Shown here one piece after another: positions 1 to 64,000 of a DNA stretch of 64,000 nucleotides. Under the pieces are notes generated by a model that searched no databases, was not told the origin of the DNA, and saw only the letters and a list, made by a program, of their open reading frames with translations. Every line of letters starts with the position of its first letter. Position 1 is the first letter of the stretch. The position numbers and the translations under genes were made by a program. The DNA is from Prevotella sp. (GTDB taxonomy: Bacteria; Bacteroidota; Bacteroidia; Bacteroidales; Bacteroidaceae): positions 49,270 through 113,269 of the forward strand of contig JAFUVB010000064.1 in the NCBI GenBank assembly GCA_017471245.1, given 5' to 3'.

Positions 1-613
1 TAACGCGTTTCCAGAAAAAGCTGATTACGAATGTGGCACTGATGAGTATGGCGGAAAGATGCACGATGGCGAAGCACGTCATGTAAAAAGCACTGCCTGT
101 ACACTCCTCGCTCACTTCCTGATAAGCCGTGTTTCCAACAAACATACCTATCGAGGCAATGAGCGGTCTCACGAAATAGGCGGGCAGCGAGGATGCCGTG
201 CCGCTGGTGAAGAAACCGATATAGTAGAGCACGCAGCCGCTTACCAATGTGAGCACTGCCATGATGCGGAGTCCTCGGTGGCGGTAGTGGGCAAGGTGTT
301 TCTGCTTTCGGCTGAGGCGGCTGGCAGTGAAATGATATCCCAACCACAGCAGATACAGCAAGATAATGGTGAGTGAGCAGTAGAGCAGTGACTTTCTGAT
401 GTTGTTCATCTGCGATACTGCCACGATGGCATCGTTGGCTTTCTGGATGATTGCCACATCTTTAAACGTGCTGTCGGCAATCTGCACCATTTCGTTTTCT
501 GCCGTTTGTGCTGCTTCGGCATATTCCTTTCGCTCGCCCAAGGTGTTTCCTGCAGTCAGGGTGCATGCGGCTATCAGGCAGTATAACAGTAGATACAGTT
601 TCTTCATAATCAT
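1..613 (-). CDS. Multi-pass membrane protein with N-terminal signal peptide, partial (runs off the left edge; absent from the ORF track)
   Basis: Manual translation from ATG at 613 (or 607) gives MIMKKLYLLLYCLIAACTLTAGNT...SLLYCSLTIILLYLLWLGYHF...IMAVLTLVSGCVLYYIGFF...FAIVHLSAILISATFVISFFWKRV, open to base 1 with several hydrophobic segments. Confidence 0.8.
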   Translation of the reverse strand, partial: MIMKKLYLLLYCLIAACTLTAGNTLGERKEYAEAAQTAENEMVQIADSTFKDVAIIQKANDAIVAVSQMNNIRKSLLYCSLTIILLYLLWLGYHFTASRLSRKQKHLAHYRHRGLRIMAVLTLVSGCVLYYIGFFTSGTASSLPAYFVRPLIASIGMFVGNTAYQEVSEECTGSAFYMTCFAIVHLSAILISATFVISFFWKRV

Positions 614-683
614 GTACTTTCCTGTGCAAATATAGCGTATTTCGGCGGTATTACCAATTATTTTCCATACTTTTTTGTGCAAC

Positions 684-750
684 AACGGGTAAAGACAATA
701 TCCATTAACGGGTAAAGACAATAGCCATTCAGCGTGAACCAATAACCGTT
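684..750. repeat. 23-bp direct repeat (2 near-identical copies plus 1 degenerate) in a divergent promoter region
   Basis: aacgggtaaagacaatatccatt (684-706), aacgggtaaagacaatagccatt (707-729), degenerate copy to about 750. Confidence 0.75.
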
Positions 751-862
751 AATCGTTTTTCTTTCATTTCTTTTATTGGTGAGCATTGCTCTATTTATAA
801 ATAATGTGTATCTCACTGCTGAAGAAAAAATGGAAGAAAAATCAAAAATAATAACAAAAAAG

Positions 863-893
863 TTTGTCAGGTTGCAGAAAATGTGTAAATTTG
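863..893 (+). promoter_or_regulatory. Bacteroidota housekeeping-sigma promoter of the trp operon
   Basis: TTTG at 863-866 and TAAATTTG at 886-893, spaced by 19 nt; matches the TTTG/TAnnTTTG consensus. Confidence 0.75.
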
Positions 894-921
894 CAACCGA
901 TAATCAAAAATAAAGAATAAA

Positions 922-981
922 ATGACAGTTAATGTATTCACAGCATGGTGGTGGCGCTACTCAAGATTCAACAAGTCGTGA
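922..981 (+). CDS. trpL: trp operon leader peptide MTVNVFTAWWWRYSRFNKS
   Basis: 19-codon ORF with three consecutive TGG codons (946-954), lying between the promoter and a terminator upstream of trpD. Confidence 0.9.
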   Translation: MTVNVFTAWWWRYSRFNKS

Positions 982-1017
982 GCAACGTAGCCGTGTGGAT
1001 ATTAGCATAAAAGCATA

Positions 1018-1053
1018 AAGGCCTGCCGTTCTTACGACAGGTCTTTTTTCTTT
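1018..1053 (+). terminator. Attenuator terminator of the trp leader
   Basis: Stem aaggcctgccgt / acgacaggtctt with a tctt loop, followed by a T-run, upstream of the trpD start. Confidence 0.85.
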
Positions 1054-1115
1054 ATTACGATTCCGTTATTGAGGATAAAAGAAATCAAGACAATACACAA
1101 TAAAAACAGAAAAAG

Positions 1116-2120
1116 ATGGAAATGAAAGAAATTCTCAACAGAATGTTGAATCACGAGGAACTGACACGTGAGGAAACGAAGAACATCTTGGTGGGCATTA
1201 CCAAGAGCGAATTCCCCAATGAGCAGATCACTGCCTTGCTCACAGCACTGCAAATGCGCGGCATAACGGTGGACGAGCTGCTCGGCTTTCGCGATGGAAT
1301 ATTAGAAACAGGTGTGAAAGCCGCGCTTGATTGCGACCGTTATATCGATGTGGTGGGTACCGGGGGCGACCGCAAGAATACGTTCAACATCTCTACCACC
1401 AGCTGTTTCGTGATTGCAGGAGCAGGCTACAAGGTGGCCAAGCACGGCAACTACGCCGCTACATCCACCAGCGGAGCATCGAATGTGATAGCCCACCACG
1501 GCATCAAATTCACCGACGACATCGACAAACTGAACCGCAGCATCAACGAATGCGGTATCGTTTATCTTCACGCACAGTTGTTTGCCAAGGCGATGAAGTT
1601 CGTAGGTCCCATCCGCAAGGCACTTCAGTTCCCCACATGCTTCAATCTTCTCGGTCCGATAGTGAATCCTTCACAGCCGCAGTGCCAGTTATTGGGCGTT
1701 GCCAACCTTGATCAGATGCGCCTATATAATAATGTGTATCAGAAAATAGGCATCGATTACGGAATCGTGAACAGCATCGATGGCTACGACGAAATCTCGC
1801 TGACAGGTGATTTCAAGGTAACAACCAATCAATATGAGCGTGTTTTCAAACCCTCCGATCTCGGTTTCGAGATTGCCAAACCAGAGGAGCTTGTTGCCGG
1901 TGCCACCGAAGACGAGGCAGCAAAGATATTCGACAGCGTGCTCGAAAACCGCTGCCTGCCGGCGCAGAAGAACATTGTGCTTGCCAATGCAGCCTTTGGA
2001 ATCCAGGTGATGGAGAAGGGAACGAAAAGCATTGAAGAATGTGTGGAGATCGCCCGTGAGAGTATCGACAGCGGCAGTGCACTGCACACCTTCCGCAAAT
2101 TCGTGGAGCTGAACAGCTGA
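1116..2120 (+). CDS. trpD: Anthranilate phosphoribosyltransferase
   Basis: DVVGTGGDRKNTFNISTT, KVAKHGN and DGYDEIS motifs. Confidence 0.97.
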   Translation: MEMKEILNRMLNHEELTREETKNILVGITKSEFPNEQITALLTALQMRGITVDELLGFRDGILETGVKAALDCDRYIDVVGTGGDRKNTFNISTTSCFVIAGAGYKVAKHGNYAATSTSGASNVIAHHGIKFTDDIDKLNRSINECGIVYLHAQLFAKAMKFVGPIRKALQFPTCFNLLGPIVNPSQPQCQLLGVANLDQMRLYNNVYQKIGIDYGIVNSIDGYDEISLTGDFKVTTNQYERVFKPSDLGFEIAKPEELVAGATEDEAAKIFDSVLENRCLPAQKNIVLANAAFGIQVMEKGTKSIEECVEIARESIDSGSALHTFRKFVELNS

Positions 2121-2162
2121 TCAATATGTCGTTTTTTTCACAGGAAACAAAATAAAATAAGG

Positions 2163-2960
2163 ATGAAAGACGTTTTAGAAGAAATCATCGCATGGAAACG
2201 TGAGGAAGTGATGCGTTTCAAGGAGGTGATGCCCGAGAAGACGCTACGCGTGAGAGTTGACGAGCTGATGCAGGAAGATGCCTTCGTTCCGTCAATGCGG
2301 CAGGCATTGATGTCATCGCCCACAGGAATCATCGCGGAGTTCAAACGGAAGTCACCCTCAAAAGGATGGATCAAGCAAGACGGTAGTGCTGAGCTGATAC
2401 CGCTTTCATACCAGCAAAACGGGGCTTCAGCACTGAGCATCCTCACCGATGAGCACTTCTTCGGCGGCAGCGACCGCTATGTGGTGGCAGCGAGAAAGAG
2501 TGGAGTGGTGCTGCCAGTGCTGTATAAGAATTTCATCATCGACGAATATCAGGTGTTCCAGGCACGCCTTTGCGGTGCATCGGCTGTGTTGCTCATTGCC
2601 GCCGATCTGCAGAAGAGCGAGTGCAAACGTCTCATCGAGACGGCGCATGGCATCGGTTTGGAGGTGCTTTTGGAGATGCACAGCGAGGAAGAACTGGAAT
2701 ATGCAGAACTGGAACCCGACATGTGCGGCATCAACAACCGCAATCTCGGCACGTTTGTCACCGATGTCGCCAACTCATTCCGGCTGTCGGAGCAGTTGCC
2801 AAAGGATGTCTGCAAGGTGAGCGAGAGTGGCATCTCGTCGCCGGAGGTGGTGAAACAGCTGCGCGAGGCAGGCTTTCAGGGATTCCTCATTGGTGAGAAC
2901 TTCATGAAAACCGATGATCCGGGCGGTTCGCTGCGTGATTTCATTGAATCGATTTTGTAA
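2163..2960 (+). CDS. trpC: Indole-3-glycerol phosphate synthase
   Basis: IIAEFKRKSPSKG, SILTDEHFF, GINNRNL and VSESGI motifs. Confidence 0.97.
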   Translation: MKDVLEEIIAWKREEVMRFKEVMPEKTLRVRVDELMQEDAFVPSMRQALMSSPTGIIAEFKRKSPSKGWIKQDGSAELIPLSYQQNGASALSILTDEHFFGGSDRYVVAARKSGVVLPVLYKNFIIDEYQVFQARLCGASAVLLIAADLQKSECKRLIETAHGIGLEVLLEMHSEEELEYAELEPDMCGINNRNLGTFVTDVANSFRLSEQLPKDVCKVSESGISSPEVVKQLREAGFQGFLIGENFMKTDDPGGSLRDFIESIL

Positions 2961-2974
2961 AAATTAATGACGAT

Positions 2975-3673
2975 ATGATAATAAAGGTATGTGGTTTGCG
3001 CGAGCCTGAGAACATTCGCGCGGTAGTTTCCCTGAATGTGGATATGATTGGTTTAATATTCTGGCCTCAGAGTAGTCGTTACGTGCAGATGATTTCTTCG
3101 CGTGCTGGTATTATTCCCGATTATTCGCAAGACCGTTTACACAAGCTCGAAAATGCAAATGCCGAGGCTGTTCCCTTACGTACTCCCAGCCGTGTGGGGG
3201 TGTTTGTAGATGACATGCCGCAGAATATAGTGACCCGCGTTTATAATTACAGTCTTGACTATGTACAGTTGCACGGTGAAGAATCGCCCGTGATGATTGA
3301 TAATCTGCGCAGAACCATTGATCCGGATATTCATCCCAATCTGAAGATTATCAAAACGTTAAGCATAAATACTAAAGAAGATGTTTTGAGCTGGCATGCC
3401 TATGAAGGGTGTGTGGATATGTTTCTCTTCGACACGAAGTGCGACTCCCTTGGCGGAAGCGGCAAGAAGTTCAACTGGAGTCTGTTAGAGGCATACGACG
3501 GAAACATACCTTTCCTCTTGAGCGGAGGCATCGGTCGCGATGATGTTGATGACATAAAGTCGTTCAGTCATCCGCAATTTGCAGGCATCGACCTGAACAG
3601 TTGCTTTGAAACATCTCCCGCAGTGAAGGATATTGATAAGCTGAAGTCGTTTATCCAAGCTGTCAGACAGTGA
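2975..3673 (+). CDS. trpF: Phosphoribosylanthranilate isomerase
   Basis: IKVCGL, VGVFV, VQLHGEE, FLFDT, GGSGKKFNW and LLSGG motifs. Confidence 0.95.
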   Translation: MIIKVCGLREPENIRAVVSLNVDMIGLIFWPQSSRYVQMISSRAGIIPDYSQDRLHKLENANAEAVPLRTPSRVGVFVDDMPQNIVTRVYNYSLDYVQLHGEESPVMIDNLRRTIDPDIHPNLKIIKTLSINTKEDVLSWHAYEGCVDMFLFDTKCDSLGGSGKKFNWSLLEAYDGNIPFLLSGGIGRDDVDDIKSFSHPQFAGIDLNSCFETSPAVKDIDKLKSFIQAVRQ

Positions 3674-3755
3674 GCATAACCAAATAACGATCAGGTGTTT
3701 GGTGCGATATTCAGCAACATGTATCATGACATTGTAAAAATTTTAGATATTTTTT

Positions 3756-4550
3756 ATGCAGACTCAAAATAGAATTAACCAATTGTTTTCAGAACAACGC
3801 GAAACGGGGCGCAAGCTGTTGTCGCTGTATTTCTGTGCCGGTTGTCCCTCACTCGATGGTACGGCACATGTCATCACGACTCTTCAACGGCGCGGAATCG
3901 ATATGATTGAAGTAGGAATACCCTTCAGCGACCCGCTTGCCGACGGTCCTGTCATTCAGAGTGCAGGAACTGTTGCATTGAAAAACGGCATGACACTCGC
4001 CACGCTTTTTGCGCAGTTGCGCGCCATCAAGGATGAGGTGAAGATTCCTTTGGTGATGATGGGTTATCTGAACGTCATCATGCACTACGGCATCGAGCAG
4101 TTTTGCAAGAGTTGTGTTGACAGCGGCGTGTCGGGAATGATTATCCCCGACCTGCCATTTGCCGATTATTTGAAGGAGGTGAAGCCCGTTGCCGACAGAT
4201 ACGACCTGCGTGTGATCATGATGATTACTCCCGAAACGAGCGAGGAGCGCATCCGTTTCATCGACGAACACACCGATGGGTTCATCTATATGGTGAGCTC
4301 CGCCAGCATCACCGGTGCTCAAAAGAGTTTCGACGATGCCAAGCAAGCCTATTTCCGTCACATCAACGGCATGCAATTAAGGAATCCGCGCATGATAGGA
4401 TTCGGCATCAGCAACAGGCAGACCTTGGAGAGTGCGCAGCAGAATGCCGCCGGTGCCATTGTCGGGTCTAAGTTTGTCACCTTGCTGAACGAAGCCGGCG
4501 GCGACGCAGATGTGGCAATGGATCGCCTATACGAGGCTTTGGAGAGATAG
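3756..4550 (+). CDS. trpA: Tryptophan synthase alpha chain
   Basis: IEVGIPFSDPLADGPVIQ, IIPDLP, GFGIS and GAIVGS motifs. Confidence 0.97.
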   Translation: MQTQNRINQLFSEQRETGRKLLSLYFCAGCPSLDGTAHVITTLQRRGIDMIEVGIPFSDPLADGPVIQSAGTVALKNGMTLATLFAQLRAIKDEVKIPLVMMGYLNVIMHYGIEQFCKSCVDSGVSGMIIPDLPFADYLKEVKPVADRYDLRVIMMITPETSEERIRFIDEHTDGFIYMVSSASITGAQKSFDDAKQAYFRHINGMQLRNPRMIGFGISNRQTLESAQQNAAGAIVGSKFVTLLNEAGGDADVAMDRLYEALER

Positions 4551-4595
4551 AGACAGCACTTCGTGCGTGAACAATAATCAGAAAAACAACCGACA

Positions 4596-5009
4596 ATGAC
4601 ACTGAAAGATTTCTTAAACAACGGCGATGTGTTCGCCAAAAACAGCGGTGCGCGCATCGTGGAGATAAGAGAAGGCTATGCAAGGGCTGAGATGACCGTC
4701 ACCAAAGAGCATCTCAATGCCGGCGGGGTGTGCCAAGGCGGTGCCTTGTTCACATTGGCTGACCTCGTTTTTGCTGCCATTTCCAACAGCCGTGGCAAGC
4801 TAACTTTCGGTCTGGAGAATACCATCACGTTCCTGCATAGTGCCTTCGTGGGTGACCAACTGACAGCCGAAGCCACCGAAACACTGAACCATCACAAGAT
4901 TCCATATTGCGAGATCAAGGTGAAAAACCAGCATGGCGACCTCGTATGCAGCATGACCGGCATTGCCTATCGCAAGGAGATTCCTACGGAATTGGATGGT
5001 CTGGAATGA
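4596..5009 (+). CDS. PaaI-family (hotdog-fold) thioesterase
   Basis: HLNAGGVCQGGALFTLADLVFA motif; 137 aa. Confidence 0.88.
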   Translation: MTLKDFLNNGDVFAKNSGARIVEIREGYARAEMTVTKEHLNAGGVCQGGALFTLADLVFAAISNSRGKLTFGLENTITFLHSAFVGDQLTAEATETLNHHKIPYCEIKVKNQHGDLVCSMTGIAYRKEIPTELDGLE

Positions 5010-5087
5010 CCGTAAGGGTGGCGTGATGTGCCGCTCAGTATGGAGAGATTAAATGATAATGATAATAACGTAATTAAATTTGTATAT

Positions 5088-6275
5088 ATGAAAGAGAGCT
5101 TTCTGGTTGACGAAAATGGCTTTTACGGTGAATTCGGAGGGGCCTACGTGCCTGAGATATTATATAAATGTGTGGAAGACCTGCGCCAGGCATATCTTCC
5201 CATCATCGAAAGCGAGGATTTCAAAAAGGAATACCATCTTTTGCTGCGCGATTATGTGGGGCGGCCGTCGCCGTTGTATTACGCCCGGCGCATGAGTGAG
5301 AAGTATGGCTGCCGCCTATATCTGAAAAGGGAAGACCTGAACCACACTGGCGCACATAAGATAAACAATACCATCGGTCAGATTCTTATGGCGAAGAAGA
5401 TGGGGAAGACACGTATCATCGCCGAAACAGGTGCCGGACAGCACGGAGTAGCCACTGCAACGGTTTGCGCATTGATGAATATGCAGTGCGAAGTGTTCAT
5501 GGGAGCCACCGATGTGGCACGTCAGCATACCAATGTAGAGCGGATGAAGATGCTCGGTGCTACGGTGCATCCCGTGCGCACGGGCAATATGACACTCAGC
5601 GATGCCTGTTCCGAGGCGATTCGCGACTGGTGTTGCCATCCGAAGGATACCTTCTACATCGTGGGATCCACCATGGGGCCGCATCCTTACCCGGATATCG
5701 TGGCGCGTATGCAGAGCATTATCTCTGAGGAAATCAGATGGCAGCTGCAGGAAAAGGAGGGGCGCGACTATCCTGACTACCTGATGGCATGCATCGGAGG
5801 CGGCAGCAACGCCGCAGGAACCATCTATCACTATATAAATGATGAGCGTGTGAAAATCGTTCTTGCCGAAGCAGGAGGTGCGGGGATAGATACCGACCGC
5901 ACGGCAGCAACGATTCACCGAGGAACAGTTGGCATCCTGCATGGTTCGAAGATGCTGGTGATGCAGACAGAAGACGGTCAGATAGAAGAGGCTTACAGCA
6001 TTTCGGCTGGTCTCGACTATCCCGGTGTGGGACCCATGCACTGTAATATGGCAGTGAAAGAGCGCAGTAAGGTGCTCGCCATCAACGATGATGAGGCTAT
6101 AAAGGCAGGCTATGAGCTCACCCGTATGGAGGGAATCATTCCGGCAATCGAGAGTGCGCATGCCGTTGCTGCCCTTAGCAAACTGACTTTCAAGCCTGAT
6201 GACGTGGTCGTACTTACCGTCAGCGGTCGCGGCGACAAGGATATCGAGACCTATCTGAACAACAAACCCGAATGA
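5088..6275 (+). CDS. trpB: Tryptophan synthase beta chain (start refined to MKESFLVDENG; ORF track gives 5028)
   Basis: LKREDLNHTGAHKINN, AETGAGQHG, GGGSNA and SAGLDYPGVGP motifs. Confidence 0.97.
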   Translation: MKESFLVDENGFYGEFGGAYVPEILYKCVEDLRQAYLPIIESEDFKKEYHLLLRDYVGRPSPLYYARRMSEKYGCRLYLKREDLNHTGAHKINNTIGQILMAKKMGKTRIIAETGAGQHGVATATVCALMNMQCEVFMGATDVARQHTNVERMKMLGATVHPVRTGNMTLSDACSEAIRDWCCHPKDTFYIVGSTMGPHPYPDIVARMQSIISEEIRWQLQEKEGRDYPDYLMACIGGGSNAAGTIYHYINDERVKIVLAEAGGAGIDTDRTAATIHRGTVGILHGSKMLVMQTEDGQIEEAYSISAGLDYPGVGPMHCNMAVKERSKVLAINDDEAIKAGYELTRMEGIIPAIESAHAVAALSKLTFKPDDVVVLTVSGRGDKDIETYLNNKPE

Positions 6276-7729
6276 AAGATATGATTTTCAAGTATACCAC
6301 ATGCAGCAAGTCGCTCCTTGGCGACCTTCACACACCCGTGGGTGTTTATATGCAGTTGCGCGATCTCTATCCGCAGAGCGCGCTCATGGAGAGTTCCGAC
6401 TACCACGAATCCAGCAACAGCCGGTCGTTTATCGGCGTTGATCCGATGGCAAGCGTGGCTATCAGCCATGGTGAGAGCGTTGCCACGTTCCCGGATGGCA
6501 GCGTTGTAAGGCACAAAGTGAATGCTGCTTACCGCAGCGACCATGCCATCAACGACTTTCTCTCACGTTTCGAGGTCGAAGGTGATGATTCTTGTCATTG
6601 CGGACTCTATGGTTACACTTCGTTCAATGCCGTCAGGTATTTCGAAAACATCCCTGTGAAGGACGAGACGATGGAGAAGAATGATGCACCTGATATGTAT
6701 TACATACTCTATCGTACCGTCATCGTGTTCGATCACCACAACAGCAAGATGAAAATCGTGAGTCTTTGCACTGCCGATGAGGAGGGGCTGCAGACAGGCA
6801 ACGGCCGTATTGATGCCATCTACAAGGCAATGAACAGGTCAAATGCTCACACTTATGGCTTCCATCCGGTAGGTGATACCACGTCATCGCTCACCGATGA
6901 GCAGCACAAGGCAAATATCCGAAAGGGTATACAGCACTGCAAGCGCGGCGATGTGTTCCAGATTGTGCTCTCGCGGCGGTTCATCCAGCGGTTCGAAGGA
7001 GATGATTTCAAGCTCTATCGCGCCCTCCGCAGCATCAATCCCTCACCTTATCTGTTCTATTTCGACTTTGGAGGATTCCGCATATTCGGCTCTTCGCCCG
7101 AGACCCACTGCCGTATCGTGAAGGAAGAACATGGCGACGGCGATGGCAAAGCACTGTTCAAGGCATATATCGATCCCATTGCAGGAACCACGCGGCGTAC
7201 TGGTGATGCCGCAGAAGACAAGATCAACGCCGACTATCTGCGCAACGACCCGAAGGAAAACGCAGAGCATGTGATGCTCGTTGACCTTGCGCGCAACGAT
7301 CTTTCGCGCAACTGCCACCACGTGAAGGTGGATTTCTATAAAGATCTTCAGTATTACAGCCACGTGATACATCTCGTTTCACGCGTAAGTGGCATACTCG
7401 ACGAGGGGGCAGACCCCATCAAGGCTTTCATCGATACTTTTCCGGCAGGAACACTTTCGGGTGCTCCCAAGGTGCGAGCCATGCAGTTGATCTCTGAATA
7501 TGAGCCTCACAATCGTGGAGCCTACGGCGGTTGCATCGGCTATATCGGGTTTAACCGCTCGCTGAATCAGGCGATTACCATCCGCACTTTCGTCAGTCGC
7601 AACGGTGAATTATGGTTCCAGGCAGGTGGCGGAATCGTGGCAAAGAGCAACGAGGAGTATGAACTACAGGAGGTAAACAATAAATTGGGCGCTCTCCGCC
7701 GTGCCATCATGATGGCGGAAAACATGTAG
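6272..7729 (+). CDS. trpE: Anthranilate synthase component I
   Basis: GDVFQIVLS, NPSPY, PIAGT, KENAEHVMLVDLARND, FPAGTLSGAPK and QAGGGIV motifs; 4-nt overlap with trpB. Confidence 0.96.
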   Translation: MKDMIFKYTTCSKSLLGDLHTPVGVYMQLRDLYPQSALMESSDYHESSNSRSFIGVDPMASVAISHGESVATFPDGSVVRHKVNAAYRSDHAINDFLSRFEVEGDDSCHCGLYGYTSFNAVRYFENIPVKDETMEKNDAPDMYYILYRTVIVFDHHNSKMKIVSLCTADEEGLQTGNGRIDAIYKAMNRSNAHTYGFHPVGDTTSSLTDEQHKANIRKGIQHCKRGDVFQIVLSRRFIQRFEGDDFKLYRALRSINPSPYLFYFDFGGFRIFGSSPETHCRIVKEEHGDGDGKALFKAYIDPIAGTTRRTGDAAEDKINADYLRNDPKENAEHVMLVDLARNDLSRNCHHVKVDFYKDLQYYSHVIHLVSRVSGILDEGADPIKAFIDTFPAGTLSGAPKVRAMQLISEYEPHNRGAYGGCIGYIGFNRSLNQAITIRTFVSRNGELWFQAGGGIVAKSNEEYELQEVNNKLGALRRAIMMAENM

Positions 7730-7748
7730 AATAGGGAGGAAAAGTGAT

Positions 7749-8315
7749 ATGAAAACAGTAATCATCGACAATTACGACTCGTTCACATACAATCTTTCGC
7801 ACTTGCTGAAAGAGCTCGGTGCGGATGTAACGGTGTATCGTAACGACCAGTTTCAACTTTCGCAGCTTGAAGAATACGACAAAATCGTGCTCAGTCCAGG
7901 GCCGGGAATCCCGTCGGAAGCTGGTCTGTTGCTCGACGTGATCCGCACTTACGCCGGGCGAAAGCCCATCTTGGGTGTCTGCTTGGGTCATCAGGCCATC
8001 GGCGAAGTGTTCGGTGCGAAGCTTGAAAACCTGTCCGACGTGTTTCATGGAGTTGCGACAACAGGCACGCTGACCACACCTCTCGATCCCATTTTCTGCG
8101 GTTGCGATGAGCGGTTCACCATGGGACGCTATCACTCATGGGTGGTTTCAAGGCAGGATTTCCCCGATTGTTTGGAGGTAACAGCCGAGAGCGACGAAGG
8201 ACAGATCATGGCGCTGCGCCACAGAACGTATGATATACGCGGCATTCAGTTCCATCCTGAAAGCGTGCTCACCCCTGACGGGAGGCGAATTCTTGAAAAC
8301 TGGCTCCGTTTATGA
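7749..8315 (+). CDS. trpG: Anthranilate synthase component II (glutamine amidotransferase)
   Basis: IDNYDSFTYN, SPGPG, GVCLGHQ, RYHS and QFHPES motifs. Confidence 0.96.
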   Translation: MKTVIIDNYDSFTYNLSHLLKELGADVTVYRNDQFQLSQLEEYDKIVLSPGPGIPSEAGLLLDVIRTYAGRKPILGVCLGHQAIGEVFGAKLENLSDVFHGVATTGTLTTPLDPIFCGCDERFTMGRYHSWVVSRQDFPDCLEVTAESDEGQIMALRHRTYDIRGIQFHPESVLTPDGRRILENWLRL

Positions 8316-8399
8316 TGGTTATGTGAAAGAAAAATCGTAATTTTGCAGCGACAATGAGCACAAGGCATACTGCAATAAGCTATGTGCAAGGCAAATGAT

Positions 8400-8972
8400 A
8401 TGAAAAAACAATTACTCGTTTTCTGCCTGTTGGCAGTGTTTTCGCAGGGCGTTTCAGCCCAGTATAAGGAGTATCACGGCGACGGTCCCGATGATTGGCT
8501 GCGCCTGTTGCCCGTTTCTTCGGCATTCGTGCTGAAGGTTTGCGGCGTGGAAAGCAGCAGCAACTGGAAGTCGTTTATAGTGAGTGCCGGAGCATCAGGA
8601 CTGCTCACATGCGGTGTAACCTACGGACTGAAGCATGCCGTTCATGATATGCGTCCCGACGGAACCGACAATCATGCCTTCCCATCGGGACATGCTGCAG
8701 TGGCATTTGCCGGTGCTCACGTGCTGTGGAAGGAGTATCGGGGAACGTCGATATGGATTCCGGCGGCTGGTTACGCCGTGGCTGCAGCCACAGCCGTCGA
8801 CCGCGTGCACCGAAACCGCCATCATTGGGATGATGTAGTTGCCGGAGCAGCTATCGGTGTGGCATCAACCGAGCTTGGTTATTGGCTTTCTCACAAGCTG
8901 TTGCCGCAGAACGGTCAGTGCCAGATTGGTGTTTCCCCGGGCGGAGTGACACTTCTGTATACGCTTCATTGA
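8400..8972 (+). CDS. PAP2-family phosphatase with signal peptide (ORF track start 8382)
   Basis: KHAVHDMRP, FPSGH and RVHRNRHHWDDV motifs; own promoter TAATTTTG at 8338-8345. Confidence 0.88.
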   Translation: MKKQLLVFCLLAVFSQGVSAQYKEYHGDGPDDWLRLLPVSSAFVLKVCGVESSSNWKSFIVSAGASGLLTCGVTYGLKHAVHDMRPDGTDNHAFPSGHAAVAFAGAHVLWKEYRGTSIWIPAAGYAVAAATAVDRVHRNRHHWDDVVAGAAIGVASTELGYWLSHKLLPQNGQCQIGVSPGGVTLLYTLH

Positions 8973-8992
8973 GTCGGAATCACGATTTGAAG

Positions 8993-9382
8993 TCAGCTTT
9001 TGCGTGCTTTCAGATGCTTGAACACAAACCTGACAAGCAGGAAATTCACGGGAACAGCTATGCAATAGACCGGCAACGGCGCCCATTCCTTGCTGATTCC
9101 CATCCATAAGAAGAGGTTCAACAGCCCCATCTGCAGCAGATAGTTGCACAGATGCGCACCGGCAAAGCCTATTCCGTTGCCGGCAGTGGTCTTTTCTTTG
9201 AACGTGAAGCGAGCTGAAAGGAAGTAGTTAGCGATGAAACTGATGAGATAACCGATGGTATATGCCACGTTCTCGTTTATCAGGCGTTGCAAAAACCAGT
9301 ATATCGCATAGTGGATAGCCGTTGCCAGTACGCCAACAACGACAAAGCGAGCCATTTCTCCTATCTTTTTCTTCTCAATCAT
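8993..9382 (-). CDS. GtrA-family protein (start refined to MIEKKK; ORF track gives 9514)
   Basis: RFVVVGVLAT, AYTIGY...NYFLSARFTF and NFLLVRFVFK; four transmembrane segments. Confidence 0.9.
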   Translation of the reverse strand: MIEKKKIGEMARFVVVGVLATAIHYAIYWFLQRLINENVAYTIGYLISFIANYFLSARFTFKEKTTAGNGIGFAGAHLCNYLLQMGLLNLFLWMGISKEWAPLPVYCIAVPVNFLLVRFVFKHLKARKS

Positions 9383-9528
9383 GCGTGCAAATTTACACAA
9401 AAATATTAGAAACAGCATGTCAAACCGCAGGGAAAACGCATTGAGAGTGAATAAAAATCTCATTTTATGGCTGTTGTTACAAAAACAATTCGTAACTTTG
9501 CAGACATTAAACATTATATATAATAACT

Positions 9529-10476
9529 ATGGAAAGAATTAAATTGGAAGAATTGTACAAGAATCGTGGTTACAGAGCTACCATAAGTGCTGCTTACAAC
9601 ACGTTTATTGAGAACTATAAGCAAATTTTTCGCCACACTTGGCTATGTATGGCGCTGATGGCACTGCTGATACCAGTTGTGTTTGTCGTGGCTTTTGCTC
9701 AGGTAGGCGGTGATTTTAATCCGCTTGTAGTTGGCGGTTATTTCTTGGTTAGCTGTCTGTTGCTGGTAGTAGAGATGTTCTATTACGGCAGGGTGGCAAT
9801 GCTTTTCAACGAGAAGGCATACGGTTGGAACATAGGTAGAGTGGTGAAACTGTGGCTGTGGACGATGTTGCTGTTTTCAGTCATCATGCTCGTCGTCGGC
9901 GGATTCGTGGCATTGGCAGCCATAGGTATTATACCTGCTGATCAATCTGCAGCCCAGTCGGTCAGTCCCATGGCAGCAGAGGCCGCAAATGACATGGCTT
10001 ATTTCAAGATAATGTTACTGACCTACTTGCTTATATTCGTCGTTATCCTGTTGCTTTTGCCATATACCTATGTATCGATGAAGTATATCGCTGAGCCGCA
10101 AACCCACATGTGGAAGCTATTCTTCAAAAACTTTAAGGTGGGAATGCGCCACTGGGGATACATCTTCCTTACGCTTTTCGTGATGTATATCATATTGATG
10201 GCTGTGTCATTCATTATTGCCCTGCCGCTGCTCATCTTGTTTGTGGTCTTCATATTATTTATAATTGGCACGCCTTATGGTGATGAAGCCGCCATGCCGG
10301 GCTACTTTCCATGGCTGCTTTACATCGTGGGAGCCGTCACGGTGTTTGCCTCAATGTTCATCAGTATCATCATGTTCTATGTGTTATATTATATATATGG
10401 TAGCATCGAAGCCCGCGAGAAAGAGCGCGAAAGCCTCGGAACCGTGGCAGAAGAAGCAGCCTTGGCCAATCAATAG
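9529..10476 (+). CDS. Multi-pass membrane protein of unknown function
   Basis: 315-aa ORF with about 7 hydrophobic segments; upstream TAACTTTG promoter box. Confidence 0.85.
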   Translation: MERIKLEELYKNRGYRATISAAYNTFIENYKQIFRHTWLCMALMALLIPVVFVVAFAQVGGDFNPLVVGGYFLVSCLLLVVEMFYYGRVAMLFNEKAYGWNIGRVVKLWLWTMLLFSVIMLVVGGFVALAAIGIIPADQSAAQSVSPMAAEAANDMAYFKIMLLTYLLIFVVILLLLPYTYVSMKYIAEPQTHMWKLFFKNFKVGMRHWGYIFLTLFVMYIILMAVSFIIALPLLILFVVFILFIIGTPYGDEAAMPGYFPWLLYIVGAVTVFASMFISIIMFYVLYYIYGSIEAREKERESLGTVAEEAALANQ

Positions 10477-10580
10477 ACAGTATCAGAACGTATCATAGAC
10501 AATATCAGAACGTCTCAATAGATACAACAGAACGTATCAATAGTGCAGCAGAAGTATCAATAGACAGCAACAGAACGTAT
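10471..10580. repeat. Five degenerate 20-23 bp tandem repeats filling the gap before hisB
   Basis: caatagacagtatcagaacgtat / catagacaatatcagaacgtct / caatagatacaacagaacgtat / caatagtgcagcagaagtat / caatagacagcaacagaacgtat. Confidence 0.85.
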
Positions 10581-11658
10581 GAAACCACAGAAAATCTTGT
10601 TCATCGACCGCGATGGCACGCTCATTGAAGAGCCTGAAGACGAGCAGATAGATGCCTTCGAGAAGCTGAAATTCGTGAAGGGCGTGTTCCGAAACCTCGC
10701 TTTCATCCGCAAAAACCTTGATTTCAGGTTTGTGATGGTGAGCAACCAGGATGGGCTTGGCACTCCCTCGTTCCCGGAAGATACCTTCTGGCCAGTTCAT
10801 CGGTTCATTCTTCAGTCGCTCGAAGGCGAAGGAATCACCTTCGATGATATCAAGATTGACCGCCATTTTCCTGAAGACAACCACCCGAACCGCAAACCCG
10901 GAACGGGAATGCTCACTGAATATATCGGCAATCCTGCCTATGATCTGGCGGGGAGCTATGTGATTGGTGACCGGGAGAGCGACCGTCAGCTGGCAGAAAA
11001 CCTCGGTTGCAAGGCGCTGATCATAGGTGACGAGCGCGGCACCACATGGGACAGCATAGCAGAAACGCTGTTTGCCGGCGAGCGAAAGGCGGAAGTGAGA
11101 CGCACAACGAAGGAAACAGACATTCACGTGGTGCTGAACATCGACGGAACAGGGCGTTGCGACATTTCAACAGGGCTGGGATTCTTCGACCACATGTTGG
11201 AACAGATAGGCAAACATGGTATGATGGATCTGATGATACATGCCAAAGGCGACCTGCATGTGGACGAGCATCACACGATAGAAGACACTGCTCTTGCCCT
11301 CGGAGAGTGCATCTTGAAGGCTCTTGGCGACAAACGGGGCATTGAGCGCTATGGCTATTCGTTGCCGATGGATGACTGTCTGTGTTCCGTTTGTCTCGAT
11401 TTCGGCGGTCGTCCATGGCTTGTCTGGGATGCAGAGTTCCGTCGCGAGCGCATTGGAGAGATGCCCACGGAGATGTTCCTCCACTTTTTCAAGAGCCTGA
11501 GCGATGCTGCCCGCATGAACTTGAATATCAAGGCTGAAGGCGAAAACGAGCATCACAAGATTGAAGGTATATTCAAAGCCTTGGCAAGAGCTCTGAAAAT
11601 GGCGGTCCGTCGCGACATTTATCACTATGAACTGCCATCAACTAAGGGAACGCTTTGA
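10579..11658 (+). CDS. hisB: Bifunctional histidinol-phosphatase / imidazoleglycerol-phosphate dehydratase
   Basis: HAD motif [13 protein letters not shown] and RKPGTGM, then IGPD motifs [14 protein letters not shown] and NEHHKIE. Confidence 0.97.
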
Positions 11659-11713
11659 CAAAAAACAGCAACGGGAAGCAATAAGCGCGAAGCGTAGAAG
11701 TGGGGATGATGAT

Positions 11714-11749
11714 TCGTTATATCGTTATTTCGAAATAACGATATAACGA
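11714..11749. repeat. Perfect 36-bp palindrome downstream of hisB
   Basis: tcgttatatcgttatttc|gaaataacgatataacga is its own reverse complement. Confidence 0.85.
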
Positions 11750-11896
11750 GATCAATGCGACAAATCGGCCGAAAAAGAAACAACGCATCGCATTCATTCC
11801 CTCGCTAAATAGCTTTTTTGTTCCCCAAAGCATCAGCTTTTGAAATTGTCCCAAATCAATAAAAAACTTAAAAATTGTATTTTTTATTACATAAAA

Positions 11897-11928
11897 TTTG
11901 CATAAGTGCCTGATTTTTCGTAGTTTTG
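11897..11928 (+). promoter_or_regulatory. Promoter of the lytic transglycosylase gene
   Basis: TTTG at 11897-11900 and TAGTTTTG at 11921-11928, spaced by 20 nt. Confidence 0.7.
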
Positions 11929-11974
11929 CATCGAATATGCAGAATAGTATGCAATACATTCTGTGATTAATAAC

Positions 11975-12057
11975 TGGAACTGAGACGTAGCCTGTTGTGA
12001 AGATAGGTATCGTTGTGAGCAGTAAGAGCATTGAGATGATGCGTTGTTCAGGTTCCA
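11975..12057 (+). ncRNA. Candidate structured cis-regulatory RNA in the 5' UTR
   Basis: Closing stem tggaactga-gacgt / gcgtt-gt-tca-g-gttcca enclosing hairpins gcctgtt/gataggt and gcatt/gatgc; paired by eye only. Confidence 0.35.
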
Positions 12058-12071
12058 AAAATCAGGTAATA

Positions 12072-12500
12072 ATGGATAGAATATTTAAAGTATTATGTTT
12101 AATTACATTAATGACTATCCCTATTTCTGCCAGTGCAGGTAATAAAGGGAACAAGAAATCTTCTAAAGTAGACTGTGAACCGGTAATGAACGCCATCATT
12201 CAAGTGGAGAGCGGCGACCGGAAAAATGCCAAGAACGGCAACCAGTGCGGTGCGATGCAGATTACGCCGATACTTGTTCAGGAGTGCAACAATATCCTGA
12301 AAGAGCGGAAAAGCAAAAAGCGGTATACACTTTCAGACCGTTTTAACCTTGCCAAATCAAAGGAAATGTTTCTGCTGATACAGTCTTATCACAATCCGAA
12401 TAATGATATCGAGAAGGCCATCAGGTCGTGGAACGGCGGTCAGCAGTACAGTATTAAGAGGACGCAACGCTACTTTGAGAAGGTGATGAGTTATCTCTAA
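12072..12500 (+). CDS. Lytic transglycosylase (SLT) domain protein with signal peptide (ORF track start 11997)
   Basis: AIIQVESG (catalytic Glu), GAMQIT and AIRSWNGG motifs. Confidence 0.88.
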   Translation: MDRIFKVLCLITLMTIPISASAGNKGNKKSSKVDCEPVMNAIIQVESGDRKNAKNGNQCGAMQITPILVQECNNILKERKSKKRYTLSDRFNLAKSKEMFLLIQSYHNPNNDIEKAIRSWNGGQQYSIKRTQRYFEKVMSYL

Positions 12501-12519
12501 GGGATAAGAAAAACAATTT

Positions 12520-12554
12520 CCGGTTGCCAGGATGCTGGCAACCGGTATTTTTTT
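12520..12554 (+). terminator. Intrinsic terminator
   Basis: ccggttgccag-gatg-ctggcaaccgg followed by a T-run. Confidence 0.85.
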
Positions 12555-12612
12555 ATCCCGTTAATATGAAGCGGCAATGGTGGTCGGCTTCACCGAAATT
12601 TGCATTCACAGA

Positions 12613-12783
12613 TGTTCAAACCTTCGTAATGGCAGAGCTGGTGTATGTATTGAATTGTTCAAACCTTCGAAACAGCTGGAGATAGTGTATGTATTGAATT
12701 GTTCATACCTTCGTAATGGCGGAGTTTGTGAGTGTATTCAAATGCTCATACCTTCGAAACAGCGGGAGATAGTGTCTGCATTT
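12613..12783. repeat. Higher-order tandem repeat A-B-A'-B' of 43/44-bp units overlapping the 3' end of the MscS gene
   Basis: Units start at 12613, 12656, 12700 and 12743 with tgttca(a/t)accttcg; A units continue taatggc, B units continue aaacagc. Confidence 0.85.
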
Positions 12784-15115
12784 CTGGCACTTGCTTGATG
12801 TAAACGTCCTGCTGCGGGAACGGTATTTCGATGCCGTTGCGATTGAGAACGTCGTAGATACATTGCATCACGTCGCTCACCACGTAGATTTGCTTCACCG
12901 CATCCACCCAGCACAGCAGCTTGAAATTGATGCTGCTGTCGCCGAAATCGGTGAAGACCACCTTCACTTTCTTCTCTGGGTCGAGATATTGATGGTTCAA
13001 TTGCATCACGGCATCTTCCACGAGCGAGGTCACTTTCTTCATATTCGTGCCGTAAGCCACGCCGAATGGGATGAGCGAAAGCACGTAGCCGTGGTTCTTC
13101 GTCAGGTTTTTGTAGTTCTTCGTGAACAGCTGCGAGTTGGTGAAAGCTATCACCGAGCCGTCGATGGCCTCAAGCATGGTGCTCGTATAGCTGATGCTTG
13201 CCACCTTTCCTTTGATGCCGTCGCACTCTATCCAGTCACCTACTTTCACGCGTCCTGCCATCAGATTGATGCCGTAATACAGGTTTTCGAGAATGTCTTT
13301 CGACGCAAAACCGATACCGGTAGACAGACCTCCGGCTATATAACCGAGCCAGGTGCCGCCGATATGCAAGATGCTGAGGCTGATGAGCAGCCATGCGCCC
13401 CACACAATCACCTGCATGACGTTCTTTCCCATTACCTCTCGCGACCCCACATTCTGCAAATTCTTGTTGCGGAAGTGTATGTGGAGCAGCTCCAAGCACA
13501 GCTTATTCAGGTATTTGAACAGGAAATAGAGTCCCACAACCTGAATCATGCTGAGGAAACTGAGCCTGAAATTGTTCACGTCGATGAAGTTTTTGGTGAA
13601 GATGCTCAGTGTGAGGTCGCTCAGATTGAACACATCTGCCGCCATGTAAATGCTCAGTGGGATGGAGAACAGCGCCATCACGGGCAGCAGCACCTCATAG
13701 ATGAGCCGGAAGAACCATGTGTCGGTGACCGGCTTTCTGTAGATGTCGTGGCGCTTGCTGTAGTTTTTCATCCATCCGGCAATACAGGTGATGGTGAGAA
13801 TACATGTGAGCTGCATGATCCACCAGATAAGCAACTGCACGCTGAGCAGTGTGTATCCGATCCACGAACTGATGGTGCTGGCGATGAAGATGGCAAGCGA
13901 CACGTAGGTATAGAGCATGTCGTTTCGGGGAACACGCTTGTTGTGCTTGCGGATGACATACCATTGCCAAACGGTGCATATCAGCAGGATGGGCGGGAAA
14001 ATGAGGTTCACCAGGTCGTTGGGTATCAGAATGATGCGGAACGTGATCACGATGAAGCCCATGAAGATCAGCGGCGAGTAGATGTGGAATGCGCTTTTGA
14101 TCTGATTGCCGTCAACTCTCAGCAGCAGCGAGATAAGAATCACGCCCAGCAGCCATGCATATTCCACCAGCAGATTGCTCGCCATGATGAGGAAATTCTG
14201 CTCCACGGTGGCGAGGATGATGCCTTGGATGATGGCAAAGGTGATGGCTGTGGTGGCGAGAATGATGCATGTGCGCTTCTTCATGAACTCTTCCGTGCGG
14301 AAACGGCGTGGCATGAGCACCCTGATAGCCAAGATGTTGAGCACGACTGACACCAGTCCGTAGAAGGCGATTGCCAAGAACAGGCCGATGATCATTCTGG
14401 AATCCCACTGTGATTTCAGCTTATTCGAGATGCGATACTTGTCGCTCACGGCCTCCACCGTTGCGTTCAGGTTCTTCTGCAGACCCGAAAGGATGGCGAA
14501 ATAGTTCTCTCCTCCGTTCTTGAAGATATTGCTTTGTATCTCACCGTAGCGCAAGTTGGCATAGTCGTTCAGATATTTCAGTCTGTTTTCCGTAGTGTCG
14601 TAGTAGCGGATATAGTCCTGCATGGTCTGCTTGTTCTCATACATTGAGCGCCTTATGTTCACTGCAAGGGTGAGACAAACGTTGCGATCGGTCTTCGCTT
14701 TGTCGTCTAATGTCATCTGCGGCATCTTCTGCAGCGATGCGATAAGGCTGTCGTAGCGTGCTATTTCCGTATCCATCTTGCTGATGAACGATCGGAATGG
14801 CAGTGTCTTTTGCTTGAAATCGTGAAACTGGTTGGTGGCTTCGTGGCAGGCATAGGTAAGGTCGAACACGTAGTCAGGTTTCTGCGAGTAGAGCATCAGC
14901 GAGTTCTGGTTGCTCCTTCTGATCACATCCATCAGGTTGTTTCTGATGCGCTCGTTCTGGTTAGCAAACGATTTCACTCGTTTTTCTTGCTCATCGTGAA
15001 CGTTTTGAAGCTCTGTGCGCAGTATGGAAAGTGTCTGGCTCAAGTCTTTTTCCTTGAGTACGGCATTCGCATTCAGTGCAAATATAACTGATAAAATAAG
15101 CAGAAGTTTTCTCAT
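12746..15115 (-). CDS. Large mechanosensitive channel MscS-family protein
   Basis: C-terminal GIGFASKDILENL, GRVKVGDWIE, FTNSQL, FGDSSINF and GIEIPFPQQDV; N-terminal helical region and many transmembrane segments. Confidence 0.93.
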   Translation of the reverse strand: MRKLLLILSVIFALNANAVLKEKDLSQTLSILRTELQNVHDEQEKRVKSFANQNERIRNNLMDVIRRSNQNSLMLYSQKPDYVFDLTYACHEATNQFHDFKQKTLPFRSFISKMDTEIARYDSLIASLQKMPQMTLDDKAKTDRNVCLTLAVNIRRSMYENKQTMQDYIRYYDTTENRLKYLNDYANLRYGEIQSNIFKNGGENYFAILSGLQKNLNATVEAVSDKYRISNKLKSQWDSRMIIGLFLAIAFYGLVSVVLNILAIRVLMPRRFRTEEFMKKRTCIILATTAITFAIIQGIILATVEQNFLIMASNLLVEYAWLLGVILISLLLRVDGNQIKSAFHIYSPLIFMGFIVITFRIILIPNDLVNLIFPPILLICTVWQWYVIRKHNKRVPRNDMLYTYVSLAIFIASTISSWIGYTLLSVQLLIWWIMQLTCILTITCIAGWMKNYSKRHDIYRKPVTDTWFFRLIYEVLLPVMALFSIPLSIYMAADVFNLSDLTLSIFTKNFIDVNNFRLSFLSMIQVVGLYFLFKYLNKLCLELLHIHFRNKNLQNVGSREVMGKNVMQVIVWGAWLLISLSILHIGGTWLGYIAGGLSTGIGFASKDILENLYYGINLMAGRVKVGDWIECDGIKGKVASISYTSTMLEAIDGSVIAFTNSQLFTKNYKNLTKNHGYVLSLIPFGVAYGTNMKKVTSLVEDAVMQLNHQYLDPEKKVKVVFTDFGDSSINFKLLCWVDAVKQIYVVSDVMQCIYDVLNRNGIEIPFPQQDVYIKQVPEMQTLSPAVSKV

Positions 15116-15212
15116 TGTGTGATAATATTTCTTTAATTTGCTTGCAAAAATACGAATAATTCATACATTATGATTATATTTGCGTGGTTTTTTATAAAAG
15201 GTTAATTAAATT

Positions 15213-16037
15213 ATGTTGATTATAGCAGACTCTGGCAGCACCAAAACCGACTGGGCTTTGGTTGAGAACGGGCAGATTTTGAGCCGCATGCAGACACAAG
15301 GCCTGAACCCGGTGGTGAGTGATGAGGCGTTGATGACGGGCGAAATGCGCAAGGTGGAGATACCTTCTGAAAGCGCGGTGAGCGGGATTCGTTTCTATGG
15401 AGCTGGCTGCCGGGGGCAGTGGAGCGACAAGGTGAGGAGCGCGTTGCACACAGTATTCCCCCATGTTCAGCAGATAGAGGTGTGGAGCGACTTACTTGGT
15501 GCCGCCCATGCCGTATGCGGACACGAGCCGGGAATTGCCTGCATACTTGGCACAGGCTCCAATTCCTGCCTCTACGACGGTAGTGAAATCATTGCCAATG
15601 TGCCGCCGATGGGCTACATTATCGGCGATGAAGGAAGCGGCGCGGCACTTGGAAAGCTGTTCATCAATGCGCTCTATAAGGGCATTCTACCTGTTTCCAT
15701 GCGCGAAGACTTCCTGAAATGGGCATCGCTCAGCTACGACCAGCTCATCAGCCGCATCTATCGCGAGCCGCTTGCCAACCGTTTTCTGGCTTCCACCTCT
15801 TTATATATATATAGCCATTTAGACGTGGAGTCGCTCCGAAACCTGGTGAAAGAGAACTTCAGAAGTTTCTTCCGCTGTCAGCTTAGCAACTATTCGCGCC
15901 GCGATTTGACCGTTGGCGTGGTGGGCAGCATAGGCTATCACTACCGGGAATTGCTGGCTGAAGTGGCTGCCGAAGAAGGTTATCAGATGGGAAAGATACT
16001 CAAGGAACCACTGCCGGGTATGGTTGAATTCGGCTGA
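15213..16037 (+). CDS. BadF/BadG/BcrA/BcrD-type ATPase (N-acetylglucosamine kinase-like sugar kinase)
   Basis: IADSGSTKTDW, FYGAGC, ILGTGSNS and GDEGSG motifs. Confidence 0.85.
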   Translation: MLIIADSGSTKTDWALVENGQILSRMQTQGLNPVVSDEALMTGEMRKVEIPSESAVSGIRFYGAGCRGQWSDKVRSALHTVFPHVQQIEVWSDLLGAAHAVCGHEPGIACILGTGSNSCLYDGSEIIANVPPMGYIIGDEGSGAALGKLFINALYKGILPVSMREDFLKWASLSYDQLISRIYREPLANRFLASTSLYIYSHLDVESLRNLVKENFRSFFRCQLSNYSRRDLTVGVVGSIGYHYRELLAEVAAEEGYQMGKILKEPLPGMVEFG

Positions 16038-16160
16038 AAAGTATGTATGTCAAGGCAGAATCATATCTGTTTTCTGATATAGTGTTGAATCATGTCAAAA
16101 AAGTATCAGTTTGTTTGCCGGAAAATGTGTATCTTTGCAAGCAAATCATACCGATGTGAG

Positions 16161-17444
16161 ATGAAAAGAATCATACTATTAATAATAGGTGTAGTATCAT
16201 TGTTGACGCTTCAAGCGCAGAATGGCTTTGTGAAAGTAGACAACGGGCATTTCATGCGCGAAGGAAAACCATATTATTTTGTGGGAACCAACTTCTGGTA
16301 TGGTGCCATTCTCGGCAGCGAAGGGCAGGGTGGCGACCGCCAGCGCCTGTGCCGTGAGCTCGACGAAATGAAGGCCATCGGCATTGATAACCTGCGTATT
16401 CTCGTTGGAAGCGACGGAGAACGCGGCGTGAAAACCAAGGCTGAGCCCACGCTGCAGATAGCTCCGGGCGTGTATAACGACACAATCTTCGCCGGACTTG
16501 ATTATCTCCTGATGGAAATGGGTAAGCGGAAGATGGTCGCCGTGTTATATCTGAACAACTCTTGGGAGTGGAGCGGGGGCTACGGATTCTATCTTGAGCA
16601 CGCCGGAGAGGGCGTTGCCCCGCGCCCAAACGAAGATGGCTACCAGCCGTTCATGCGCTTTGTGAGCCGCTATGCTACCAACAAGAAGGCGCACGAGCTG
16701 TTCTATCAGTACGTGAAGGACGTGATCGGCCGCACCAACCGCTATACCGGCAAGCCCTATGCTGAGGATCCCGCCATCATGTCGTGGCAAATCGGCAACG
16801 AGCCGCGTGCCTTCAGCGACGAGGGAAAGCAGCCTTTCGCCGCGTGGTTGGCAGAAACATCGGCGTTGATCCGCTCTCTCGACAAGAATCATCTCATTTC
16901 CATAGGCTCGGAAGGCAAGTGGGGCTGCGAGGGAGACATGCAACTGTATGAGCAGGTGTGCTCCGACAAGAACATAGACTATATGAACCTGCACCTCTGG
17001 CCATACAATTGGAACTGGGTGAGAGAGCGCACGCTGCGCAAGAACCTGCCGATTGCCTGCAAGAACACGAAGGAATACATCGACGAGCACATAGTTGTGA
17101 GCGAGCGGCTGAATAAGCCCTTGGTGATGGAAGAGTTCGGTTTCCCGCGCGACGGCTTCTCTTTCTCGCTCGAAAGCACCACCACCGTGCGCGATGATTT
17201 CTATCGTTACGTGTTCTCGTTGGTAGCCGACAACGCGCTAAAAGGCGGTAATTTCGCCGGTTGCAACTTCTGGGGATGGGGCGGACTTGCCAATCCCGTG
17301 CACGACCAGTGGCAAGTGGGCGACGATTATACGGGTGATCCCGCCCAGGAACAGCAGGGATTGAACTCCGTTTTCCTCTCCGACAAATCCACCATTGATG
17401 TGATTCGCGAACAGGTTCAGCGCATTGCCAATGCCGGAAAATAA
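16161..17444 (+). CDS. GH5 beta-mannanase/mannosidase, secreted (ORF track start 16092)
   Basis: GTNFWYG, NNSWEWSGG, WQIGNEPR (acid/base) and VMEEFG (nucleophile); mannan-locus context. Confidence 0.88.
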   Translation: MKRIILLIIGVVSLLTLQAQNGFVKVDNGHFMREGKPYYFVGTNFWYGAILGSEGQGGDRQRLCRELDEMKAIGIDNLRILVGSDGERGVKTKAEPTLQIAPGVYNDTIFAGLDYLLMEMGKRKMVAVLYLNNSWEWSGGYGFYLEHAGEGVAPRPNEDGYQPFMRFVSRYATNKKAHELFYQYVKDVIGRTNRYTGKPYAEDPAIMSWQIGNEPRAFSDEGKQPFAAWLAETSALIRSLDKNHLISIGSEGKWGCEGDMQLYEQVCSDKNIDYMNLHLWPYNWNWVRERTLRKNLPIACKNTKEYIDEHIVVSERLNKPLVMEEFGFPRDGFSFSLESTTTVRDDFYRYVFSLVADNALKGGNFAGCNFWGWGGLANPVHDQWQVGDDYTGDPAQEQQGLNSVFLSDKSTIDVIREQVQRIANAGK

Positions 17445-17550
17445 GCGCGAAGGATGGCGAAAGTAACATTGCGTGCATGAAAAAGAAACAAATAAGAGCG
17501 TGATATCTCAAATAAAAATTGTAATTTTGCAGCAGATAACTTAAAAATAA

Positions 17551-18465
17551 ATGCGTATGAAGAAAATTTTTACTCTGTTTATACTGGCAGCAGCTGCCTT
17601 GACGGTGAACGCACAGACAAGAACCACCGTGTGGGAAGGCTCGAAAACCATGGATTCCACATGGCCTGCGGTGCAGATTGCCGCATCTCAGTTCAGCGAT
17701 GCACGTGCCGGTGACCAGATCATCGTTACGGTTTCGAAGGCCGACAACAGCATCAATTCAGGTTGGGAGTGGGGACCTCAGGTGTTCATCAAGCTGGATT
17801 GGCAGGATTTCTTGAGTGCCAAATATCTTACAGATGGTGCAACTGATGCCGAAGTAGCTTTCGATCTCTCTGCCGACGACGTAGATAAAATAAAGGCAGG
17901 ACAGGAGATTGAGATTCAGGGAATGAACGTTATCGTGGCGAAATGCGAGCTTCTTACAGCCGCAGAAACCACTTCTTCCACCATCTGGGAGGGCGAATGC
18001 GCCTTCGGAGACTGGGCCGCGGGCTTCAGCATCGACGCTGAAAAGTTTGCAGATGCATCTGCCGGCGATGCCATAGTGTTCAATTACACGGTAACGAAGA
18101 ATGAAGAGAAGAACTGGTATCAGTTTAAAACCATCTTCGCAGGTACTGATAGTGAAACGCTTACCAGCAATGCGAGCGACCTGAACGAGTATGGTTGCGC
18201 CAGCGTTACGGTTGATTCAAAGTCGTTCAAGATCACTCTCAATGCCGAAGACGTGGCAAAGTTGAAGGAGACAGGTCTGTATGTGAACGGCAAAGACATC
18301 ACCGTGACTTCCGTAAACCTGCTGAAAGTGGTTACGGGAATCAGCAATGCAGCCGCCAAGCAGGAGAAAACCGCCGACGCCTACTATTCTTTAGACGGCG
18401 TGAAGGTGGCATCTCCGCAGAAGGGCATGTATATTTATAAGGGCAAGAAAATCGTAGTAAAGTAG
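17551..18465 (+). CDS. Secreted protein with two tandem CBM-like repeats and a Prevotella-type T9SS-like C-terminal tail
   Basis: Signal peptide; repeats TTVWEGSK...AGDQII...LSADDVDKIK and STIWEGEC...AGDAIV...LNAEDVAKLK; tail TGIS...YYSLDGVKV...KGMYIYKGKKIVVK. Confidence 0.8.
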   Translation: MRMKKIFTLFILAAAALTVNAQTRTTVWEGSKTMDSTWPAVQIAASQFSDARAGDQIIVTVSKADNSINSGWEWGPQVFIKLDWQDFLSAKYLTDGATDAEVAFDLSADDVDKIKAGQEIEIQGMNVIVAKCELLTAAETTSSTIWEGECAFGDWAAGFSIDAEKFADASAGDAIVFNYTVTKNEEKNWYQFKTIFAGTDSETLTSNASDLNEYGCASVTVDSKSFKITLNAEDVAKLKETGLYVNGKDITVTSVNLLKVVTGISNAAAKQEKTADAYYSLDGVKVASPQKGMYIYKGKKIVVK

Positions 18466-18543
18466 CATTTTCATAGTTTTAATATAGAATCAATAGGTTC
18501 ATTTAATTTTTTTCAATAGGTAATTTAAGTAACTCAAGTTTGG

Positions 18544-18568
18544 GGCTCCGCTTCGGCGGGGCCTTTTT
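18544..18568 (+). terminator. Intrinsic terminator
   Basis: ggctccgc-ttcg-gcggggcc-ttttt. Confidence 0.85.
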
Positions 18569-18576
18569 GTTTCCGG

Positions 18577-18679
18577 AAAAGCTATGGTTTCAGGTCGCAA
18601 AACCATAGCTTTCGAGCTTTAAAACCATAGCTTTTGAGCTCCAAAACCATAGGTTTTAATGTTCAAAACCATAGGTTTT
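18577..18679. repeat. 22-bp-period array 1 (5 units, core AAAACCATAG(C/G)TTT)
   Basis: Cores start at 18577 (inverted), 18599, 18621, 18643 and 18665. Confidence 0.88.
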
Positions 18680-18822
18680 AGATATCAATTCCCATGTTGT
18701 TTTGTTTTTGTTAACATCCTATTTTGATAAAGTATAAAGAAAAAGCAAAAAAGTATCATTATTCTTGCAAAGAAAGTATTAACTTTGCAAAACAAAACTA
18801 ATAAAAATCTATTAAGCCAAAC

Positions 18823-20106
18823 ATGAAGAGAATAATAACAACGCTGATGGTTCTGATGATGTTCACAGTAGTATCATCACAGATTCGCGGCACTGAAATC
18901 AATGTGACAGTTACCCCCGACCATAAAGATTGGAACTATCAGGTGGGCGAAAAGTGCAAATTCGTGGTAAATGTCTTGAAGTCAGGAACGTTATTAGATA
19001 ACGTTGAAGTAGACTATGAGGCAGGTCCTGAGATGTATCCCGAGGTTAAAAAGGCGGGTGTAACGCTGAAAGACGGCACGATGAAGTGGACAGGACAGAT
19101 GAGCAAGCCCGGTTTCTATCGCCTGAAGGTGACCGCCCATGTTGGCGGAAGAGACTATACGGGATGTTGCACGGCGGCTTACAGCCCCGAAAAGCTCAGT
19201 CCAACCACCGTAGACCCGCAAGATTTCGATGCATTCTGGCAGAAAGCGCTCGAAGAAGCGCGCTGGACGTCGCTCCAACCCACACGTGAGCTGCTGCCGG
19301 AACGGTGCACCGAGGAGGTGAATGTCTATCAGGTGAGCTTTCAGAACATCCGATGGGGCAGCCGAACCTACGGTATCCTCTGCATTCCCACTAAACCTGG
19401 CAAGTATCCGGCACTGCTTCGGGTGCCGGGAGCTGGCATTCGGCCCTACGAAGGCGACAAATGGACGGCCGCCAAGGGATGTATCACGCTCGAAATCGGC
19501 ATCCACGGCATCCCTGTAACCATGGCGCAAGACTATTATGACAAGCTTGCACAGGGCGCATTGAACTGTTATTGGCAGTTCAATATCAACGACCGCGATG
19601 CCAATTACTACAAGCGCGTGTTCGTGGGGGCTGTTCGCGCCATCGATTACATAGCAACCCTGCCCGAGTGGAACGGCGAGAAGCTGGGCGTTACCGGCAG
19701 TTCGCAGGGCGGAATGCTGTCGTTGGTGTGCGCCGCATTGGATAAACGAGTGACCTGTTACGGTGCCGTGCATGCTGCCATGTGCGATCATACCGCCTCA
19801 TTGCAGCACATTGCCTGCGGATGGCCGCATTATTTCTACGGAAAACAGCATGTTGACCAGAAGGAAGTGGAAGCTTCGCGCTATTACGACGGTGTGAATT
19901 TCGCCCGCAGAATCACCTCTCCGGGCTGGTTCTCATTCGGTTACAACGACGATGTGGTGCCTCCCACCACGGCGTTTGCCACCTATAACACCGTAAAAGC
20001 ACCCAAGGAGCTGCACGTTTACCAACAAACAGCCCACTTCTGGTATCAGGAACAGTGGGACGAATGGTGCGCTTGGCTATACAAGCAGTTAGGAATCAAC
20101 AATTAA
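18823..20106 (+). CDS. Acetylxylan/acetylmannan esterase (CE7-like)
   Basis: LLRVPGAG, GSSQGG nucleophile, NDDVVPP and a His near the C-terminus (AHFW); signal peptide. Confidence 0.88.
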   Translation: MKRIITTLMVLMMFTVVSSQIRGTEINVTVTPDHKDWNYQVGEKCKFVVNVLKSGTLLDNVEVDYEAGPEMYPEVKKAGVTLKDGTMKWTGQMSKPGFYRLKVTAHVGGRDYTGCCTAAYSPEKLSPTTVDPQDFDAFWQKALEEARWTSLQPTRELLPERCTEEVNVYQVSFQNIRWGSRTYGILCIPTKPGKYPALLRVPGAGIRPYEGDKWTAAKGCITLEIGIHGIPVTMAQDYYDKLAQGALNCYWQFNINDRDANYYKRVFVGAVRAIDYIATLPEWNGEKLGVTGSSQGGMLSLVCAALDKRVTCYGAVHAAMCDHTASLQHIACGWPHYFYGKQHVDQKEVEASRYYDGVNFARRITSPGWFSFGYNDDVVPPTTAFATYNTVKAPKELHVYQQTAHFWYQEQWDEWCAWLYKQLGINN

Positions 20107-20127
20107 TCATTTAATCATAAGATAGCA

Positions 20128-21213
20128 ATGACGAAGAAAAAGCTGGCATGCATTGCCGCTGCCATGGTGCTTGTCGGATGTTCCACAACGAAGGAGCAGC
20201 CGAAAAGCATTGCCGGACAGTTGGAAGACAGAATGTGGAAAATAGCAGAAAAAGGATACATGATGGGTCACCAGGACGATCCTTTCTACGGTTTGACGTG
20301 GGAATGGGAAGAAAACCACAGCGATGTGCTTAGCATCGTGGACGACTATCCTGCCATCATGGGCTTCGACCTGGGCGGTATTGAGATGGGCGACGAGAAG
20401 AATCTCGACAGCGTACCGTTCACCCGCATCCGCGAAGAGCTGGTTAAGCATCATGAAAGAGGCGGTATCGTGACCATCAGCTGGCATCCGCGCAACCCGC
20501 TGACTGGCGAAACGGCGTGGGATGTGGAAGATACCACGGTGGTGAAGAGCATCCTTCCCGGCGGCGAACAGCACGAAAAGTTCCAGACATGGATGCAGCG
20601 CGTGGGCGATTTCCTGAAGAGTTTGAAGACTTCCGACGGCACGCCCGTGCCTATTATCTTCCGTCCGTTCCACGAAAACAATGGCTCCTGGTTCTGGTGG
20701 GGACAGAAGTTGTGTTCCGACGAGGAGTTCCACGCACTGTGGAACATGCTGCAAGACTATCTCGGAAGTGAGGGGCTGGACAATCTCTTGTGGAGTTATT
20801 CGCCCAATCTCGACGGCAACTGGACTGAGGAACGTTTCCTTCAGCGCTATCCGGGCAACGATCGCGTGGCGCTGATTGGTATAGATGCCTATCAGTGGGG
20901 TACGGAAGAGGAGTTCAATACCCAGCTGAATGCCGACCTGAAGTTTATCAGCAAGTTTGCCGAAAAGAACAAAAAGCTCTTTGCCTTGACCGAGTGCGGC
21001 TATCAGAACATACCCGATTCCACATGGTTCACGCACGTGTTGAAGCCCATTATGGACAATTACAAAATCAGTTATTTCCATTTGTGGCGCAATTATAAGA
21101 AAGAATACTTCGGACCGGCACCCGAATTGCCATGCGCAGCCGACTTCAAGGCGCTCTATGAAGCACCAAACACGCTGTTCCTGAAGGATATCGCAACGAC
21201 GAAAACAGAATAA
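20128..21213 (+). CDS. GH26 endo-beta-1,4-mannanase (lipoprotein)
   Basis: Lipobox LVGC; MGHQDD, SWHPRNP, FRPFHENNGSWFWWG and ALTECG motifs. Confidence 0.93.
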   Translation: MTKKKLACIAAAMVLVGCSTTKEQPKSIAGQLEDRMWKIAEKGYMMGHQDDPFYGLTWEWEENHSDVLSIVDDYPAIMGFDLGGIEMGDEKNLDSVPFTRIREELVKHHERGGIVTISWHPRNPLTGETAWDVEDTTVVKSILPGGEQHEKFQTWMQRVGDFLKSLKTSDGTPVPIIFRPFHENNGSWFWWGQKLCSDEEFHALWNMLQDYLGSEGLDNLLWSYSPNLDGNWTEERFLQRYPGNDRVALIGIDAYQWGTEEEFNTQLNADLKFISKFAEKNKKLFALTECGYQNIPDSTWFTHVLKPIMDNYKISYFHLWRNYKKEYFGPAPELPCAADFKALYEAPNTLFLKDIATTKTE

Positions 21214-21226
21214 AAAACAGAAGATA

Positions 21227-22417
21227 ATGACAGATTTTGCAAGTAGAGTAGAGGCTCTCAGAGCTCATCACGAACAACTGCTGACGCGCAGAAACATACC
21301 CATGGAGTGGGGGAACGGCATTTACGACAAGTATCAATATCCCATCCTGACGGCAGAACATACGCCCTTGGAGTGGCGTTACGATTTCAACGAGAACGAC
21401 AACCCCTATCTGATGCAGCGAATCATGATGAATGCCACGCTGAACAGTGGTGCCATCAAGTGGAATGGCAAGTATTTGCTCGTGGTGAGGGTAGAGGGCG
21501 CCGACCGCAAGAGCTTCTTTGCCGTGGCAGAAAGTCCCAATGGCATCGACAATTTCCGCTTCTGGGAGGAGCCGATCACCATGCCCGACGACGTGATTCC
21601 TGCAACAAACATCTACGATATGCGCATCACCGCCCATGAAGACGGGTGGATCTACGGTGTGTTCTGTGCCGAAAGGCACGACGACAGCCAGCCCGGCAAC
21701 CTCAGTGCAGCCACTGCCACGGCGGGCATAGCACGCACCAAGGACTTCAAGACATGGCATCGGCTGCCCGACCTGAAGACCAGGAGCCAGCAGCGAAATG
21801 TGGTTCTGCATCCCGAATTCGTTGACGGCAAGTATGCTTTCTATACCCGTCCGCAAGACGGATTTATCGATACAGGTTCAGGAGGTGGCATCGGATGGGC
21901 GCTGGTCGACGATATCACCCACGCCGAGGTAAGGGAAGAGCGCATCATCAATGCCCGCCACTACCACACCATCACAGAAGTGAAGAACGGAGAAGGACCG
22001 CATCCCATCAAGACTGCTAAGGGATGGCTGCACCTCGCCCACGGTGTGCGCGCCACGGCCGACGGTCTGCGCTACGTATTATATATGTATATGACCGCAC
22101 TTGATGACCCTACGCGCGTGATAGCTCAGCCCGGAGGCTTCTTCCTCGTACCCGAGGGCGGCGAATACATAGGCGATGTGATGAACGTAGCATTCGCAAA
22201 CGGATGGATTGCCGACGAAGTGGACAGCAATCACTATGCCAGCGGCAAGGTGTTCATCTATTATGCATCGGCAGATACGCGCATGCACGTGGCTACTTCC
22301 ACCGTTGACAAACTCATAGACTATTGCATGAACACGCCGGAAGACGGACTCTATACGGCATCGAGCGTGGAAACCATCAAGAAACTGGTGGCAAAGAACA
22401 GGCAAAACAATCAATAA
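21227..22417 (+). CDS. GH130 4-O-beta-D-mannosyl-D-glucose phosphorylase
   Basis: YPILTAEHTPLEWRYD, RVEGADRKSFF, QRNVVLHPE, RPQDGFI and KNGEGPHP motifs. Confidence 0.92.
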   Translation: MTDFASRVEALRAHHEQLLTRRNIPMEWGNGIYDKYQYPILTAEHTPLEWRYDFNENDNPYLMQRIMMNATLNSGAIKWNGKYLLVVRVEGADRKSFFAVAESPNGIDNFRFWEEPITMPDDVIPATNIYDMRITAHEDGWIYGVFCAERHDDSQPGNLSAATATAGIARTKDFKTWHRLPDLKTRSQQRNVVLHPEFVDGKYAFYTRPQDGFIDTGSGGGIGWALVDDITHAEVREERIINARHYHTITEVKNGEGPHPIKTAKGWLHLAHGVRATADGLRYVLYMYMTALDDPTRVIAQPGGFFLVPEGGEYIGDVMNVAFANGWIADEVDSNHYASGKVFIYYASADTRMHVATSTVDKLIDYCMNTPEDGLYTASSVETIKKLVAKNRQNNQ

Positions 22418-22441
22418 TCATCATTAAAACCATCATAAATA

Positions 22442-23785
22442 ATGGCAAGTTTAAAAGAAAAGATCGGCTATGCACTCGGTGATGCAGCCGCCGGAGGTAT
22501 CACTTGGAAAATCATGTCTATTGCTTTTCCGCTCTTTTTCACCAATGTATTCGGACTGACAGTGGCTGATACCGCCACGCTGATGCTCATTGCGCGCATG
22601 TTTGATGTGGTTACCGATCCCCTGATGGGCTCTTTGGCCGACCGCACACAGACAAAATGGGGTACTTATCGGCCCTGGCTCATCTTCGGAGCCGTGCCTT
22701 TAGGACTCATCTTCGCGCTTCTGCTCTATACGCCCGACTTCGGACCGGTGGGAAAGCGCATCTATGCCTATACGTTCTATCTGCTGATGATGGCTGTCTA
22801 CACCGCTGTCAACGTGCCTTACGGCTCTTTGCTCGGCGTGATGACTGACGATGACAACGAGAAAAACCAGTTCTCCTCGTTCCGAATGGTGGGAGCCTAT
22901 GCCATGGGATTCATCACCCTGCTGTCGTTTCCTTACCTCCAGAAGATGGTTGGCGGCTCTGATGCCCATCAGTATGCCGTTCTCGGTGCCGGTTTCGGCA
23001 TCCTGGCAACGCTCGGAACGCTTGCCTGCGGCCTGTTAACCAAGGAACGGCTCAAGCCGGTGCGCGCTGAGAAGTTCTCGTTCAAGCCTTTTGCCGACCT
23101 TTTCAAGAACAAACCGTGGATATATCTTACGCTCATCGGCATCTGCACCAACTTTTTCAACGGCTTCCGCTATGCTGTTGCAGGCTATCTGCTCGAATAT
23201 TGCCTCCACGGCGACGTTACCGTGAGCGGACTGATCATCAATTACACCGTGTTCATGACCTTCGGCGAGGTTACATGTATGATTTTCGGCGGCATATCGC
23301 CCAAATTCACGCAGTGGGTAGGCTCCAAGAGCAAGGCATTTGTCATCGCAGCCCTCATCTGTGTTGTGTTCTCGGTGTTGTTCTTCTTCATTCCCATGGA
23401 TCCGTCGTATATCTGGATGATGGTGGCAGTGGTGGTGCTCACCTCTGTGGGCGTGGGTCTCTACTCGCCGCTGCTGTGGTCTATGTATGCAGATGTGGCT
23501 GACTATGCCACGGAAAAGAACGGAACGTCTTCAACCGGACTGATTTTCTCCTCGGGAACCATGGCTCAGAAGTTCGGAACAGCTATCTCCGGCTCTCTGG
23601 TAGCCCTGCTCTTGGGCGTGGCAGGTTTCATTTCGGGCACCGATCCCGCAACAGGCAGCACCATTATCACCATTACCGATGAGGAATCAGTCAGGAATAT
23701 GATATGGGCATTGTTCTCATTGTTCCCCGCTGCCATCGCCTTGATCATGATATTCCTTATTTATAAGTACCCCATCAAGAAGTAA
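22442..23785 (+). CDS. GPH-family (MFS) sugar:cation symporter, likely for mannobiose or mannosylglucose
   Basis: EKIGYALGD, DVVTDPLMG...ADRTQTKWGTYRPW, NVPYGSL and ADVADY; about 12 transmembrane segments. Confidence 0.92.
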   Translation: MASLKEKIGYALGDAAAGGITWKIMSIAFPLFFTNVFGLTVADTATLMLIARMFDVVTDPLMGSLADRTQTKWGTYRPWLIFGAVPLGLIFALLLYTPDFGPVGKRIYAYTFYLLMMAVYTAVNVPYGSLLGVMTDDDNEKNQFSSFRMVGAYAMGFITLLSFPYLQKMVGGSDAHQYAVLGAGFGILATLGTLACGLLTKERLKPVRAEKFSFKPFADLFKNKPWIYLTLIGICTNFFNGFRYAVAGYLLEYCLHGDVTVSGLIINYTVFMTFGEVTCMIFGGISPKFTQWVGSKSKAFVIAALICVVFSVLFFFIPMDPSYIWMMVAVVVLTSVGVGLYSPLLWSMYADVADYATEKNGTSSTGLIFSSGTMAQKFGTAISGSLVALLLGVAGFISGTDPATGSTIITITDEESVRNMIWALFSLFPAAIALIMIFLIYKYPIKK

Positions 23786-23787
23786 CC

Positions 23788-25068
23788 ATGGACCAGCGAG
23801 TGAAAAAACTGAAGCAGGAAGTGCAGGATGTGCTGGAGAATAACATCCTGAAGTTCTGGCTCGACAATATGGTTGACCGCGAAAACGGCGGGTTCTTCGG
23901 GCAGATGACCGGCGAAGGCAAACTGGTGAAGGATGCCGAAAAGGGCGGAATACTTGCCGCCCGCATCCTCTGGTCGTTCTCTGCCGCTTACCGTGTGCTC
24001 GGAAAACAGGAGTATTTGGATGCTGCCACGCGGATGAAAGACTATATCCTGGAGCATTTCTACGATGCGGAGTATGGCGGAACCTATTGGAGCGTTGACT
24101 ATAAAGGGCAGCCCAAGGATACCAAGAAGCAGTTCTATGCCATCGGGTTCATGATCTACGGACTGTCGGAATATGCCCGTGCCACCGGCGACCGCGAAGC
24201 TCTCGACTATGCCATCAATCTGTATGAATGCATCGAAGAGCACTCGCTCGACCGCGAAAACAACGGTTACATCGAGGCATGCACCCGCGAATGGGGCGCG
24301 ATTGCTGACATGCGCCTGTCGGAACTCGATGCCAACTATCCCAAATCACAGAACACTCACCTGCACATTATTGAGCCTTACACCAACCTTTTCCGATGTA
24401 TCAAGGAGATGCAGGCTGCTGAGCAGTGCAATTATGTGCCGGTTTTGGGCTCAGTGCTGCCTGTCGGCATATCCGTTCCGCAGGAAATGGTGACCAGGAT
24501 TGAGGGTTCGCTGCGCAACCTGATAGGAATATTCACCGACAAGATACTGAACAGTGAGACCCATCATCTCGACCTGTTCTTCGAAAACGACTGGACGCGC
24601 GGTGCCGGGGCATTGGAAAGCTACGGACATGACATAGAATGCTCGTGGCTGATGCACGAGGCGGCACTCGTTCTCGGTGATCCCTTTGTGCTCGAAAGGG
24701 TGGAGCGCATCGTGAAAGAGGTGGCGAAGGCGAGCGAAAAGGGGCTGAACGCCGACGGATCGATGGTTCATGAGGCGAATTTAGACACCGGACACGTGGA
24801 TTCCGACCTGCATTGGTGGGTGCAAGCAGAGACCGTGGTGGGCTTTATCAACCTTTACCAGTATTTCGGCGATGAAGACGCGTTGCAGAAAGCTCTTCAT
24901 TGCTGGCAATATATCAAGGACAACCTGATTGATTACGCCCATGGCGAGTGGTATTGGAGCCGCCATGCCGATGGAACACTGAACACCGTTGACGACAAAG
25001 CGGGCTTCTGGAAGTGCCCCTACCACAACAGCCGCATGTGTTTGGAAATCATTGAGCGCGAGTTCTGA
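23788..25068 (+). CDS. AGE-family cellobiose/mannobiose 2-epimerase
   Basis: ARILWSFS, KSQNTHLH, SYGHDIE, WWVQAE and FWKCPYHNSR motifs. Confidence 0.93.
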   Translation: MDQRVKKLKQEVQDVLENNILKFWLDNMVDRENGGFFGQMTGEGKLVKDAEKGGILAARILWSFSAAYRVLGKQEYLDAATRMKDYILEHFYDAEYGGTYWSVDYKGQPKDTKKQFYAIGFMIYGLSEYARATGDREALDYAINLYECIEEHSLDRENNGYIEACTREWGAIADMRLSELDANYPKSQNTHLHIIEPYTNLFRCIKEMQAAEQCNYVPVLGSVLPVGISVPQEMVTRIEGSLRNLIGIFTDKILNSETHHLDLFFENDWTRGAGALESYGHDIECSWLMHEAALVLGDPFVLERVERIVKEVAKASEKGLNADGSMVHEANLDTGHVDSDLHWWVQAETVVGFINLYQYFGDEDALQKALHCWQYIKDNLIDYAHGEWYWSRHADGTLNTVDDKAGFWKCPYHNSRMCLEIIEREF

Positions 25069-25203
25069 TGGCTTTCAGACCGCGCTCTAATGAAAAAATA
25101 TAACATATTATGCTTATTTTCTGGTAATCTGTATCCTTTTTACAAATATTTTTTATATATTTGCAACCAAATAATTTTAATAACTAACATTAATTAATCT
25201 ATT

Positions 25204-26739
25204 ATGAAGAAATTATTTACTTTGTTAATGGGGGGGGTATTTTTCCTTTCTAACAGTGCTCAGGCAGAAGATTTACCTGTAGCAGGTGGTTGGAACTGGT
25301 CTGTTCCTATGTACAGCTGCTCTGTGACTTTTAATAATCAATGGAGCGAATTAGGATTGTGTAAGGCTCTCAAAGACAATTCATTGCCTTTGGCAGACTA
25401 TAAAGGAGTAACAGTTTATTTCGACGAAAATGCCATTCCCGCAGCTGATAAACTTCAGTTTAAAGTGCAAAATGCCACACAAGATGGTCAGTACAGCAGT
25501 AACGATGGATCAGAAACAATGTCAATTACATTTAATGCTGACAACTTTGGTGATGACCAAGTCATCATCCGTGTGAATCTTCAGGCTAAAGAGGCAGGAA
25601 TAACTGCCAAGATCGACAAAGTGGTCCTCATTAAAACTGACGGCACAGAGGTGGACAGCGAGTGCACAGCAGATTGGGACATTGCGCATTCATGGGGAGT
25701 GACAGCCGAAAGTACATCCAAAGTCACCACATTCCAGCAATGGGGGCAGCTTGGCAATTGGAATAATACATTGGAAGAAGGCTATGCTCATGTATACACA
25801 TTCACCTTTGGCGGCAGTGGTGTAGCTGAAGGCGATTTGCAGATTAAGTATACAGATGATAGTGCGATTGATCATTTCTCTGATGTGCCTGCTGGAACAT
25901 CTTTCTCGTATGAAGTAAAAGAGACTTATACAAATTTCTCTCTTCAGGCAAAAAAGGCAACAGAAGTTGAAATACTTTCTATCACTCGTGAGGCACAGGC
26001 TGCCACTCCGCCTATTGAGTTGGATGAATACAAAGAATTTCCAGAGTTAACCCCAGGTGATGTAGTAGACTTAAAGATTATACGTACTTTCAATGTGGGA
26101 TGGAACACAATCAGCGTACCCACCTATTTGACACCTCTCTACATTAAGAAGTTTTTCGGTGCCAATGTTAAAGTTTATGACTTTATCGACTATTCTGATG
26201 GTAAGCTAAACTTCTCTGAGATGGATTTGGTTTCAAATCCAACTAATTGGACAATTGATGGTTATAAGGCTTACTTGATTTATATAACTGATACAGATGC
26301 TCGTGCCTTGACTGGTAAATTCACGATTTATGGTGCTACAGTTCGCGGTAATGCAGATGAAAATGGATTTGTGGTGCCTGGCGGTACTTATGATGAAGCT
26401 TCCAACGTTACATTCAAGGGAACATACGCACCTCTTTCTGGCTCCGATCTCTCTGGAAGCTATGGTGTGCTTGCTGACGGACATGTGAAGAAGGCTGGTC
26501 CGAATGCTTACGTTGGTGGATACCATGCTTATTTCACTGGCATTCCTGCCGCAGCAGAAGCCAAGGGAGTGAAATTGGTGATCGACGGTGCCGAGACAAC
26601 AGGCATTTCTCAGGTTGTTGCAGCGGAGGAAGTGTTCGGCAACGGTGCCGTTTATAACCTCAGCGGTCAGCGCGTAGACGGCAAGAACCTTGCCCCTGGC
26701 ATCTATGTGCGCAACGGAAAGAAATTCATGGTGAAATAA
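25204..26739 (+). CDS. Secreted protein with two N-terminal beta-rich repeats, a 'WNT' domain and a T9SS-like C-terminal tail
   Basis: Signal peptide; RTFNVGWNTISVP...FKGTY...YHAYF; tail ETTGIS...GAVYNLSGQRV...PGIYVRNGKKFMVK. Confidence 0.82.
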   Translation: MKKLFTLLMGGVFFLSNSAQAEDLPVAGGWNWSVPMYSCSVTFNNQWSELGLCKALKDNSLPLADYKGVTVYFDENAIPAADKLQFKVQNATQDGQYSSNDGSETMSITFNADNFGDDQVIIRVNLQAKEAGITAKIDKVVLIKTDGTEVDSECTADWDIAHSWGVTAESTSKVTTFQQWGQLGNWNNTLEEGYAHVYTFTFGGSGVAEGDLQIKYTDDSAIDHFSDVPAGTSFSYEVKETYTNFSLQAKKATEVEILSITREAQAATPPIELDEYKEFPELTPGDVVDLKIIRTFNVGWNTISVPTYLTPLYIKKFFGANVKVYDFIDYSDGKLNFSEMDLVSNPTNWTIDGYKAYLIYITDTDARALTGKFTIYGATVRGNADENGFVVPGGTYDEASNVTFKGTYAPLSGSDLSGSYGVLADGHVKKAGPNAYVGGYHAYFTGIPAAAEAKGVKLVIDGAETTGISQVVAAEEVFGNGAVYNLSGQRVDGKNLAPGIYVRNGKKFMVK

Positions 26740-26765
26740 TTAACACTCAATAAAGCGTAACAATT

Positions 26766-26957
26766 ATGGAAAAGAAATTATATATTGCTCCATTGAGCAC
26801 AGTGAAAGCAGTTGAAGTGGGAAATTTGTTGGATGCTTCTCCCGACTCAGTGTTGGATCCGGAGCTTGAAAACACTTTCGTGATTCCCTCTGACGAAGAA
26901 TACAACGGACGTTTCTCAACGAAGAAGAAGTCCATCTGGTTCTATCTTGATGACTGA
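26766..26957 (+). CDS. 63-aa peptide (MEKKLYIAP...LLDAS...SIW family)
   Basis: ORF 26 nt after the preceding gene, followed by a strong terminator; paralogue at 62276. Confidence 0.8.
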   Translation: MEKKLYIAPLSTVKAVEVGNLLDASPDSVLDPELENTFVIPSDEEYNGRFSTKKKSIWFYLDD

Positions 26958-26991
26958 TAAGTGATTCACGTTGAGTGAAAACGATAAAATG

Positions 26992-27035
26992 AAATCAACT
27001 TCCGCAGGGTTTTCCTTGTGGAAGTTGATTTTTTT
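26992..27035 (+). terminator. Intrinsic terminator closing the large-protein plus peptide unit
   Basis: aaatcaacttccgcaggg / ccttgtggaagttgattt followed by a T-run. Confidence 0.85.
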
Positions 27036-27149
27036 TATCGATAAAGGATGTCTGCAACGTCAAGTTTGGGATGGATTGTGATGCGGATACCCTTGTGTAA
27101 AAACCGAATTATAGTGTATTTGCGTGTAACTATATGACTTTTAATCGTT

Positions 27150-27451
27150 TATCAAAATCGCTGCGTTACCTGCTGCGTTACCCGCTGCGATTATTTCATT
27201 GACCATTGACCATTGACCATTGACCTCGCAGCGGGTAACGCAGCGGGTAACGCAGCGATTTCGATAAGGTTCTGATTATGAGCATTTTACGCGCAGCGAC
27301 GCATCGATTTCGTTTTTCAAGTAGGAGAGCGCGATGTGGATTGCGGAAAAAACATTATCTTTTGTGATGCGAAACATTATCTTTTGTGATGCGAAACATA
27401 CGGTTTCAAATAGCAAAAGCATAGCTTTCGGAGATTGAAAGCTATGCTTTT
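27150..27451. repeat. Composite palindromic element copy 1: 41-bp inverted repeat, (CATTGAC)4 loop and 22-bp-period array
   Basis: Arms 27150-27190 and 27226-27266 (2 mismatches) built from GCTGCGTTACC; array cores at 27349, 27371, 27393, 27415 and 27437. Confidence 0.88.
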
Positions 27452-27540
27452 GCTTGTTCTTTTCTTTATGACGATATAACGTTATATCGTTATAACGAGG
27501 GAAAAAATTCCAATAACTTTGCTTGTTTCATGTTTCTTGT

Positions 27541-28821
27541 TCACGGTCTTCTGTCGCGAATCTTCCTGACATTGCGGAACTGCGCCCACGGACTCTTGGG
27601 ATCAGACGTGTAGGGAGATTCATTCGGCACGTAGAGCATGCCGTCTTTGATGAATGCCTTTGAGAAACTGTCTTTCTTGATCTTCGGCGGAATGCCGCTC
27701 TTCATGGTTACTGATTCCAGCGAAGAGCATCCGTTGAAGGCATCGCCGCCTATTTCCTTCACGCTGTTGGGTATCTCTATGCGGCGCAGCGAGGTGCATC
27801 CGCGGAACGAATTGCCCGATATCGACTTGATGGAGTTGGGGATGGTGATGTGTTCCAGGTTGCTGCAATTGCGGAATATGCTCGACGGGATTGACTTCAA
27901 ACTGCTTGGGATGTTCACAATGCGCAGGTTGGAGCAGTCTTCAAAGGCACTCGAACCGATGTCGCTCACGCCATTTGGAATATAGATAGAGTCGAGGCTG
28001 GCACATCCCTTGAAGGCATCGTGGCTGATCGACTTGATGTTTGTGGCTATTTTCATTTCCTCCAGGCTTGAGCATCCTTCAAACGTGCTGCTCGCAATGC
28101 TGCTCATGCTGGTGGTGCAGGAGAATGACTTGAGCGACACGCATTTCTTGAACGCTTCGCTGCCAATATATTTCACGCTGTTGGGCAGGCTGATTTCCTC
28201 TAACGAGGAGCAGTTCTCAAAGGTGGAACTGCTGATTCGCTCCACGGTGTTGGGCAGGTTCACGTGGCGCAGACTGGAGCAGCTGTTGAACAGGTTGGCT
28301 GGCAGTGTCTTCACGCCGTTGGGAATGGTGATGTCTTCCAGTGCCGTGCATTTCTTGAAAGCACCGGTTCCGATGCTTCGTATGCCGTTGTGGAGCGTGA
28401 CTTCCTTCAATGCTGTGCATCCTTCGAATAGTCCTGTGGCAATCTCTGTCACGCTTGTGGGGATGGTAATGCTTTCTAAGCCCGAACAAGCATAGAAGGC
28501 ATTGCTTCCGATCTTGGTGACTGTGGTAGGAATTGTCACTGATGTGAGCGTGGCGCAGTCGCGGAATGCTCCGGCATCGATGGCTTCCACATAGTATGTG
28601 ATACTGTCTTCAGTGATTTTTTCCGGGATAACGATGTCGCCTACGTAGAGGTTCTTGCCCGCAATCACGCGTGCCTTGTTGCTTTTGGCATTCACTGCAT
28701 AGTTGATACCGTCTACATTGATCTTATCCGACTTCTTGACGGGTGCCGCAAGCGCTGTCTGGCAAGCTGCCAAGGCTGCTATGGCGAGCATAATGATGAT
28801 GGGCTTTTTTCCAATTCTCAT
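27541..28821 (-). CDS. BspA/TpLRR-type leucine-rich repeat surface protein (ORF track start 28887)
   Basis: Many LxxIxIPxxVxxIgxxAFxxCxxL repeats; signal peptide; VDGINY N-cap. Confidence 0.93.
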   Translation of the reverse strand: MRIGKKPIIIMLAIAALAACQTALAAPVKKSDKINVDGINYAVNAKSNKARVIAGKNLYVGDIVIPEKITEDSITYYVEAIDAGAFRDCATLTSVTIPTTVTKIGSNAFYACSGLESITIPTSVTEIATGLFEGCTALKEVTLHNGIRSIGTGAFKKCTALEDITIPNGVKTLPANLFNSCSSLRHVNLPNTVERISSSTFENCSSLEEISLPNSVKYIGSEAFKKCVSLKSFSCTTSMSSIASSTFEGCSSLEEMKIATNIKSISHDAFKGCASLDSIYIPNGVSDIGSSAFEDCSNLRIVNIPSSLKSIPSSIFRNCSNLEHITIPNSIKSISGNSFRGCTSLRRIEIPNSVKEIGGDAFNGCSSLESVTMKSGIPPKIKKDSFSKAFIKDGMLYVPNESPYTSDPKSPWAQFRNVRKIRDRRP

Positions 28822-28991
28822 GATTTCCTGTTTTAGGTTCGTAAAAAAAACTTTTGCAAAAATAATCAAAAAAGGGAAAACGACCAATAATTTTCAATAT
28901 AAATTGCAAATGTTTGCAAATTAATTGCTACCTTTGCACGCGTTTTAAAACAACTGTGCGGGAAGCACACATAATTAACAATTACACATAT

Positions 28992-29342
28992 ATGTATTTT
29001 ACTTTGTTTATTACCGTTATCCTAACGGCCATTACCTTAGTGGTGGCAGCCTATGCCATTGCAAAGTTAGTGGGACCACGTTCATACAACAAGGTGAAAG
29101 GTGAACCATACGAGTGCGGCATACCCACTCGCGGATCATCCTGGCTGCCTGTCAGCGTGGGGTTCTATCTCTTTGCAATCCTGTTTCTCATGTTCGACGT
29201 GGAAACAGTGTTCCTCTATCCATGGGCAGTGGTTGTTAAGGAATTCGGTGTTATGGCAATAGTCAGCATCGGATTCTTCTTGTTGGTTCTTGTATTTGGC
29301 TTGGCTTACGCCTGGCGGAAAGGAGCGCTGGAATGGAAATAA
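28992..29342 (+). CDS. nuoA: NADH-quinone oxidoreductase subunit A (ORF track start 28914)
   Basis: KGEPYECG, FLMFDVETVFLYPWA and AWRKGALEW motifs. Confidence 0.96.
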   Translation: MYFTLFITVILTAITLVVAAYAIAKLVGPRSYNKVKGEPYECGIPTRGSSWLPVSVGFYLFAILFLMFDVETVFLYPWAVVVKEFGVMAIVSIGFFLLVLVFGLAYAWRKGALEWK

Positions 29343-30040
29343 AGCCAAAAATCAAGAGCATTCCCTACGAGGAATGGAACGACAACTCCTCTTTGGAGAA
29401 GTTGGTAGACGAACTTCACGAAGGTGGAGTGAACGTAGTGACCGGCTCTTTGGACAAACTCATCAACTGGGGGCGTGCCAATTCGTTGTGGTCGCTCACG
29501 TTTGCCACGTCATGTTGCGGTATTGAGTTCATGGCGTGCGGATGTTCGCGCTATGATTTTGCCCGTTTCGGTTTCGAGGTAACCCGCAATTCACCCCGCC
29601 AGGCCGACCTGATCATGTGCGCTGGAACAATCACCCACAAGATGGCTCCTGCCTTGAAGCGTCTGTATGATGAAATGGCAGAGCCGAAATATGTGATTGC
29701 CGTGGGCGGATGTGCCATCAGCGGCGGTCCGTTCAAGTCGAGCTATCATGTGGTGAAGGGCATCGAGGAAATCGTACCCGTAGATGTGTTCATCCCGGGA
29801 TGCCCTCCGCGTCCCGAAGCCATTATGTATGGCATGATGCAGCTGCAGCGCAAGGTGAAGATCGAGAAGTTCTTTGGCGGTGCAAACCACAAGCAGAACC
29901 GTGCCGAGCGTGAGCTTGGCGTTTCCAACGAAGAGCTGACTGCTCGCCGTTTGGGCGATCATCGGCGTGAACCCATTGTGGTTAAGGATGTGCCCCAGGA
30001 GTTTATTGATGAATTAAAGAGTAAGGAGGAGCAAGCATGA
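29333..30040 (+). CDS. nuoB: NADH-quinone oxidoreductase subunit B
   Basis: FATSCCGIE, SPRQAD, GGCAISGG and VDVFIPGCPPRPEA motifs. Confidence 0.96.
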   Translation: MEIKPKIKSIPYEEWNDNSSLEKLVDELHEGGVNVVTGSLDKLINWGRANSLWSLTFATSCCGIEFMACGCSRYDFARFGFEVTRNSPRQADLIMCAGTITHKMAPALKRLYDEMAEPKYVIAVGGCAISGGPFKSSYHVVKGIEEIVPVDVFIPGCPPRPEAIMYGMMQLQRKVKIEKFFGGANHKQNRAERELGVSNEELTARRLGDHRREPIVVKDVPQEFIDELKSKEEQA

Positions 30041-31650
30041 AATTAGAGTTCTTATCATTTCCGTTTGAAAAGTTCGCTGACGAAATGCGGAACTTAAAAG
30101 AGAAGAAGCACTTCGACTACCTCGTGACCATCATCGGCGAAGACTTCGGTGCTGAGGAAGGGCTCGGATGTATCTACATTCTTGAGAATACCAACACCCA
30201 TGAGCGTTGCTCGGTGAAGATGCTTGCACGCACGCAGGTGTGCGGCGACGGTATCGCATCCAACGGGAGCGGCGAGACCGACGGGCAGCTCATTCCTTAT
30301 ATCCCCACCGTTTCTGCCATCTGGAGAGTGGCCGACCTGTTAGAGCGCGAGGTGTATGACTTCTTCGGAATCGTGTTCCTCGGTCATCCCGACATGCGCC
30401 GCCTCTTCCTCCGTTCTGATTTCAAAGGCTATCCTTTCCGCAAGGACTGGAAGTTCAATGATGAATATACGCTTGAGGATGATGTGGAACCCGACTACGG
30501 GATGGAGTATTATTTAGATGCTGAAGGCAATCTGCAGAGCAAGAAAAACATGCTCTTCACCGACAACGACTATGTGATCAACATCGGTCCTCAGCACCCA
30601 AGTACCCACGGAGTGCTCCGTCTGCAGACAGTTCTCGACGGAGAGACCGTGAAACGTGTTTATCCGCATCTCGGATATATCCATCGCGGTATTGAAAAGA
30701 TGTGCGAGAATATGACATATCCGCAAACCCTTGCTTTAACCGACCGCCTTAACTACCTGAGTGCCATGATGCACCGTCATGCGCTTGTAGGTGTCATTGA
30801 AGAGGGCTTAGGAGTTGAGCTAACCGACCGTATCAAGTATATCCGCACAATTATGGATGAGTTGCAGCGAATCAACTCACATCTGCTCTATGTGGGGTGC
30901 TGTGCTCAGGATATGGGTGCTCTTACGGCATTCCTATATTCAATGCGCGACCGCGAGCATGTGCTCAATTGCATGGAAGAAACCACGGGCGGGCGCCTGA
31001 TTCAGAACTATTACAGAATCGGCGGATTGCAGGATGACATTGATCCGAACTTCGTGAAGAACGTGAAGGACCTGATCAAGTACCTGAAACCTACAATTCA
31101 GGAGTATGTGGATGTGTTCGGCGACAACATCATCACCCACAACCGATTCGAGAAGGTAGGTCCGATGAGCCTTGATGACTGTATCAGCTATGCAGTAACG
31201 GGTCCGGCGGGCCGCGCTTCAGGGTGGAAGAACGACGTGCGCAAGAACCATCCTTACGATATGTATGATAAGGTGGAGTGGGAGCAGGTTCTCATGAGCG
31301 GATGCGACACGATGGATCGCTATACATGCCATATCAATGAGATGTATCAGAGTCTAAGCATCATCGAGCAGCTGATTGACAACATCCCGGAAGGCGACTT
31401 CTATGTGAAGCAGAAACCGGTGATCAAAGTGCCAGAAGGACAGTGGTACTTCTCTGTTGAGGGTGCCAGCGGTGAATTTGGCGTATATCTTGACTCACGT
31501 GGCGACAAGAGCCCCTACCGTTTGAAGATGCGCCCAATGGGATTATCTCTCACGGGTGCTCTCGATCCTATGCTTCGTGGTCAGAAGATTGCCGACCTCG
31601 TGGCAACAGGTGCTGCCATCGACTTTGTAATTCCCGATATCGATCGTTAA
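30037..31650 (+). CDS. nuoCD: NADH-quinone oxidoreductase fused subunit C/D
   Basis: ERE...HPDMRR...GYPFRK (C part); NIGPQHPSTHGVLRL, GYIHRGIEK and GEFGVY (D part). Confidence 0.95.
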   Translation: MKLEFLSFPFEKFADEMRNLKEKKHFDYLVTIIGEDFGAEEGLGCIYILENTNTHERCSVKMLARTQVCGDGIASNGSGETDGQLIPYIPTVSAIWRVADLLEREVYDFFGIVFLGHPDMRRLFLRSDFKGYPFRKDWKFNDEYTLEDDVEPDYGMEYYLDAEGNLQSKKNMLFTDNDYVINIGPQHPSTHGVLRLQTVLDGETVKRVYPHLGYIHRGIEKMCENMTYPQTLALTDRLNYLSAMMHRHALVGVIEEGLGVELTDRIKYIRTIMDELQRINSHLLYVGCCAQDMGALTAFLYSMRDREHVLNCMEETTGGRLIQNYYRIGGLQDDIDPNFVKNVKDLIKYLKPTIQEYVDVFGDNIITHNRFEKVGPMSLDDCISYAVTGPAGRASGWKNDVRKNHPYDMYDKVEWEQVLMSGCDTMDRYTCHINEMYQSLSIIEQLIDNIPEGDFYVKQKPVIKVPEGQWYFSVEGASGEFGVYLDSRGDKSPYRLKMRPMGLSLTGALDPMLRGQKIADLVATGAAIDFVIPDIDR

Positions 31651-31681
31651 CAATAAACGTTAAACAATAACCAATATAGTT

Positions 31682-32770
31682 ATGTTCGACTTTTCTATAG
31701 TAACACAATGGTTCGACACTCTCCTGCGCAACACGCTTGGGCTGGGAGATTTCTGGTCGATATTGATAGAATGTGTGCTGGTTGGTGTAGCCATCCTCGT
31801 GGGATATGCACTGATAGCCATCGTCCTGATATTCATGGAGCGCAAGGTGTGCGCATATTTCCAGTGCCGATTAGGCCCGATGCGCGTAGGCTACTGGGGC
31901 TTGCTACAGGTGTTTGCCGACGTGCTGAAGATGCTCATCAAGGAAATCTTCTTCGTCGACAGGGCTGATAAGCTGCTTTATGCCGTTGCGCCCATTCTTG
32001 TAATTATCGGTTCAGTAGGTGCCTTCTCGTTCCTGCCGTGGAACAACGGAGCTACTGTTCTCGACTTTAATGTAGGAGTGTTCCTTCTCACTGCCATTTC
32101 ATCAATCGGCGTGGTTGGTATTTTCCTTGCAGGATGGAGTTCCAACAACAAATATTCTGTGGTTTCTGCCATGCGCGGAGCCGTGCAGATGATATCATAC
32201 GAGATGTCGCTGTGCCTTTGCCTGATAGCAGCAGTAATCCTAACCGGTACTATGCAAATGTCTGGTATTGTGGAAGCACAGACGGGACCATGGAAATGGT
32301 TAATCTTCCAGGGACATATCCCTGCCATCATTGCATTCTTAGTGTTCCTCGTGGCAGGCAATGCAGAGGCCAACCGCGGTCCTTTCGACATGGCAGAGGC
32401 TGAGAGCGAGTTGACCGCTGGTCACCATACGGAGTATTCTGGTATGGGATTCGGATTCTTCTATCTTGCTGAGTTCCTCAATCTTTTTATCATTGCAGGA
32501 ATAGCAGCTACTGTTTTCCTTGGAGGATGGGCTCCGGTCAACATCGGAATCGGTGCTTTCGACACTGTGATGAACTACATTCCAGGCATCGTATGGTTCT
32601 TTGGCAAGTCATTTGCTCTTGTCTGGTTGCTGATGTGGATTAAATGGACGTTCCCGCGCCTGCGTATCGACCAGATCCTGAAGTTAGAGTGGAAGTATCT
32701 GATGCCGCTGTCGCTCATCAATCTTGTATTGATGACAGTTATCGTAGCTCTTGGCTTATACATAAAATAA
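31682..32770 (+). CDS. nuoH: NADH-quinone oxidoreductase subunit H
   Basis: ERK...QCRLGP, ADVLKMLIKE, QMISYE, NRGPFDMAEAESEL and PRLRIDQ motifs. Confidence 0.96.
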   Translation: MFDFSIVTQWFDTLLRNTLGLGDFWSILIECVLVGVAILVGYALIAIVLIFMERKVCAYFQCRLGPMRVGYWGLLQVFADVLKMLIKEIFFVDRADKLLYAVAPILVIIGSVGAFSFLPWNNGATVLDFNVGVFLLTAISSIGVVGIFLAGWSSNNKYSVVSAMRGAVQMISYEMSLCLCLIAAVILTGTMQMSGIVEAQTGPWKWLIFQGHIPAIIAFLVFLVAGNAEANRGPFDMAEAESELTAGHHTEYSGMGFGFFYLAEFLNLFIIAGIAATVFLGGWAPVNIGIGAFDTVMNYIPGIVWFFGKSFALVWLLMWIKWTFPRLRIDQILKLEWKYLMPLSLINLVLMTVIVALGLYIK

Positions 32771-32810
32771 GACTTATACGACTAATATGACTTATAAGAC
32801 ATATTAAGAA

Positions 32811-33356
32811 ATGGAAGAAAATAAAACATATTTTGGAGAAATCGGTCATGGTCTGAAGACATTGGCTACTGGCATGAAGGTCACTTGGAAAGAGTATTTC
32901 AAGGACTTTTTCACCAACAAGTCTACAGAGCAGTATCCCGAAAACCGCAAGACGACTCTCCATGTTGCCAAGCGCCATCGCGGGCGTTTGGTTTTCAAGC
33001 GCAATGACGATGGCTCTTACAAATGCACCGCCTGCACATTGTGCGAGAAGTCTTGCCCCAACGGAACCATCAAGATTCTTTCCTACATGCAGGAAGATCC
33101 TGAAACGGGAAAGAAGAAGAAGGTTTTGGACGATTATCAGTACGACTTGGGCGACTGCATGTTCTGCCAGCTTTGTACAAATGCATGCAATTTCGATGCC
33201 ATCGAGTTCACGAATGATTTCGAGAATGCAGTGTTTGACCGCAGCAAGCTGGTGTTGCATCTTGACAAGGAAGTCTATCAGGGCGGTTCCCTGCCTGATT
33301 TGATTGATGGCGGCGCACCGTTTGAAGTGGGCAAGTTTAACACTAAAACCAAATAA
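32811..33356 (+). CDS. nuoI: NADH-quinone oxidoreductase subunit I
   Basis: Two 4Fe-4S motifs, CTACTLCEKSCP and CMFCQLCTNAC. Confidence 0.95.
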   Translation: MEENKTYFGEIGHGLKTLATGMKVTWKEYFKDFFTNKSTEQYPENRKTTLHVAKRHRGRLVFKRNDDGSYKCTACTLCEKSCPNGTIKILSYMQEDPETGKKKKVLDDYQYDLGDCMFCQLCTNACNFDAIEFTNDFENAVFDRSKLVLHLDKEVYQGGSLPDLIDGGAPFEVGKFNTKTK

Positions 33357-33367
33357 GGAGCAGAATT

Positions 33368-33880
33368 ATGGCTAATATCATTGTATTTGCAATTCTCGCC
33401 GTTGTCATCCTCGGCTCTGCCGTTATGTGTGTGACAACCAAGCGGATTATGCGGGCAGCCACTTTCCTGCTGTTCGTATTGTTTGGCATTGCAGGTATTT
33501 ATTTCCTGCTTGACTACACCTTCCTGGGCGCTGCACAGATAAGCGTGTATGCCGGTGGTGTTACGATGATCTATATCTTCGCAATCCAGCTGGTGAACAA
33601 GCGCACCCTTCAAGGACTTGTAGAGCGTATGAAAGGAAGCCGTGTTGTTTGCGGCGCACTTCTCTCGTTGTTAGGACTCGCCACCGTAGTTGTGGTGTTC
33701 CTGAAGAATAGCATGATCAACAGTTTTTCCGGCATGCCCGATCAGGAAGTGTCGATGGAGATTGTCGGTAATTCGCTTCTCGGTGCCGAGCGCAACGGCT
33801 ATGTGCTCCCGTTTGAGTTCATTTCCGTGTTCCTGTTGGCATGTATCATCGGTGGTTTGTTAATTTCAAGAAAGGAGTAA
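33368..33880 (+). CDS. nuoJ: NADH-quinone oxidoreductase subunit J
   Basis: AQISVYAGG and YVLPFE motifs; operon position. Confidence 0.93.
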   Translation: MANIIVFAILAVVILGSAVMCVTTKRIMRAATFLLFVLFGIAGIYFLLDYTFLGAAQISVYAGGVTMIYIFAIQLVNKRTLQGLVERMKGSRVVCGALLSLLGLATVVVVFLKNSMINSFSGMPDQEVSMEIVGNSLLGAERNGYVLPFEFISVFLLACIIGGLLISRKE

Positions 33881-33883
33881 GCT

Positions 33884-34192
33884 ATGGTACCAGTAGAATA
33901 TTTCTTCGTGCTCAGTGCACTGTTGTTCTTCATCGGAGTGTTCGGATTTATCACACGCCGCAACCTGATTGCCATGCTCATCTCCACTGAGTTGATTCTC
34001 AACGCCGTTGATATCAACTTTGCTGCTTTCAACCGCATCCTGTATCCTGACCAGCTGGAGGGCTTCTTCTTCACGCTGTTCGCTATTGGTGTGGCAGCCG
34101 CCGAGACGGCAGTGGCTATTGCTATTATTATTAATGTATACCGTAATGTTCATAGTGACAATGTGAACAGCATTCAGGAATTGAAAAATTAG
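33884..34192 (+). CDS. nuoK: NADH-quinone oxidoreductase subunit K
   Basis: RRNLIAMLISTELILNA and AAAETAVAIAI motifs. Confidence 0.95.
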   Translation: MVPVEYFFVLSALLFFIGVFGFITRRNLIAMLISTELILNAVDINFAAFNRILYPDQLEGFFFTLFAIGVAAAETAVAIAIIINVYRNVHSDNVNSIQELKN

Positions 34193-34207
34193 AAATGAAA
34201 ATCAGTT

Positions 34208-36205
34208 ATGGAATATAGTTATGTATTTTTAATTCTTCTTCTTCCGCTGCTCTCGTTCCTTTGTCTGGGACTTGCGGGTATGAAGATGTCACATAAGGTG
34301 GCTGGTATCCTTGGAACCACGTCGCTTGCAATTGTGACTATATTGAGCTATTATACGGCAATTGAGTATTTCCTCGTGATTGGCAGGGATGCTGCAACGG
34401 GAATGTATCCTGTTGTCACCCCGTTCAATTTCACCTGGCTCGATTTCGGTACGATCAACGGAATGCAATTGCTGTTTACTCTCGGCTTCCGCCTCACTCC
34501 AATCTCGGTGATGATGCTGATAGTGATCTCCACAGTCAGCCTGATGGTTCACATTTATTCATTCGGCTACATGCATGGAGAGAAGGGTTTCCAGCGCTAT
34601 TACGCATTCCTGAGCCTGTTCTCTATGTCGATGTTGGGTTTGGTTGTTGCCACAAACATCTTCCAGATGTATCTTTTCTGGGAGTTAGTGGGAGTTAGTT
34701 CCTATCTGCTTATTGGATTCTATTATCCGCTGCATGCAGCAGTTGCAGCCAGCAAGAAGGCATTCATCGTAACTCGCTTTGCCGACCTGTTCTTCCTCGT
34801 TGGAATTTTGTTCTATAGCTACTACGTGGGTACGTTCAGTTTCGACCTCAATGCGATGCCTGAGCTTGCATCTCGCCTCGACGGATGCTATTGGTTGCTG
34901 CCGATGGCGCTGTTCCTGATGTTCATCGGAGGTGCCGGCAAGAGTGCAATGTTCCCTTTGCACATCTGGCTGCCCGATGCCATGGAAGGTCCGACACCTG
35001 TCAGCGCACTGATTCATGCTGCTACCATGGTGGTTGCAGGTGTGTATCAGGTGGCATGCCTGTTCCCCATCTGGGTTGAATACGCCCCCGAAACACTTCA
35101 TTGGGTGGCATATATTGCTGCTTTCACTGCTTTCTATGCTGCCAGTGTGGCATGTGCGCAGAGCGACATCAAGCGTGTGCTTGCCTTCTCAACCATCTCT
35201 CAGATCGGTTTCATGTTGGTAGCACTTGGCGTTTGCCTGCCAGATGAAGGCATTGCAGCTCTTCCTCTTACCGAAGAATATGCCGATGGCAACGGTCTCG
35301 GCTATATGGCAGGTATGTTCCATCTCTTCACTCACGCCATGTTCAAGGCTTGCCTGTTCCTCGGTGCCGGATGTATCATCCATGCCGTTCACAGCAATGA
35401 GAAGAAATATATGGGCGGATTGCGCAAGTATATGCCCATCACCCATATCACATTCCTCATCTCTTGTCTTGCAATAGCCGGAATACCTCCGTTCAGTGGG
35501 TTCTTCTCGAAGGATGAAATCCTCGTGGCATGCTACAACTTCCACCCTGTGATGGGTATTGTGATGAGTGGAATCGCCATGATGACGGCATTCTACATGT
35601 TCCGTCTCTATTACGTGATATTCTGGGGCAAGAGCCACTATGAGACTGAACTTGCCAAATACGAAGCCAATCCAGCTGCTTTCCATGAGCCTCACGCACC
35701 TCATGAGGCACCGTTGACTATGACAATACCTCTGATTGTGCTGTCGGTGATCACCTGTCTGTGTGGCTTCCTTCCTTTCGGCGAGTTTGTGTCAGCCAAC
35801 GGAATAGGTTTCCATACGCACATCAACTGGGCTGTTGCCGGAACAAGTGTGCTTTTGGCTGTAATAGGCATCTGTCTTGCCACATATATGTATAAAGGCG
35901 AGGAGACTCCGGTTGCCGACATGTTGGCAAAGAAGATGCCTCGACTGCATAGAGCTGCCTATAAGCGTTTCTACATGGATGAAGTGTGGATGTATTTCAC
36001 GCATAAGATAGTATTCCGCCTGTTCTCTTACCCCATTGCATGGTTCGATCGCCACATCGTAGACGGCACATTCAACTTCATGGCATGGGGTGCCAATGAG
36101 GCAGGAGAGAGCATTCGTCCGTGGCAGAGCGGCGATGTGCGTCAGTATGCCGTGTGGTTCCTGACGGGTACAGTCGCTTTGGCGCTCGTGCTGTTGGCAT
36201 TGTAA
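34208..36205 (+). CDS. nuoL: NADH-quinone oxidoreductase subunit L
   Basis: GKSAMFPLHIWLPDAMEGPTPVSALIHAATMV, HAMFKACLFL and GFFSKD motifs. Confidence 0.96.
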   Translation: MEYSYVFLILLLPLLSFLCLGLAGMKMSHKVAGILGTTSLAIVTILSYYTAIEYFLVIGRDAATGMYPVVTPFNFTWLDFGTINGMQLLFTLGFRLTPISVMMLIVISTVSLMVHIYSFGYMHGEKGFQRYYAFLSLFSMSMLGLVVATNIFQMYLFWELVGVSSYLLIGFYYPLHAAVAASKKAFIVTRFADLFFLVGILFYSYYVGTFSFDLNAMPELASRLDGCYWLLPMALFLMFIGGAGKSAMFPLHIWLPDAMEGPTPVSALIHAATMVVAGVYQVACLFPIWVEYAPETLHWVAYIAAFTAFYAASVACAQSDIKRVLAFSTISQIGFMLVALGVCLPDEGIAALPLTEEYADGNGLGYMAGMFHLFTHAMFKACLFLGAGCIIHAVHSNEKKYMGGLRKYMPITHITFLISCLAIAGIPPFSGFFSKDEILVACYNFHPVMGIVMSGIAMMTAFYMFRLYYVIFWGKSHYETELAKYEANPAAFHEPHAPHEAPLTMTIPLIVLSVITCLCGFLPFGEFVSANGIGFHTHINWAVAGTSVLLAVIGICLATYMYKGEETPVADMLAKKMPRLHRAAYKRFYMDEVWMYFTHKIVFRLFSYPIAWFDRHIVDGTFNFMAWGANEAGESIRPWQSGDVRQYAVWFLTGTVALALVLLAL

Positions 36206-36236
36206 CATCGAAATGTCGAAATAACGTAATAGTGAA

Positions 36237-37736
36237 ATGAGTATATTAACATTATTCGTAATAATTCCCGCCCTGATGCTTTTGGGATTGTGGCTCGCCA
36301 AGAATCTCAGTCAGGTGCGTGGCGTGATGGTTGCCGGAGCATCCTGCTTGCTGGTACTATCCATCTGGCTCACCATTTATTTCATCCAGCAGCGAGCTGC
36401 GGGCAATCAGGATGTGATGCTGCTTACCTATGCTGTTGACTGGTTCAAACCGCTGAACATCAAGTATTCAGTTGGTGTCGACGGTATTTCAGTGGTCATG
36501 TTGCTGCTGTCGAGCATCATTGTGTTCACCGGAACATTCGCTTCTTGGCAGCTGAAACCGCTCACCAAGGAGTATTTCCTGTGGTTCACCCTGCTTTCAA
36601 CTGGTGTGTTCGGCTTCTTTATCTCTGTAGACATGTTCACCATGTTTATGTTCTATGAGGTGGCTCTGATCCCGATGTACTTGCTGATTGGTGTTTGGGG
36701 AAGCGGCAATAAAGAATATGCGGCAATGAAGCTTACGCTGATGCTGATGGGAGGTTCTGCCTTGCTCATCCTTGGCATCCTCGGCATCTATTTCTTCAGT
36801 GGTGCCACCACGATGAACGTGAATGAAATAGCTGCTCTGCACAACATTCCCGTAAACATCCAGAAGGTGTTCTTCCCGTTCATCTTCATCGGATTCGGTG
36901 TGTTAGGTGCCTTGTTCCCGTTCCACACATGGTCGCCCGACGGTCATGCCAGTGCGCCTACAGCCGTTTCAATGCTCCATGCCGGCGTGTTGATGAAGCT
37001 GGGAGGCTACGGTTGCTTCCGTGTTGCCATGTACCTGCTTCCTGATGCAGCTCAGGAACTGGCATGGATATTCCTGATTCTGACAACGATCTCTGTGGTA
37101 TATGGTGCTTTGAGCGCATGTGTGCAGACCGACTTGAAGTATATCAATGCCTATAGCTCTGTGTCTCACTGTGGTTTGGTGCTCTTCGCCTTGTTGATGA
37201 TGACGAAGACATCCTGCACGGGTGCCATCCTTCAGATGCTCTCTCACGGTTTGATGACGGCTCTTTTCTTTGCCCTCATCGGTATGATCTATGGCCGTAC
37301 CCACACCCGTGACATCCGCTATATGAGTGGTTTGATGAAAATCATGCCGTTCCTTGCCGTAGGCTATGTGATTGCCGGACTTGCCAACCTCGGTTTGCCG
37401 GGATTCTCTGGCTTCATTGCTGAGATGACAATCTTCGTGGGTTCATTTGCAAATGCCGATGTTTTCCATCGCACATGCACGATTATCGCCTGCTGCTCCA
37501 TCGTTGTGACGGCAGTCTACATCCTTCGAACAGTGGGATTCATCCTCTTCGGCGATGTGAAATATCCGCATTGCGATACCGTGAAACTCACCGATGCCAC
37601 TTGGGATGAGCGCGTTGCAGTGATCTGCCTGATAGCTTGTGTTGCCGGACTTGGCTGTTTCCCGCTTTGGGCAAGCCGTGTCATCGAGAGCGGCGTATCA
37701 TCTATTCTTGGCAATATCTTGATAGCAGGAATGTAA
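36237..37736 (+). CDS. nuoM: NADH-quinone oxidoreductase subunit M
   Basis: FYEVALIPMY, PFHTWSPDGH, LMKLGGYG, AYSSVSH and LANLGLPG motifs. Confidence 0.96.
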   Translation: MSILTLFVIIPALMLLGLWLAKNLSQVRGVMVAGASCLLVLSIWLTIYFIQQRAAGNQDVMLLTYAVDWFKPLNIKYSVGVDGISVVMLLLSSIIVFTGTFASWQLKPLTKEYFLWFTLLSTGVFGFFISVDMFTMFMFYEVALIPMYLLIGVWGSGNKEYAAMKLTLMLMGGSALLILGILGIYFFSGATTMNVNEIAALHNIPVNIQKVFFPFIFIGFGVLGALFPFHTWSPDGHASAPTAVSMLHAGVLMKLGGYGCFRVAMYLLPDAAQELAWIFLILTTISVVYGALSACVQTDLKYINAYSSVSHCGLVLFALLMMTKTSCTGAILQMLSHGLMTALFFALIGMIYGRTHTRDIRYMSGLMKIMPFLAVGYVIAGLANLGLPGFSGFIAEMTIFVGSFANADVFHRTCTIIACCSIVVTAVYILRTVGFILFGDVKYPHCDTVKLTDATWDERVAVICLIACVAGLGCFPLWASRVIESGVSSILGNILIAGM

Positions 37737-37768
37737 TGTTTCATTTATAATTCAAAGATTTAATTGAA

Positions 37769-39208
37769 ATGAATTACGGACAGTTTTTAAATATGGTTCC
37801 GGAAGCCACCTTGATGGCTATCCTGATAATTGCGTTCATCGCCGATTTCGCATCTGCCAAGAAAGCGGAGCGCAGGTGGTTCAATCCGCTTATGTGCATC
37901 ATGCTTCTTGCACAGACCGTGGTGACACTCTATTGCAATGAACCCGCTTCCGTGTTTGGTGAAATGTATGTAACCACTACTGCTGTTTCGGTGATGAAAA
38001 CCATTCTCACCGCCGGCACGTTGATTGTGGTGATTCAGGCTCGCCAATGGCTTAGTCGCCCCGACACCTCGTTCAAGGAGGGTGAGTTCTACATGCTTGT
38101 CGTTTCCACATTATTGGGAATGTACATGATGATGAGTGCTGGTCACTTCCTGATGTTCTTCCTCGGGCTCGAAATGGCAAGTGTTCCCATGGCATGCCTT
38201 GTGGCGCTCGACAAGTATCGCCACAATAGTGCTGAGGCATCTGCCAAGTATATCCTCACGGCAACATTCTCCAGCGGCATCATGCTCTATGGTATCTCGC
38301 TGATCTATGCAGCTGTAGGAACGCTCTACTTCGACATTGCCGCCGCACGTATACAGCAAACAGAGCACATCACATTGGCTATAGTTGGTCTGGTGTTCTT
38401 CTTCAGCGGACTGGGCTTCAAAATTTCGCTCGTGCCGTTCCACTTCTGGACTGCCGATACCTATCAGGGAGCACCCACAACCGTCACTGGCTATCTCAGT
38501 GTGGTATCAAAGGGTGCTGCGGCATTCACGCTCTGCGCCATCCTGATGAAGGTTTTCGGCTCTATGGTTCGCGAATGGGAGTACATGCTCTATATCGTTA
38601 TCGTGCTGAGTATTACCATTGCCAACCTCTTTGCCATCCGTCAGAATGAGCTGAAGCGCTTCATGGCATTCAGTTCCATCAGTCAGGCGGGCTATATCAT
38701 GCTGGCAGTGGTAGGCAATTCGCAGTTGGGCGTTGCAGCCTTGTCATATTACGTGTTGGTATATGTTGTTGCCAACCTCGCCGTGTTCACTGTAATCAGT
38801 GTCGTTGAGGAGAATAACAACGGACGCACAGACATGGCAGCATACGACGGTTTCTATACCACCAACCCCAAGCTCTCGTTCCTGATGACCATTGCCTTGT
38901 TCTCGCTCGCTGGTATTCCGCCGTTTGCCGGTATGTTCAGCAAGTTCTTCGTCTTCATGGCAGCTGCTCAGCAGGGTTCAACGATGGCATATTTCGTGGT
39001 GTTCATTGCCTTGATCAACACAGTGGTGTCGCTTTACTACTATCTGCTCATCGTGAAGGCGATGTATATCAGGCAGACCGACACTCCGCTTCCTACGTTC
39101 AAGAGTGATTTCAACACCAAGTTGGCATTGACAATATGCACTGTCGGCATCGCCATCTGTGGTGTATGCAGCCTGTTCTACAACTGGATTGCTTCAGCAG
39201 CACTTTAG
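37769..39208 (+). CDS. nuoN: NADH-quinone oxidoreductase subunit N
   Basis: [35 protein letters not shown] and SLAGIPP motifs. Confidence 0.96.
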
Positions 39209-39234
39209 TGCTGCAGCACATTTTCATAGTTTCC

Positions 39235-39276
39235 AAAGAGGGTGCTCCGTTTTTTTTCGAAGCATCCTCTTTTTTT
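39235..39276 (+). terminator. nuo operon terminator
   Basis: aaagagggtgct / agcatcctcttt stem followed by a T-run. Confidence 0.75.
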
Positions 39277-39428
39277 CGTGAATCTAAAGCCATGGTGTTC
39301 AGGTAATCATTGAAATTAGTCATCCATTTTTTCTGTTTTCTTAAATAATATGCTTAACTTTGCAGATTGAGAAAAAATGCCGTTTTTGTAGGCATGAAAT
39401 GAACTTTACACATAATCTTTAACGACCG

Positions 39429-41882
39429 ATGAGATACAAAACGTATGTTGTGGGCATGCTGCCTAAGCTGCTGCTTTCGCTTTTGATGTTTATGGCAACT
39501 GAAGCATGGGCAGGTAGCGATAAGGAAGCTTATCTCGATTTCCTTTATCAGTATATGCCGATGCCCGACAAGACAGATTATCCCCGTGACTTCTATCAGA
39601 AAAACATCGAGCTATCACTAAAGGCAAGAGCAGAAATGCCGTGGGGACAGCGCGTTCCAGAGCGTGAATTCCGCCATTTCGTGTTACCTGTCAGGGTGAA
39701 CAACGAGACGTTGGACAATGCCCGTGAGGTGTTTTTCTCTGAGTTGAAGGACAGGGTGAAAGATCTTTCCATGAAAGATGCCATACTGGAAGTTAACCAC
39801 TGGTGCCATGAGAAGGTGACCTATCGTCCTTCTGATGCGCGTACGAGCAGTCCGTTGGCATCCATTAAGACAGCATACGGCAGGTGTGGTGAGGAAAGCA
39901 CGTTCTTGGTGGCTGCCCTTCGCTCAGTGAGCATCCCTGCGCGGCAGGTGTATACACCGCGCTGGGCGCATACCGATGACAACCATGCATGGGTTGAGGC
40001 GTGGGCAGATGGCAATTGGTATTTCCTTGGAGCCTGCGAACCGGAGCCTGTTTTGAACTTAGGTTGGTTCAATGAGAGTGCTTCACGTGGCATGCTGATG
40101 CATACGAAGGTGTTCGGCGACTATCAGGGACCTGAGGAAGTGATGAGCAGAACGCCTTTCTTCACGGAGATCAACGTGATTGATCATTATGCTCCCACGT
40201 CGAAGCTTCAGGTGAAAGTGGTTGACGGAAAGGGATTTCCCGTGAACGATGCCACCGTGGAATTCAAGGTTTACAATTATGCGGAGTTCTATACAGTTGC
40301 CACCAGACAGACCGACAGTCGTGGTATTACATCGCTCACAGCCGGTCGCGGCGATATGTTGTTGTGGGTATCTAAGGGCAGCAGGTGTGCTTGTAAGAAG
40401 GTTTCGTTTAAGAAGAACGCACTGGTGGTAGTGACATTAGACGATAAGAAACTGGAAAAATCCATGGACTGGGACATCGTTCCGCCTCCCGTCAGTGTGG
40501 CACCGCCGGCCGTAACGGCTCAGATGCGCGCCGAAAACAATAGACGACTGGCAGAAGAAGATGCCATCCGCCAGGCTTATGAGGCCACGATGCCTGTTGA
40601 AGAGTGGCGCGGAAACCATGCTGTTATTCAGCAGTTCCTCGATGAAACGCGCAATGAGGTGATGGCGAAACGCCTTCTTACTGTGATTTCGAAGAAGGAT
40701 TTGCGCGACATTCCATTAGAGGTGTTGCGCGATAATGAGGTGGAAGAGGTGAACACATCTGATGTATATTGCCGCTATGTGCTGAATCCACGAGTTGAAA
40801 ATGAGTGGCTCACACCCTACAAGCATTTCTTCCGTGATAGAATGAGCGGTATTCACTCTCCAAGCGAGTTGGCGGAATGGTGCAAGGCTAACATTCGCTT
40901 GGTTGAAGGGCGCAATCCACAACAGCTTCGCATGCAGCCGATGAGCGTTTACGAGAATCGTTTCACAGATGAATTGGGTTTGAAGATATTCTTTGTGTCT
41001 GTTGCCCGAAGCCTTGGCATGCCCTCGCGCATCAATGAGGTGAACGGCAAGTTGCAGTATTATGAGCATGAACGATGGGTGGATGTGAATTTAGATGCTG
41101 AGAGCGGCACGGCGACAGCCGGAAAAGCCGGCAAAGCAGTGCTGAAACTCGATTACAAGCCAGTGGAATACTACGATAATCCCAAGTATTACATCCATTT
41201 CACGCTGAGCAAGATTGAAAACAGCAGGCTCCAGTTGCTCACTTATCCCGAGGAAGCCACATGGAAGAGCGATTTCGAGAAAGGCATTGAACTGGACGAA
41301 GGCACCTACATGCTTACTGTGGGTACGCGCATGGCAAGCGGAAAGGTGCTCGCTCACACGCAAATATTCGAAATGAAGGAGGGCGAGACACTGCGATTGC
41401 CATTCACGATGCGCGAGGATAGAGAGAATGTTCAGGTGATAGGCTCTCTCAACGCAGAGAATCTCTATCATGATCAGGCTACTGACACTGACAAGAGCCT
41501 GCTTTCAACCACCGGAAGAGGCTATTACGTGATCGGCATCGTAGCTCCAAACCACGAACCCACCAACCACACGCTGCGCGACATCAGTCTTTATAAGGAG
41601 GATTTCGAGAAGTGGGGACGCAAGATTGTGCTCCTGCTGAATGGTAATGACGATAATGGTCGCTTCAACTACAAGGAATTCAGCCAGCTGCCATCAACAG
41701 TTGTTTGGGGAACCGACCTCGACGGCAGTGTGATGAATGAAATCAGGGAGCAGATGAAACTCACTTCTTCCTCATTACCTGTATTCCTGATATGCGATAC
41801 CTTCAACCGTGTGGTCTATATTCATCAAGGATACACCATCGGAATGGGTGAACAATTGCTGAAGGTGATCAGAAAACTCTGA
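39429..41882 (+). CDS. Secreted transglutaminase-like domain protein
   Basis: GRCGEES...PARQVYTPRWAH.DDNHAWVE (catalytic Cys and His); second domain without the Cys (RFTDELGLKIFFVSVARSLGMPSRI); signal peptide. Confidence 0.85.
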   Translation: MRYKTYVVGMLPKLLLSLLMFMATEAWAGSDKEAYLDFLYQYMPMPDKTDYPRDFYQKNIELSLKARAEMPWGQRVPEREFRHFVLPVRVNNETLDNAREVFFSELKDRVKDLSMKDAILEVNHWCHEKVTYRPSDARTSSPLASIKTAYGRCGEESTFLVAALRSVSIPARQVYTPRWAHTDDNHAWVEAWADGNWYFLGACEPEPVLNLGWFNESASRGMLMHTKVFGDYQGPEEVMSRTPFFTEINVIDHYAPTSKLQVKVVDGKGFPVNDATVEFKVYNYAEFYTVATRQTDSRGITSLTAGRGDMLLWVSKGSRCACKKVSFKKNALVVVTLDDKKLEKSMDWDIVPPPVSVAPPAVTAQMRAENNRRLAEEDAIRQAYEATMPVEEWRGNHAVIQQFLDETRNEVMAKRLLTVISKKDLRDIPLEVLRDNEVEEVNTSDVYCRYVLNPRVENEWLTPYKHFFRDRMSGIHSPSELAEWCKANIRLVEGRNPQQLRMQPMSVYENRFTDELGLKIFFVSVARSLGMPSRINEVNGKLQYYEHERWVDVNLDAESGTATAGKAGKAVLKLDYKPVEYYDNPKYYIHFTLSKIENSRLQLLTYPEEATWKSDFEKGIELDEGTYMLTVGTRMASGKVLAHTQIFEMKEGETLRLPFTMREDRENVQVIGSLNAENLYHDQATDTDKSLLSTTGRGYYVIGIVAPNHEPTNHTLRDISLYKEDFEKWGRKIVLLLNGNDDNGRFNYKEFSQLPSTVVWGTDLDGSVMNEIREQMKLTSSSLPVFLICDTFNRVVYIHQGYTIGMGEQLLKVIRKL

Positions 41883-41909
41883 TTCAACGGCATACAAGAA
41901 AGCAGGATG

Positions 41910-42059
41910 AGGGCGTGTCAAAAAGAAACTACAACGGATTTCACGGATTTCACGGATGATTTAAGTTCTTGATTATGAGCATTACTTAAATCCGTAAATT
42001 CCGTGAAATCCGTTAAAATCCGTTGTTTCTACAGGAATATCTGTATTTTGACGCGCCCT
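41910..42059. repeat. Nested inverted-repeat element between convergent genes
   Basis: Outer agggcgtgtcaaaa (41910-41923) / ttttgacgcgccct (42046-42059); inner arms of 9-bp ACGGATTTC repeats and their reverse complement; central ttgattatgag. Confidence 0.85.
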
Positions 42060-42763
42060 TATTTTATGTTGTTGAGCACCGCCTTCACGGTTTCAGCGCT
42101 GGTTTCCTTCCTCCCGTTTTCCTGAAGCGAGGAGCAGGAACCATGAATCTCCACTGCTCCCGTCTCATCTAATATGCGACGTGCATTGGCGGCATTCACT
42201 CCGCCTCCTGGCATCACGATGAGCTGATGCGTTGCATCAGCTTTTCCCGCAGCAACCAATTCGCGCAGCAACGGGATTCCTGATTCGGCAGTAGCCTGCT
42301 GACCCGAGGTGAGAACACGGTTCACGCCCATTGAAATCAGCTGTTGTATGGCTTGGAGAGGCTCTTTGCAACAGTCGAAGGCGCGATGAAATGTAAATGG
42401 CTTACCGCCCGATGCCTCTATCAGTCGGCAGGTAGCCTCTCTGTCGATACGATTCTCACGAGTCAAGGCACCGCTCACTATGCCGTCGGCGTATGGCAGG
42501 GATGCTTTGATGTCGCGAATCATCACCGAAAGCTCTTCATCCGAATAGACGAAGTCGCCTTCTCGCGGTCTGATCAGCACATGAATTTTCAGCTTTGGGA
42601 ACATTTTCCTCACTTCCATCAACAATCCGAGTGAAGGAGTCAGTCCGTCGAGCGATAGGGCAGAGCATAGTTCGATGCGCTCAGCACCGCCTTCCACGGC
42701 ATTCATCACGCTCTGAAGCGAACCAGTGCATACCTCCAGAATTCTTTTTTCGTTGTTCATCAC
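42059..42763 (-). CDS. cutC: CutC-family protein (copper homeostasis annotation, TIM barrel)
   Basis: LEVC, GAERIELCSAL..DGLTPS, LIRPREGDF, TFHRAFD, RVLTSG and MPGGGV motifs. Confidence 0.94.
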   Translation of the reverse strand: MMNNEKRILEVCTGSLQSVMNAVEGGAERIELCSALSLDGLTPSLGLLMEVRKMFPKLKIHVLIRPREGDFVYSDEELSVMIRDIKASLPYADGIVSGALTRENRIDREATCRLIEASGGKPFTFHRAFDCCKEPLQAIQQLISMGVNRVLTSGQQATAESGIPLLRELVAAGKADATHQLIVMPGGGVNAANARRILDETGAVEIHGSCSSLQENGRKETSAETVKAVLNNIK

Positions 42764-44115
42764 TGTCGGTTGATTTGGATGATAAAGTCAGGCTGTGCGG
42801 TATAAGATGCCGGCATCTGCACGGTGAGTTCCTTTTTCTTCTTGTTGAAGGTATATCCTAACGGCTGCTTGCTGTCGAACACCACGACGGTCTTAGGTTT
42901 CTTGTCAATCGGCAGGGTGATGCTTTTGGTTTCTTCATGAAGTATATGAAGGAACAACCTGCTGTCTTTCTGTGTGACGACTCCCCATGATGGTTCTTCG
43001 GCATCGTATCTGTGTGTGCCATAGATGGTTTCGCCATAAGCGTTCAACCATTTTCCCATGCCTTTCAGCCGGTTCAGTGCCGTGGCAGGCAGTTCTCCAT
43101 TGGGTTGCGGACCGATGTTCATCAGCAAGTTACTGCCTTTGGCAGCAGCTCTCACTAATAGTTCGATCAATTCTTCCGTGGTTTTGTAGTTCTGGTCTGC
43201 CACTTTGTATCCCCACATGCCGTTCATGGTCTGGCACATCTCCAATGGGAGCGCACTGATTGTCTGATTCTCGGATAATCCAGCCTTGTTTTCTCCAGGC
43301 AGGTCGCGCTCGAACATTTGGAAATCTTCACCATCTATGGGGGTGATATGATGGTTGTTGCCCACAAGGCACTCCGGTTTCAGCGTGTGGATATAGTCGT
43401 AAAACTCGCTCATCTTCCAGTCGAAGGCGATGCTATCGCTGTCGTGATCCCAGTACCCATCAAACCAGAGCGCGCCAATGTCCTTATAGTTCATCAGCAA
43501 TTCTCTCACTTGATTCTTCATAAACTGGAAATAAGAGGGATATTTCTCCTTGTTTATTCGTGCTTTCTCCGTTGCCGGGCGGCCGTTCCAGTTCTTTGCC
43601 GACTCCCTTCCCGTGAAAAGCCCAGTCCTTCCTAATGGATAGTCTTCTCTCATCCAGTCGAGAATGGAATAATAGAGGTGCAGTTTCACGCCCTGTTCGT
43701 GGCAGGCATCAGCCAGTTCTTTCAGCACATCACGCTTGAACGGTGTGGCATCCACGATGTTGTATTTGTTTTCTGCCGTGTGGAACATGGAGAATCCGTC
43801 GTGGTGACGGCTGGTAAAGGTGATGTATCTGGCACCCGATTCCTTGATGGCACGCACCCATTCCCGTGCATCAAAGCGGATGGGGTAGAAGCAGCTGGCT
43901 GATTTTGCATACTCCTCCTGTTGCAGCTTTCCGCTATTCAGATACCATTCTCCTTGTGCAAACTCGCTGTATATGCCCCAGTGCAGAAATATGCCGAAGC
44001 GGAATCCGTCGAATTCTTGGCGTGCTTTCAGGTTTTCTTCCGAAGGAACATATTGTGCCGACAATGAGATGCATATCCCCGTCAGGCAAAAAAGCATCAG
44101 TAGTTTCTTTTTCAT
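42760..44115 (-). CDS. GH29 alpha-L-fucosidase
   Basis: FGIFLHWGIYS, TSRHHDGF, WFDG and NLLMNIGPQPNG motifs; signal peptide. Confidence 0.93.
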   Translation of the reverse strand: MKKKLLMLFCLTGICISLSAQYVPSEENLKARQEFDGFRFGIFLHWGIYSEFAQGEWYLNSGKLQQEEYAKSASCFYPIRFDAREWVRAIKESGARYITFTSRHHDGFSMFHTAENKYNIVDATPFKRDVLKELADACHEQGVKLHLYYSILDWMREDYPLGRTGLFTGRESAKNWNGRPATEKARINKEKYPSYFQFMKNQVRELLMNYKDIGALWFDGYWDHDSDSIAFDWKMSEFYDYIHTLKPECLVGNNHHITPIDGEDFQMFERDLPGENKAGLSENQTISALPLEMCQTMNGMWGYKVADQNYKTTEELIELLVRAAAKGSNLLMNIGPQPNGELPATALNRLKGMGKWLNAYGETIYGTHRYDAEEPSWGVVTQKDSRLFLHILHEETKSITLPIDKKPKTVVVFDSKQPLGYTFNKKKKELTVQMPASYTAQPDFIIQINRQ

Positions 44116-44217
44116 GATGTTTCAATTATCTTATGCAAAGATACGAAGAAGCGAATGAAATACAAAATAATACTCTCTTTTTGTTCAAAAATCATGGAAA
44201 ATCACTATCTTTGCTGC

Positions 44218-44709
44218 ATGAAAGATTTTGCGGCGATTGATTTTGAGACTGCCAACAACGAGCGAACCAGTGTTTGCAGTGTTGGCGTGGTTGTGGTGCG
44301 CGATGGGGAGATGGTTGATTCTTTCTATTCGCTCATTCAGCCTGAGCCGAACTATTATCTTTACTGGAACACCCGTGTGCATGGACTGACTTGTAGTGAT
44401 ACGGATGATGCCCCGGTTTTTCCCAAAGTGTGGGCAAATATAGAGCCAATCATCGAAGGACTGCCGCTGGTTGCCCATAACAAAGCATTCGATGAGAGTT
44501 GCCTGAAGGCGGTCTTCCGCTGCTATCAGATGGATTATCCCGACTATCCGTTCTTTTGCACGTGCATCGCATCGCGCCGCGCATTCCCCTTTGCACCAGA
44601 TCATCGTCTTGATACCATAGCAGAACTCTGCGGCTATCATCTGAAAAACCATCACCATGCCCTTGCCGACGCTGAGGCATGTGCCTGGATTGCGCGCGAG
44701 ATATTATAA
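44218..44709 (+). CDS. DEDDh 3'-5' exonuclease (DNA polymerase III epsilon-like; ORF track start 44155)
   Basis: AIDFETAN, VAHNKAFD and HHHALADAEAC motifs. Confidence 0.92.
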   Translation: MKDFAAIDFETANNERTSVCSVGVVVVRDGEMVDSFYSLIQPEPNYYLYWNTRVHGLTCSDTDDAPVFPKVWANIEPIIEGLPLVAHNKAFDESCLKAVFRCYQMDYPDYPFFCTCIASRRAFPFAPDHRLDTIAELCGYHLKNHHHALADAEACAWIAREIL

Positions 44710-44815
44710 GGTGTGGCTGGAGCGTCATATTTTTTACCTCCCTTAGTGTAAAAAAGCAGTTGTTGTGTAGATGAGTGTAAATTCTTGATTATCAATAGTT
44801 TTTATGTTTTTATGT

Positions 44816-45150
44816 GTTACCTGCTGCGTTACCTGCTGCGTTACCAACTGCGCGTTTGAAGAGTTAAGAATTAAGAGTTAAGAATTAAGAGTTAAGAATT
44901 AATTCACCAAACGCGCAGTTGGTAACGCAGCAGGTAACGCAGCGGGTAACGCAGCGTTTTGCATAAGTGACTGTGTAACAGTATTTTGTGCGTATCAACG
45001 TAGCAATTCCGTTTTTCTATAAGGAGTGTTGGAATCGGCACATTTAAAAAACCTAATGTTTCATGTTGCGAAACATTAGGTTTTGGAGTGCAAAAGCGTA
45101 TGTTTTAAAGCCTGAAACCTATGCTTTTTCGGGTTGAAAACTTATGTTTT
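44816..45150. repeat. Composite palindromic element copy 2: 43-bp inverted repeat, (AAGAGTT AAGAATT)3 loop and 22-bp-period array
   Basis: Arms 44816-44858 and 44908-44950 (1 mismatch); array cores at 45048, 45070, 45092, 45114 and 45136. Confidence 0.88.
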
Positions 45151-45180
45151 AAGTATGTGAGCACAATGATTTGATATATT

Positions 45181-45255
45181 AACAACGGATTATGCGGATT
45201 ATACGGATGTTTTCCAGTGCAGCCTCAATGCGTTCAATCCGTATAATCCGTTGTT
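45181..45255. repeat. Inverted repeat of ACGGATTAT-type 9-mers
   Basis: aacaacggattatgcggattatacggat ... aatccgtataatccgttgtt; related to the inner arms at 41931-42026. Confidence 0.75.
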
Positions 45256-45272
45256 CTTAATAGAAAAAGCTG

Positions 45273-47471
45273 CTATTCTGCCGTGAGTTCAAACACGCAG
45301 CTGTTGTAGTCTTTTTCCAACGGGAGATACAATCCCTGCTCTTTGAGCAGCTTGCCGCTGAACACTTTGCCGTCGAGTGGTGACGGATCGCTGCCCACTT
45401 TCACATTAAGCTCGCGCAGCCGGTAGTTCTTCGTGGCATCGAGACCTGCAAGATGGATACGCGGAGTCTTGATGTTGAAGAGGTACTGAATGCGATGTGT
45501 GAACAGCACGGCCTTGGTTTTCTGGTCGTTGGTATACATCAGCGAGGCGATGCCTTGGTTGTCGTAGGGCGAGATAAGGCGGTAGAGGTTGCCCAGCTGG
45601 ATGAGTTCGCGCAGCGGTTTGTAGTCGTTGATGGCGCGGCGGCACTGCTCTCGCTCGTCGTCGCTCATCTTTCGGGGCTGGAGTTCCATGCCGAGGCGTC
45701 CCGACATGGCCACGTCGGTGCGGAACTTGATAGGTGTGGAGCGACCGGTGTTCCAGTATGGCGAGTGGCCGATGTGCTGTGCCATGGCGTTTGAGGGGAA
45801 GAAGTAGCTGGTTCCCCACTGTATGAACACGCGCTGATAGGGGTCGTTGTTGTCGCTTGGCCAGAATTCCTCGAAGTAGGGCAGCAGTCCGTAGTTCACG
45901 CGACCACCTCCGCTGGAGCAGTCTTGTATCACCAGCTTGGGGTATTTGGCACGTATGCGCTCCAAGGTCTTGATGAGTCCGCGGTGGTATTCTATGTAGA
46001 GGTGGCTCTGTTTGTTGGCAGGCAGATAGCTGCTTCCGAAGTTCTGCAGGGAGCAGTTGGCATCATACTTGAAGTAGTATATGTCAGGATTCTCGGTCAT
46101 CAGGTCGTCCACCACCTTGAAAACGAAGTCCTGCACTTTGGGATTGCAGAGGTCGAGGAGCATCTGCGTGCCTCCGCGCCCCAGTTTCAGGTCGCGGTTC
46201 TTCTCCTGTAATACCCAGTCGGGGTGTTTTTCGAAGAATTCGCTCTTGGTGTTCGAGCTTTCCGGCTCTATCCAGAGCCCGAACTCTATGCCCAAGCTCT
46301 TGGCCTTCTTCACTAAAGAGGCGATGCCGTTGGGCAGTTTCTTCTTGTCTACCATCCAGTCGCCTAATGTGGTCACATCGTCGTTGCGCTGATACTTGTC
46401 GCCAAACCATCCGTCGTCCATCACGAAGAGCTCTCCGCCCATCTGCTTGATGTCGTCCATCATCTGGAACATGCCCTCTTCCTTGATGTCGAAGTAAACG
46501 CCTTCCCACGAATTGAGCAGTATCTTGCGCACCTGATCACCCTGATGGAGCCATCCTTCATAGCGCGCCCAGCGGTGGAAGTTGCGCGACACGCCGCTCA
46601 TGCCCTCGTTTGAGAGTGTGAAAGCGAGCTTCGGAGTGGTGAAAACCTCTTTGGGTTCGAGGATATACTCAGTGGTCTGCGGGTCGATGCCTGCATAGAA
46701 ATGCGCATATCGGTTGTCGCCGGAGTTGTTTACCCGCAGTTCGTAGTTCCCGCTCCAGCAGAGCGCCGCGCCGATAACGCGACCGCTGTTTTCAGAAGGT
46801 TTGCCGTCGAGCGAGATCATCATCTCAGGCGCGTCGTTGTGGGCATTGCGCGCGCCGTCGGAATTGCGCACGATCTTCAGTCCTGTTGTGATGGGTTCGC
46901 ATGTCGGATAGGTTTCTGCACTCCAGTTTCCGTGCATGTGAATCATGTAGAGGTTGCCTTGCGGTATGGCGAGATGACCAGAGTCGTAGCGTTTCAGGGT
47001 GATCGGCTTCTTCTCCTGGTGCGAAATCTCCGTCCATGTCTCAATCATGTCGACGGTTGAGTATGCTTTGTAGAAGATTTTCAGCGTCACCGGATACTTC
47101 TTATCGGTCATGGTGATGGTGGTGAGCGTGGCATTGCCTTCGGTGGAGGTGGTCACGTTGTCAACGGAAGGGTAGAGGGTCCATTGTCCGTCGGCATGCA
47201 ACACCTGGATGGCTGGCAGGTCCATCATGTCGTTTTGTCCGAATGCGGGGTACACTGTCTGTTTCAGGTCCATGCCGGTAGCCTTGATTTGCTCCACTTC
47301 TGCACCGTTGAGCTTCTCGCCGAAATAGGCGTAGCGCGGGCTTCCTCCTTCTTCCGCATACATCACTAATGATGTTTTGGGTGTGTTCACCACGATATTT
47401 CCCTTCCATGCATTGGCTGGAAGAATGCCGAACATGGCTGTAATCGCCATTGTAATGAATGTTTTCTTCAT
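45273..47471 (-). CDS. GH36 alpha-galactosidase (ORF track start 47570)
   Basis: LNSWEG, FVMDDGWFG, FGLWIEPE, YFKYDAN, CSSGGGR and WPSDN motifs; signal peptide. Confidence 0.95.
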   Translation of the reverse strand: MKKTFITMAITAMFGILPANAWKGNIVVNTPKTSLVMYAEEGGSPRYAYFGEKLNGAEVEQIKATGMDLKQTVYPAFGQNDMMDLPAIQVLHADGQWTLYPSVDNVTTSTEGNATLTTITMTDKKYPVTLKIFYKAYSTVDMIETWTEISHQEKKPITLKRYDSGHLAIPQGNLYMIHMHGNWSAETYPTCEPITTGLKIVRNSDGARNAHNDAPEMMISLDGKPSENSGRVIGAALCWSGNYELRVNNSGDNRYAHFYAGIDPQTTEYILEPKEVFTTPKLAFTLSNEGMSGVSRNFHRWARYEGWLHQGDQVRKILLNSWEGVYFDIKEEGMFQMMDDIKQMGGELFVMDDGWFGDKYQRNDDVTTLGDWMVDKKKLPNGIASLVKKAKSLGIEFGLWIEPESSNTKSEFFEKHPDWVLQEKNRDLKLGRGGTQMLLDLCNPKVQDFVFKVVDDLMTENPDIYYFKYDANCSLQNFGSSYLPANKQSHLYIEYHRGLIKTLERIRAKYPKLVIQDCSSGGGRVNYGLLPYFEEFWPSDNNDPYQRVFIQWGTSYFFPSNAMAQHIGHSPYWNTGRSTPIKFRTDVAMSGRLGMELQPRKMSDDEREQCRRAINDYKPLRELIQLGNLYRLISPYDNQGIASLMYTNDQKTKAVLFTHRIQYLFNIKTPRIHLAGLDATKNYRLRELNVKVGSDPSPLDGKVFSGKLLKEQGLYLPLEKDYNSCVFELTAE

Positions 47472-47640
47472 AGGTTGTTGATTAATGAATAATGAAAACG
47501 GCATGCCGTTGTTGATGAAACGGGGCGTGCTGTGTTTTGCAAATATATAAAATAAATGTGAAAAGCACAAGGCGAGAGCCGAAAAAAATCAAAAAAAGAC
47601 AAATTAGTATCGGCTTTTGGTATTATATTATCAGTGGCGG

Positions 47641-49752
47641 TCAGGGCAGGGGATGCAGTCCTTCCCAGCGCACATCCCACGTCCCGTCGTCAGGAAAGCC
47701 TGGATTGTGGTCGCTGCACCCATCCCACCCGGCACACATCAGGGCGATGGCAGTGAGCAGACCGCCGTTTCCGGGGAGGTAGAGGCGCAGTCGGTCGTCC
47801 TGATAGTTGTGTCCGCTTACCAAATAAGTGTTGGTGCGGTTGTTCATCAGCAATGCTCCCACGGCTTTCTCCCTGTCTCCCAATCGGGCGGCACACATGG
47901 CAGTCATGGGATAATCCCATCCCCACGTCTTGTTCCAGTTCCAGTTTTCCCATACCCAATCGAGCGTATGCTGCATATATTCGTTCTCCACGAGGCGGCA
48001 TTTCGGCAGGATTCCTATTGCGCCTAATACTGCCATGTGGTCGCTGGTGAACCGAATGTCCTTGTATGTATCGGGTGCCGTCTCGGCAGCAAGGTATAGT
48101 TTGTCGCTGTTATAGGTAAGAGGGGAGAGAAGGTTGATTATCTTGTCCCACTGCTTGTTGCGCGGTTGCTGCATGCGTTCACGCCATTGCTGTGCCAAAG
48201 AAAGTGCAAAATGCCAGTAGGAAAGTTCGAAAGGGGCATTCACCGTCTCGTCTGCCTTCAGCGTTTCCTGTGCAGGAATGAATCCGCGGAGGGTGTAGCG
48301 CCGGTTCTTCTTGTCGTAAGTGGCGAAGTCGGCCATAAACTCTGCCGTCTGTTCAACCAAGGGATAGTATTCTTCAAGGAATGCTTGCGAAGGCTGTGTG
48401 CGGTATACCAGCTCGGCGAGATGGATGAGATGGGGCTGCTGCCAGATGAGGAAACTGCCCACATTCGATGGTGCTTCAATGGCTGAAGGGTCGGTCATCT
48501 TCATCCATCTAATGCCTTTGAACCCTTGGCGCATGGCAATTTCCTTGGCGACAGGCTCTGCCTTGTGATACCATTTCAGCGTTCTGGCGAGCAAATCAGC
48601 ATGGTTCCACAGCGGTTGCCATGCCTGATGCCAGTAGATCATCTCCAAATGGTATTTGCCGAACCATGAATTGTAGGTGAGACCAGTCTCCTGCGGCGGC
48701 AGGCTACCGGCACTCTGGATGGCGAGCAGGTATTGGCTGAGCACCACGCGGCGCTCCAATTCTCTTGCACGCGGGTCGGTGCAGTGGGAGAAATCTACCG
48801 CTGCACCGCTGTTCCAGAACCTTTTCCAATGAGCAGCTGCAGCTTCTGCCGTAGCCTGATAGTCGGGTTGTTTTGTGGTTTGAGGCTTTTCGTTGGTGAA
48901 ATGCGCGGTGAAGCAGAACAGGTTGTCTTTGGGAGTGAGCGTGAAATGGTGCTTTCCCTTGGCGGAGAACACGGCATCGCCCTGCCATCTCACAGTGATG
49001 AAATACGTGGTAGTGTCCAGTTCGCGCTTCAAAACCACGTGCCGGTCGTCGCTTTCCACGATGGTTGTCGCGTGAAGCTCCTCTTTCTGCCAGTCGCAGG
49101 CATCATCCGAATGTCCGCCGGTGGGATAGGCAAACCTGAAAGCGATGGGTGTATGTGCAGTGGCATAGATTTTCACGGCAATCATGTCGAGATCGGGATG
49201 GCAGGTGGTAGCCACGTCATAGCTGTTTTTGCCTAACGAGAAATGGCTGTTGATGGTTCCTTGCCACAGGTTGAGTGTCTGGTGGATGTTTGAGATGTCT
49301 GCCGGTTTCACATTATTACCGAAATCAAAGCCGATGATGCCCAAATGCAGTCGGTGAGGGTTCTCGCGATACCAGTCGTAGGCAGCCAATGAGCGCGGAT
49401 TATCGTTGATTTTCGTGGCATACAGTTCTCGATGGCCATGCCTGAAATCATAACTCTTCAGCGTTTCCTCAAACTTCAGGTTGTCGGGATTGGGGAAACT
49501 GTGCCAGCACCACTGGCTCTGAGTGCCCAATGGAACACCTTTGGAGTAGCAAGCAGGGAACGACTGCATGCCCGTTGCGTCGACGGTGTAGGCAAATTCG
49601 CCATTTCCCACCGTCAGTGATGACAGTGAATCAATGCCATGAACCTGCGGATTGTTGCGCGAAACAAGTGCCTGCCGGTCTATTTTCTCAGCACTGGCGA
49701 TGGCTACGGATGCCATCGTCAGTGCAATGAGTATGATGAATCTCTGCTTCAT
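47641..49752 (-). CDS. Secreted six-hairpin glycosidase-like protein (GH65/GH95-like, family uncertain; ORF track start 49770)
   Basis: LTVGNGEFAYTVD, QETGL..NSWFGKYHLEM, PAQE and WGWDYPM; signal peptide; flanked by GH28 and GH36. Confidence 0.6.
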   Translation of the reverse strand: MKQRFIILIALTMASVAIASAEKIDRQALVSRNNPQVHGIDSLSSLTVGNGEFAYTVDATGMQSFPACYSKGVPLGTQSQWCWHSFPNPDNLKFEETLKSYDFRHGHRELYATKINDNPRSLAAYDWYRENPHRLHLGIIGFDFGNNVKPADISNIHQTLNLWQGTINSHFSLGKNSYDVATTCHPDLDMIAVKIYATAHTPIAFRFAYPTGGHSDDACDWQKEELHATTIVESDDRHVVLKRELDTTTYFITVRWQGDAVFSAKGKHHFTLTPKDNLFCFTAHFTNEKPQTTKQPDYQATAEAAAAHWKRFWNSGAAVDFSHCTDPRARELERRVVLSQYLLAIQSAGSLPPQETGLTYNSWFGKYHLEMIYWHQAWQPLWNHADLLARTLKWYHKAEPVAKEIAMRQGFKGIRWMKMTDPSAIEAPSNVGSFLIWQQPHLIHLAELVYRTQPSQAFLEEYYPLVEQTAEFMADFATYDKKNRRYTLRGFIPAQETLKADETVNAPFELSYWHFALSLAQQWRERMQQPRNKQWDKIINLLSPLTYNSDKLYLAAETAPDTYKDIRFTSDHMAVLGAIGILPKCRLVENEYMQHTLDWVWENWNWNKTWGWDYPMTAMCAARLGDREKAVGALLMNNRTNTYLVSGHNYQDDRLRLYLPGNGGLLTAIALMCAGWDGCSDHNPGFPDDGTWDVRWEGLHPLP

Positions 49753-49797
49753 GGGTCTCCACTCCTTCACTTCTTTATTCTTTCACTTCTTGACGAG

Positions 49798-51279
49798 TCA
49801 CGGAATCACTTTAATATTCACGTTTTTCCTGTTGATATTCTTGCAGTTATAGAATGCAGCATCCTGCTTGGCGGTGATGCAGATGTTCTTCAAGTCGATG
49901 TTCTCTATGGGCATTTCAGGCAGACCATTGAAGAACATGGCTCTGCCGGCACCCTGACAGATGATGTTTTCTATGTGAATGTCGCGGAATTGTGGCGTGG
50001 TTTCGTCAACGGGCTTGGCATCCACGTTGTTCGCTTTCTTGCCGCTTTCCATCATTTCCACTACCGACTGCCCGCCATAATACAGGTTGAAGATGATGGC
50101 ATCTACCTTGATGTCGGTCATACTGATATCTCTGATGAATATGTTCTCAACAATTCCTCCGCGACCGCGGCGACTTTTAAACCTCAGACCTACGTCGGTG
50201 CCGAGGAACTGGCAGTTCTTCACAAGAATATTCTTCACTCCACCACTCATTTCACTGCCTACAACGAATCCTCCATGGCCTGCAAAGACGGTGCAACCGT
50301 CAACAATCACATTCTCGCAGGGTCTTCCGCGCTTACGCCCTTCTGCATCCTTGCCGCTCTTAATGCAGATTCCATCGTCTCCTGCATCGAAAACGGAGTT
50401 GATAATCAACGCATTGCGGCACGATTCAAGGTCGAGTCCGTCACCATTCTGTGCATAACTCGGATTGCGGGCTATGACATGGTCGATGATAATGTTCTCA
50501 CACATCAACGGATGGATGTTCCATGCAGGAGAGTTCTGGAAGATGATGCCTTGCAGCAGCACATTTTTGCAGTTTACCAAACTGATCATTACCGGACGGA
50601 GAAAACGGCGGACTGCCAACCAGTCGGCCTCTGTGCGCAAGCCCGTTGGCACGTTCATATTGGCAAGAGAGTCGGCTTTGAGATAGCCTTTGGAAGGATA
50701 CCACAGGTTGTCACGCTTGAAAACGCCGTTGGGATCTTTCGTCATTTCCTTCCATTGGCTCTCTGTCACTTTCTCTTTCTTTAGCGGGCGCCATGCCTGA
50801 CCGCTGCCATCGATCACTCCTTCGCCAGTTATTGCCACGTTCACAAGGTTGTGACCGTAGATGGGAGAGTGGCAACGGCGCGTTTCCAGTCCTTCAAACG
50901 AAGTGTTGATAAGGGGATATTGCTCTTCATCGGGTGAGAAAAGGATGATGGCTCCTTTCTCTAAATGCAGGTTCACATTGCTCTTCAGGTCAATGGGACC
51001 GGTGAACCACACGCCGGCAGGAACCGTCAGTTTGCCTCCGCCTTTCTGCTCTATATAGTCGAAAGCTTTGCGGAAAGCCTCTGTGCAGAGTGTCTGCCCG
51101 TCGCCAATGGCACCGAATTGCTTGATGTTTGCTTCGGTATCGGGAAACACCGGTGCACTGAAAGTCTCCATTTTGAATGGTACGTCGTTGAAATACTCTT
51201 GGTAAGGGTTCGTCTGAGCATACATTCCTATGGGTAATACCATGAGGATTGAAAGCAGGATTTGTTTAGTAGTTTTCAT
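49798..51279 (-). CDS. GH28 polygalacturonase-family glycoside hydrolase (ORF track start 51291)
   Basis: FGAIGDG, NGDGLD, GDDGICIKSG, GHGG and RFKS motifs. Confidence 0.94.
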   Translation of the reverse strand: MKTTKQILLSILMVLPIGMYAQTNPYQEYFNDVPFKMETFSAPVFPDTEANIKQFGAIGDGQTLCTEAFRKAFDYIEQKGGGKLTVPAGVWFTGPIDLKSNVNLHLEKGAIILFSPDEEQYPLINTSFEGLETRRCHSPIYGHNLVNVAITGEGVIDGSGQAWRPLKKEKVTESQWKEMTKDPNGVFKRDNLWYPSKGYLKADSLANMNVPTGLRTEADWLAVRRFLRPVMISLVNCKNVLLQGIIFQNSPAWNIHPLMCENIIIDHVIARNPSYAQNGDGLDLESCRNALIINSVFDAGDDGICIKSGKDAEGRKRGRPCENVIVDGCTVFAGHGGFVVGSEMSGGVKNILVKNCQFLGTDVGLRFKSRRGRGGIVENIFIRDISMTDIKVDAIIFNLYYGGQSVVEMMESGKKANNVDAKPVDETTPQFRDIHIENIICQGAGRAMFFNGLPEMPIENIDLKNICITAKQDAAFYNCKNINRKNVNIKVIP

Positions 51280-51443
51280 TTTTCGCAGCAATTAAGTTGT
51301 TAAGTATTATACTTGTACGCAAATTTACGAATAAAAAATGGAATAATCGAACAAATACGCGAACATTAACATTATTCAACTATCAGCACGTATGAAATAT
51401 AAGTTGCAGCATTAGAAACGGATTCGGCGCACGGTATAGGCAT

Positions 51444-51480
51444 GAAAAAACCCTGCCGCAACCGAAATCACAAGCAGGGT
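51444..51480 (-). terminator. Terminator downstream of tRNA-Phe
   Basis: Minus strand accctgct...gcagggt followed by a T-run. Confidence 0.6.
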
Positions 51481-51496
51481 CCAATGAAAGGAGGAG

Positions 51497-51569
<73 letters not shown>

Positions 51570-51738
51570 ATTGGTTTTCATTAGCGGGTGCAAAATTACA
51601 ACATTTTCTTGAACCACAAAAACATTTCTTAAAAAACTTTACTGTTTTAACGTTTTGTAACAATGCAAACGGCTCCTTATATACTACTGTCCGAACATAC
51701 CTAATCAAGGTGTGTTAGGAACGGAATCCATTGAAGGA

Positions 51739-52863
51739 TTATTTCAACGGATTCCATCCCTGTGCAGTAATTTCAAACTCCTGACTGTCGCGCGATATGA
51801 GCATGCAACCGAGTTCCGGGCGTGTGATATGGCCTATCAGCTTCACGTCTTCCAATGCTTCTATCTTCTCATGGTCACCGATGGGGACGGTGAAAAGCAG
51901 TTCATAGTCTTCTCCGCCATTCAATGCGCAGGTGGTAACATTCATATTGAACTCTTCAGCCATTACCGCAGTCTGGTAATCGATGGGGATATTCTTCTCA
52001 TAGATCCTGCATCCTGTCCCGCTTTGACGGCAAATGTGGAGCAGTTCGCTGGATAGTCCGTCGCTGATATCCATCATCGATGTCGGTCGGATGTTGGCTT
52101 CCCGCAGTCGGTTGATGATGTCACCACGTGCCTCTGGTTTCAACTGGCGCTGCAAAAGATACTCTTTTCCCGCGAAATCCGGCTGAAAATCGCGCAGCAG
52201 TTCGCTTTGTTTCTTAAACCAATCTGCCTTCTGGCTGTATGTACCGTCGGCTTTTGCCGCCTTGATTTTTTGGTTGAGCTCTTCAATTTGCTGATAATAA
52301 ACGGCTTTTTCGCGCTCCAACAGCTGCAGTCCCATATAAGATGCGCCCAGATCGCCGCTCACGCAGATGAGATCGGTGTCGTTTGCACCGTTGCGGTATA
52401 CGATTTCTTCCTTCGATGCTTCCCCGATGCAGGTGATGCTGATGGCAAGACCAGTGAGCGAAGATGTGGTGTCGCCCCCAACGATGTCGATATTCCATTT
52501 GTCGCAAGCCATTCGAAGGCCGTCATAGAATCGCTCCATGTCTTCCACCGTAAAGCGTTTGCTCAGCGCAATGCTCACTGTCATCTGTCTTGGGGTGCCG
52601 TTCATAGCGAAAATATCACTGATGTTCACCATCGCCGATTTGTATCCGAGGTGCTGCAAGTCGATGTATGTCAAATCAAAATGCACGCCTTCCATCAGCA
52701 TGTCGGTGGTAATCAGCACCTCTTTATCCGGGTAGTGCAGCACGGCACAGTCGTCGCCAACACCTTTTACTGTCGATGCGTTGGCGGGCTTGATATTTTT
52801 CGTGAGGTGGTCTATCAGTCCGAATTCTCCTAAATGTGCTATTTCCATTCTTGTTTTATTCAT
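51739..52863 (-). CDS. thiL: Thiamine-monophosphate kinase (start uncertain: 52887, 52863 or 52848)
   Basis: GEFGLI, GVGDDCAV, TTDMLMEGVHF, NISDIFAMNG, GGDT, MDISDGL and GGEDYELLFT motifs. Confidence 0.95.
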   Translation of the reverse strand: MNKTRMEIAHLGEFGLIDHLTKNIKPANASTVKGVGDDCAVLHYPDKEVLITTDMLMEGVHFDLTYIDLQHLGYKSAMVNISDIFAMNGTPRQMTVSIALSKRFTVEDMERFYDGLRMACDKWNIDIVGGDTTSSLTGLAISITCIGEASKEEIVYRNGANDTDLICVSGDLGASYMGLQLLEREKAVYYQQIEELNQKIKAAKADGTYSQKADWFKKQSELLRDFQPDFAGKEYLLQRQLKPEARGDIINRLREANIRPTSMMDISDGLSSELLHICRQSGTGCRIYEKNIPIDYQTAVMAEEFNMNVTTCALNGGEDYELLFTVPIGDHEKIEALEDVKLIGHITRPELGCMLISRDSQEFEITAQGWNPLK

Positions 52864-52954
52864 AGGAATGGATGCATCAGCAGCCATTCCTTTTCTTAAA
52901 TGTTCTCAGGTGAAGTGATTTAATGGTCATTCATGGCAGGGCAGCTGCTATAAA

Positions 52955-53776
52955 TCATTCGGCCGTCAGCCTGATCATCTCGCGCATGATCTGTGTCATC
53001 AGCGGCTGAGCCTTGTTTGCGGCTTCCTGCACCTCCTCATGGCTCACGGCAACAGGCACATCGAAACCACCCAGGTCTGTGATAACGCTCACTCCGAATG
53101 TCTTGATGCCGCAATGATGTGCCACGATAACCTCTGGCACAGTGCTCATTCCCACGGCATCGCCACCGATTGTGCGATACAGTCTGTATTCTGCTGGAGT
53201 CTCGAAAGTTGGTCCCTGCACACCCACATATACGCCATGCATCACGCGAATGCCCTTTTCTTCGGCAATCTTGTCGGCTAATTCAATGAGCTTATGGTCG
53301 TAGGCTTCGTGCATATCGGGGAATCGCGGACCCGTGGGGAAGTTCTTTCCGCGTAAAGGATGCTCGGGGAAGAAGTTAATATGGTCTGTGATAATCATCA
53401 GGTCGCCGATCTTGAAGTCGGGATTCATACCTCCCGATGCGTTAGAAACGAACAACGTCTTGATGCCAAGCTCATACATTACTCTTATTGGGAATGTTAC
53501 TTCTTTCATGGAATAGCCTTCATAGAAATGAAAACGTCCCTGCATGGCCATGATGGGATTGCCTCCCAACTTTCCGAAAATAAGCTTTCCGCTATGACCT
53601 TCAACGGTGGAAACCGGGAAATTGGGGATTTCGCTATACGGAAACTCGTAGCTGTCAGTTATTTCTGAAGCTAATTGTCCGAGTCCTGTGCCCAGAATGA
53701 TGGCTGTTGTTGGGCTTGTTGTCATCCTTTGCTTTAGCCAGGATGCTGTTTCGAGAATTCTTTCGTACATATCCAA
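52955..53776 (-). CDS. punA: Purine-nucleoside phosphorylase (trimeric type)
   Basis: ILGTGLG, STVEGH, QGRFHFYEG, GPTFETPAE and VGMSTVPE motifs. Confidence 0.95.
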   Translation of the reverse strand: MDMYERILETASWLKQRMTTSPTTAIILGTGLGQLASEITDSYEFPYSEIPNFPVSTVEGHSGKLIFGKLGGNPIMAMQGRFHFYEGYSMKEVTFPIRVMYELGIKTLFVSNASGGMNPDFKIGDLMIITDHINFFPEHPLRGKNFPTGPRFPDMHEAYDHKLIELADKIAEEKGIRVMHGVYVGVQGPTFETPAEYRLYRTIGGDAVGMSTVPEVIVAHHCGIKTFGVSVITDLGGFDVPVAVSHEEVQEAANKAQPLMTQIMREMIRLTAE

Positions 53777-54827
53777 TGATTTTTTCGTTAAATTCTTCTT
53801 GTTGTCCGAGCATGAACTCTATCTCGACAGGTAGTATATAGAGATGTTTCCTCACCTCATCTGACAGTCCTTCCTGACCGAAAAGTCGCGCATTGTCCTT
53901 TTCTGTAGTAATAATGATTTTCGGTTCAGGCATTTTTGCGAACACTTCATTGATGTGGCGGATGTCTTTTTTCTTGAAAAGGTGGTGATCCGGATAGGTG
54001 AGGGGAGTGATATGCTCAGAATACGGTTTCAGGTCGAGTATCATCTGCTTGGGTGAAGCTATGCCGGTGAGCAGCAGTATGTTCTCTTCGGGCTTGATAT
54101 CCTCCAGTTTTCGGTCTTCACCATGGTACATGGGTTTCAGGCAAGCGTATTTCAGTGTCGTGAAATACAGCTTCTGATAGGGGTATAGGTCAAGAGCCCT
54201 CATGAGCACACGGTATTCCATGGGTTTGAGATTCCTCGGACACTTGGTCACGATCACGATGTCGGCACGGTTCTTTCCCTGTTTGGGTTCGCGAAGCCTT
54301 CCTGCCGGCAGCAGCTTGTCGTAGATAATCAGTCGGTGATAGTCAACCAGAAGGATGTTGATACCTGGTTTCACGTAGCGGTGCTGGTATGCATCATCCA
54401 GCAAAATCACATCTGTGTCCTTTGTTTCCTCATCGGTTGTGAGTCGTTCAATACCATTGCAGCGGTTTTTGTCTACGGCGATGTAGATATCCGGATACTT
54501 GGTCTTCATCTGGAACGGCTCATCGCCAATCTCTTGCATGGTTGTGCTCTTGTCGGCAATCACGTATCCCTTGCTCTTGCGCTTGTATCCGCGGCTGAGG
54601 ACGGCAACTTTCATCTGTTTGCGAAGCAGGTTTATCAGATACTCTACGTGCGGAGTCTTTCCGGAACCGCCCACGGTGATGTTGCCGACCGAGATTACCG
54701 GTTCCTTGAATGAGCGGCTTTTCAGTATTCCCATTTGGAAACACTGGTTGCGCACCCATACTCCTATGCCATAGAGCCAACTGATTGGCAACAGCCATTC
54801 GCGTATCTTGATGAAGTCACCTTCCAT
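53655..54827 (-). CDS. lpxK: Tetraacyldisaccharide 4'-kinase
   Basis: VGNITVGGSGKTP, SRGY, IGDEP, LDDAYQH, LPAGRLRE and TTEKD motifs; 3' end overlaps punA. Confidence 0.95.
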   Translation of the reverse strand: MEGDFIKIREWLLPISWLYGIGVWVRNQCFQMGILKSRSFKEPVISVGNITVGGSGKTPHVEYLINLLRKQMKVAVLSRGYKRKSKGYVIADKSTTMQEIGDEPFQMKTKYPDIYIAVDKNRCNGIERLTTDEETKDTDVILLDDAYQHRYVKPGINILLVDYHRLIIYDKLLPAGRLREPKQGKNRADIVIVTKCPRNLKPMEYRVLMRALDLYPYQKLYFTTLKYACLKPMYHGEDRKLEDIKPEENILLLTGIASPKQMILDLKPYSEHITPLTYPDHHLFKKKDIRHINEVFAKMPEPKIIITTEKDNARLFGQEGLSDEVRKHLYILPVEIEFMLGQQEEFNEKIIGYVRKNSRNSILAKAKDDNKPNNSHHSGHRTRTISFRNN

Positions 54828-54869
54828 GTTGCTTTGGGTTATGAGTTTTATTTGAGCTTGATGTAGATG

Positions 54870-56651
54870 TTATTTGAGATTGATATAGAAGGGGATGCGT
54901 GCCTGGATGGCATTTTGTTCGTTGATGTTCCTCAGCAGCATGAACGGTTCGTAATAGGTTCCGAGAACAGTTCTCAGCTGTGCGTCCAATAAATTGCCGC
55001 CAGAACCGCTGGTCTTTTCCATCAGTTGATCGATGAAATCAGCCTTTCCGGGGTATGCCCTTGTGTGATATTTTTCAAGCTTAGCCAGTTCTGCTGCTTT
55101 CTTCACGGCGTCGTCGAGCCCTCCGAGCTGGTCAACGAGCTTGATTTTCAGTGCATCCTGTCCGAGCCATACATGTCCTTGTGCCACTTGTTCCACAGCA
55201 TCGACCGACAGTTTGCGGCCGTCGGCAACGCGTTTGCGGAACAATTGATAACCACGCTGTATGTACATGTTCAGATAGCTCATCTCTTCATCGTTGAAGG
55301 GGCGCGTTCTTGTTCCGAAGCTGGCATTCTTATTGGTCTTCACCTCGTCGAAAGTGATGCCTAATTTCTTAGTAAGCAGTTCGCTGACATCAGGGAACAT
55401 ACCGAAGATACCGATGCTTCCGGTCAGCGTGGTGGGCTCTGCAACAATCCAGTTGCCCTCGCAGCTGATGTAATAGCCACCCGATGCTGCCATGCCACCC
55501 ATGCTCACCACAACCGGTTTCTTAGCTTTGAGCTTCTTCACGGCATTCCATATCTGCTCAGAGGCGTATGCTGAGCCGCCGCCACTGTTCACTCGCAGCA
55601 CCACAGCCTTGATATCATCGTCGGCTGCCAGCTTTTCCAAGTCGCGGCAAACCTGGTTCCCGACAATCTGATGTGAACCATAGCCGGTGATGTTTGATGA
55701 AACCTCGTCAACGATATCACCATAAGCATAGTAAACAGCTATGGGATCGCCGCCCGCGCTCTTCTCTTTCACGTTCTGCATCTGCGCCACGCTCACTTGG
55801 TTGATGTCTTTATCTTCATCAATCTTGAGCAGTTTCTTCACCTCAGCTTTCACTTCATCCGTGTAGAGCAGCTTGTCTACGAGTTTATATTTAATGTAAT
55901 TCTGCGGATCTTCGAATGTAATCAGTCGGTCGGCGTATGCATTCAGCGTGTCGGCACTGATCTTGCGGCTCGCAGAAACATTCTTCACCAAGTTGTTCCA
56001 GATACCGGTCACGTAGGCGGTGATCTGTTCGCGGTTCGGATCGCTCATGTGATCGGAGGTGAACATCTCAGGTGCACTCTTGTAGGAACCCACCTTCGCA
56101 AGCTGCATCTTCACTCCGAACTTCGCCATAACGTCCTTCAGGTAGTAGTGTTCCGACGCCATTCCGTGCCAGTCGATCATTCCCTGCGGGTTAAGCCATA
56201 TCTTATCTGCCACGCTTGCAAGATAATACACCCACTGAGTGTACTGCTCGCCGTAGGCAGCAATCCATTTTCCGCTCTTCTTGAAGTCGGATAAAGCATT
56301 CCTGATGGCAAGCGACGAGGCTGGGGAATCTGAGCTGAAGGGTCCCGCTTCGATATATATACCTTTGATTTTATCATTATCTTTCGCCTTGTTGATGGCT
56401 GAAATCACATCGTCGAGGCCTAAACTGTTCGTGCCTCCGCCCATCAGCATGTCGAGCGGACTGGTTTCCGACCGTTCTTCAAGCGTTCCTTTCAAGTCTA
56501 AAACCAATACGCTGTTGTCTTTCACGTCGGTTGTGGCATTTGATGAAGCCACCATTCCCACGAGACTCATTGCTCCGAGAATGCCCATAACCATAAAGAA
56601 CACGATGATGCCCACTACCGTAGCGAGCACGTTTTTCAAGAAATCTTTCAT
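54870..56651 (-). CDS. sppA: Signal peptide peptidase SppA (67K type)
   Basis: KVGSYKSAPE, LRVNSGGGS, SMGGMAASGGY and TGSIG motifs. Confidence 0.96.
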   Translation of the reverse strand: MKDFLKNVLATVVGIIVFFMVMGILGAMSLVGMVASSNATTDVKDNSVLVLDLKGTLEERSETSPLDMLMGGGTNSLGLDDVISAINKAKDNDKIKGIYIEAGPFSSDSPASSLAIRNALSDFKKSGKWIAAYGEQYTQWVYYLASVADKIWLNPQGMIDWHGMASEHYYLKDVMAKFGVKMQLAKVGSYKSAPEMFTSDHMSDPNREQITAYVTGIWNNLVKNVSASRKISADTLNAYADRLITFEDPQNYIKYKLVDKLLYTDEVKAEVKKLLKIDEDKDINQVSVAQMQNVKEKSAGGDPIAVYYAYGDIVDEVSSNITGYGSHQIVGNQVCRDLEKLAADDDIKAVVLRVNSGGGSAYASEQIWNAVKKLKAKKPVVVSMGGMAASGGYYISCEGNWIVAEPTTLTGSIGIFGMFPDVSELLTKKLGITFDEVKTNKNASFGTRTRPFNDEEMSYLNMYIQRGYQLFRKRVADGRKLSVDAVEQVAQGHVWLGQDALKIKLVDQLGGLDDAVKKAAELAKLEKYHTRAYPGKADFIDQLMEKTSGSGGNLLDAQLRTVLGTYYEPFMLLRNINEQNAIQARIPFYINLK

Positions 56652-56804
56652 ATCTTTTGCTTATTTGATTATTCCGAATGATGCATCTACTGAACTGCAA
56701 AGTTATTAAAAAAACTTGAATTGCATGCATTAAATAAGCATATTTTACAAAAAAACGATATAAATGAGACATTAAGTGCCGATTTTTTTGTATTTTTGCA
56801 CATC

Positions 56805-57533
56805 ATGAAACGTGCAATAGTGATAGGTGCTTCTTCAGGCATGGGGCGTGAAGTGAGCAGGTTGTTGTTGGCCGAAGGGTGGCATCTCGGCGTTGCCGCC
56901 CGCAGAATTGACAGGCTCGAAGAACTTGAAAGAGAGTTCCAAGGGCAGGTATGTGTGGAGCAGATCGACGTTACGTCAGACGAAGCGCCTCATCAATTGC
57001 TTCAATTGATTAGTCGTCTCGGCGGAATGGATTTTTATTTCCATGCTTCGGGCATAGGAAAGCAGAACATGAACCTCGCTGAAGATATTGAAAGTCAGAC
57101 GGTTCTGACCAATGCTTTGGGCTTTACTCGAATGGTGGATGCTGCCTTTCAATATATGGCAGCGCATCAGGGCGGGCATATTGCCGTCATTTCTTCCATC
57201 GCAGGAACGAAAGGATTGGGTGCAGCACCGTCGTATAGTGCAACGAAATCATACCAGAACACCTATATCCAGGCTTTGGAACAGCTGTCGAACATGCGGA
57301 AACTGAACATTGCATTTACCGACATACGTCCCGGTTTCGTAGATACAGCGCTGTTGGGCGACGGGAAAAACTATCCGTTGCTGATGAAACCGGAGCGCGT
57401 GGCATGTGAAATCGTGAAGGCGATAAGGTGCAAACGTCATGTGCATGTCATCGACTGGCGCTACCGAATCATCACTTTCTTCTGGCGCCTGATACCCAAT
57501 GCCGTTTGGCGCAAGCTGAACATCAGCAACTGA
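56805..57533 (+). CDS. Short-chain dehydrogenase/reductase (ORF track start 56721)
   Basis: IGASSGMG, ISSIAG, YSATK and DIRPGFVDT motifs. Confidence 0.92.
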   Translation: MKRAIVIGASSGMGREVSRLLLAEGWHLGVAARRIDRLEELEREFQGQVCVEQIDVTSDEAPHQLLQLISRLGGMDFYFHASGIGKQNMNLAEDIESQTVLTNALGFTRMVDAAFQYMAAHQGGHIAVISSIAGTKGLGAAPSYSATKSYQNTYIQALEQLSNMRKLNIAFTDIRPGFVDTALLGDGKNYPLLMKPERVACEIVKAIRCKRHVHVIDWRYRIITFFWRLIPNAVWRKLNISN

Positions 57534-57537
57534 ACTT

Positions 57538-57742
57538 AAGAAGCAGGAGATTTGTTTATTAGAAGCAAGAAGCAAGAGGCAAGAAGCAAGAGAATAGAAC
57601 TATGCTAACGGCATAATTATTGAGTATCGTATCTCAATTCATACCTCTTGCTTCTTGCCTCTTGCTTCTTGCTTCTAATAAACAAATCTCTTGCTTCTTG
57701 CCTCTTGCTTCTTGCTTCTAAATTTCTTGCTTCTTGCTTCTT
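57538..57742. repeat. Heptamer (GCAAGAA/GCAAGAG) inverted-repeat element
   Basis: 55-bp arms 57538-57592 and 57645-57699 (1 mismatch), followed by more CTTCTTG heptamers. Confidence 0.88.
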
Positions 57743-57761
57743 AATCTTTAGCTTCTTGTTT

Positions 57762-59912
57762 CTACTTCATGGAAAGCGAGATGCGGTTGCGCCTTCTGTC
57801 AACTTCGATGACCTTCACCTTCACATGCTGATGCAGGTGAACTACGTCGTTGGGGTCTTTTACATACTTGTTTGCCAACTGGGAGATGTGAACCAGTCCA
57901 TCCTGATGCACGCCAATGTCGACGAAAGCACCGAAATTGGTGATGTTTGTGACAATGCCCGGCAGGATCATACCTACCACGAGGTCGTCAACTTCTTTCA
58001 CATTCGGGTCGAATTCAAACACTTCTATCTGTTCACGAGGGTCGCGTCCGGGCTTCTCAAGCTCGTTCATGATATCATTTAACGTAGGAAGTCCAACATC
58101 CTGATTTACATATCGTTTGATGTCTATGCCTTCGCGCAGTTCCTTTTTCTCAATCAACTCCTTCACAGAGCACTGCTGATCCTTCGCCATTTGTTCCACG
58201 ATGTGGTAGCTTTCGGGATGTACTGCCGAGTTGTCGAGCGGGTTCTTGGCACCGGGAATGCGCAAGAAGCCTGCGCATTGCGTATATGCAGCCGGTCCAA
58301 GTCGCGCTACTTTCTTCAGTTCTGCACGCGATGTGAATGCGCCATGTTGCTTTCTGTATTCCACGATATTACCTGCCAGCGTCATGCCAAGGCCGCTTAC
58401 ATACATCAAAAGGTGCTGACTGGCAGTGTTTAGATTAACTCCCACAGAGTTTACGCAACTTTCCACCGTCTGGTCAAGGCTCTTTTTCAGTTTGGTTTGG
58501 TCCACGTCGTGCTGATATTGTCCCACGCCGATGCTCTTCGGGTCTATTTTCACCAATTCAGCAAGCGGGTCCATCAGTCGGCGACCTATGCTCACGGCAC
58601 CGCGAACCGTCACATCCTCGTCGGGAAACTCATCTCTTGCAATCTTCGAAGCTGAATAAACCGATGCGCCGTCTTCGCTCACGGTGAACACCTGCACCGT
58701 TTCTTGTCCGCCGTTTTCCTGCTTCATGGTTGCCAGCGTGTCGCTTACGAAATCCTTTGTTTCCCTCGATGCCGTTCCGTTTCCTATGGCAATGGCTTCA
58801 ATCTGGTAGTTTTTCAGCATCTGAATCATGTGCATCGTTGCCTGCATGCGGTGATTCACGGGCGGATGGGGGAATATTGCCTCGTGGTGAAGCAGGTTTC
58901 CCTGCGCGTCAAGGCATACAACCTTGCATCCGGTGCGAAATCCCGGGTCCACTCCCATTACCCTTTTCTGTCCCAAAGGTGCGCCCAACAAGAGCTGGCG
59001 CAGGTTTTCTGAGAACACTTGGATGGCTTCATCGTCGGCCTTTTCTTTGCTGGCAGCGGCAAATTCGGTTTCTATCGACGGTTCGAGCAGCCGTTTATAG
59101 CCATCCTCAACCGCCTCGCCCACCAGCGTTTGGCATTTGCCGTAGCCCCTCACGTAGGTTCTCTTCAGGCGTTGGATGCACTGTTCGTCGTCGGTTTTGA
59201 TGCTCACGCGCAGGAAACCGTCGTTTTCGCCGCGCCGCATGGCGAGCAGCCTGTGCGATGAGCACCTTCTGAGCGGTTCGCTCCAGTCGAAGTAGTCGGA
59301 ATATTTTGCCGCATCGTCTTCGTCTTTCTTCGCTTTCACCACCTTACTTATTATTATAGCGTCGCGGCGGAATGCCTGTCTCACCTGATTACGTGAGTTT
59401 TCGTCCTCGCTCACCATCTCTGCGATGATGTCCTGCGCACCTTTCAGCGCCATTGCCGCATCTTTCACGTCGCCTTTCACAAATCGGCGCGCCGCTTCTG
59501 CTGGGTTTTGCTCGCGCTGAAGCAGCAGAATGGTTGCCAAAGGCTCTAATCCCAGCTCTCGCGCCACAGATGCGCGCGTGCGTCGCTTGGGTCGGAAGGG
59601 CAGATAAATGTCCTCAAGCTCGGTCGATTCCCAACAGTTTTCAATGCGTTTTCTCAGTTCTTCGGTCAGTTTGCCTTGCTCGGTGATGGTGTTGATGATG
59701 GTTTCCTTGCGCTTGGCAATCTCTTTCAGCTTGTCGTTCAGGCTTGCAATCTGCGCAATCTGCACCTCATTCATTCCGCCGGTGCGCTCTTTTCGGTAGC
59801 GCGAAATGAAGGGAATGGTGCATCCTTCGTCTAATAATGCCAGTGTGTTGTCTACGTTTTTCTCCGGCAGTGCGAGCTGCTTGGCGATGAAAGGTGTGAA
59901 AACGTTGCTCAT
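57762..59912 (-). CDS. tex: Tex-family RNA-binding transcriptional accessory protein
   Basis: TIPFISRYRKERTG, GVDPGFRTGCK, SEDGASVYSAS, IGVGQYQHD and a C-terminal S1 domain (TNFGAFVDIG). Confidence 0.96.
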   Translation of the reverse strand: MSNVFTPFIAKQLALPEKNVDNTLALLDEGCTIPFISRYRKERTGGMNEVQIAQIASLNDKLKEIAKRKETIINTITEQGKLTEELRKRIENCWESTELEDIYLPFRPKRRTRASVARELGLEPLATILLLQREQNPAEAARRFVKGDVKDAAMALKGAQDIIAEMVSEDENSRNQVRQAFRRDAIIISKVVKAKKDEDDAAKYSDYFDWSEPLRRCSSHRLLAMRRGENDGFLRVSIKTDDEQCIQRLKRTYVRGYGKCQTLVGEAVEDGYKRLLEPSIETEFAAASKEKADDEAIQVFSENLRQLLLGAPLGQKRVMGVDPGFRTGCKVVCLDAQGNLLHHEAIFPHPPVNHRMQATMHMIQMLKNYQIEAIAIGNGTASRETKDFVSDTLATMKQENGGQETVQVFTVSEDGASVYSASKIARDEFPDEDVTVRGAVSIGRRLMDPLAELVKIDPKSIGVGQYQHDVDQTKLKKSLDQTVESCVNSVGVNLNTASQHLLMYVSGLGMTLAGNIVEYRKQHGAFTSRAELKKVARLGPAAYTQCAGFLRIPGAKNPLDNSAVHPESYHIVEQMAKDQQCSVKELIEKKELREGIDIKRYVNQDVGLPTLNDIMNELEKPGRDPREQIEVFEFDPNVKEVDDLVVGMILPGIVTNITNFGAFVDIGVHQDGLVHISQLANKYVKDPNDVVHLHQHVKVKVIEVDRRRNRISLSMK

Positions 59913-60147
59913 GATGTAAGTTTGATTATTCTTTGAAAAACACTTTGTGCCGTCAACGATGGTGTTTGCGGCGTTGCAAAGGTAATCAAAATATGTGAAT
60001 AACCATCAGCATTCGTCTATGAAAAGCCGCTATGTTGAAAAAAAATGTATTAATAATGTTAAATTTATTTTGGTGGAAAAGGCGAATACCTTATCTTTGC
60101 ATCCCGATAATATAGCAAGTCAAAAATATTAATTAACTGATACCAAA

Positions 60148-62199
60148 ATGCGAAAGTTATACCAAAGGGCATTGGCTGTTATGGCCTTTGCGAGCGTTGC
60201 TTGTGCTGTTCAGGCGCAAGAAGTGACTTTGTCGATTGACAGAGAGAAGTATCCGCAGCTCACGGATGTGCCTACGATGTACATCGAAGTAGACGGAAAC
60301 AAGGAAATCACCACCAAAGTGAGTGCGTATGATTCTGCAACGATCGTGATTGTGGATGCTAACGGACAGCTGAAGGAGCGCAACGAGCGCGTGGGAATCC
60401 GCTTGCGCGGCAACTCTACAAGCTCTTCGGCGAAGAAACCCTACCGTTTGAAGTTCCCAAGCAAGACCGCTCTGCTGAAGAAAGCCGACGGAACCAACGA
60501 CTTTGCCGACGCTAAGAGCTGGACATTGCTTGCCAATGCCTACGACAAATCGATGATCCACAACGCCCTGACCTATGAGCTGGGCAAGTTCGTGGGACTT
60601 CCGTTCTGTCCCTGCTACCAGTTTGTTGACCTCGTTTATAACGGCGACTACCGCGGAACCTATCAGATTTCCGACCAGGTGCAGCAAGACAAGAACCGCG
60701 TGAATATCGGAAAAGACGGCTGGCTGTGGGAATTGACCCGCCAATCCTTTATCGATGCTAACGATTCGACAATGTTAAACGACGGTATTTATGCCATTAT
60801 CAAGAACCCCGACACCGATGATTTCGATGGGGATTCACTGAAGAGGGTGATGACTCCTGTGTTCGAGGGCATGGTCAACGCCATCAACAGCCGCGATTTC
60901 AGTGAATCCACGGGCTATCGCAAATATATCGACGTGGAATCGCTTATTGATTACTACATCGTGATGGAGGTTAGCGGCAACTACGACGCATGGGTGAGCA
61001 ACTATATGTATAAGAATGCAGCCGACGAAAAGCTGAAATTCGGTCCCGTTTGGGACTGCGACCTCTGCTACGGCAACAAAAGCGGGCTCGAAAATATCCT
61101 CACTTGGGAGAACAATGGCAGCTCTTTCCAGCCAATGGCTTCGAAAATACGGAACATCTTCGGCGATCCGCAGTTCGTGAAGGCACTCAACGACCGCTGG
61201 AACGAGCTTGTGGAGCAGGGAATACTCGACTTCCTGAAAGCCAAGACCGACTCTTTGGCGAGCGTTGTGGCACAGACGCAGGCCAAAAACTATTCGCTTT
61301 CGTCGAAAGGAGCTGCCTGGAATGTGAACCAAAAGGAGTTCGACTGGGCAGGCGGCGACGTTTATACCTCGTATGATGCATCGGTTGCTGCCATCAAAAC
61401 GTTCCTCGATGCGCACGTTTCTTACATGACAACGCGCTTTGAGGCAGAATTGGCAGCCGTGGAGAGCGCTAAGACAACCGTAGAACTGAATGCGCAGGAC
61501 GAGCAATATCAGTTTAACAACAACATTGCCGACAGCGACGGACAATACAACTATACCAAACTGAACCGCATGGCTGACGTTTCGATTGCCAACCGCACCA
61601 TCGACGGCGCGGCTTGGAACACCATCTGCCTGCCGTTTGATGCCACGCGCGAACAGCTTGAGGCAGCTTTCGGCACGGAATACAAGCTCCGCGAGTTCAC
61701 CGACGTTGAAGGAAGCGTCATGAAATTTGCCGAACCGAAGGACAAAAAGATCATTGCCGGTGTGCCATACCTCATCAAACTGAGCGGCGCAGGTGCCTCG
61801 GCGAGCCTGAATTTCACCGATGTGATGCTCACCGTAAAGGTTCCGCTCACCATTACCCACGGCGACTATTCGTTTGCAGGCACGTTCTGGAAGACCACAC
61901 TCAACACCGACGGCACCCATCTCTTCCTTGGCGCAGCCGACGAACTGTATAAACCCACCACGTCGGGCAACAAAATCTATGGCATGCGCGCCTATTTCGT
62001 GGTGCCAGCAGGCAGCAGCGCCAAGGTGCAGATTGCCGAAAGCGATGCCGAAACCACGGGTATCAGCGAGCTTGTCGCAGGTAAAGCAACTGCAAACGGT
62101 GCCGTTTACAGTGTGAGCGGGCAGCTCGTGGGCAGCAAGAGAGGCTCACTTCCCAAGGGAATCTATATCCAGGACGGCAAGAAATTCGTGGTAAAATAA
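60148..62199 (+). CDS. Secreted CotH-family kinase with a 'WNT' domain and T9SS-like tail
   Basis: RLRGNST, KKPYRLKF, WTLLANAYDKS, YRGTY and GPVWDCDLCYGN; then WNTICLPF...MRAYF; tail ETTGIS...KGIYIQDGKKFVVK. Confidence 0.88.
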   Translation: MRKLYQRALAVMAFASVACAVQAQEVTLSIDREKYPQLTDVPTMYIEVDGNKEITTKVSAYDSATIVIVDANGQLKERNERVGIRLRGNSTSSSAKKPYRLKFPSKTALLKKADGTNDFADAKSWTLLANAYDKSMIHNALTYELGKFVGLPFCPCYQFVDLVYNGDYRGTYQISDQVQQDKNRVNIGKDGWLWELTRQSFIDANDSTMLNDGIYAIIKNPDTDDFDGDSLKRVMTPVFEGMVNAINSRDFSESTGYRKYIDVESLIDYYIVMEVSGNYDAWVSNYMYKNAADEKLKFGPVWDCDLCYGNKSGLENILTWENNGSSFQPMASKIRNIFGDPQFVKALNDRWNELVEQGILDFLKAKTDSLASVVAQTQAKNYSLSSKGAAWNVNQKEFDWAGGDVYTSYDASVAAIKTFLDAHVSYMTTRFEAELAAVESAKTTVELNAQDEQYQFNNNIADSDGQYNYTKLNRMADVSIANRTIDGAAWNTICLPFDATREQLEAAFGTEYKLREFTDVEGSVMKFAEPKDKKIIAGVPYLIKLSGAGASASLNFTDVMLTVKVPLTITHGDYSFAGTFWKTTLNTDGTHLFLGAADELYKPTTSGNKIYGMRAYFVVPAGSSAKVQIAESDAETTGISELVAGKATANGAVYSVSGQLVGSKRGSLPKGIYIQDGKKFVVK

Positions 62200-62204
62200 G
62201 GCGT

Positions 62205-62227
62205 TGAGGCAGCTCTCAGCTGCCTCA
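62205..62227. other. Hairpin between the CotH gene and its downstream peptide
   Basis: tgaggcagct-ctc-agctgcctca; a T-run starts 7 nt later. Confidence 0.6.
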
Positions 62228-62275
62228 TGCCCAGTTTTTTAACAGAAAAATATACAGTAAATCTTTAAGAACATC

Positions 62276-62443
62276 ATGAAAAAGAAAGCATATATATCAC
62301 CGCGCATCTGCGAAAAGCAGGTTTACGACGAGCCGTTGATGGCGGTTATATCGGATGGAAATTCGGTTGAAGCTACACCAAACGGTGAAGAAGATGCCGC
62401 AGGAGCGCGCTCCAAAGGCAGTATTTGGGAGTTCTCCAATTAG
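62276..62443 (+). CDS. 55-aa peptide MKKKAYISPRICEKQVYDEPLMAVISDGNSVEATPNGEEDAAGARSKGSIWEFSN (not in the ORF track)
   Basis: Manual translation; A-rich upstream region; motif-level similarity to the peptide at 26766. Confidence 0.8.
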   Translation: MKKKAYISPRICEKQVYDEPLMAVISDGNSVEATPNGEEDAAGARSKGSIWEFSN

Positions 62444-62450
62444 AAAGCCA

Positions 62451-62752
62451 AGGGGGGAGTTTTTAAGAAGCAAGAGGCAAGAGGCAAGAAGCAAGAGAAT
62501 AGCTTTTTGGGAAGCAAGAAGCAGGTTTTTAAGAAGCAAGAAGCAAGAGGCAAGAAGCAAGAGAATAGCTTTTTGGGAAGCAAGAAGCAGGTTTTTAAGA
62601 AGCAAGAAGCAAGAGGCAAGAAGCAAGAGAATAGCATTGAATCTCTTGCTTCTTGCTTTTCATTTCTTGCCACTTTGTATCCTAAAACCACGCATCTCTG
62701 AATCTATTCTCTTGCTTCTTGCCTCTTGCCTCTTGCTTCTCAAAACCCCTCT
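62451..62752. repeat. Heptamer element with 66-bp higher-order tandem units and a terminal inverted repeat
   Basis: Units start at 62459, 62525 and 62591; reverse-complement arm at 62704-62752. Confidence 0.88.
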
Positions 62753-62770
62753 CCTTAGTTCCCGTTTTTC

Positions 62771-62851
62771 AAAACCTATGTTTTTGAGCGTGAAAAACAT
62801 AGGTTTCGAGGATCAAAACCATAGTTTTTTCGTCTCAAAACCATAGGTTTT
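62771..62851. repeat. 22-bp-period array 4 (4 units)
   Basis: Cores at 62771, 62793, 62815 and 62837 (aaaacctatgttttt, aaaaacataggtttc, aaaaccatagttttt, aaaaccataggtttt). Confidence 0.88.
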
Positions 62852-62891
62852 GTAACGCATTAAATATCAATGTGTTACGAGAAAAAATAGC

Positions 62892-62920
62892 AAGGGCGGT
62901 GCCAAATCGGCACCGCCCTT
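62892..62920 (-). terminator. Terminator hairpin after the lipoprotein gene
   Basis: aagggcggtgcc-aaatc-ggcaccgccctt; the plus-strand A-run at 62882-62887 gives a U-tail on the minus strand. Confidence 0.75.
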
Positions 62921-62926
62921 GTCGTG

Positions 62927-63553
62927 TCAGTTATTTTTCGCACCGCGAACAGGCTTCTTTTGCGTTTCTTTCACTGCGATGGGGTTGCCGTCATCGTCGG
63001 TTATCAAGGCGTTTTTCTTGGCATATCCCCAGTAGTAGTCATTGTATCCCCAGTCGTAATAGTTGTTCCAGTCGTTGGGCGAGTAGGTCTTCCTCAGGCT
63101 GAAGTTAGACCATTCGCCGTTTTCGTATGTAATCACACCCTCAAACCATCCGTCGTAGTCGCTGAGATAGTAGCGTGAGATTTCTGCGTAGGCATTATCT
63201 TCAACGTAATAGAGGCGGATAATGCCGTTGACAACCTCCCAGTTGATGTGGTTTGCGATGTAATACATGTTGCGGCTGCTATGATACCAGGGCGACTGCT
63301 CGCCGAAATAGTCCACCTGATAGCCCGTTCCGCTGGCATATCTGTAAGGATCCTGGGCGAAATAGAGTTCCGAGCGGGTTGCATAATATGTGGTTACGTA
63401 GGGACCGTCGTTAACATTCATCACCACGCCCATGTCTCCAACCCATGCGCCTTCGAGGTTGTAGGCAGCGTAATCATCATCGTCGGTGTCGCATGAAACG
63501 AAGAATAACGTCGTCATCATTGACATTGCCAAAAGTGTAAACAGCTTTTTCAT
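62927..63553 (-). CDS. Lipoprotein of unknown function, Tyr/Trp-rich beta domain (ORF track start 63604)
   Basis: MKKLFTLLAMSMMTTLFFVSC-DTDDDD lipobox with an acidic export signal; LEGAWVGDMG motif. Confidence 0.85.
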   Translation of the reverse strand: MKKLFTLLAMSMMTTLFFVSCDTDDDDYAAYNLEGAWVGDMGVVMNVNDGPYVTTYYATRSELYFAQDPYRYASGTGYQVDYFGEQSPWYHSSRNMYYIANHINWEVVNGIIRLYYVEDNAYAEISRYYLSDYDGWFEGVITYENGEWSNFSLRKTYSPNDWNNYYDWGYNDYYWGYAKKNALITDDDGNPIAVKETQKKPVRGAKNN

Positions 63554-63760
63554 AATCGTATAGTTTATTAGGTGAATACTCTTGTTTCCATTTCTCTGTT
63601 GCAAAGATAAGCATAATAATTGTATCCTGCAAGAAGGAAAACCATAAAGTGTAGTAGGAATATCCCTATTTATAGGGAGAAAAACCCGCGATAGTGGCTA
63701 AAATCTTTGCACGGCTGACAAAAAATGCTTACTTTTGCACCATAATATAAAACAACAGGA

Positions 63761-64000
63761 ATGATTTCTGTAGAAGGACTGAAGGTGGAATTCGGCATCA
63801 AACCGCTGTTTCAGGATGCCAATTTCGTGGTTAACGCGCGCGACCGCATCGCTCTTGTGGGCAAGAACGGTGCTGGAAAGAGCACGTTGCTGAAGATTCT
63901 TTGCGGAGAACAGAAGCCTACGGCAGGCAATGTGGCCGTTCCCGCCGACACCACCATAGGCTATCTGCCCCAGGTGATGATACTTCAAGACGACACCACT
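63761..64000 (+). CDS. ABC-F family ATP-binding protein, partial (runs off the right edge)
   Basis: MISVEGLKVEFG...RIALVGKNGAGKSTLLKI...IGYLPQ; promoter box TACTTTTG at 63730-63737. Confidence 0.9.
   Translation, partial: MISVEGLKVEFGIKPLFQDANFVVNARDRIALVGKNGAGKSTLLKILCGEQKPTAGNVAVPADTTIGYLPQVMILQDDTT

Follow-up and report, generated by a model that had tools for sequence, protein, structure and literature searches.

T9SS cargos with a type B CTD have a cognate PorP/SprF-like gene alongside, as in the sprB-sprF pair of Flavobacterium johnsoniae; the PorP/SprF partner has a signal peptide and forms an outer-membrane beta-barrel of ~300 aa. T9SS cargos with a short CTD have been described in Prevotella intermedia; cleavage of the CTD and glycosylation of the new C-terminus have been shown only for cargos of that species (Ye et al., Open Biol 2025, PMC11969387). 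Among RiPPs, the linear polyphosphorylated peptides (LPPs) have been reported from Bacillota only; [Y/W]xxP is the RRE-binding motif of lasso and LPP leaders, and the phospho-acceptor Ser of LPPs sits at Y+18 (Popov et al., Nat Commun 2026, PMC13381572). Here, we describe gene pairs of Prevotella that resemble each of these systems in part. Bacteria of the genus Prevotella and their relatives dominate in the gut, rumen, and mouth, where colonisation is shaped by the adhesin-like proteins that they display through T9SS.

The stretch of DNA analysed here (the window) is 64,000 nt of Prevotella sp. (GCA_017471245.1, contig JAFUVB010000064.1, positions 49,270-113,269, forward strand). It contains two pairs consisting of a T9SS cargo gene and a small peptide gene (Table 1), and the ORFs of both pairs were confirmed at the positions given by the first-pass annotation. 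The signal peptides of both cargos were read by eye as a basic, then hydrophobic N-terminus. Scans of both cargos and both peptides against Pfam and NCBIfam gave a CotH kinase-fold domain in cargo 2 (PF08757, residues 84-427) as the sole match; cargo 1 matched nowhere, its N-terminal part included. The last ~215 residues are common to the two cargos (33% identity, E 8e-18), which agrees with the earlier proposal of a shared C-terminal region in otherwise unrelated proteins. This region consists of a domain termed WNT and a short CTD, with the cleavage motif ETT|GIS in cargo 1. AlphaFold2 modelled the last 230 residues of cargo 1 with a pLDDT of 87.7.

Table 1 Positions of the gene pairs, the control gene, and the putative maturation operon.
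Feature	Position	Strand	Description
T9SS cargo gene 1	25204..26739	+	511 aa ORF; signal peptide; beta-rich N-terminal part
Cargo 1 WNT domain	26068-26565	+	residues 289-454; HMM coordinates
Cargo 1 short CTD	26593-26736	+	residues 464-511; HMM coordinates; motifs as in Ye et al. 2025
Peptide gene 1	26766..26957	+	63 aa; 26 nt past cargo 1 stop codon
Terminator-like hairpin	26991..27032	+	19-bp stem then T run; ends two-gene unit 1
T9SS cargo gene 2	60148..62199	+	683 aa ORF; signal peptide
Cargo 2 WNT domain	61573-62025	+	residues 476-626; HMM coordinates
Cargo 2 short CTD	62050-62196	+	residues 635-683; HMM coordinates
Peptide gene 2	62276..62443	+	55 aa; 76 nt past cargo 2 stop codon
Internal control	17551..18465	+	304 aa; short CTD, without WNT domain, without peptide gene after it
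K-S-B operon	C93 (L080 8734-10366)		PqqD above cut-off; K and S by weaker signs

Residues 1-25 of peptide 1 form a leader-like part with conserved Y6 (26781-26783), P9 (26790-26792), and S25 (26838-26840); the remainder has an acidic middle, K-K-S-I-W58 near the C-terminus, and an acidic end. The corresponding residues of peptide 2 are Y6, P9, S26, and W51, and the two peptides compared alone show a weak likeness (E 8e-4). The terminator scan found no terminator-like site between cargo 1 and peptide gene 1; a 9-bp hairpin between cargo 2 and peptide gene 2 (62206-62226) fails the terminator rule of the scan. Repeat elements are located 3' of both peptide genes.

In the whole genome, 37 proteins match an HMM of the tail, always at the C-terminus, and 19 of them also carry the WNT domain. 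Their N-terminal parts are unrelated (CotH, BspA-type LRR, Ig-like, and DUF285), and the 3' modules are common. Neither Pfam nor NCBIfam has a model for the WNT domain, the PDB offers no look-alike, and the family is very large (~26,000 cluster representatives). As judged from its motifs, the tail is the published 'short' T9SS CTD of Prevotella (Ye et al. 2025, PMC11969387): an alignment of 21 tails showed 40-51 aa from (P/T)T|GI with motifs B (Y.L.G..[RK]), D (GxY or GxN, then I), and E (K...K), and the cargo types are also alike (LRR, DUF285, and adhesin-like proteins). Hence, the idea of a new CTD class was dropped, and the first-pass view of the tail as a T9SS C-terminal signal was narrowed to this short CTD. 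Unlike the present loci, those of Ye et al. come with no mention of a pre-CTD domain or a downstream small gene, and in this genome the WNT domain and the peptide are limited to about half of the short-CTD proteins. The genome encodes GldM/PorM (E 4e-174), and the module of WNT domain and tail accompanies GldM in 97/102 genomes. With respect to the model TIGR04183 / Por_Secre_tail, neither window cargo matched at E<=1, and two partner proteins reached only 19-20 bits against the cut-off of 23; the 12 proteins above the cut-off are products of other genes, none of which has a peptide.

The association of the two genes was then evaluated by counting. The peptide gene directly follows 15 of the 19 proteins with WNT domain and tail, compared with 2 of the 18 tail-only proteins. 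When ORFs of at least 250 aa were taken in, a small ORF of the form M..Y..P lay <=150 nt downstream of 17/33 tail-motif ORFs versus 12/2157 other ORFs. The adjacency is thus far beyond chance, and the peptide is tied to WNT-domain cargos rather than to the secretion tail as such. The earlier suggestion of a partner gene for WNT cargos thereby passed a genome-wide check, and its remark that the third tail-bearing protein of the window (the internal control) has neither WNT domain nor peptide was found to generalise. In other genomes, pairing was observed at 8/11 loci of one set and 19/28 of another; it holds across many genera. Each pair duplicates as a unit, and peptide subtypes correspond to those of the tail and domain. 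The peptide was detected in 77 of 102 genomes with the module of WNT domain and tail (7 of 49 without it) and in 78 of 105 genomes with T9SS (6 of 46 without). We found no description of this pairing and no mention of the WNT domain or the peptide family in the literature searched; both lack a name and a model, although the peptide family occurs in the majority of T9SS-bearing genomes of this bacterial family. IS and ATPase insertions were observed at two loci.

A profile search identified 21 peptide paralogues in the genome, in which Y6 and P9 are invariant and a Trp near the C-terminus is almost invariant. Among 45 members from ~30 genomes, the Tyr and Pro of YxxP are the sole residues invariant in 45/45; the leader region has hydrophobic residues at Y+5, +7/8, +10, and +15/16, a Ser at Y+19/20 is conserved, and the C-terminus has a conserved Trp and an acidic end. 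The middle is variable, acidic, and Gly/Asp/Asn-rich, so that the 'P..EE' stretch once read as a conserved motif was not recovered. The peptides are acidic, 50-95 aa long, and have no signal peptide and no Pfam/NCBIfam match. A Sec signal or a lipoprotein N-terminus was rejected since charged residues break the hydrophobic stretch, and a double-glycine leader was rejected since GS is not conserved. The dN/dS values were 0.1-0.5 with saturated synonymous sites, as calculated from paralogues, a close orthologue of pair 1 being absent from 100 genomes of the genus. The peptide ORFs are therefore under purifying selection, i.e. coding, and the saturation between paralogues indicates that the pairs are old and were kept together under selection.

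The family resembles LPP precursors in its short length, the [Y/W]xxP motif in a conserved N-terminal leader, and the conserved Ser ~18-20 residues past the Tyr; this Ser (Y+19/20) is the sole hint that the core may be polyphosphorylated here. It differs in that the host belongs to Bacteroidota and not Bacillota, that the precursors in Prevotella are multiplied (21 copies here) and scattered well away from the enzymes, with every copy downstream of a T9SS cargo gene, and that the C-termini are variable in LPPs but conserved Trp-acidic in Prevotella.

A candidate set of maturation enzymes was found in one operon of this genome (K-S-B in Table 1). B is the single discrete PqqD/RRE protein of the genome (E 4e-15, above the curated cut-off). 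S, encoded beside it, is a 171-aa S24/S26-type peptidase with GYSMRP and HRII motifs and a weak match (E 4e-4) to the archaeal-type model of signal peptidase I, and K is a 294-aa P-loop protein with weak HprK-related matches. Apart from that to PqqD, the matches of K, S, and B to HprK, signal peptidase I, and lasso-RRE models lie below the curated cut-offs; K and S were assigned from such sub-threshold family matches, catalytic motifs, and homology to the cluster of the relative G015. PDB sequence searches with the three proteins gave nothing useful. Going by these sequence features, the putative RRE, signal-peptidase-I-like protease, and HprK-like kinase encoded together are the core of the LPP pathway. 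An exporter homologue is encoded on C47 (43% identity, E 1e-144), and NTP_transf_5 homologues are encoded on C20 and C86. The statement that no maturation enzyme is encoded nearby is thus correct for the window, yet it fails for the genome as a whole. K-S-B has no precursor gene next to it here, whereas six T9SS-less relatives have a family peptide inside the cluster. The comparison with lasso peptides made in the first-pass annotation stood as far as the YxxP leader and the PqqD-like RRE, which here weakly matches the lasso PqqD model. However, the core peptides are long, acidic, and variable, and no protein of this genome matched the B2 transglutaminase-type leader peptidase (PF13471) at E<=0.1; lasso identity was therefore rejected, and LPPs are the closer system.

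In the T9SS-less relative G015, the genes homologous to K, S, and B (30, 42, and 42% identity) precede an NTP_transf_5 gene, an ABC exporter gene, and, last, a gene for a peptide of the same family; this is the full LPP core set. At 6/14 T9SS-less loci (in G015, G004, G008, G048, G070, and G122), a family peptide is encoded within 3-8 kb of K/N/B genes and in the same orientation, or 5/13 as the unbiased count, one locus having been chosen for its peptide. With a false-positive rate of ~2 per 310 loci of that size, the binomial P for this clustering is ~2e-10. Wza and Wzc are encoded beside K/N/B in four relatives, and this link to capsule/polysaccharide export is a further likeness to LPP loci. 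In contrast, no peptide gene is near K-S-B at 10 of 11 other T9SS-positive K-S-B loci; the exception is G035, where a WNT cargo gene with its peptide gene behind it simply converges on the operon. The kinase is present in 82/84 peptide-positive genomes. However, K and S occur in ~80% of the family genomes, including 40/67 without detectable peptides, and co-occurrence therefore discriminates weakly; the K-S-B enzymes may serve other substrates.

Considering these results, we lean towards the reading that the small ORFs encode LPP-like RiPP precursors that mature in trans, and that each precursor is coupled to a T9SS cargo bearing the WNT domain. Of the four roles first suggested for the peptide (chaperone, anchor, processed signal, or RiPP matured in trans), the last has gained support, from K-S-B and from the family members in the clusters of relatives. 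The biochemical steps, and the way in which the peptide is tied to WNT, are inferred as follows. The precursor gene would be co-transcribed with its cargo gene, or directly follows it. The N-terminal ~25 residues would serve as the leader, whose YxxP is bound by the single RRE, and would be cut off near a conserved h-h-x-A-S site by the signal-peptidase-I-like protease. The Ser near the new N-terminus would be phosphorylated by the HprK-like kinase, possibly followed by nucleotidyl or glycosyl transfer, and the product may cross the inner membrane via the MsbA-like ABC exporter. The enzymes on the other contigs (C93, C47, C20, and C86) would serve all ~21 precursors in trans. WNT would be the last mature domain of the cargo, just before the cleavage site of the short CTD. 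As the precursor gene lies behind the WNT cargo, the mature acidic peptide, which keeps the conserved Trp-acidic C-terminus, would act jointly with this domain, either in the periplasm or at the cell surface. Should the peptides prove LPP-like, a pathway published in 2026 as Bacillota-only and with unknown function would extend to Bacteroidota, and cell-surface proteins and polysaccharide export would be the first concrete functional lead for LPPs. The layout would also be unusual for a RiPP: one enzyme set and about twenty scattered precursors, each with a non-enzyme partner gene.

RiPP logic alone leaves the one-to-one pairing with a particular T9SS-cargo domain unexplained, and another account is conceivable, though we find it doubtful: the peptide may be an unmodified small acidic helper of WNT cargos (a chaperone, an export or anchoring adaptor, or a stoichiometric subunit), with K-S-B unrelated to it. 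By analogy, this would parallel the need of type B CTD cargos for a PorP/SprF-like protein; in both cases a C-terminally defined cargo class is regularly found beside a dedicated partner gene. The CTD here, however, has shortened type A motifs, and the partner is not PorP/SprF but a small acidic peptide. The strict pairing, the duplication of matched subtypes as units, the restriction of the peptide to T9SS-bearing lineages, and the far wider distribution of K-S-B would all be expected of a helper. On the other hand, the WNT domain folds after Sec export, and the peptide, having no signal peptide, would stay cytoplasmic if unaided. In an AlphaFold model of the natural pair, tethered by reading the in-frame stop codons as Gly (a modelling device and not a claim of read-through), no part of the peptide was placed on the WNT domain and the peptide was disordered (pLDDT ~50); strand complementation or docking on this domain was set aside on the basis of this prediction. 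A helper also leaves unexplained why the sole invariant residues are an RRE-type YxxP, and why, in T9SS-less relatives, the same family occurs inside K/S/B/N/D clusters or beside lipoproteins that have no WNT domain.

An extension of trans maturation, which we consider rather unlikely, is that the mature, leader-less, phosphorylated peptide reaches the surface via the neighbouring cargo, so that a RiPP would tether or decorate T9SS proteins. In the non-covalent route, the peptide would bind the WNT domain in the periplasm and ride through T9SS with the folded cargo; in the covalent route, the PorU sortase would transfer the cargo C-terminus (T|GI site) onto the new N-terminal amine of the peptide. 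If true, this would be a new mode of surface-protein attachment in Prevotella, and the T9SS-less loci combining a peptide with a fimbrillin-like lipoprotein would be its counterpart.

Still less probable is that the peptides serve as exported signals or as bacteriocin-like products whose role is unrelated to the neighbouring gene, the 3' end (WNT domain, CTD, peptide, and downstream repeats) spreading as a recombining cassette. The unrelated cargo N-terminal parts with common 3' modules, the repeats after both window peptides, and the insertions at two loci would fit such spreading, and the failure to find a close orthologue of pair 1 among 100 congeneric genomes points to fast turnover. Against this, the saturated synonymous sites indicate old, co-maintained pairs, the pairing holds over many genera, and the peptide is absent after tail-only genes with the same CTD.

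Finally, it is hardly credible that the small ORFs remain untranslated and that the conserved stretch is a 3' UTR or RNA element of the cargo genes: in the public protein collection none has a name beyond 'hypothetical protein', but the dN/dS of 0.1-0.5 was obtained with synonymous divergence saturated, it is amino acids (Y, P, S, and W) that are conserved while the length varies, and the reading frames are open at the ~45 loci examined.

The first-pass annotation had described two gene pairs in the window, each with a gene for a secreted cargo protein followed by a small ORF for a YxxP peptide, and the ORFs, their order and the shared C-terminal region of the cargos were all borne out (see table). 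In a pairwise comparison, the last ~215 residues of the two cargos were 33% identical (E 8e-18). The 511-aa cargo had no Pfam or NCBIfam match. No terminator-like site was found between the cargo and peptide genes of pair 1, and the 9-bp hairpin between those of pair 2 fell short of the terminator rule. Repeat elements, recorded separately in the first-pass annotation, were located 3' of both peptide genes (27150-27451 and 62440-62850); they comprise inverted arms of the GCTGCGTTACC type, which come with a heptamer microsatellite, and AAGCAAGA-rich tandem units of ~66 bp.

Locations of the gene pairs, orphan peptides, operon and clusters discussed in the text (G000, the window's genome)
Feature	Location	Strand	Description
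Cargo gene, pair 1	25204-26739	+	511-aa secreted protein
Peptide gene 1	26766-26957	same as cargo	63 aa, 26 nt downstream of cargo gene
Strong hairpin and T run	26991-27032		directly 3' of peptide gene 1
Cargo gene, pair 2	60148-62199	+	683 aa with CotH kinase-fold domain
Peptide gene 2	62276-62443	same as cargo	55 aa, 76 nt downstream of cargo gene
Orphan peptide	G000:C103:32232-33402 (L013)		DDE transposase gene directly upstream
Orphan peptide	G000:C88:86345-88590 (L076)		split from WNT-domain gene by opposite-strand AAA_14 ATPase gene
K-S-B operon neighbourhood	L080 (G000:C93:18000-34000) 5639-10366		
Putative complete LPP-like cluster	L098 (G015:C1:591000-606000) 3437-8112	minus	T9SS-less G015
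Tandem lipoprotein array	L108 (G004:C1:514000-526000) 3-5283	minus	four ~505-aa lipoprotein paralogues ending in ...CLWQAQ

Using a motif scan and then a profile built from its matches, we identified 21 paralogous peptide ORFs of 49-97 aa in the window's assembly (3.73 Mb, 48% GC). Across the aligned paralogues, Y6 and P9 do not vary, and a Trp close to the C-terminus hardly does. The adjacency proposed from the window held genome-wide: 17 or 18 of the 21 begin 0-76 nt past a large ORF that encodes the shared tail at its 3' end, and a small M..Y..P ORF at most 150 nt downstream was present for 17/33 tail-motif ORFs (at least 250 aa) as against 12/2157 other ORFs used as the control. Insertions account for two of the four orphan peptides, and the other two stand immediately ahead of lipoprotein genes. 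Altogether, three paralogues immediately precede lipoprotein genes (458, 550 and 602 aa; G000:C41:3079-4625, G000:C79:25907-27754 and G000:C103:33244-35232), an order that echoes that of the T9SS-less relatives described below; one of these lipoproteins has a weak Lcl_C-like match and one is a beta-helix of Cthe_2159 type. A weak peptide-like ORF (G000:C73:36153-36368, minus strand, per-locus E 1e-3) lies near a contig end, just upstream of a WNT-domain gene without a downstream peptide, and its partner gene may lie beyond that end.

Separate profiles were built for the ~150-residue WNT domain, which starts with WNT..CLPF and ends with RAYF, and for the ~45-residue tail. The tail was found in 37 proteins of the window's genome, 19 with the WNT domain and 18 without. 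A peptide gene came next for 15/19 WNT-plus-tail proteins but for only 2/18 tail-only proteins, and those two look like divergent copies of the WNT domain. What the peptide tracks is therefore the WNT domain and not the tail. The third tail-bearing protein of the window (17551-18465), noted earlier as lacking both the domain and a peptide, indeed fell into the tail-only class. The N-terminal parts of the cargos are diverse, including BspA-type LRR, DUF285, Ig-like, ricin-like and CotH.

The window's genome encodes a type IX secretion system (T9SS; GldM/PorM at E 4e-174). Twelve canonical type A C-terminal domain (CTD) proteins passed TIGR04183, none of which adjoins a peptide gene, and the peptide-partner proteins scored under its cut-off or had no match. 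The tail agrees with what Ye et al. 2025 (PMC11969387) defined as the short CTD of Prevotella intermedia, which has 40-51 aa, motifs B, D and E and cleavage at (P/T)T|GI; both the cleavage and the glycosylation of the new C-terminus were detected by mass spectrometry in that study. The WNT domain and downstream genes go unmentioned there. As the short CTD is cleaved off, the mature cargo would end with the WNT domain, beside the surface anchor. The cargo of pair 2 unites CotH kinase fold, WNT domain and short CTD in one protein, so that T9SS is predicted to place it at the cell surface.

Profile searches of 151 genomes of the window's GTDB family matched the peptide in 84 genomes (26/35 genera), GldM in 105 and the WNT-plus-tail module in 102. 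Peptides occurred in 78/105 GldM-positive versus 6/46 GldM-negative genomes, and in 77/102 module-positive versus 7/49 module-negative genomes; these counts are descriptive, since the sampled genomes are related and non-independent. In one genus, the sole GldM-bearing genome is also the sole peptide-bearing one. In other genomes, the order of tail gene and then peptide was found at 8/11 and 19/28 loci. Among 201 genomes sampled at the order level, only one further family had peptides at E <= 1e-4, in a single genome (G380) with nine copies.

Precursors of linear polyphosphorylated peptides (LPPs) carry the leader YxxPxVLxHQxIxFETxxS, their clusters frequently lie within capsule loci, and the family was stated to be Bacillota-restricted (Popov et al. 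2026, PMC13381572). The window's genome has exactly one PqqD protein (B). Two further genes share its operon: one (K) encodes a P-loop protein of 294 aa that has the Walker motif KSGTGKST and weak HprK-related matches, the other (S) an S24/S26-type peptidase of 171 aa in which GYSMRP and HRII motifs are present (TIGR02228 sigpep_I_arch at E 4e-4). No small YxxP ORF was found near this operon and no lasso B2 peptidase in this genome; exporter homologue and NTP_transf_5 genes are on other contigs. Genes for an HtrA-like protease, an rpoD-like sigma factor and a 181-aa secreted Lys-rich protein lie upstream, and the setting is housekeeping-like, not a capsule locus. At the 11 loci examined in T9SS-positive genomes the operon stands by itself as a compact unit, and the peptide is absent save where a WNT cargo gene happens to converge on it. 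K and S accompany the peptide in 82/84 peptide-positive genomes and look necessary for it, but since they occur across the family in about 80% of genomes, this co-occurrence discriminates weakly.

T9SS-less G015 has homologues of K (HprK-like kinase), S (signal-peptidase-I-like protease) and B (PqqD RRE), which are 30, 42 and 42% identical to those of the window's genome; next come genes for NTP_transf_5, an ABC exporter and a peptide whose leader has the same design. By its gene content this is a putative complete LPP-like cluster, and it lies outside Bacillota, the published confines of the family. Four other T9SS-less genomes, G008 (L109), G048 (L111), G122 (L114) and G070 (L091), share the order RRE, NTP transferase, kinase, Wza, Wzc, peptide and fimbrillin-like lipoprotein. 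A second lipoprotein follows the fimbrillin-like (Mfa-like) one, and the lipoproteins are mutually homologous; the WNT domain is absent from those at these loci. In G004, a YxxP peptide is encoded between the last two of four arrayed lipoprotein genes, and an RRE/NTP-transferase/kinase trio is about 8 kb away. Overall, 6/14 T9SS-less loci had a family member (5/13 without the locus picked for its peptide), with a false-positive rate of about 2 per 310 loci of equal size.

The most economical account, which we rate a little better than even, is that the peptides derive from precursors of an LPP-like pathway and remain such precursors, as RiPPs that would be matured in trans. This would account for the invariant YxxP and the conserved Ser about 20 residues on, as well as for the disordered acidic core and the lack of a signal peptide. 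The precursor genes would, in Prevotella-type lineages, have multiplied and relocated behind WNT-domain T9SS cargo genes, while the processing enzymes would have remained one conserved operon. The short CTD and the LPP enzyme set from Bacillota are already known; the literature searched held no description of the WNT domain, the peptide family or the peptide-cargo pairing. New here are the domain-versus-tail contrast inside one genome, the K-S-B operon of the window's genome, and the putative complete clusters with peptide family members in T9SS-less relatives.

An LPP-like origin explains neither why the peptides pair one-to-one with the WNT domain nor why their Trp-acidic C-terminus is conserved. 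These two features suggest that the mature peptide meets the WNT domain, in the periplasm or at the surface, where it might be bound as a ligand, be exported along with the cargo as a passenger or serve as a covalent tether. The peptide could also be a dedicated helper that acts unmodified, a possible but rather unlikely reading. Several natural cargo-peptide pairs are in frame, and a peptide was modelled with its own partner by turning in-frame stop codons into Gly, a modelling device only. AlphaFold2 gave pLDDT > 90 for the WNT domain and tail and about 50 for the peptide, which had no secondary structure and no contact with the domain; with the short tether and shallow peptide alignment, this is weak negative evidence. 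Beside the contrast between WNT-domain and tail-only proteins, it appears improbable that the peptides are independent of their neighbours and have merely travelled with a recombining 3' cassette.

That the small ORFs lack translation is scarcely credible: between paralogous pairs synonymous differences are saturated (pS about 0.7) with pN of 0.19-0.45, dN/dS is about 0.1-0.5 (0.10, for instance, where protein identity is 71%), and the ORFs are coding. Their homologues in public protein collections are exclusively unnamed or 'hypothetical' Prevotella proteins.
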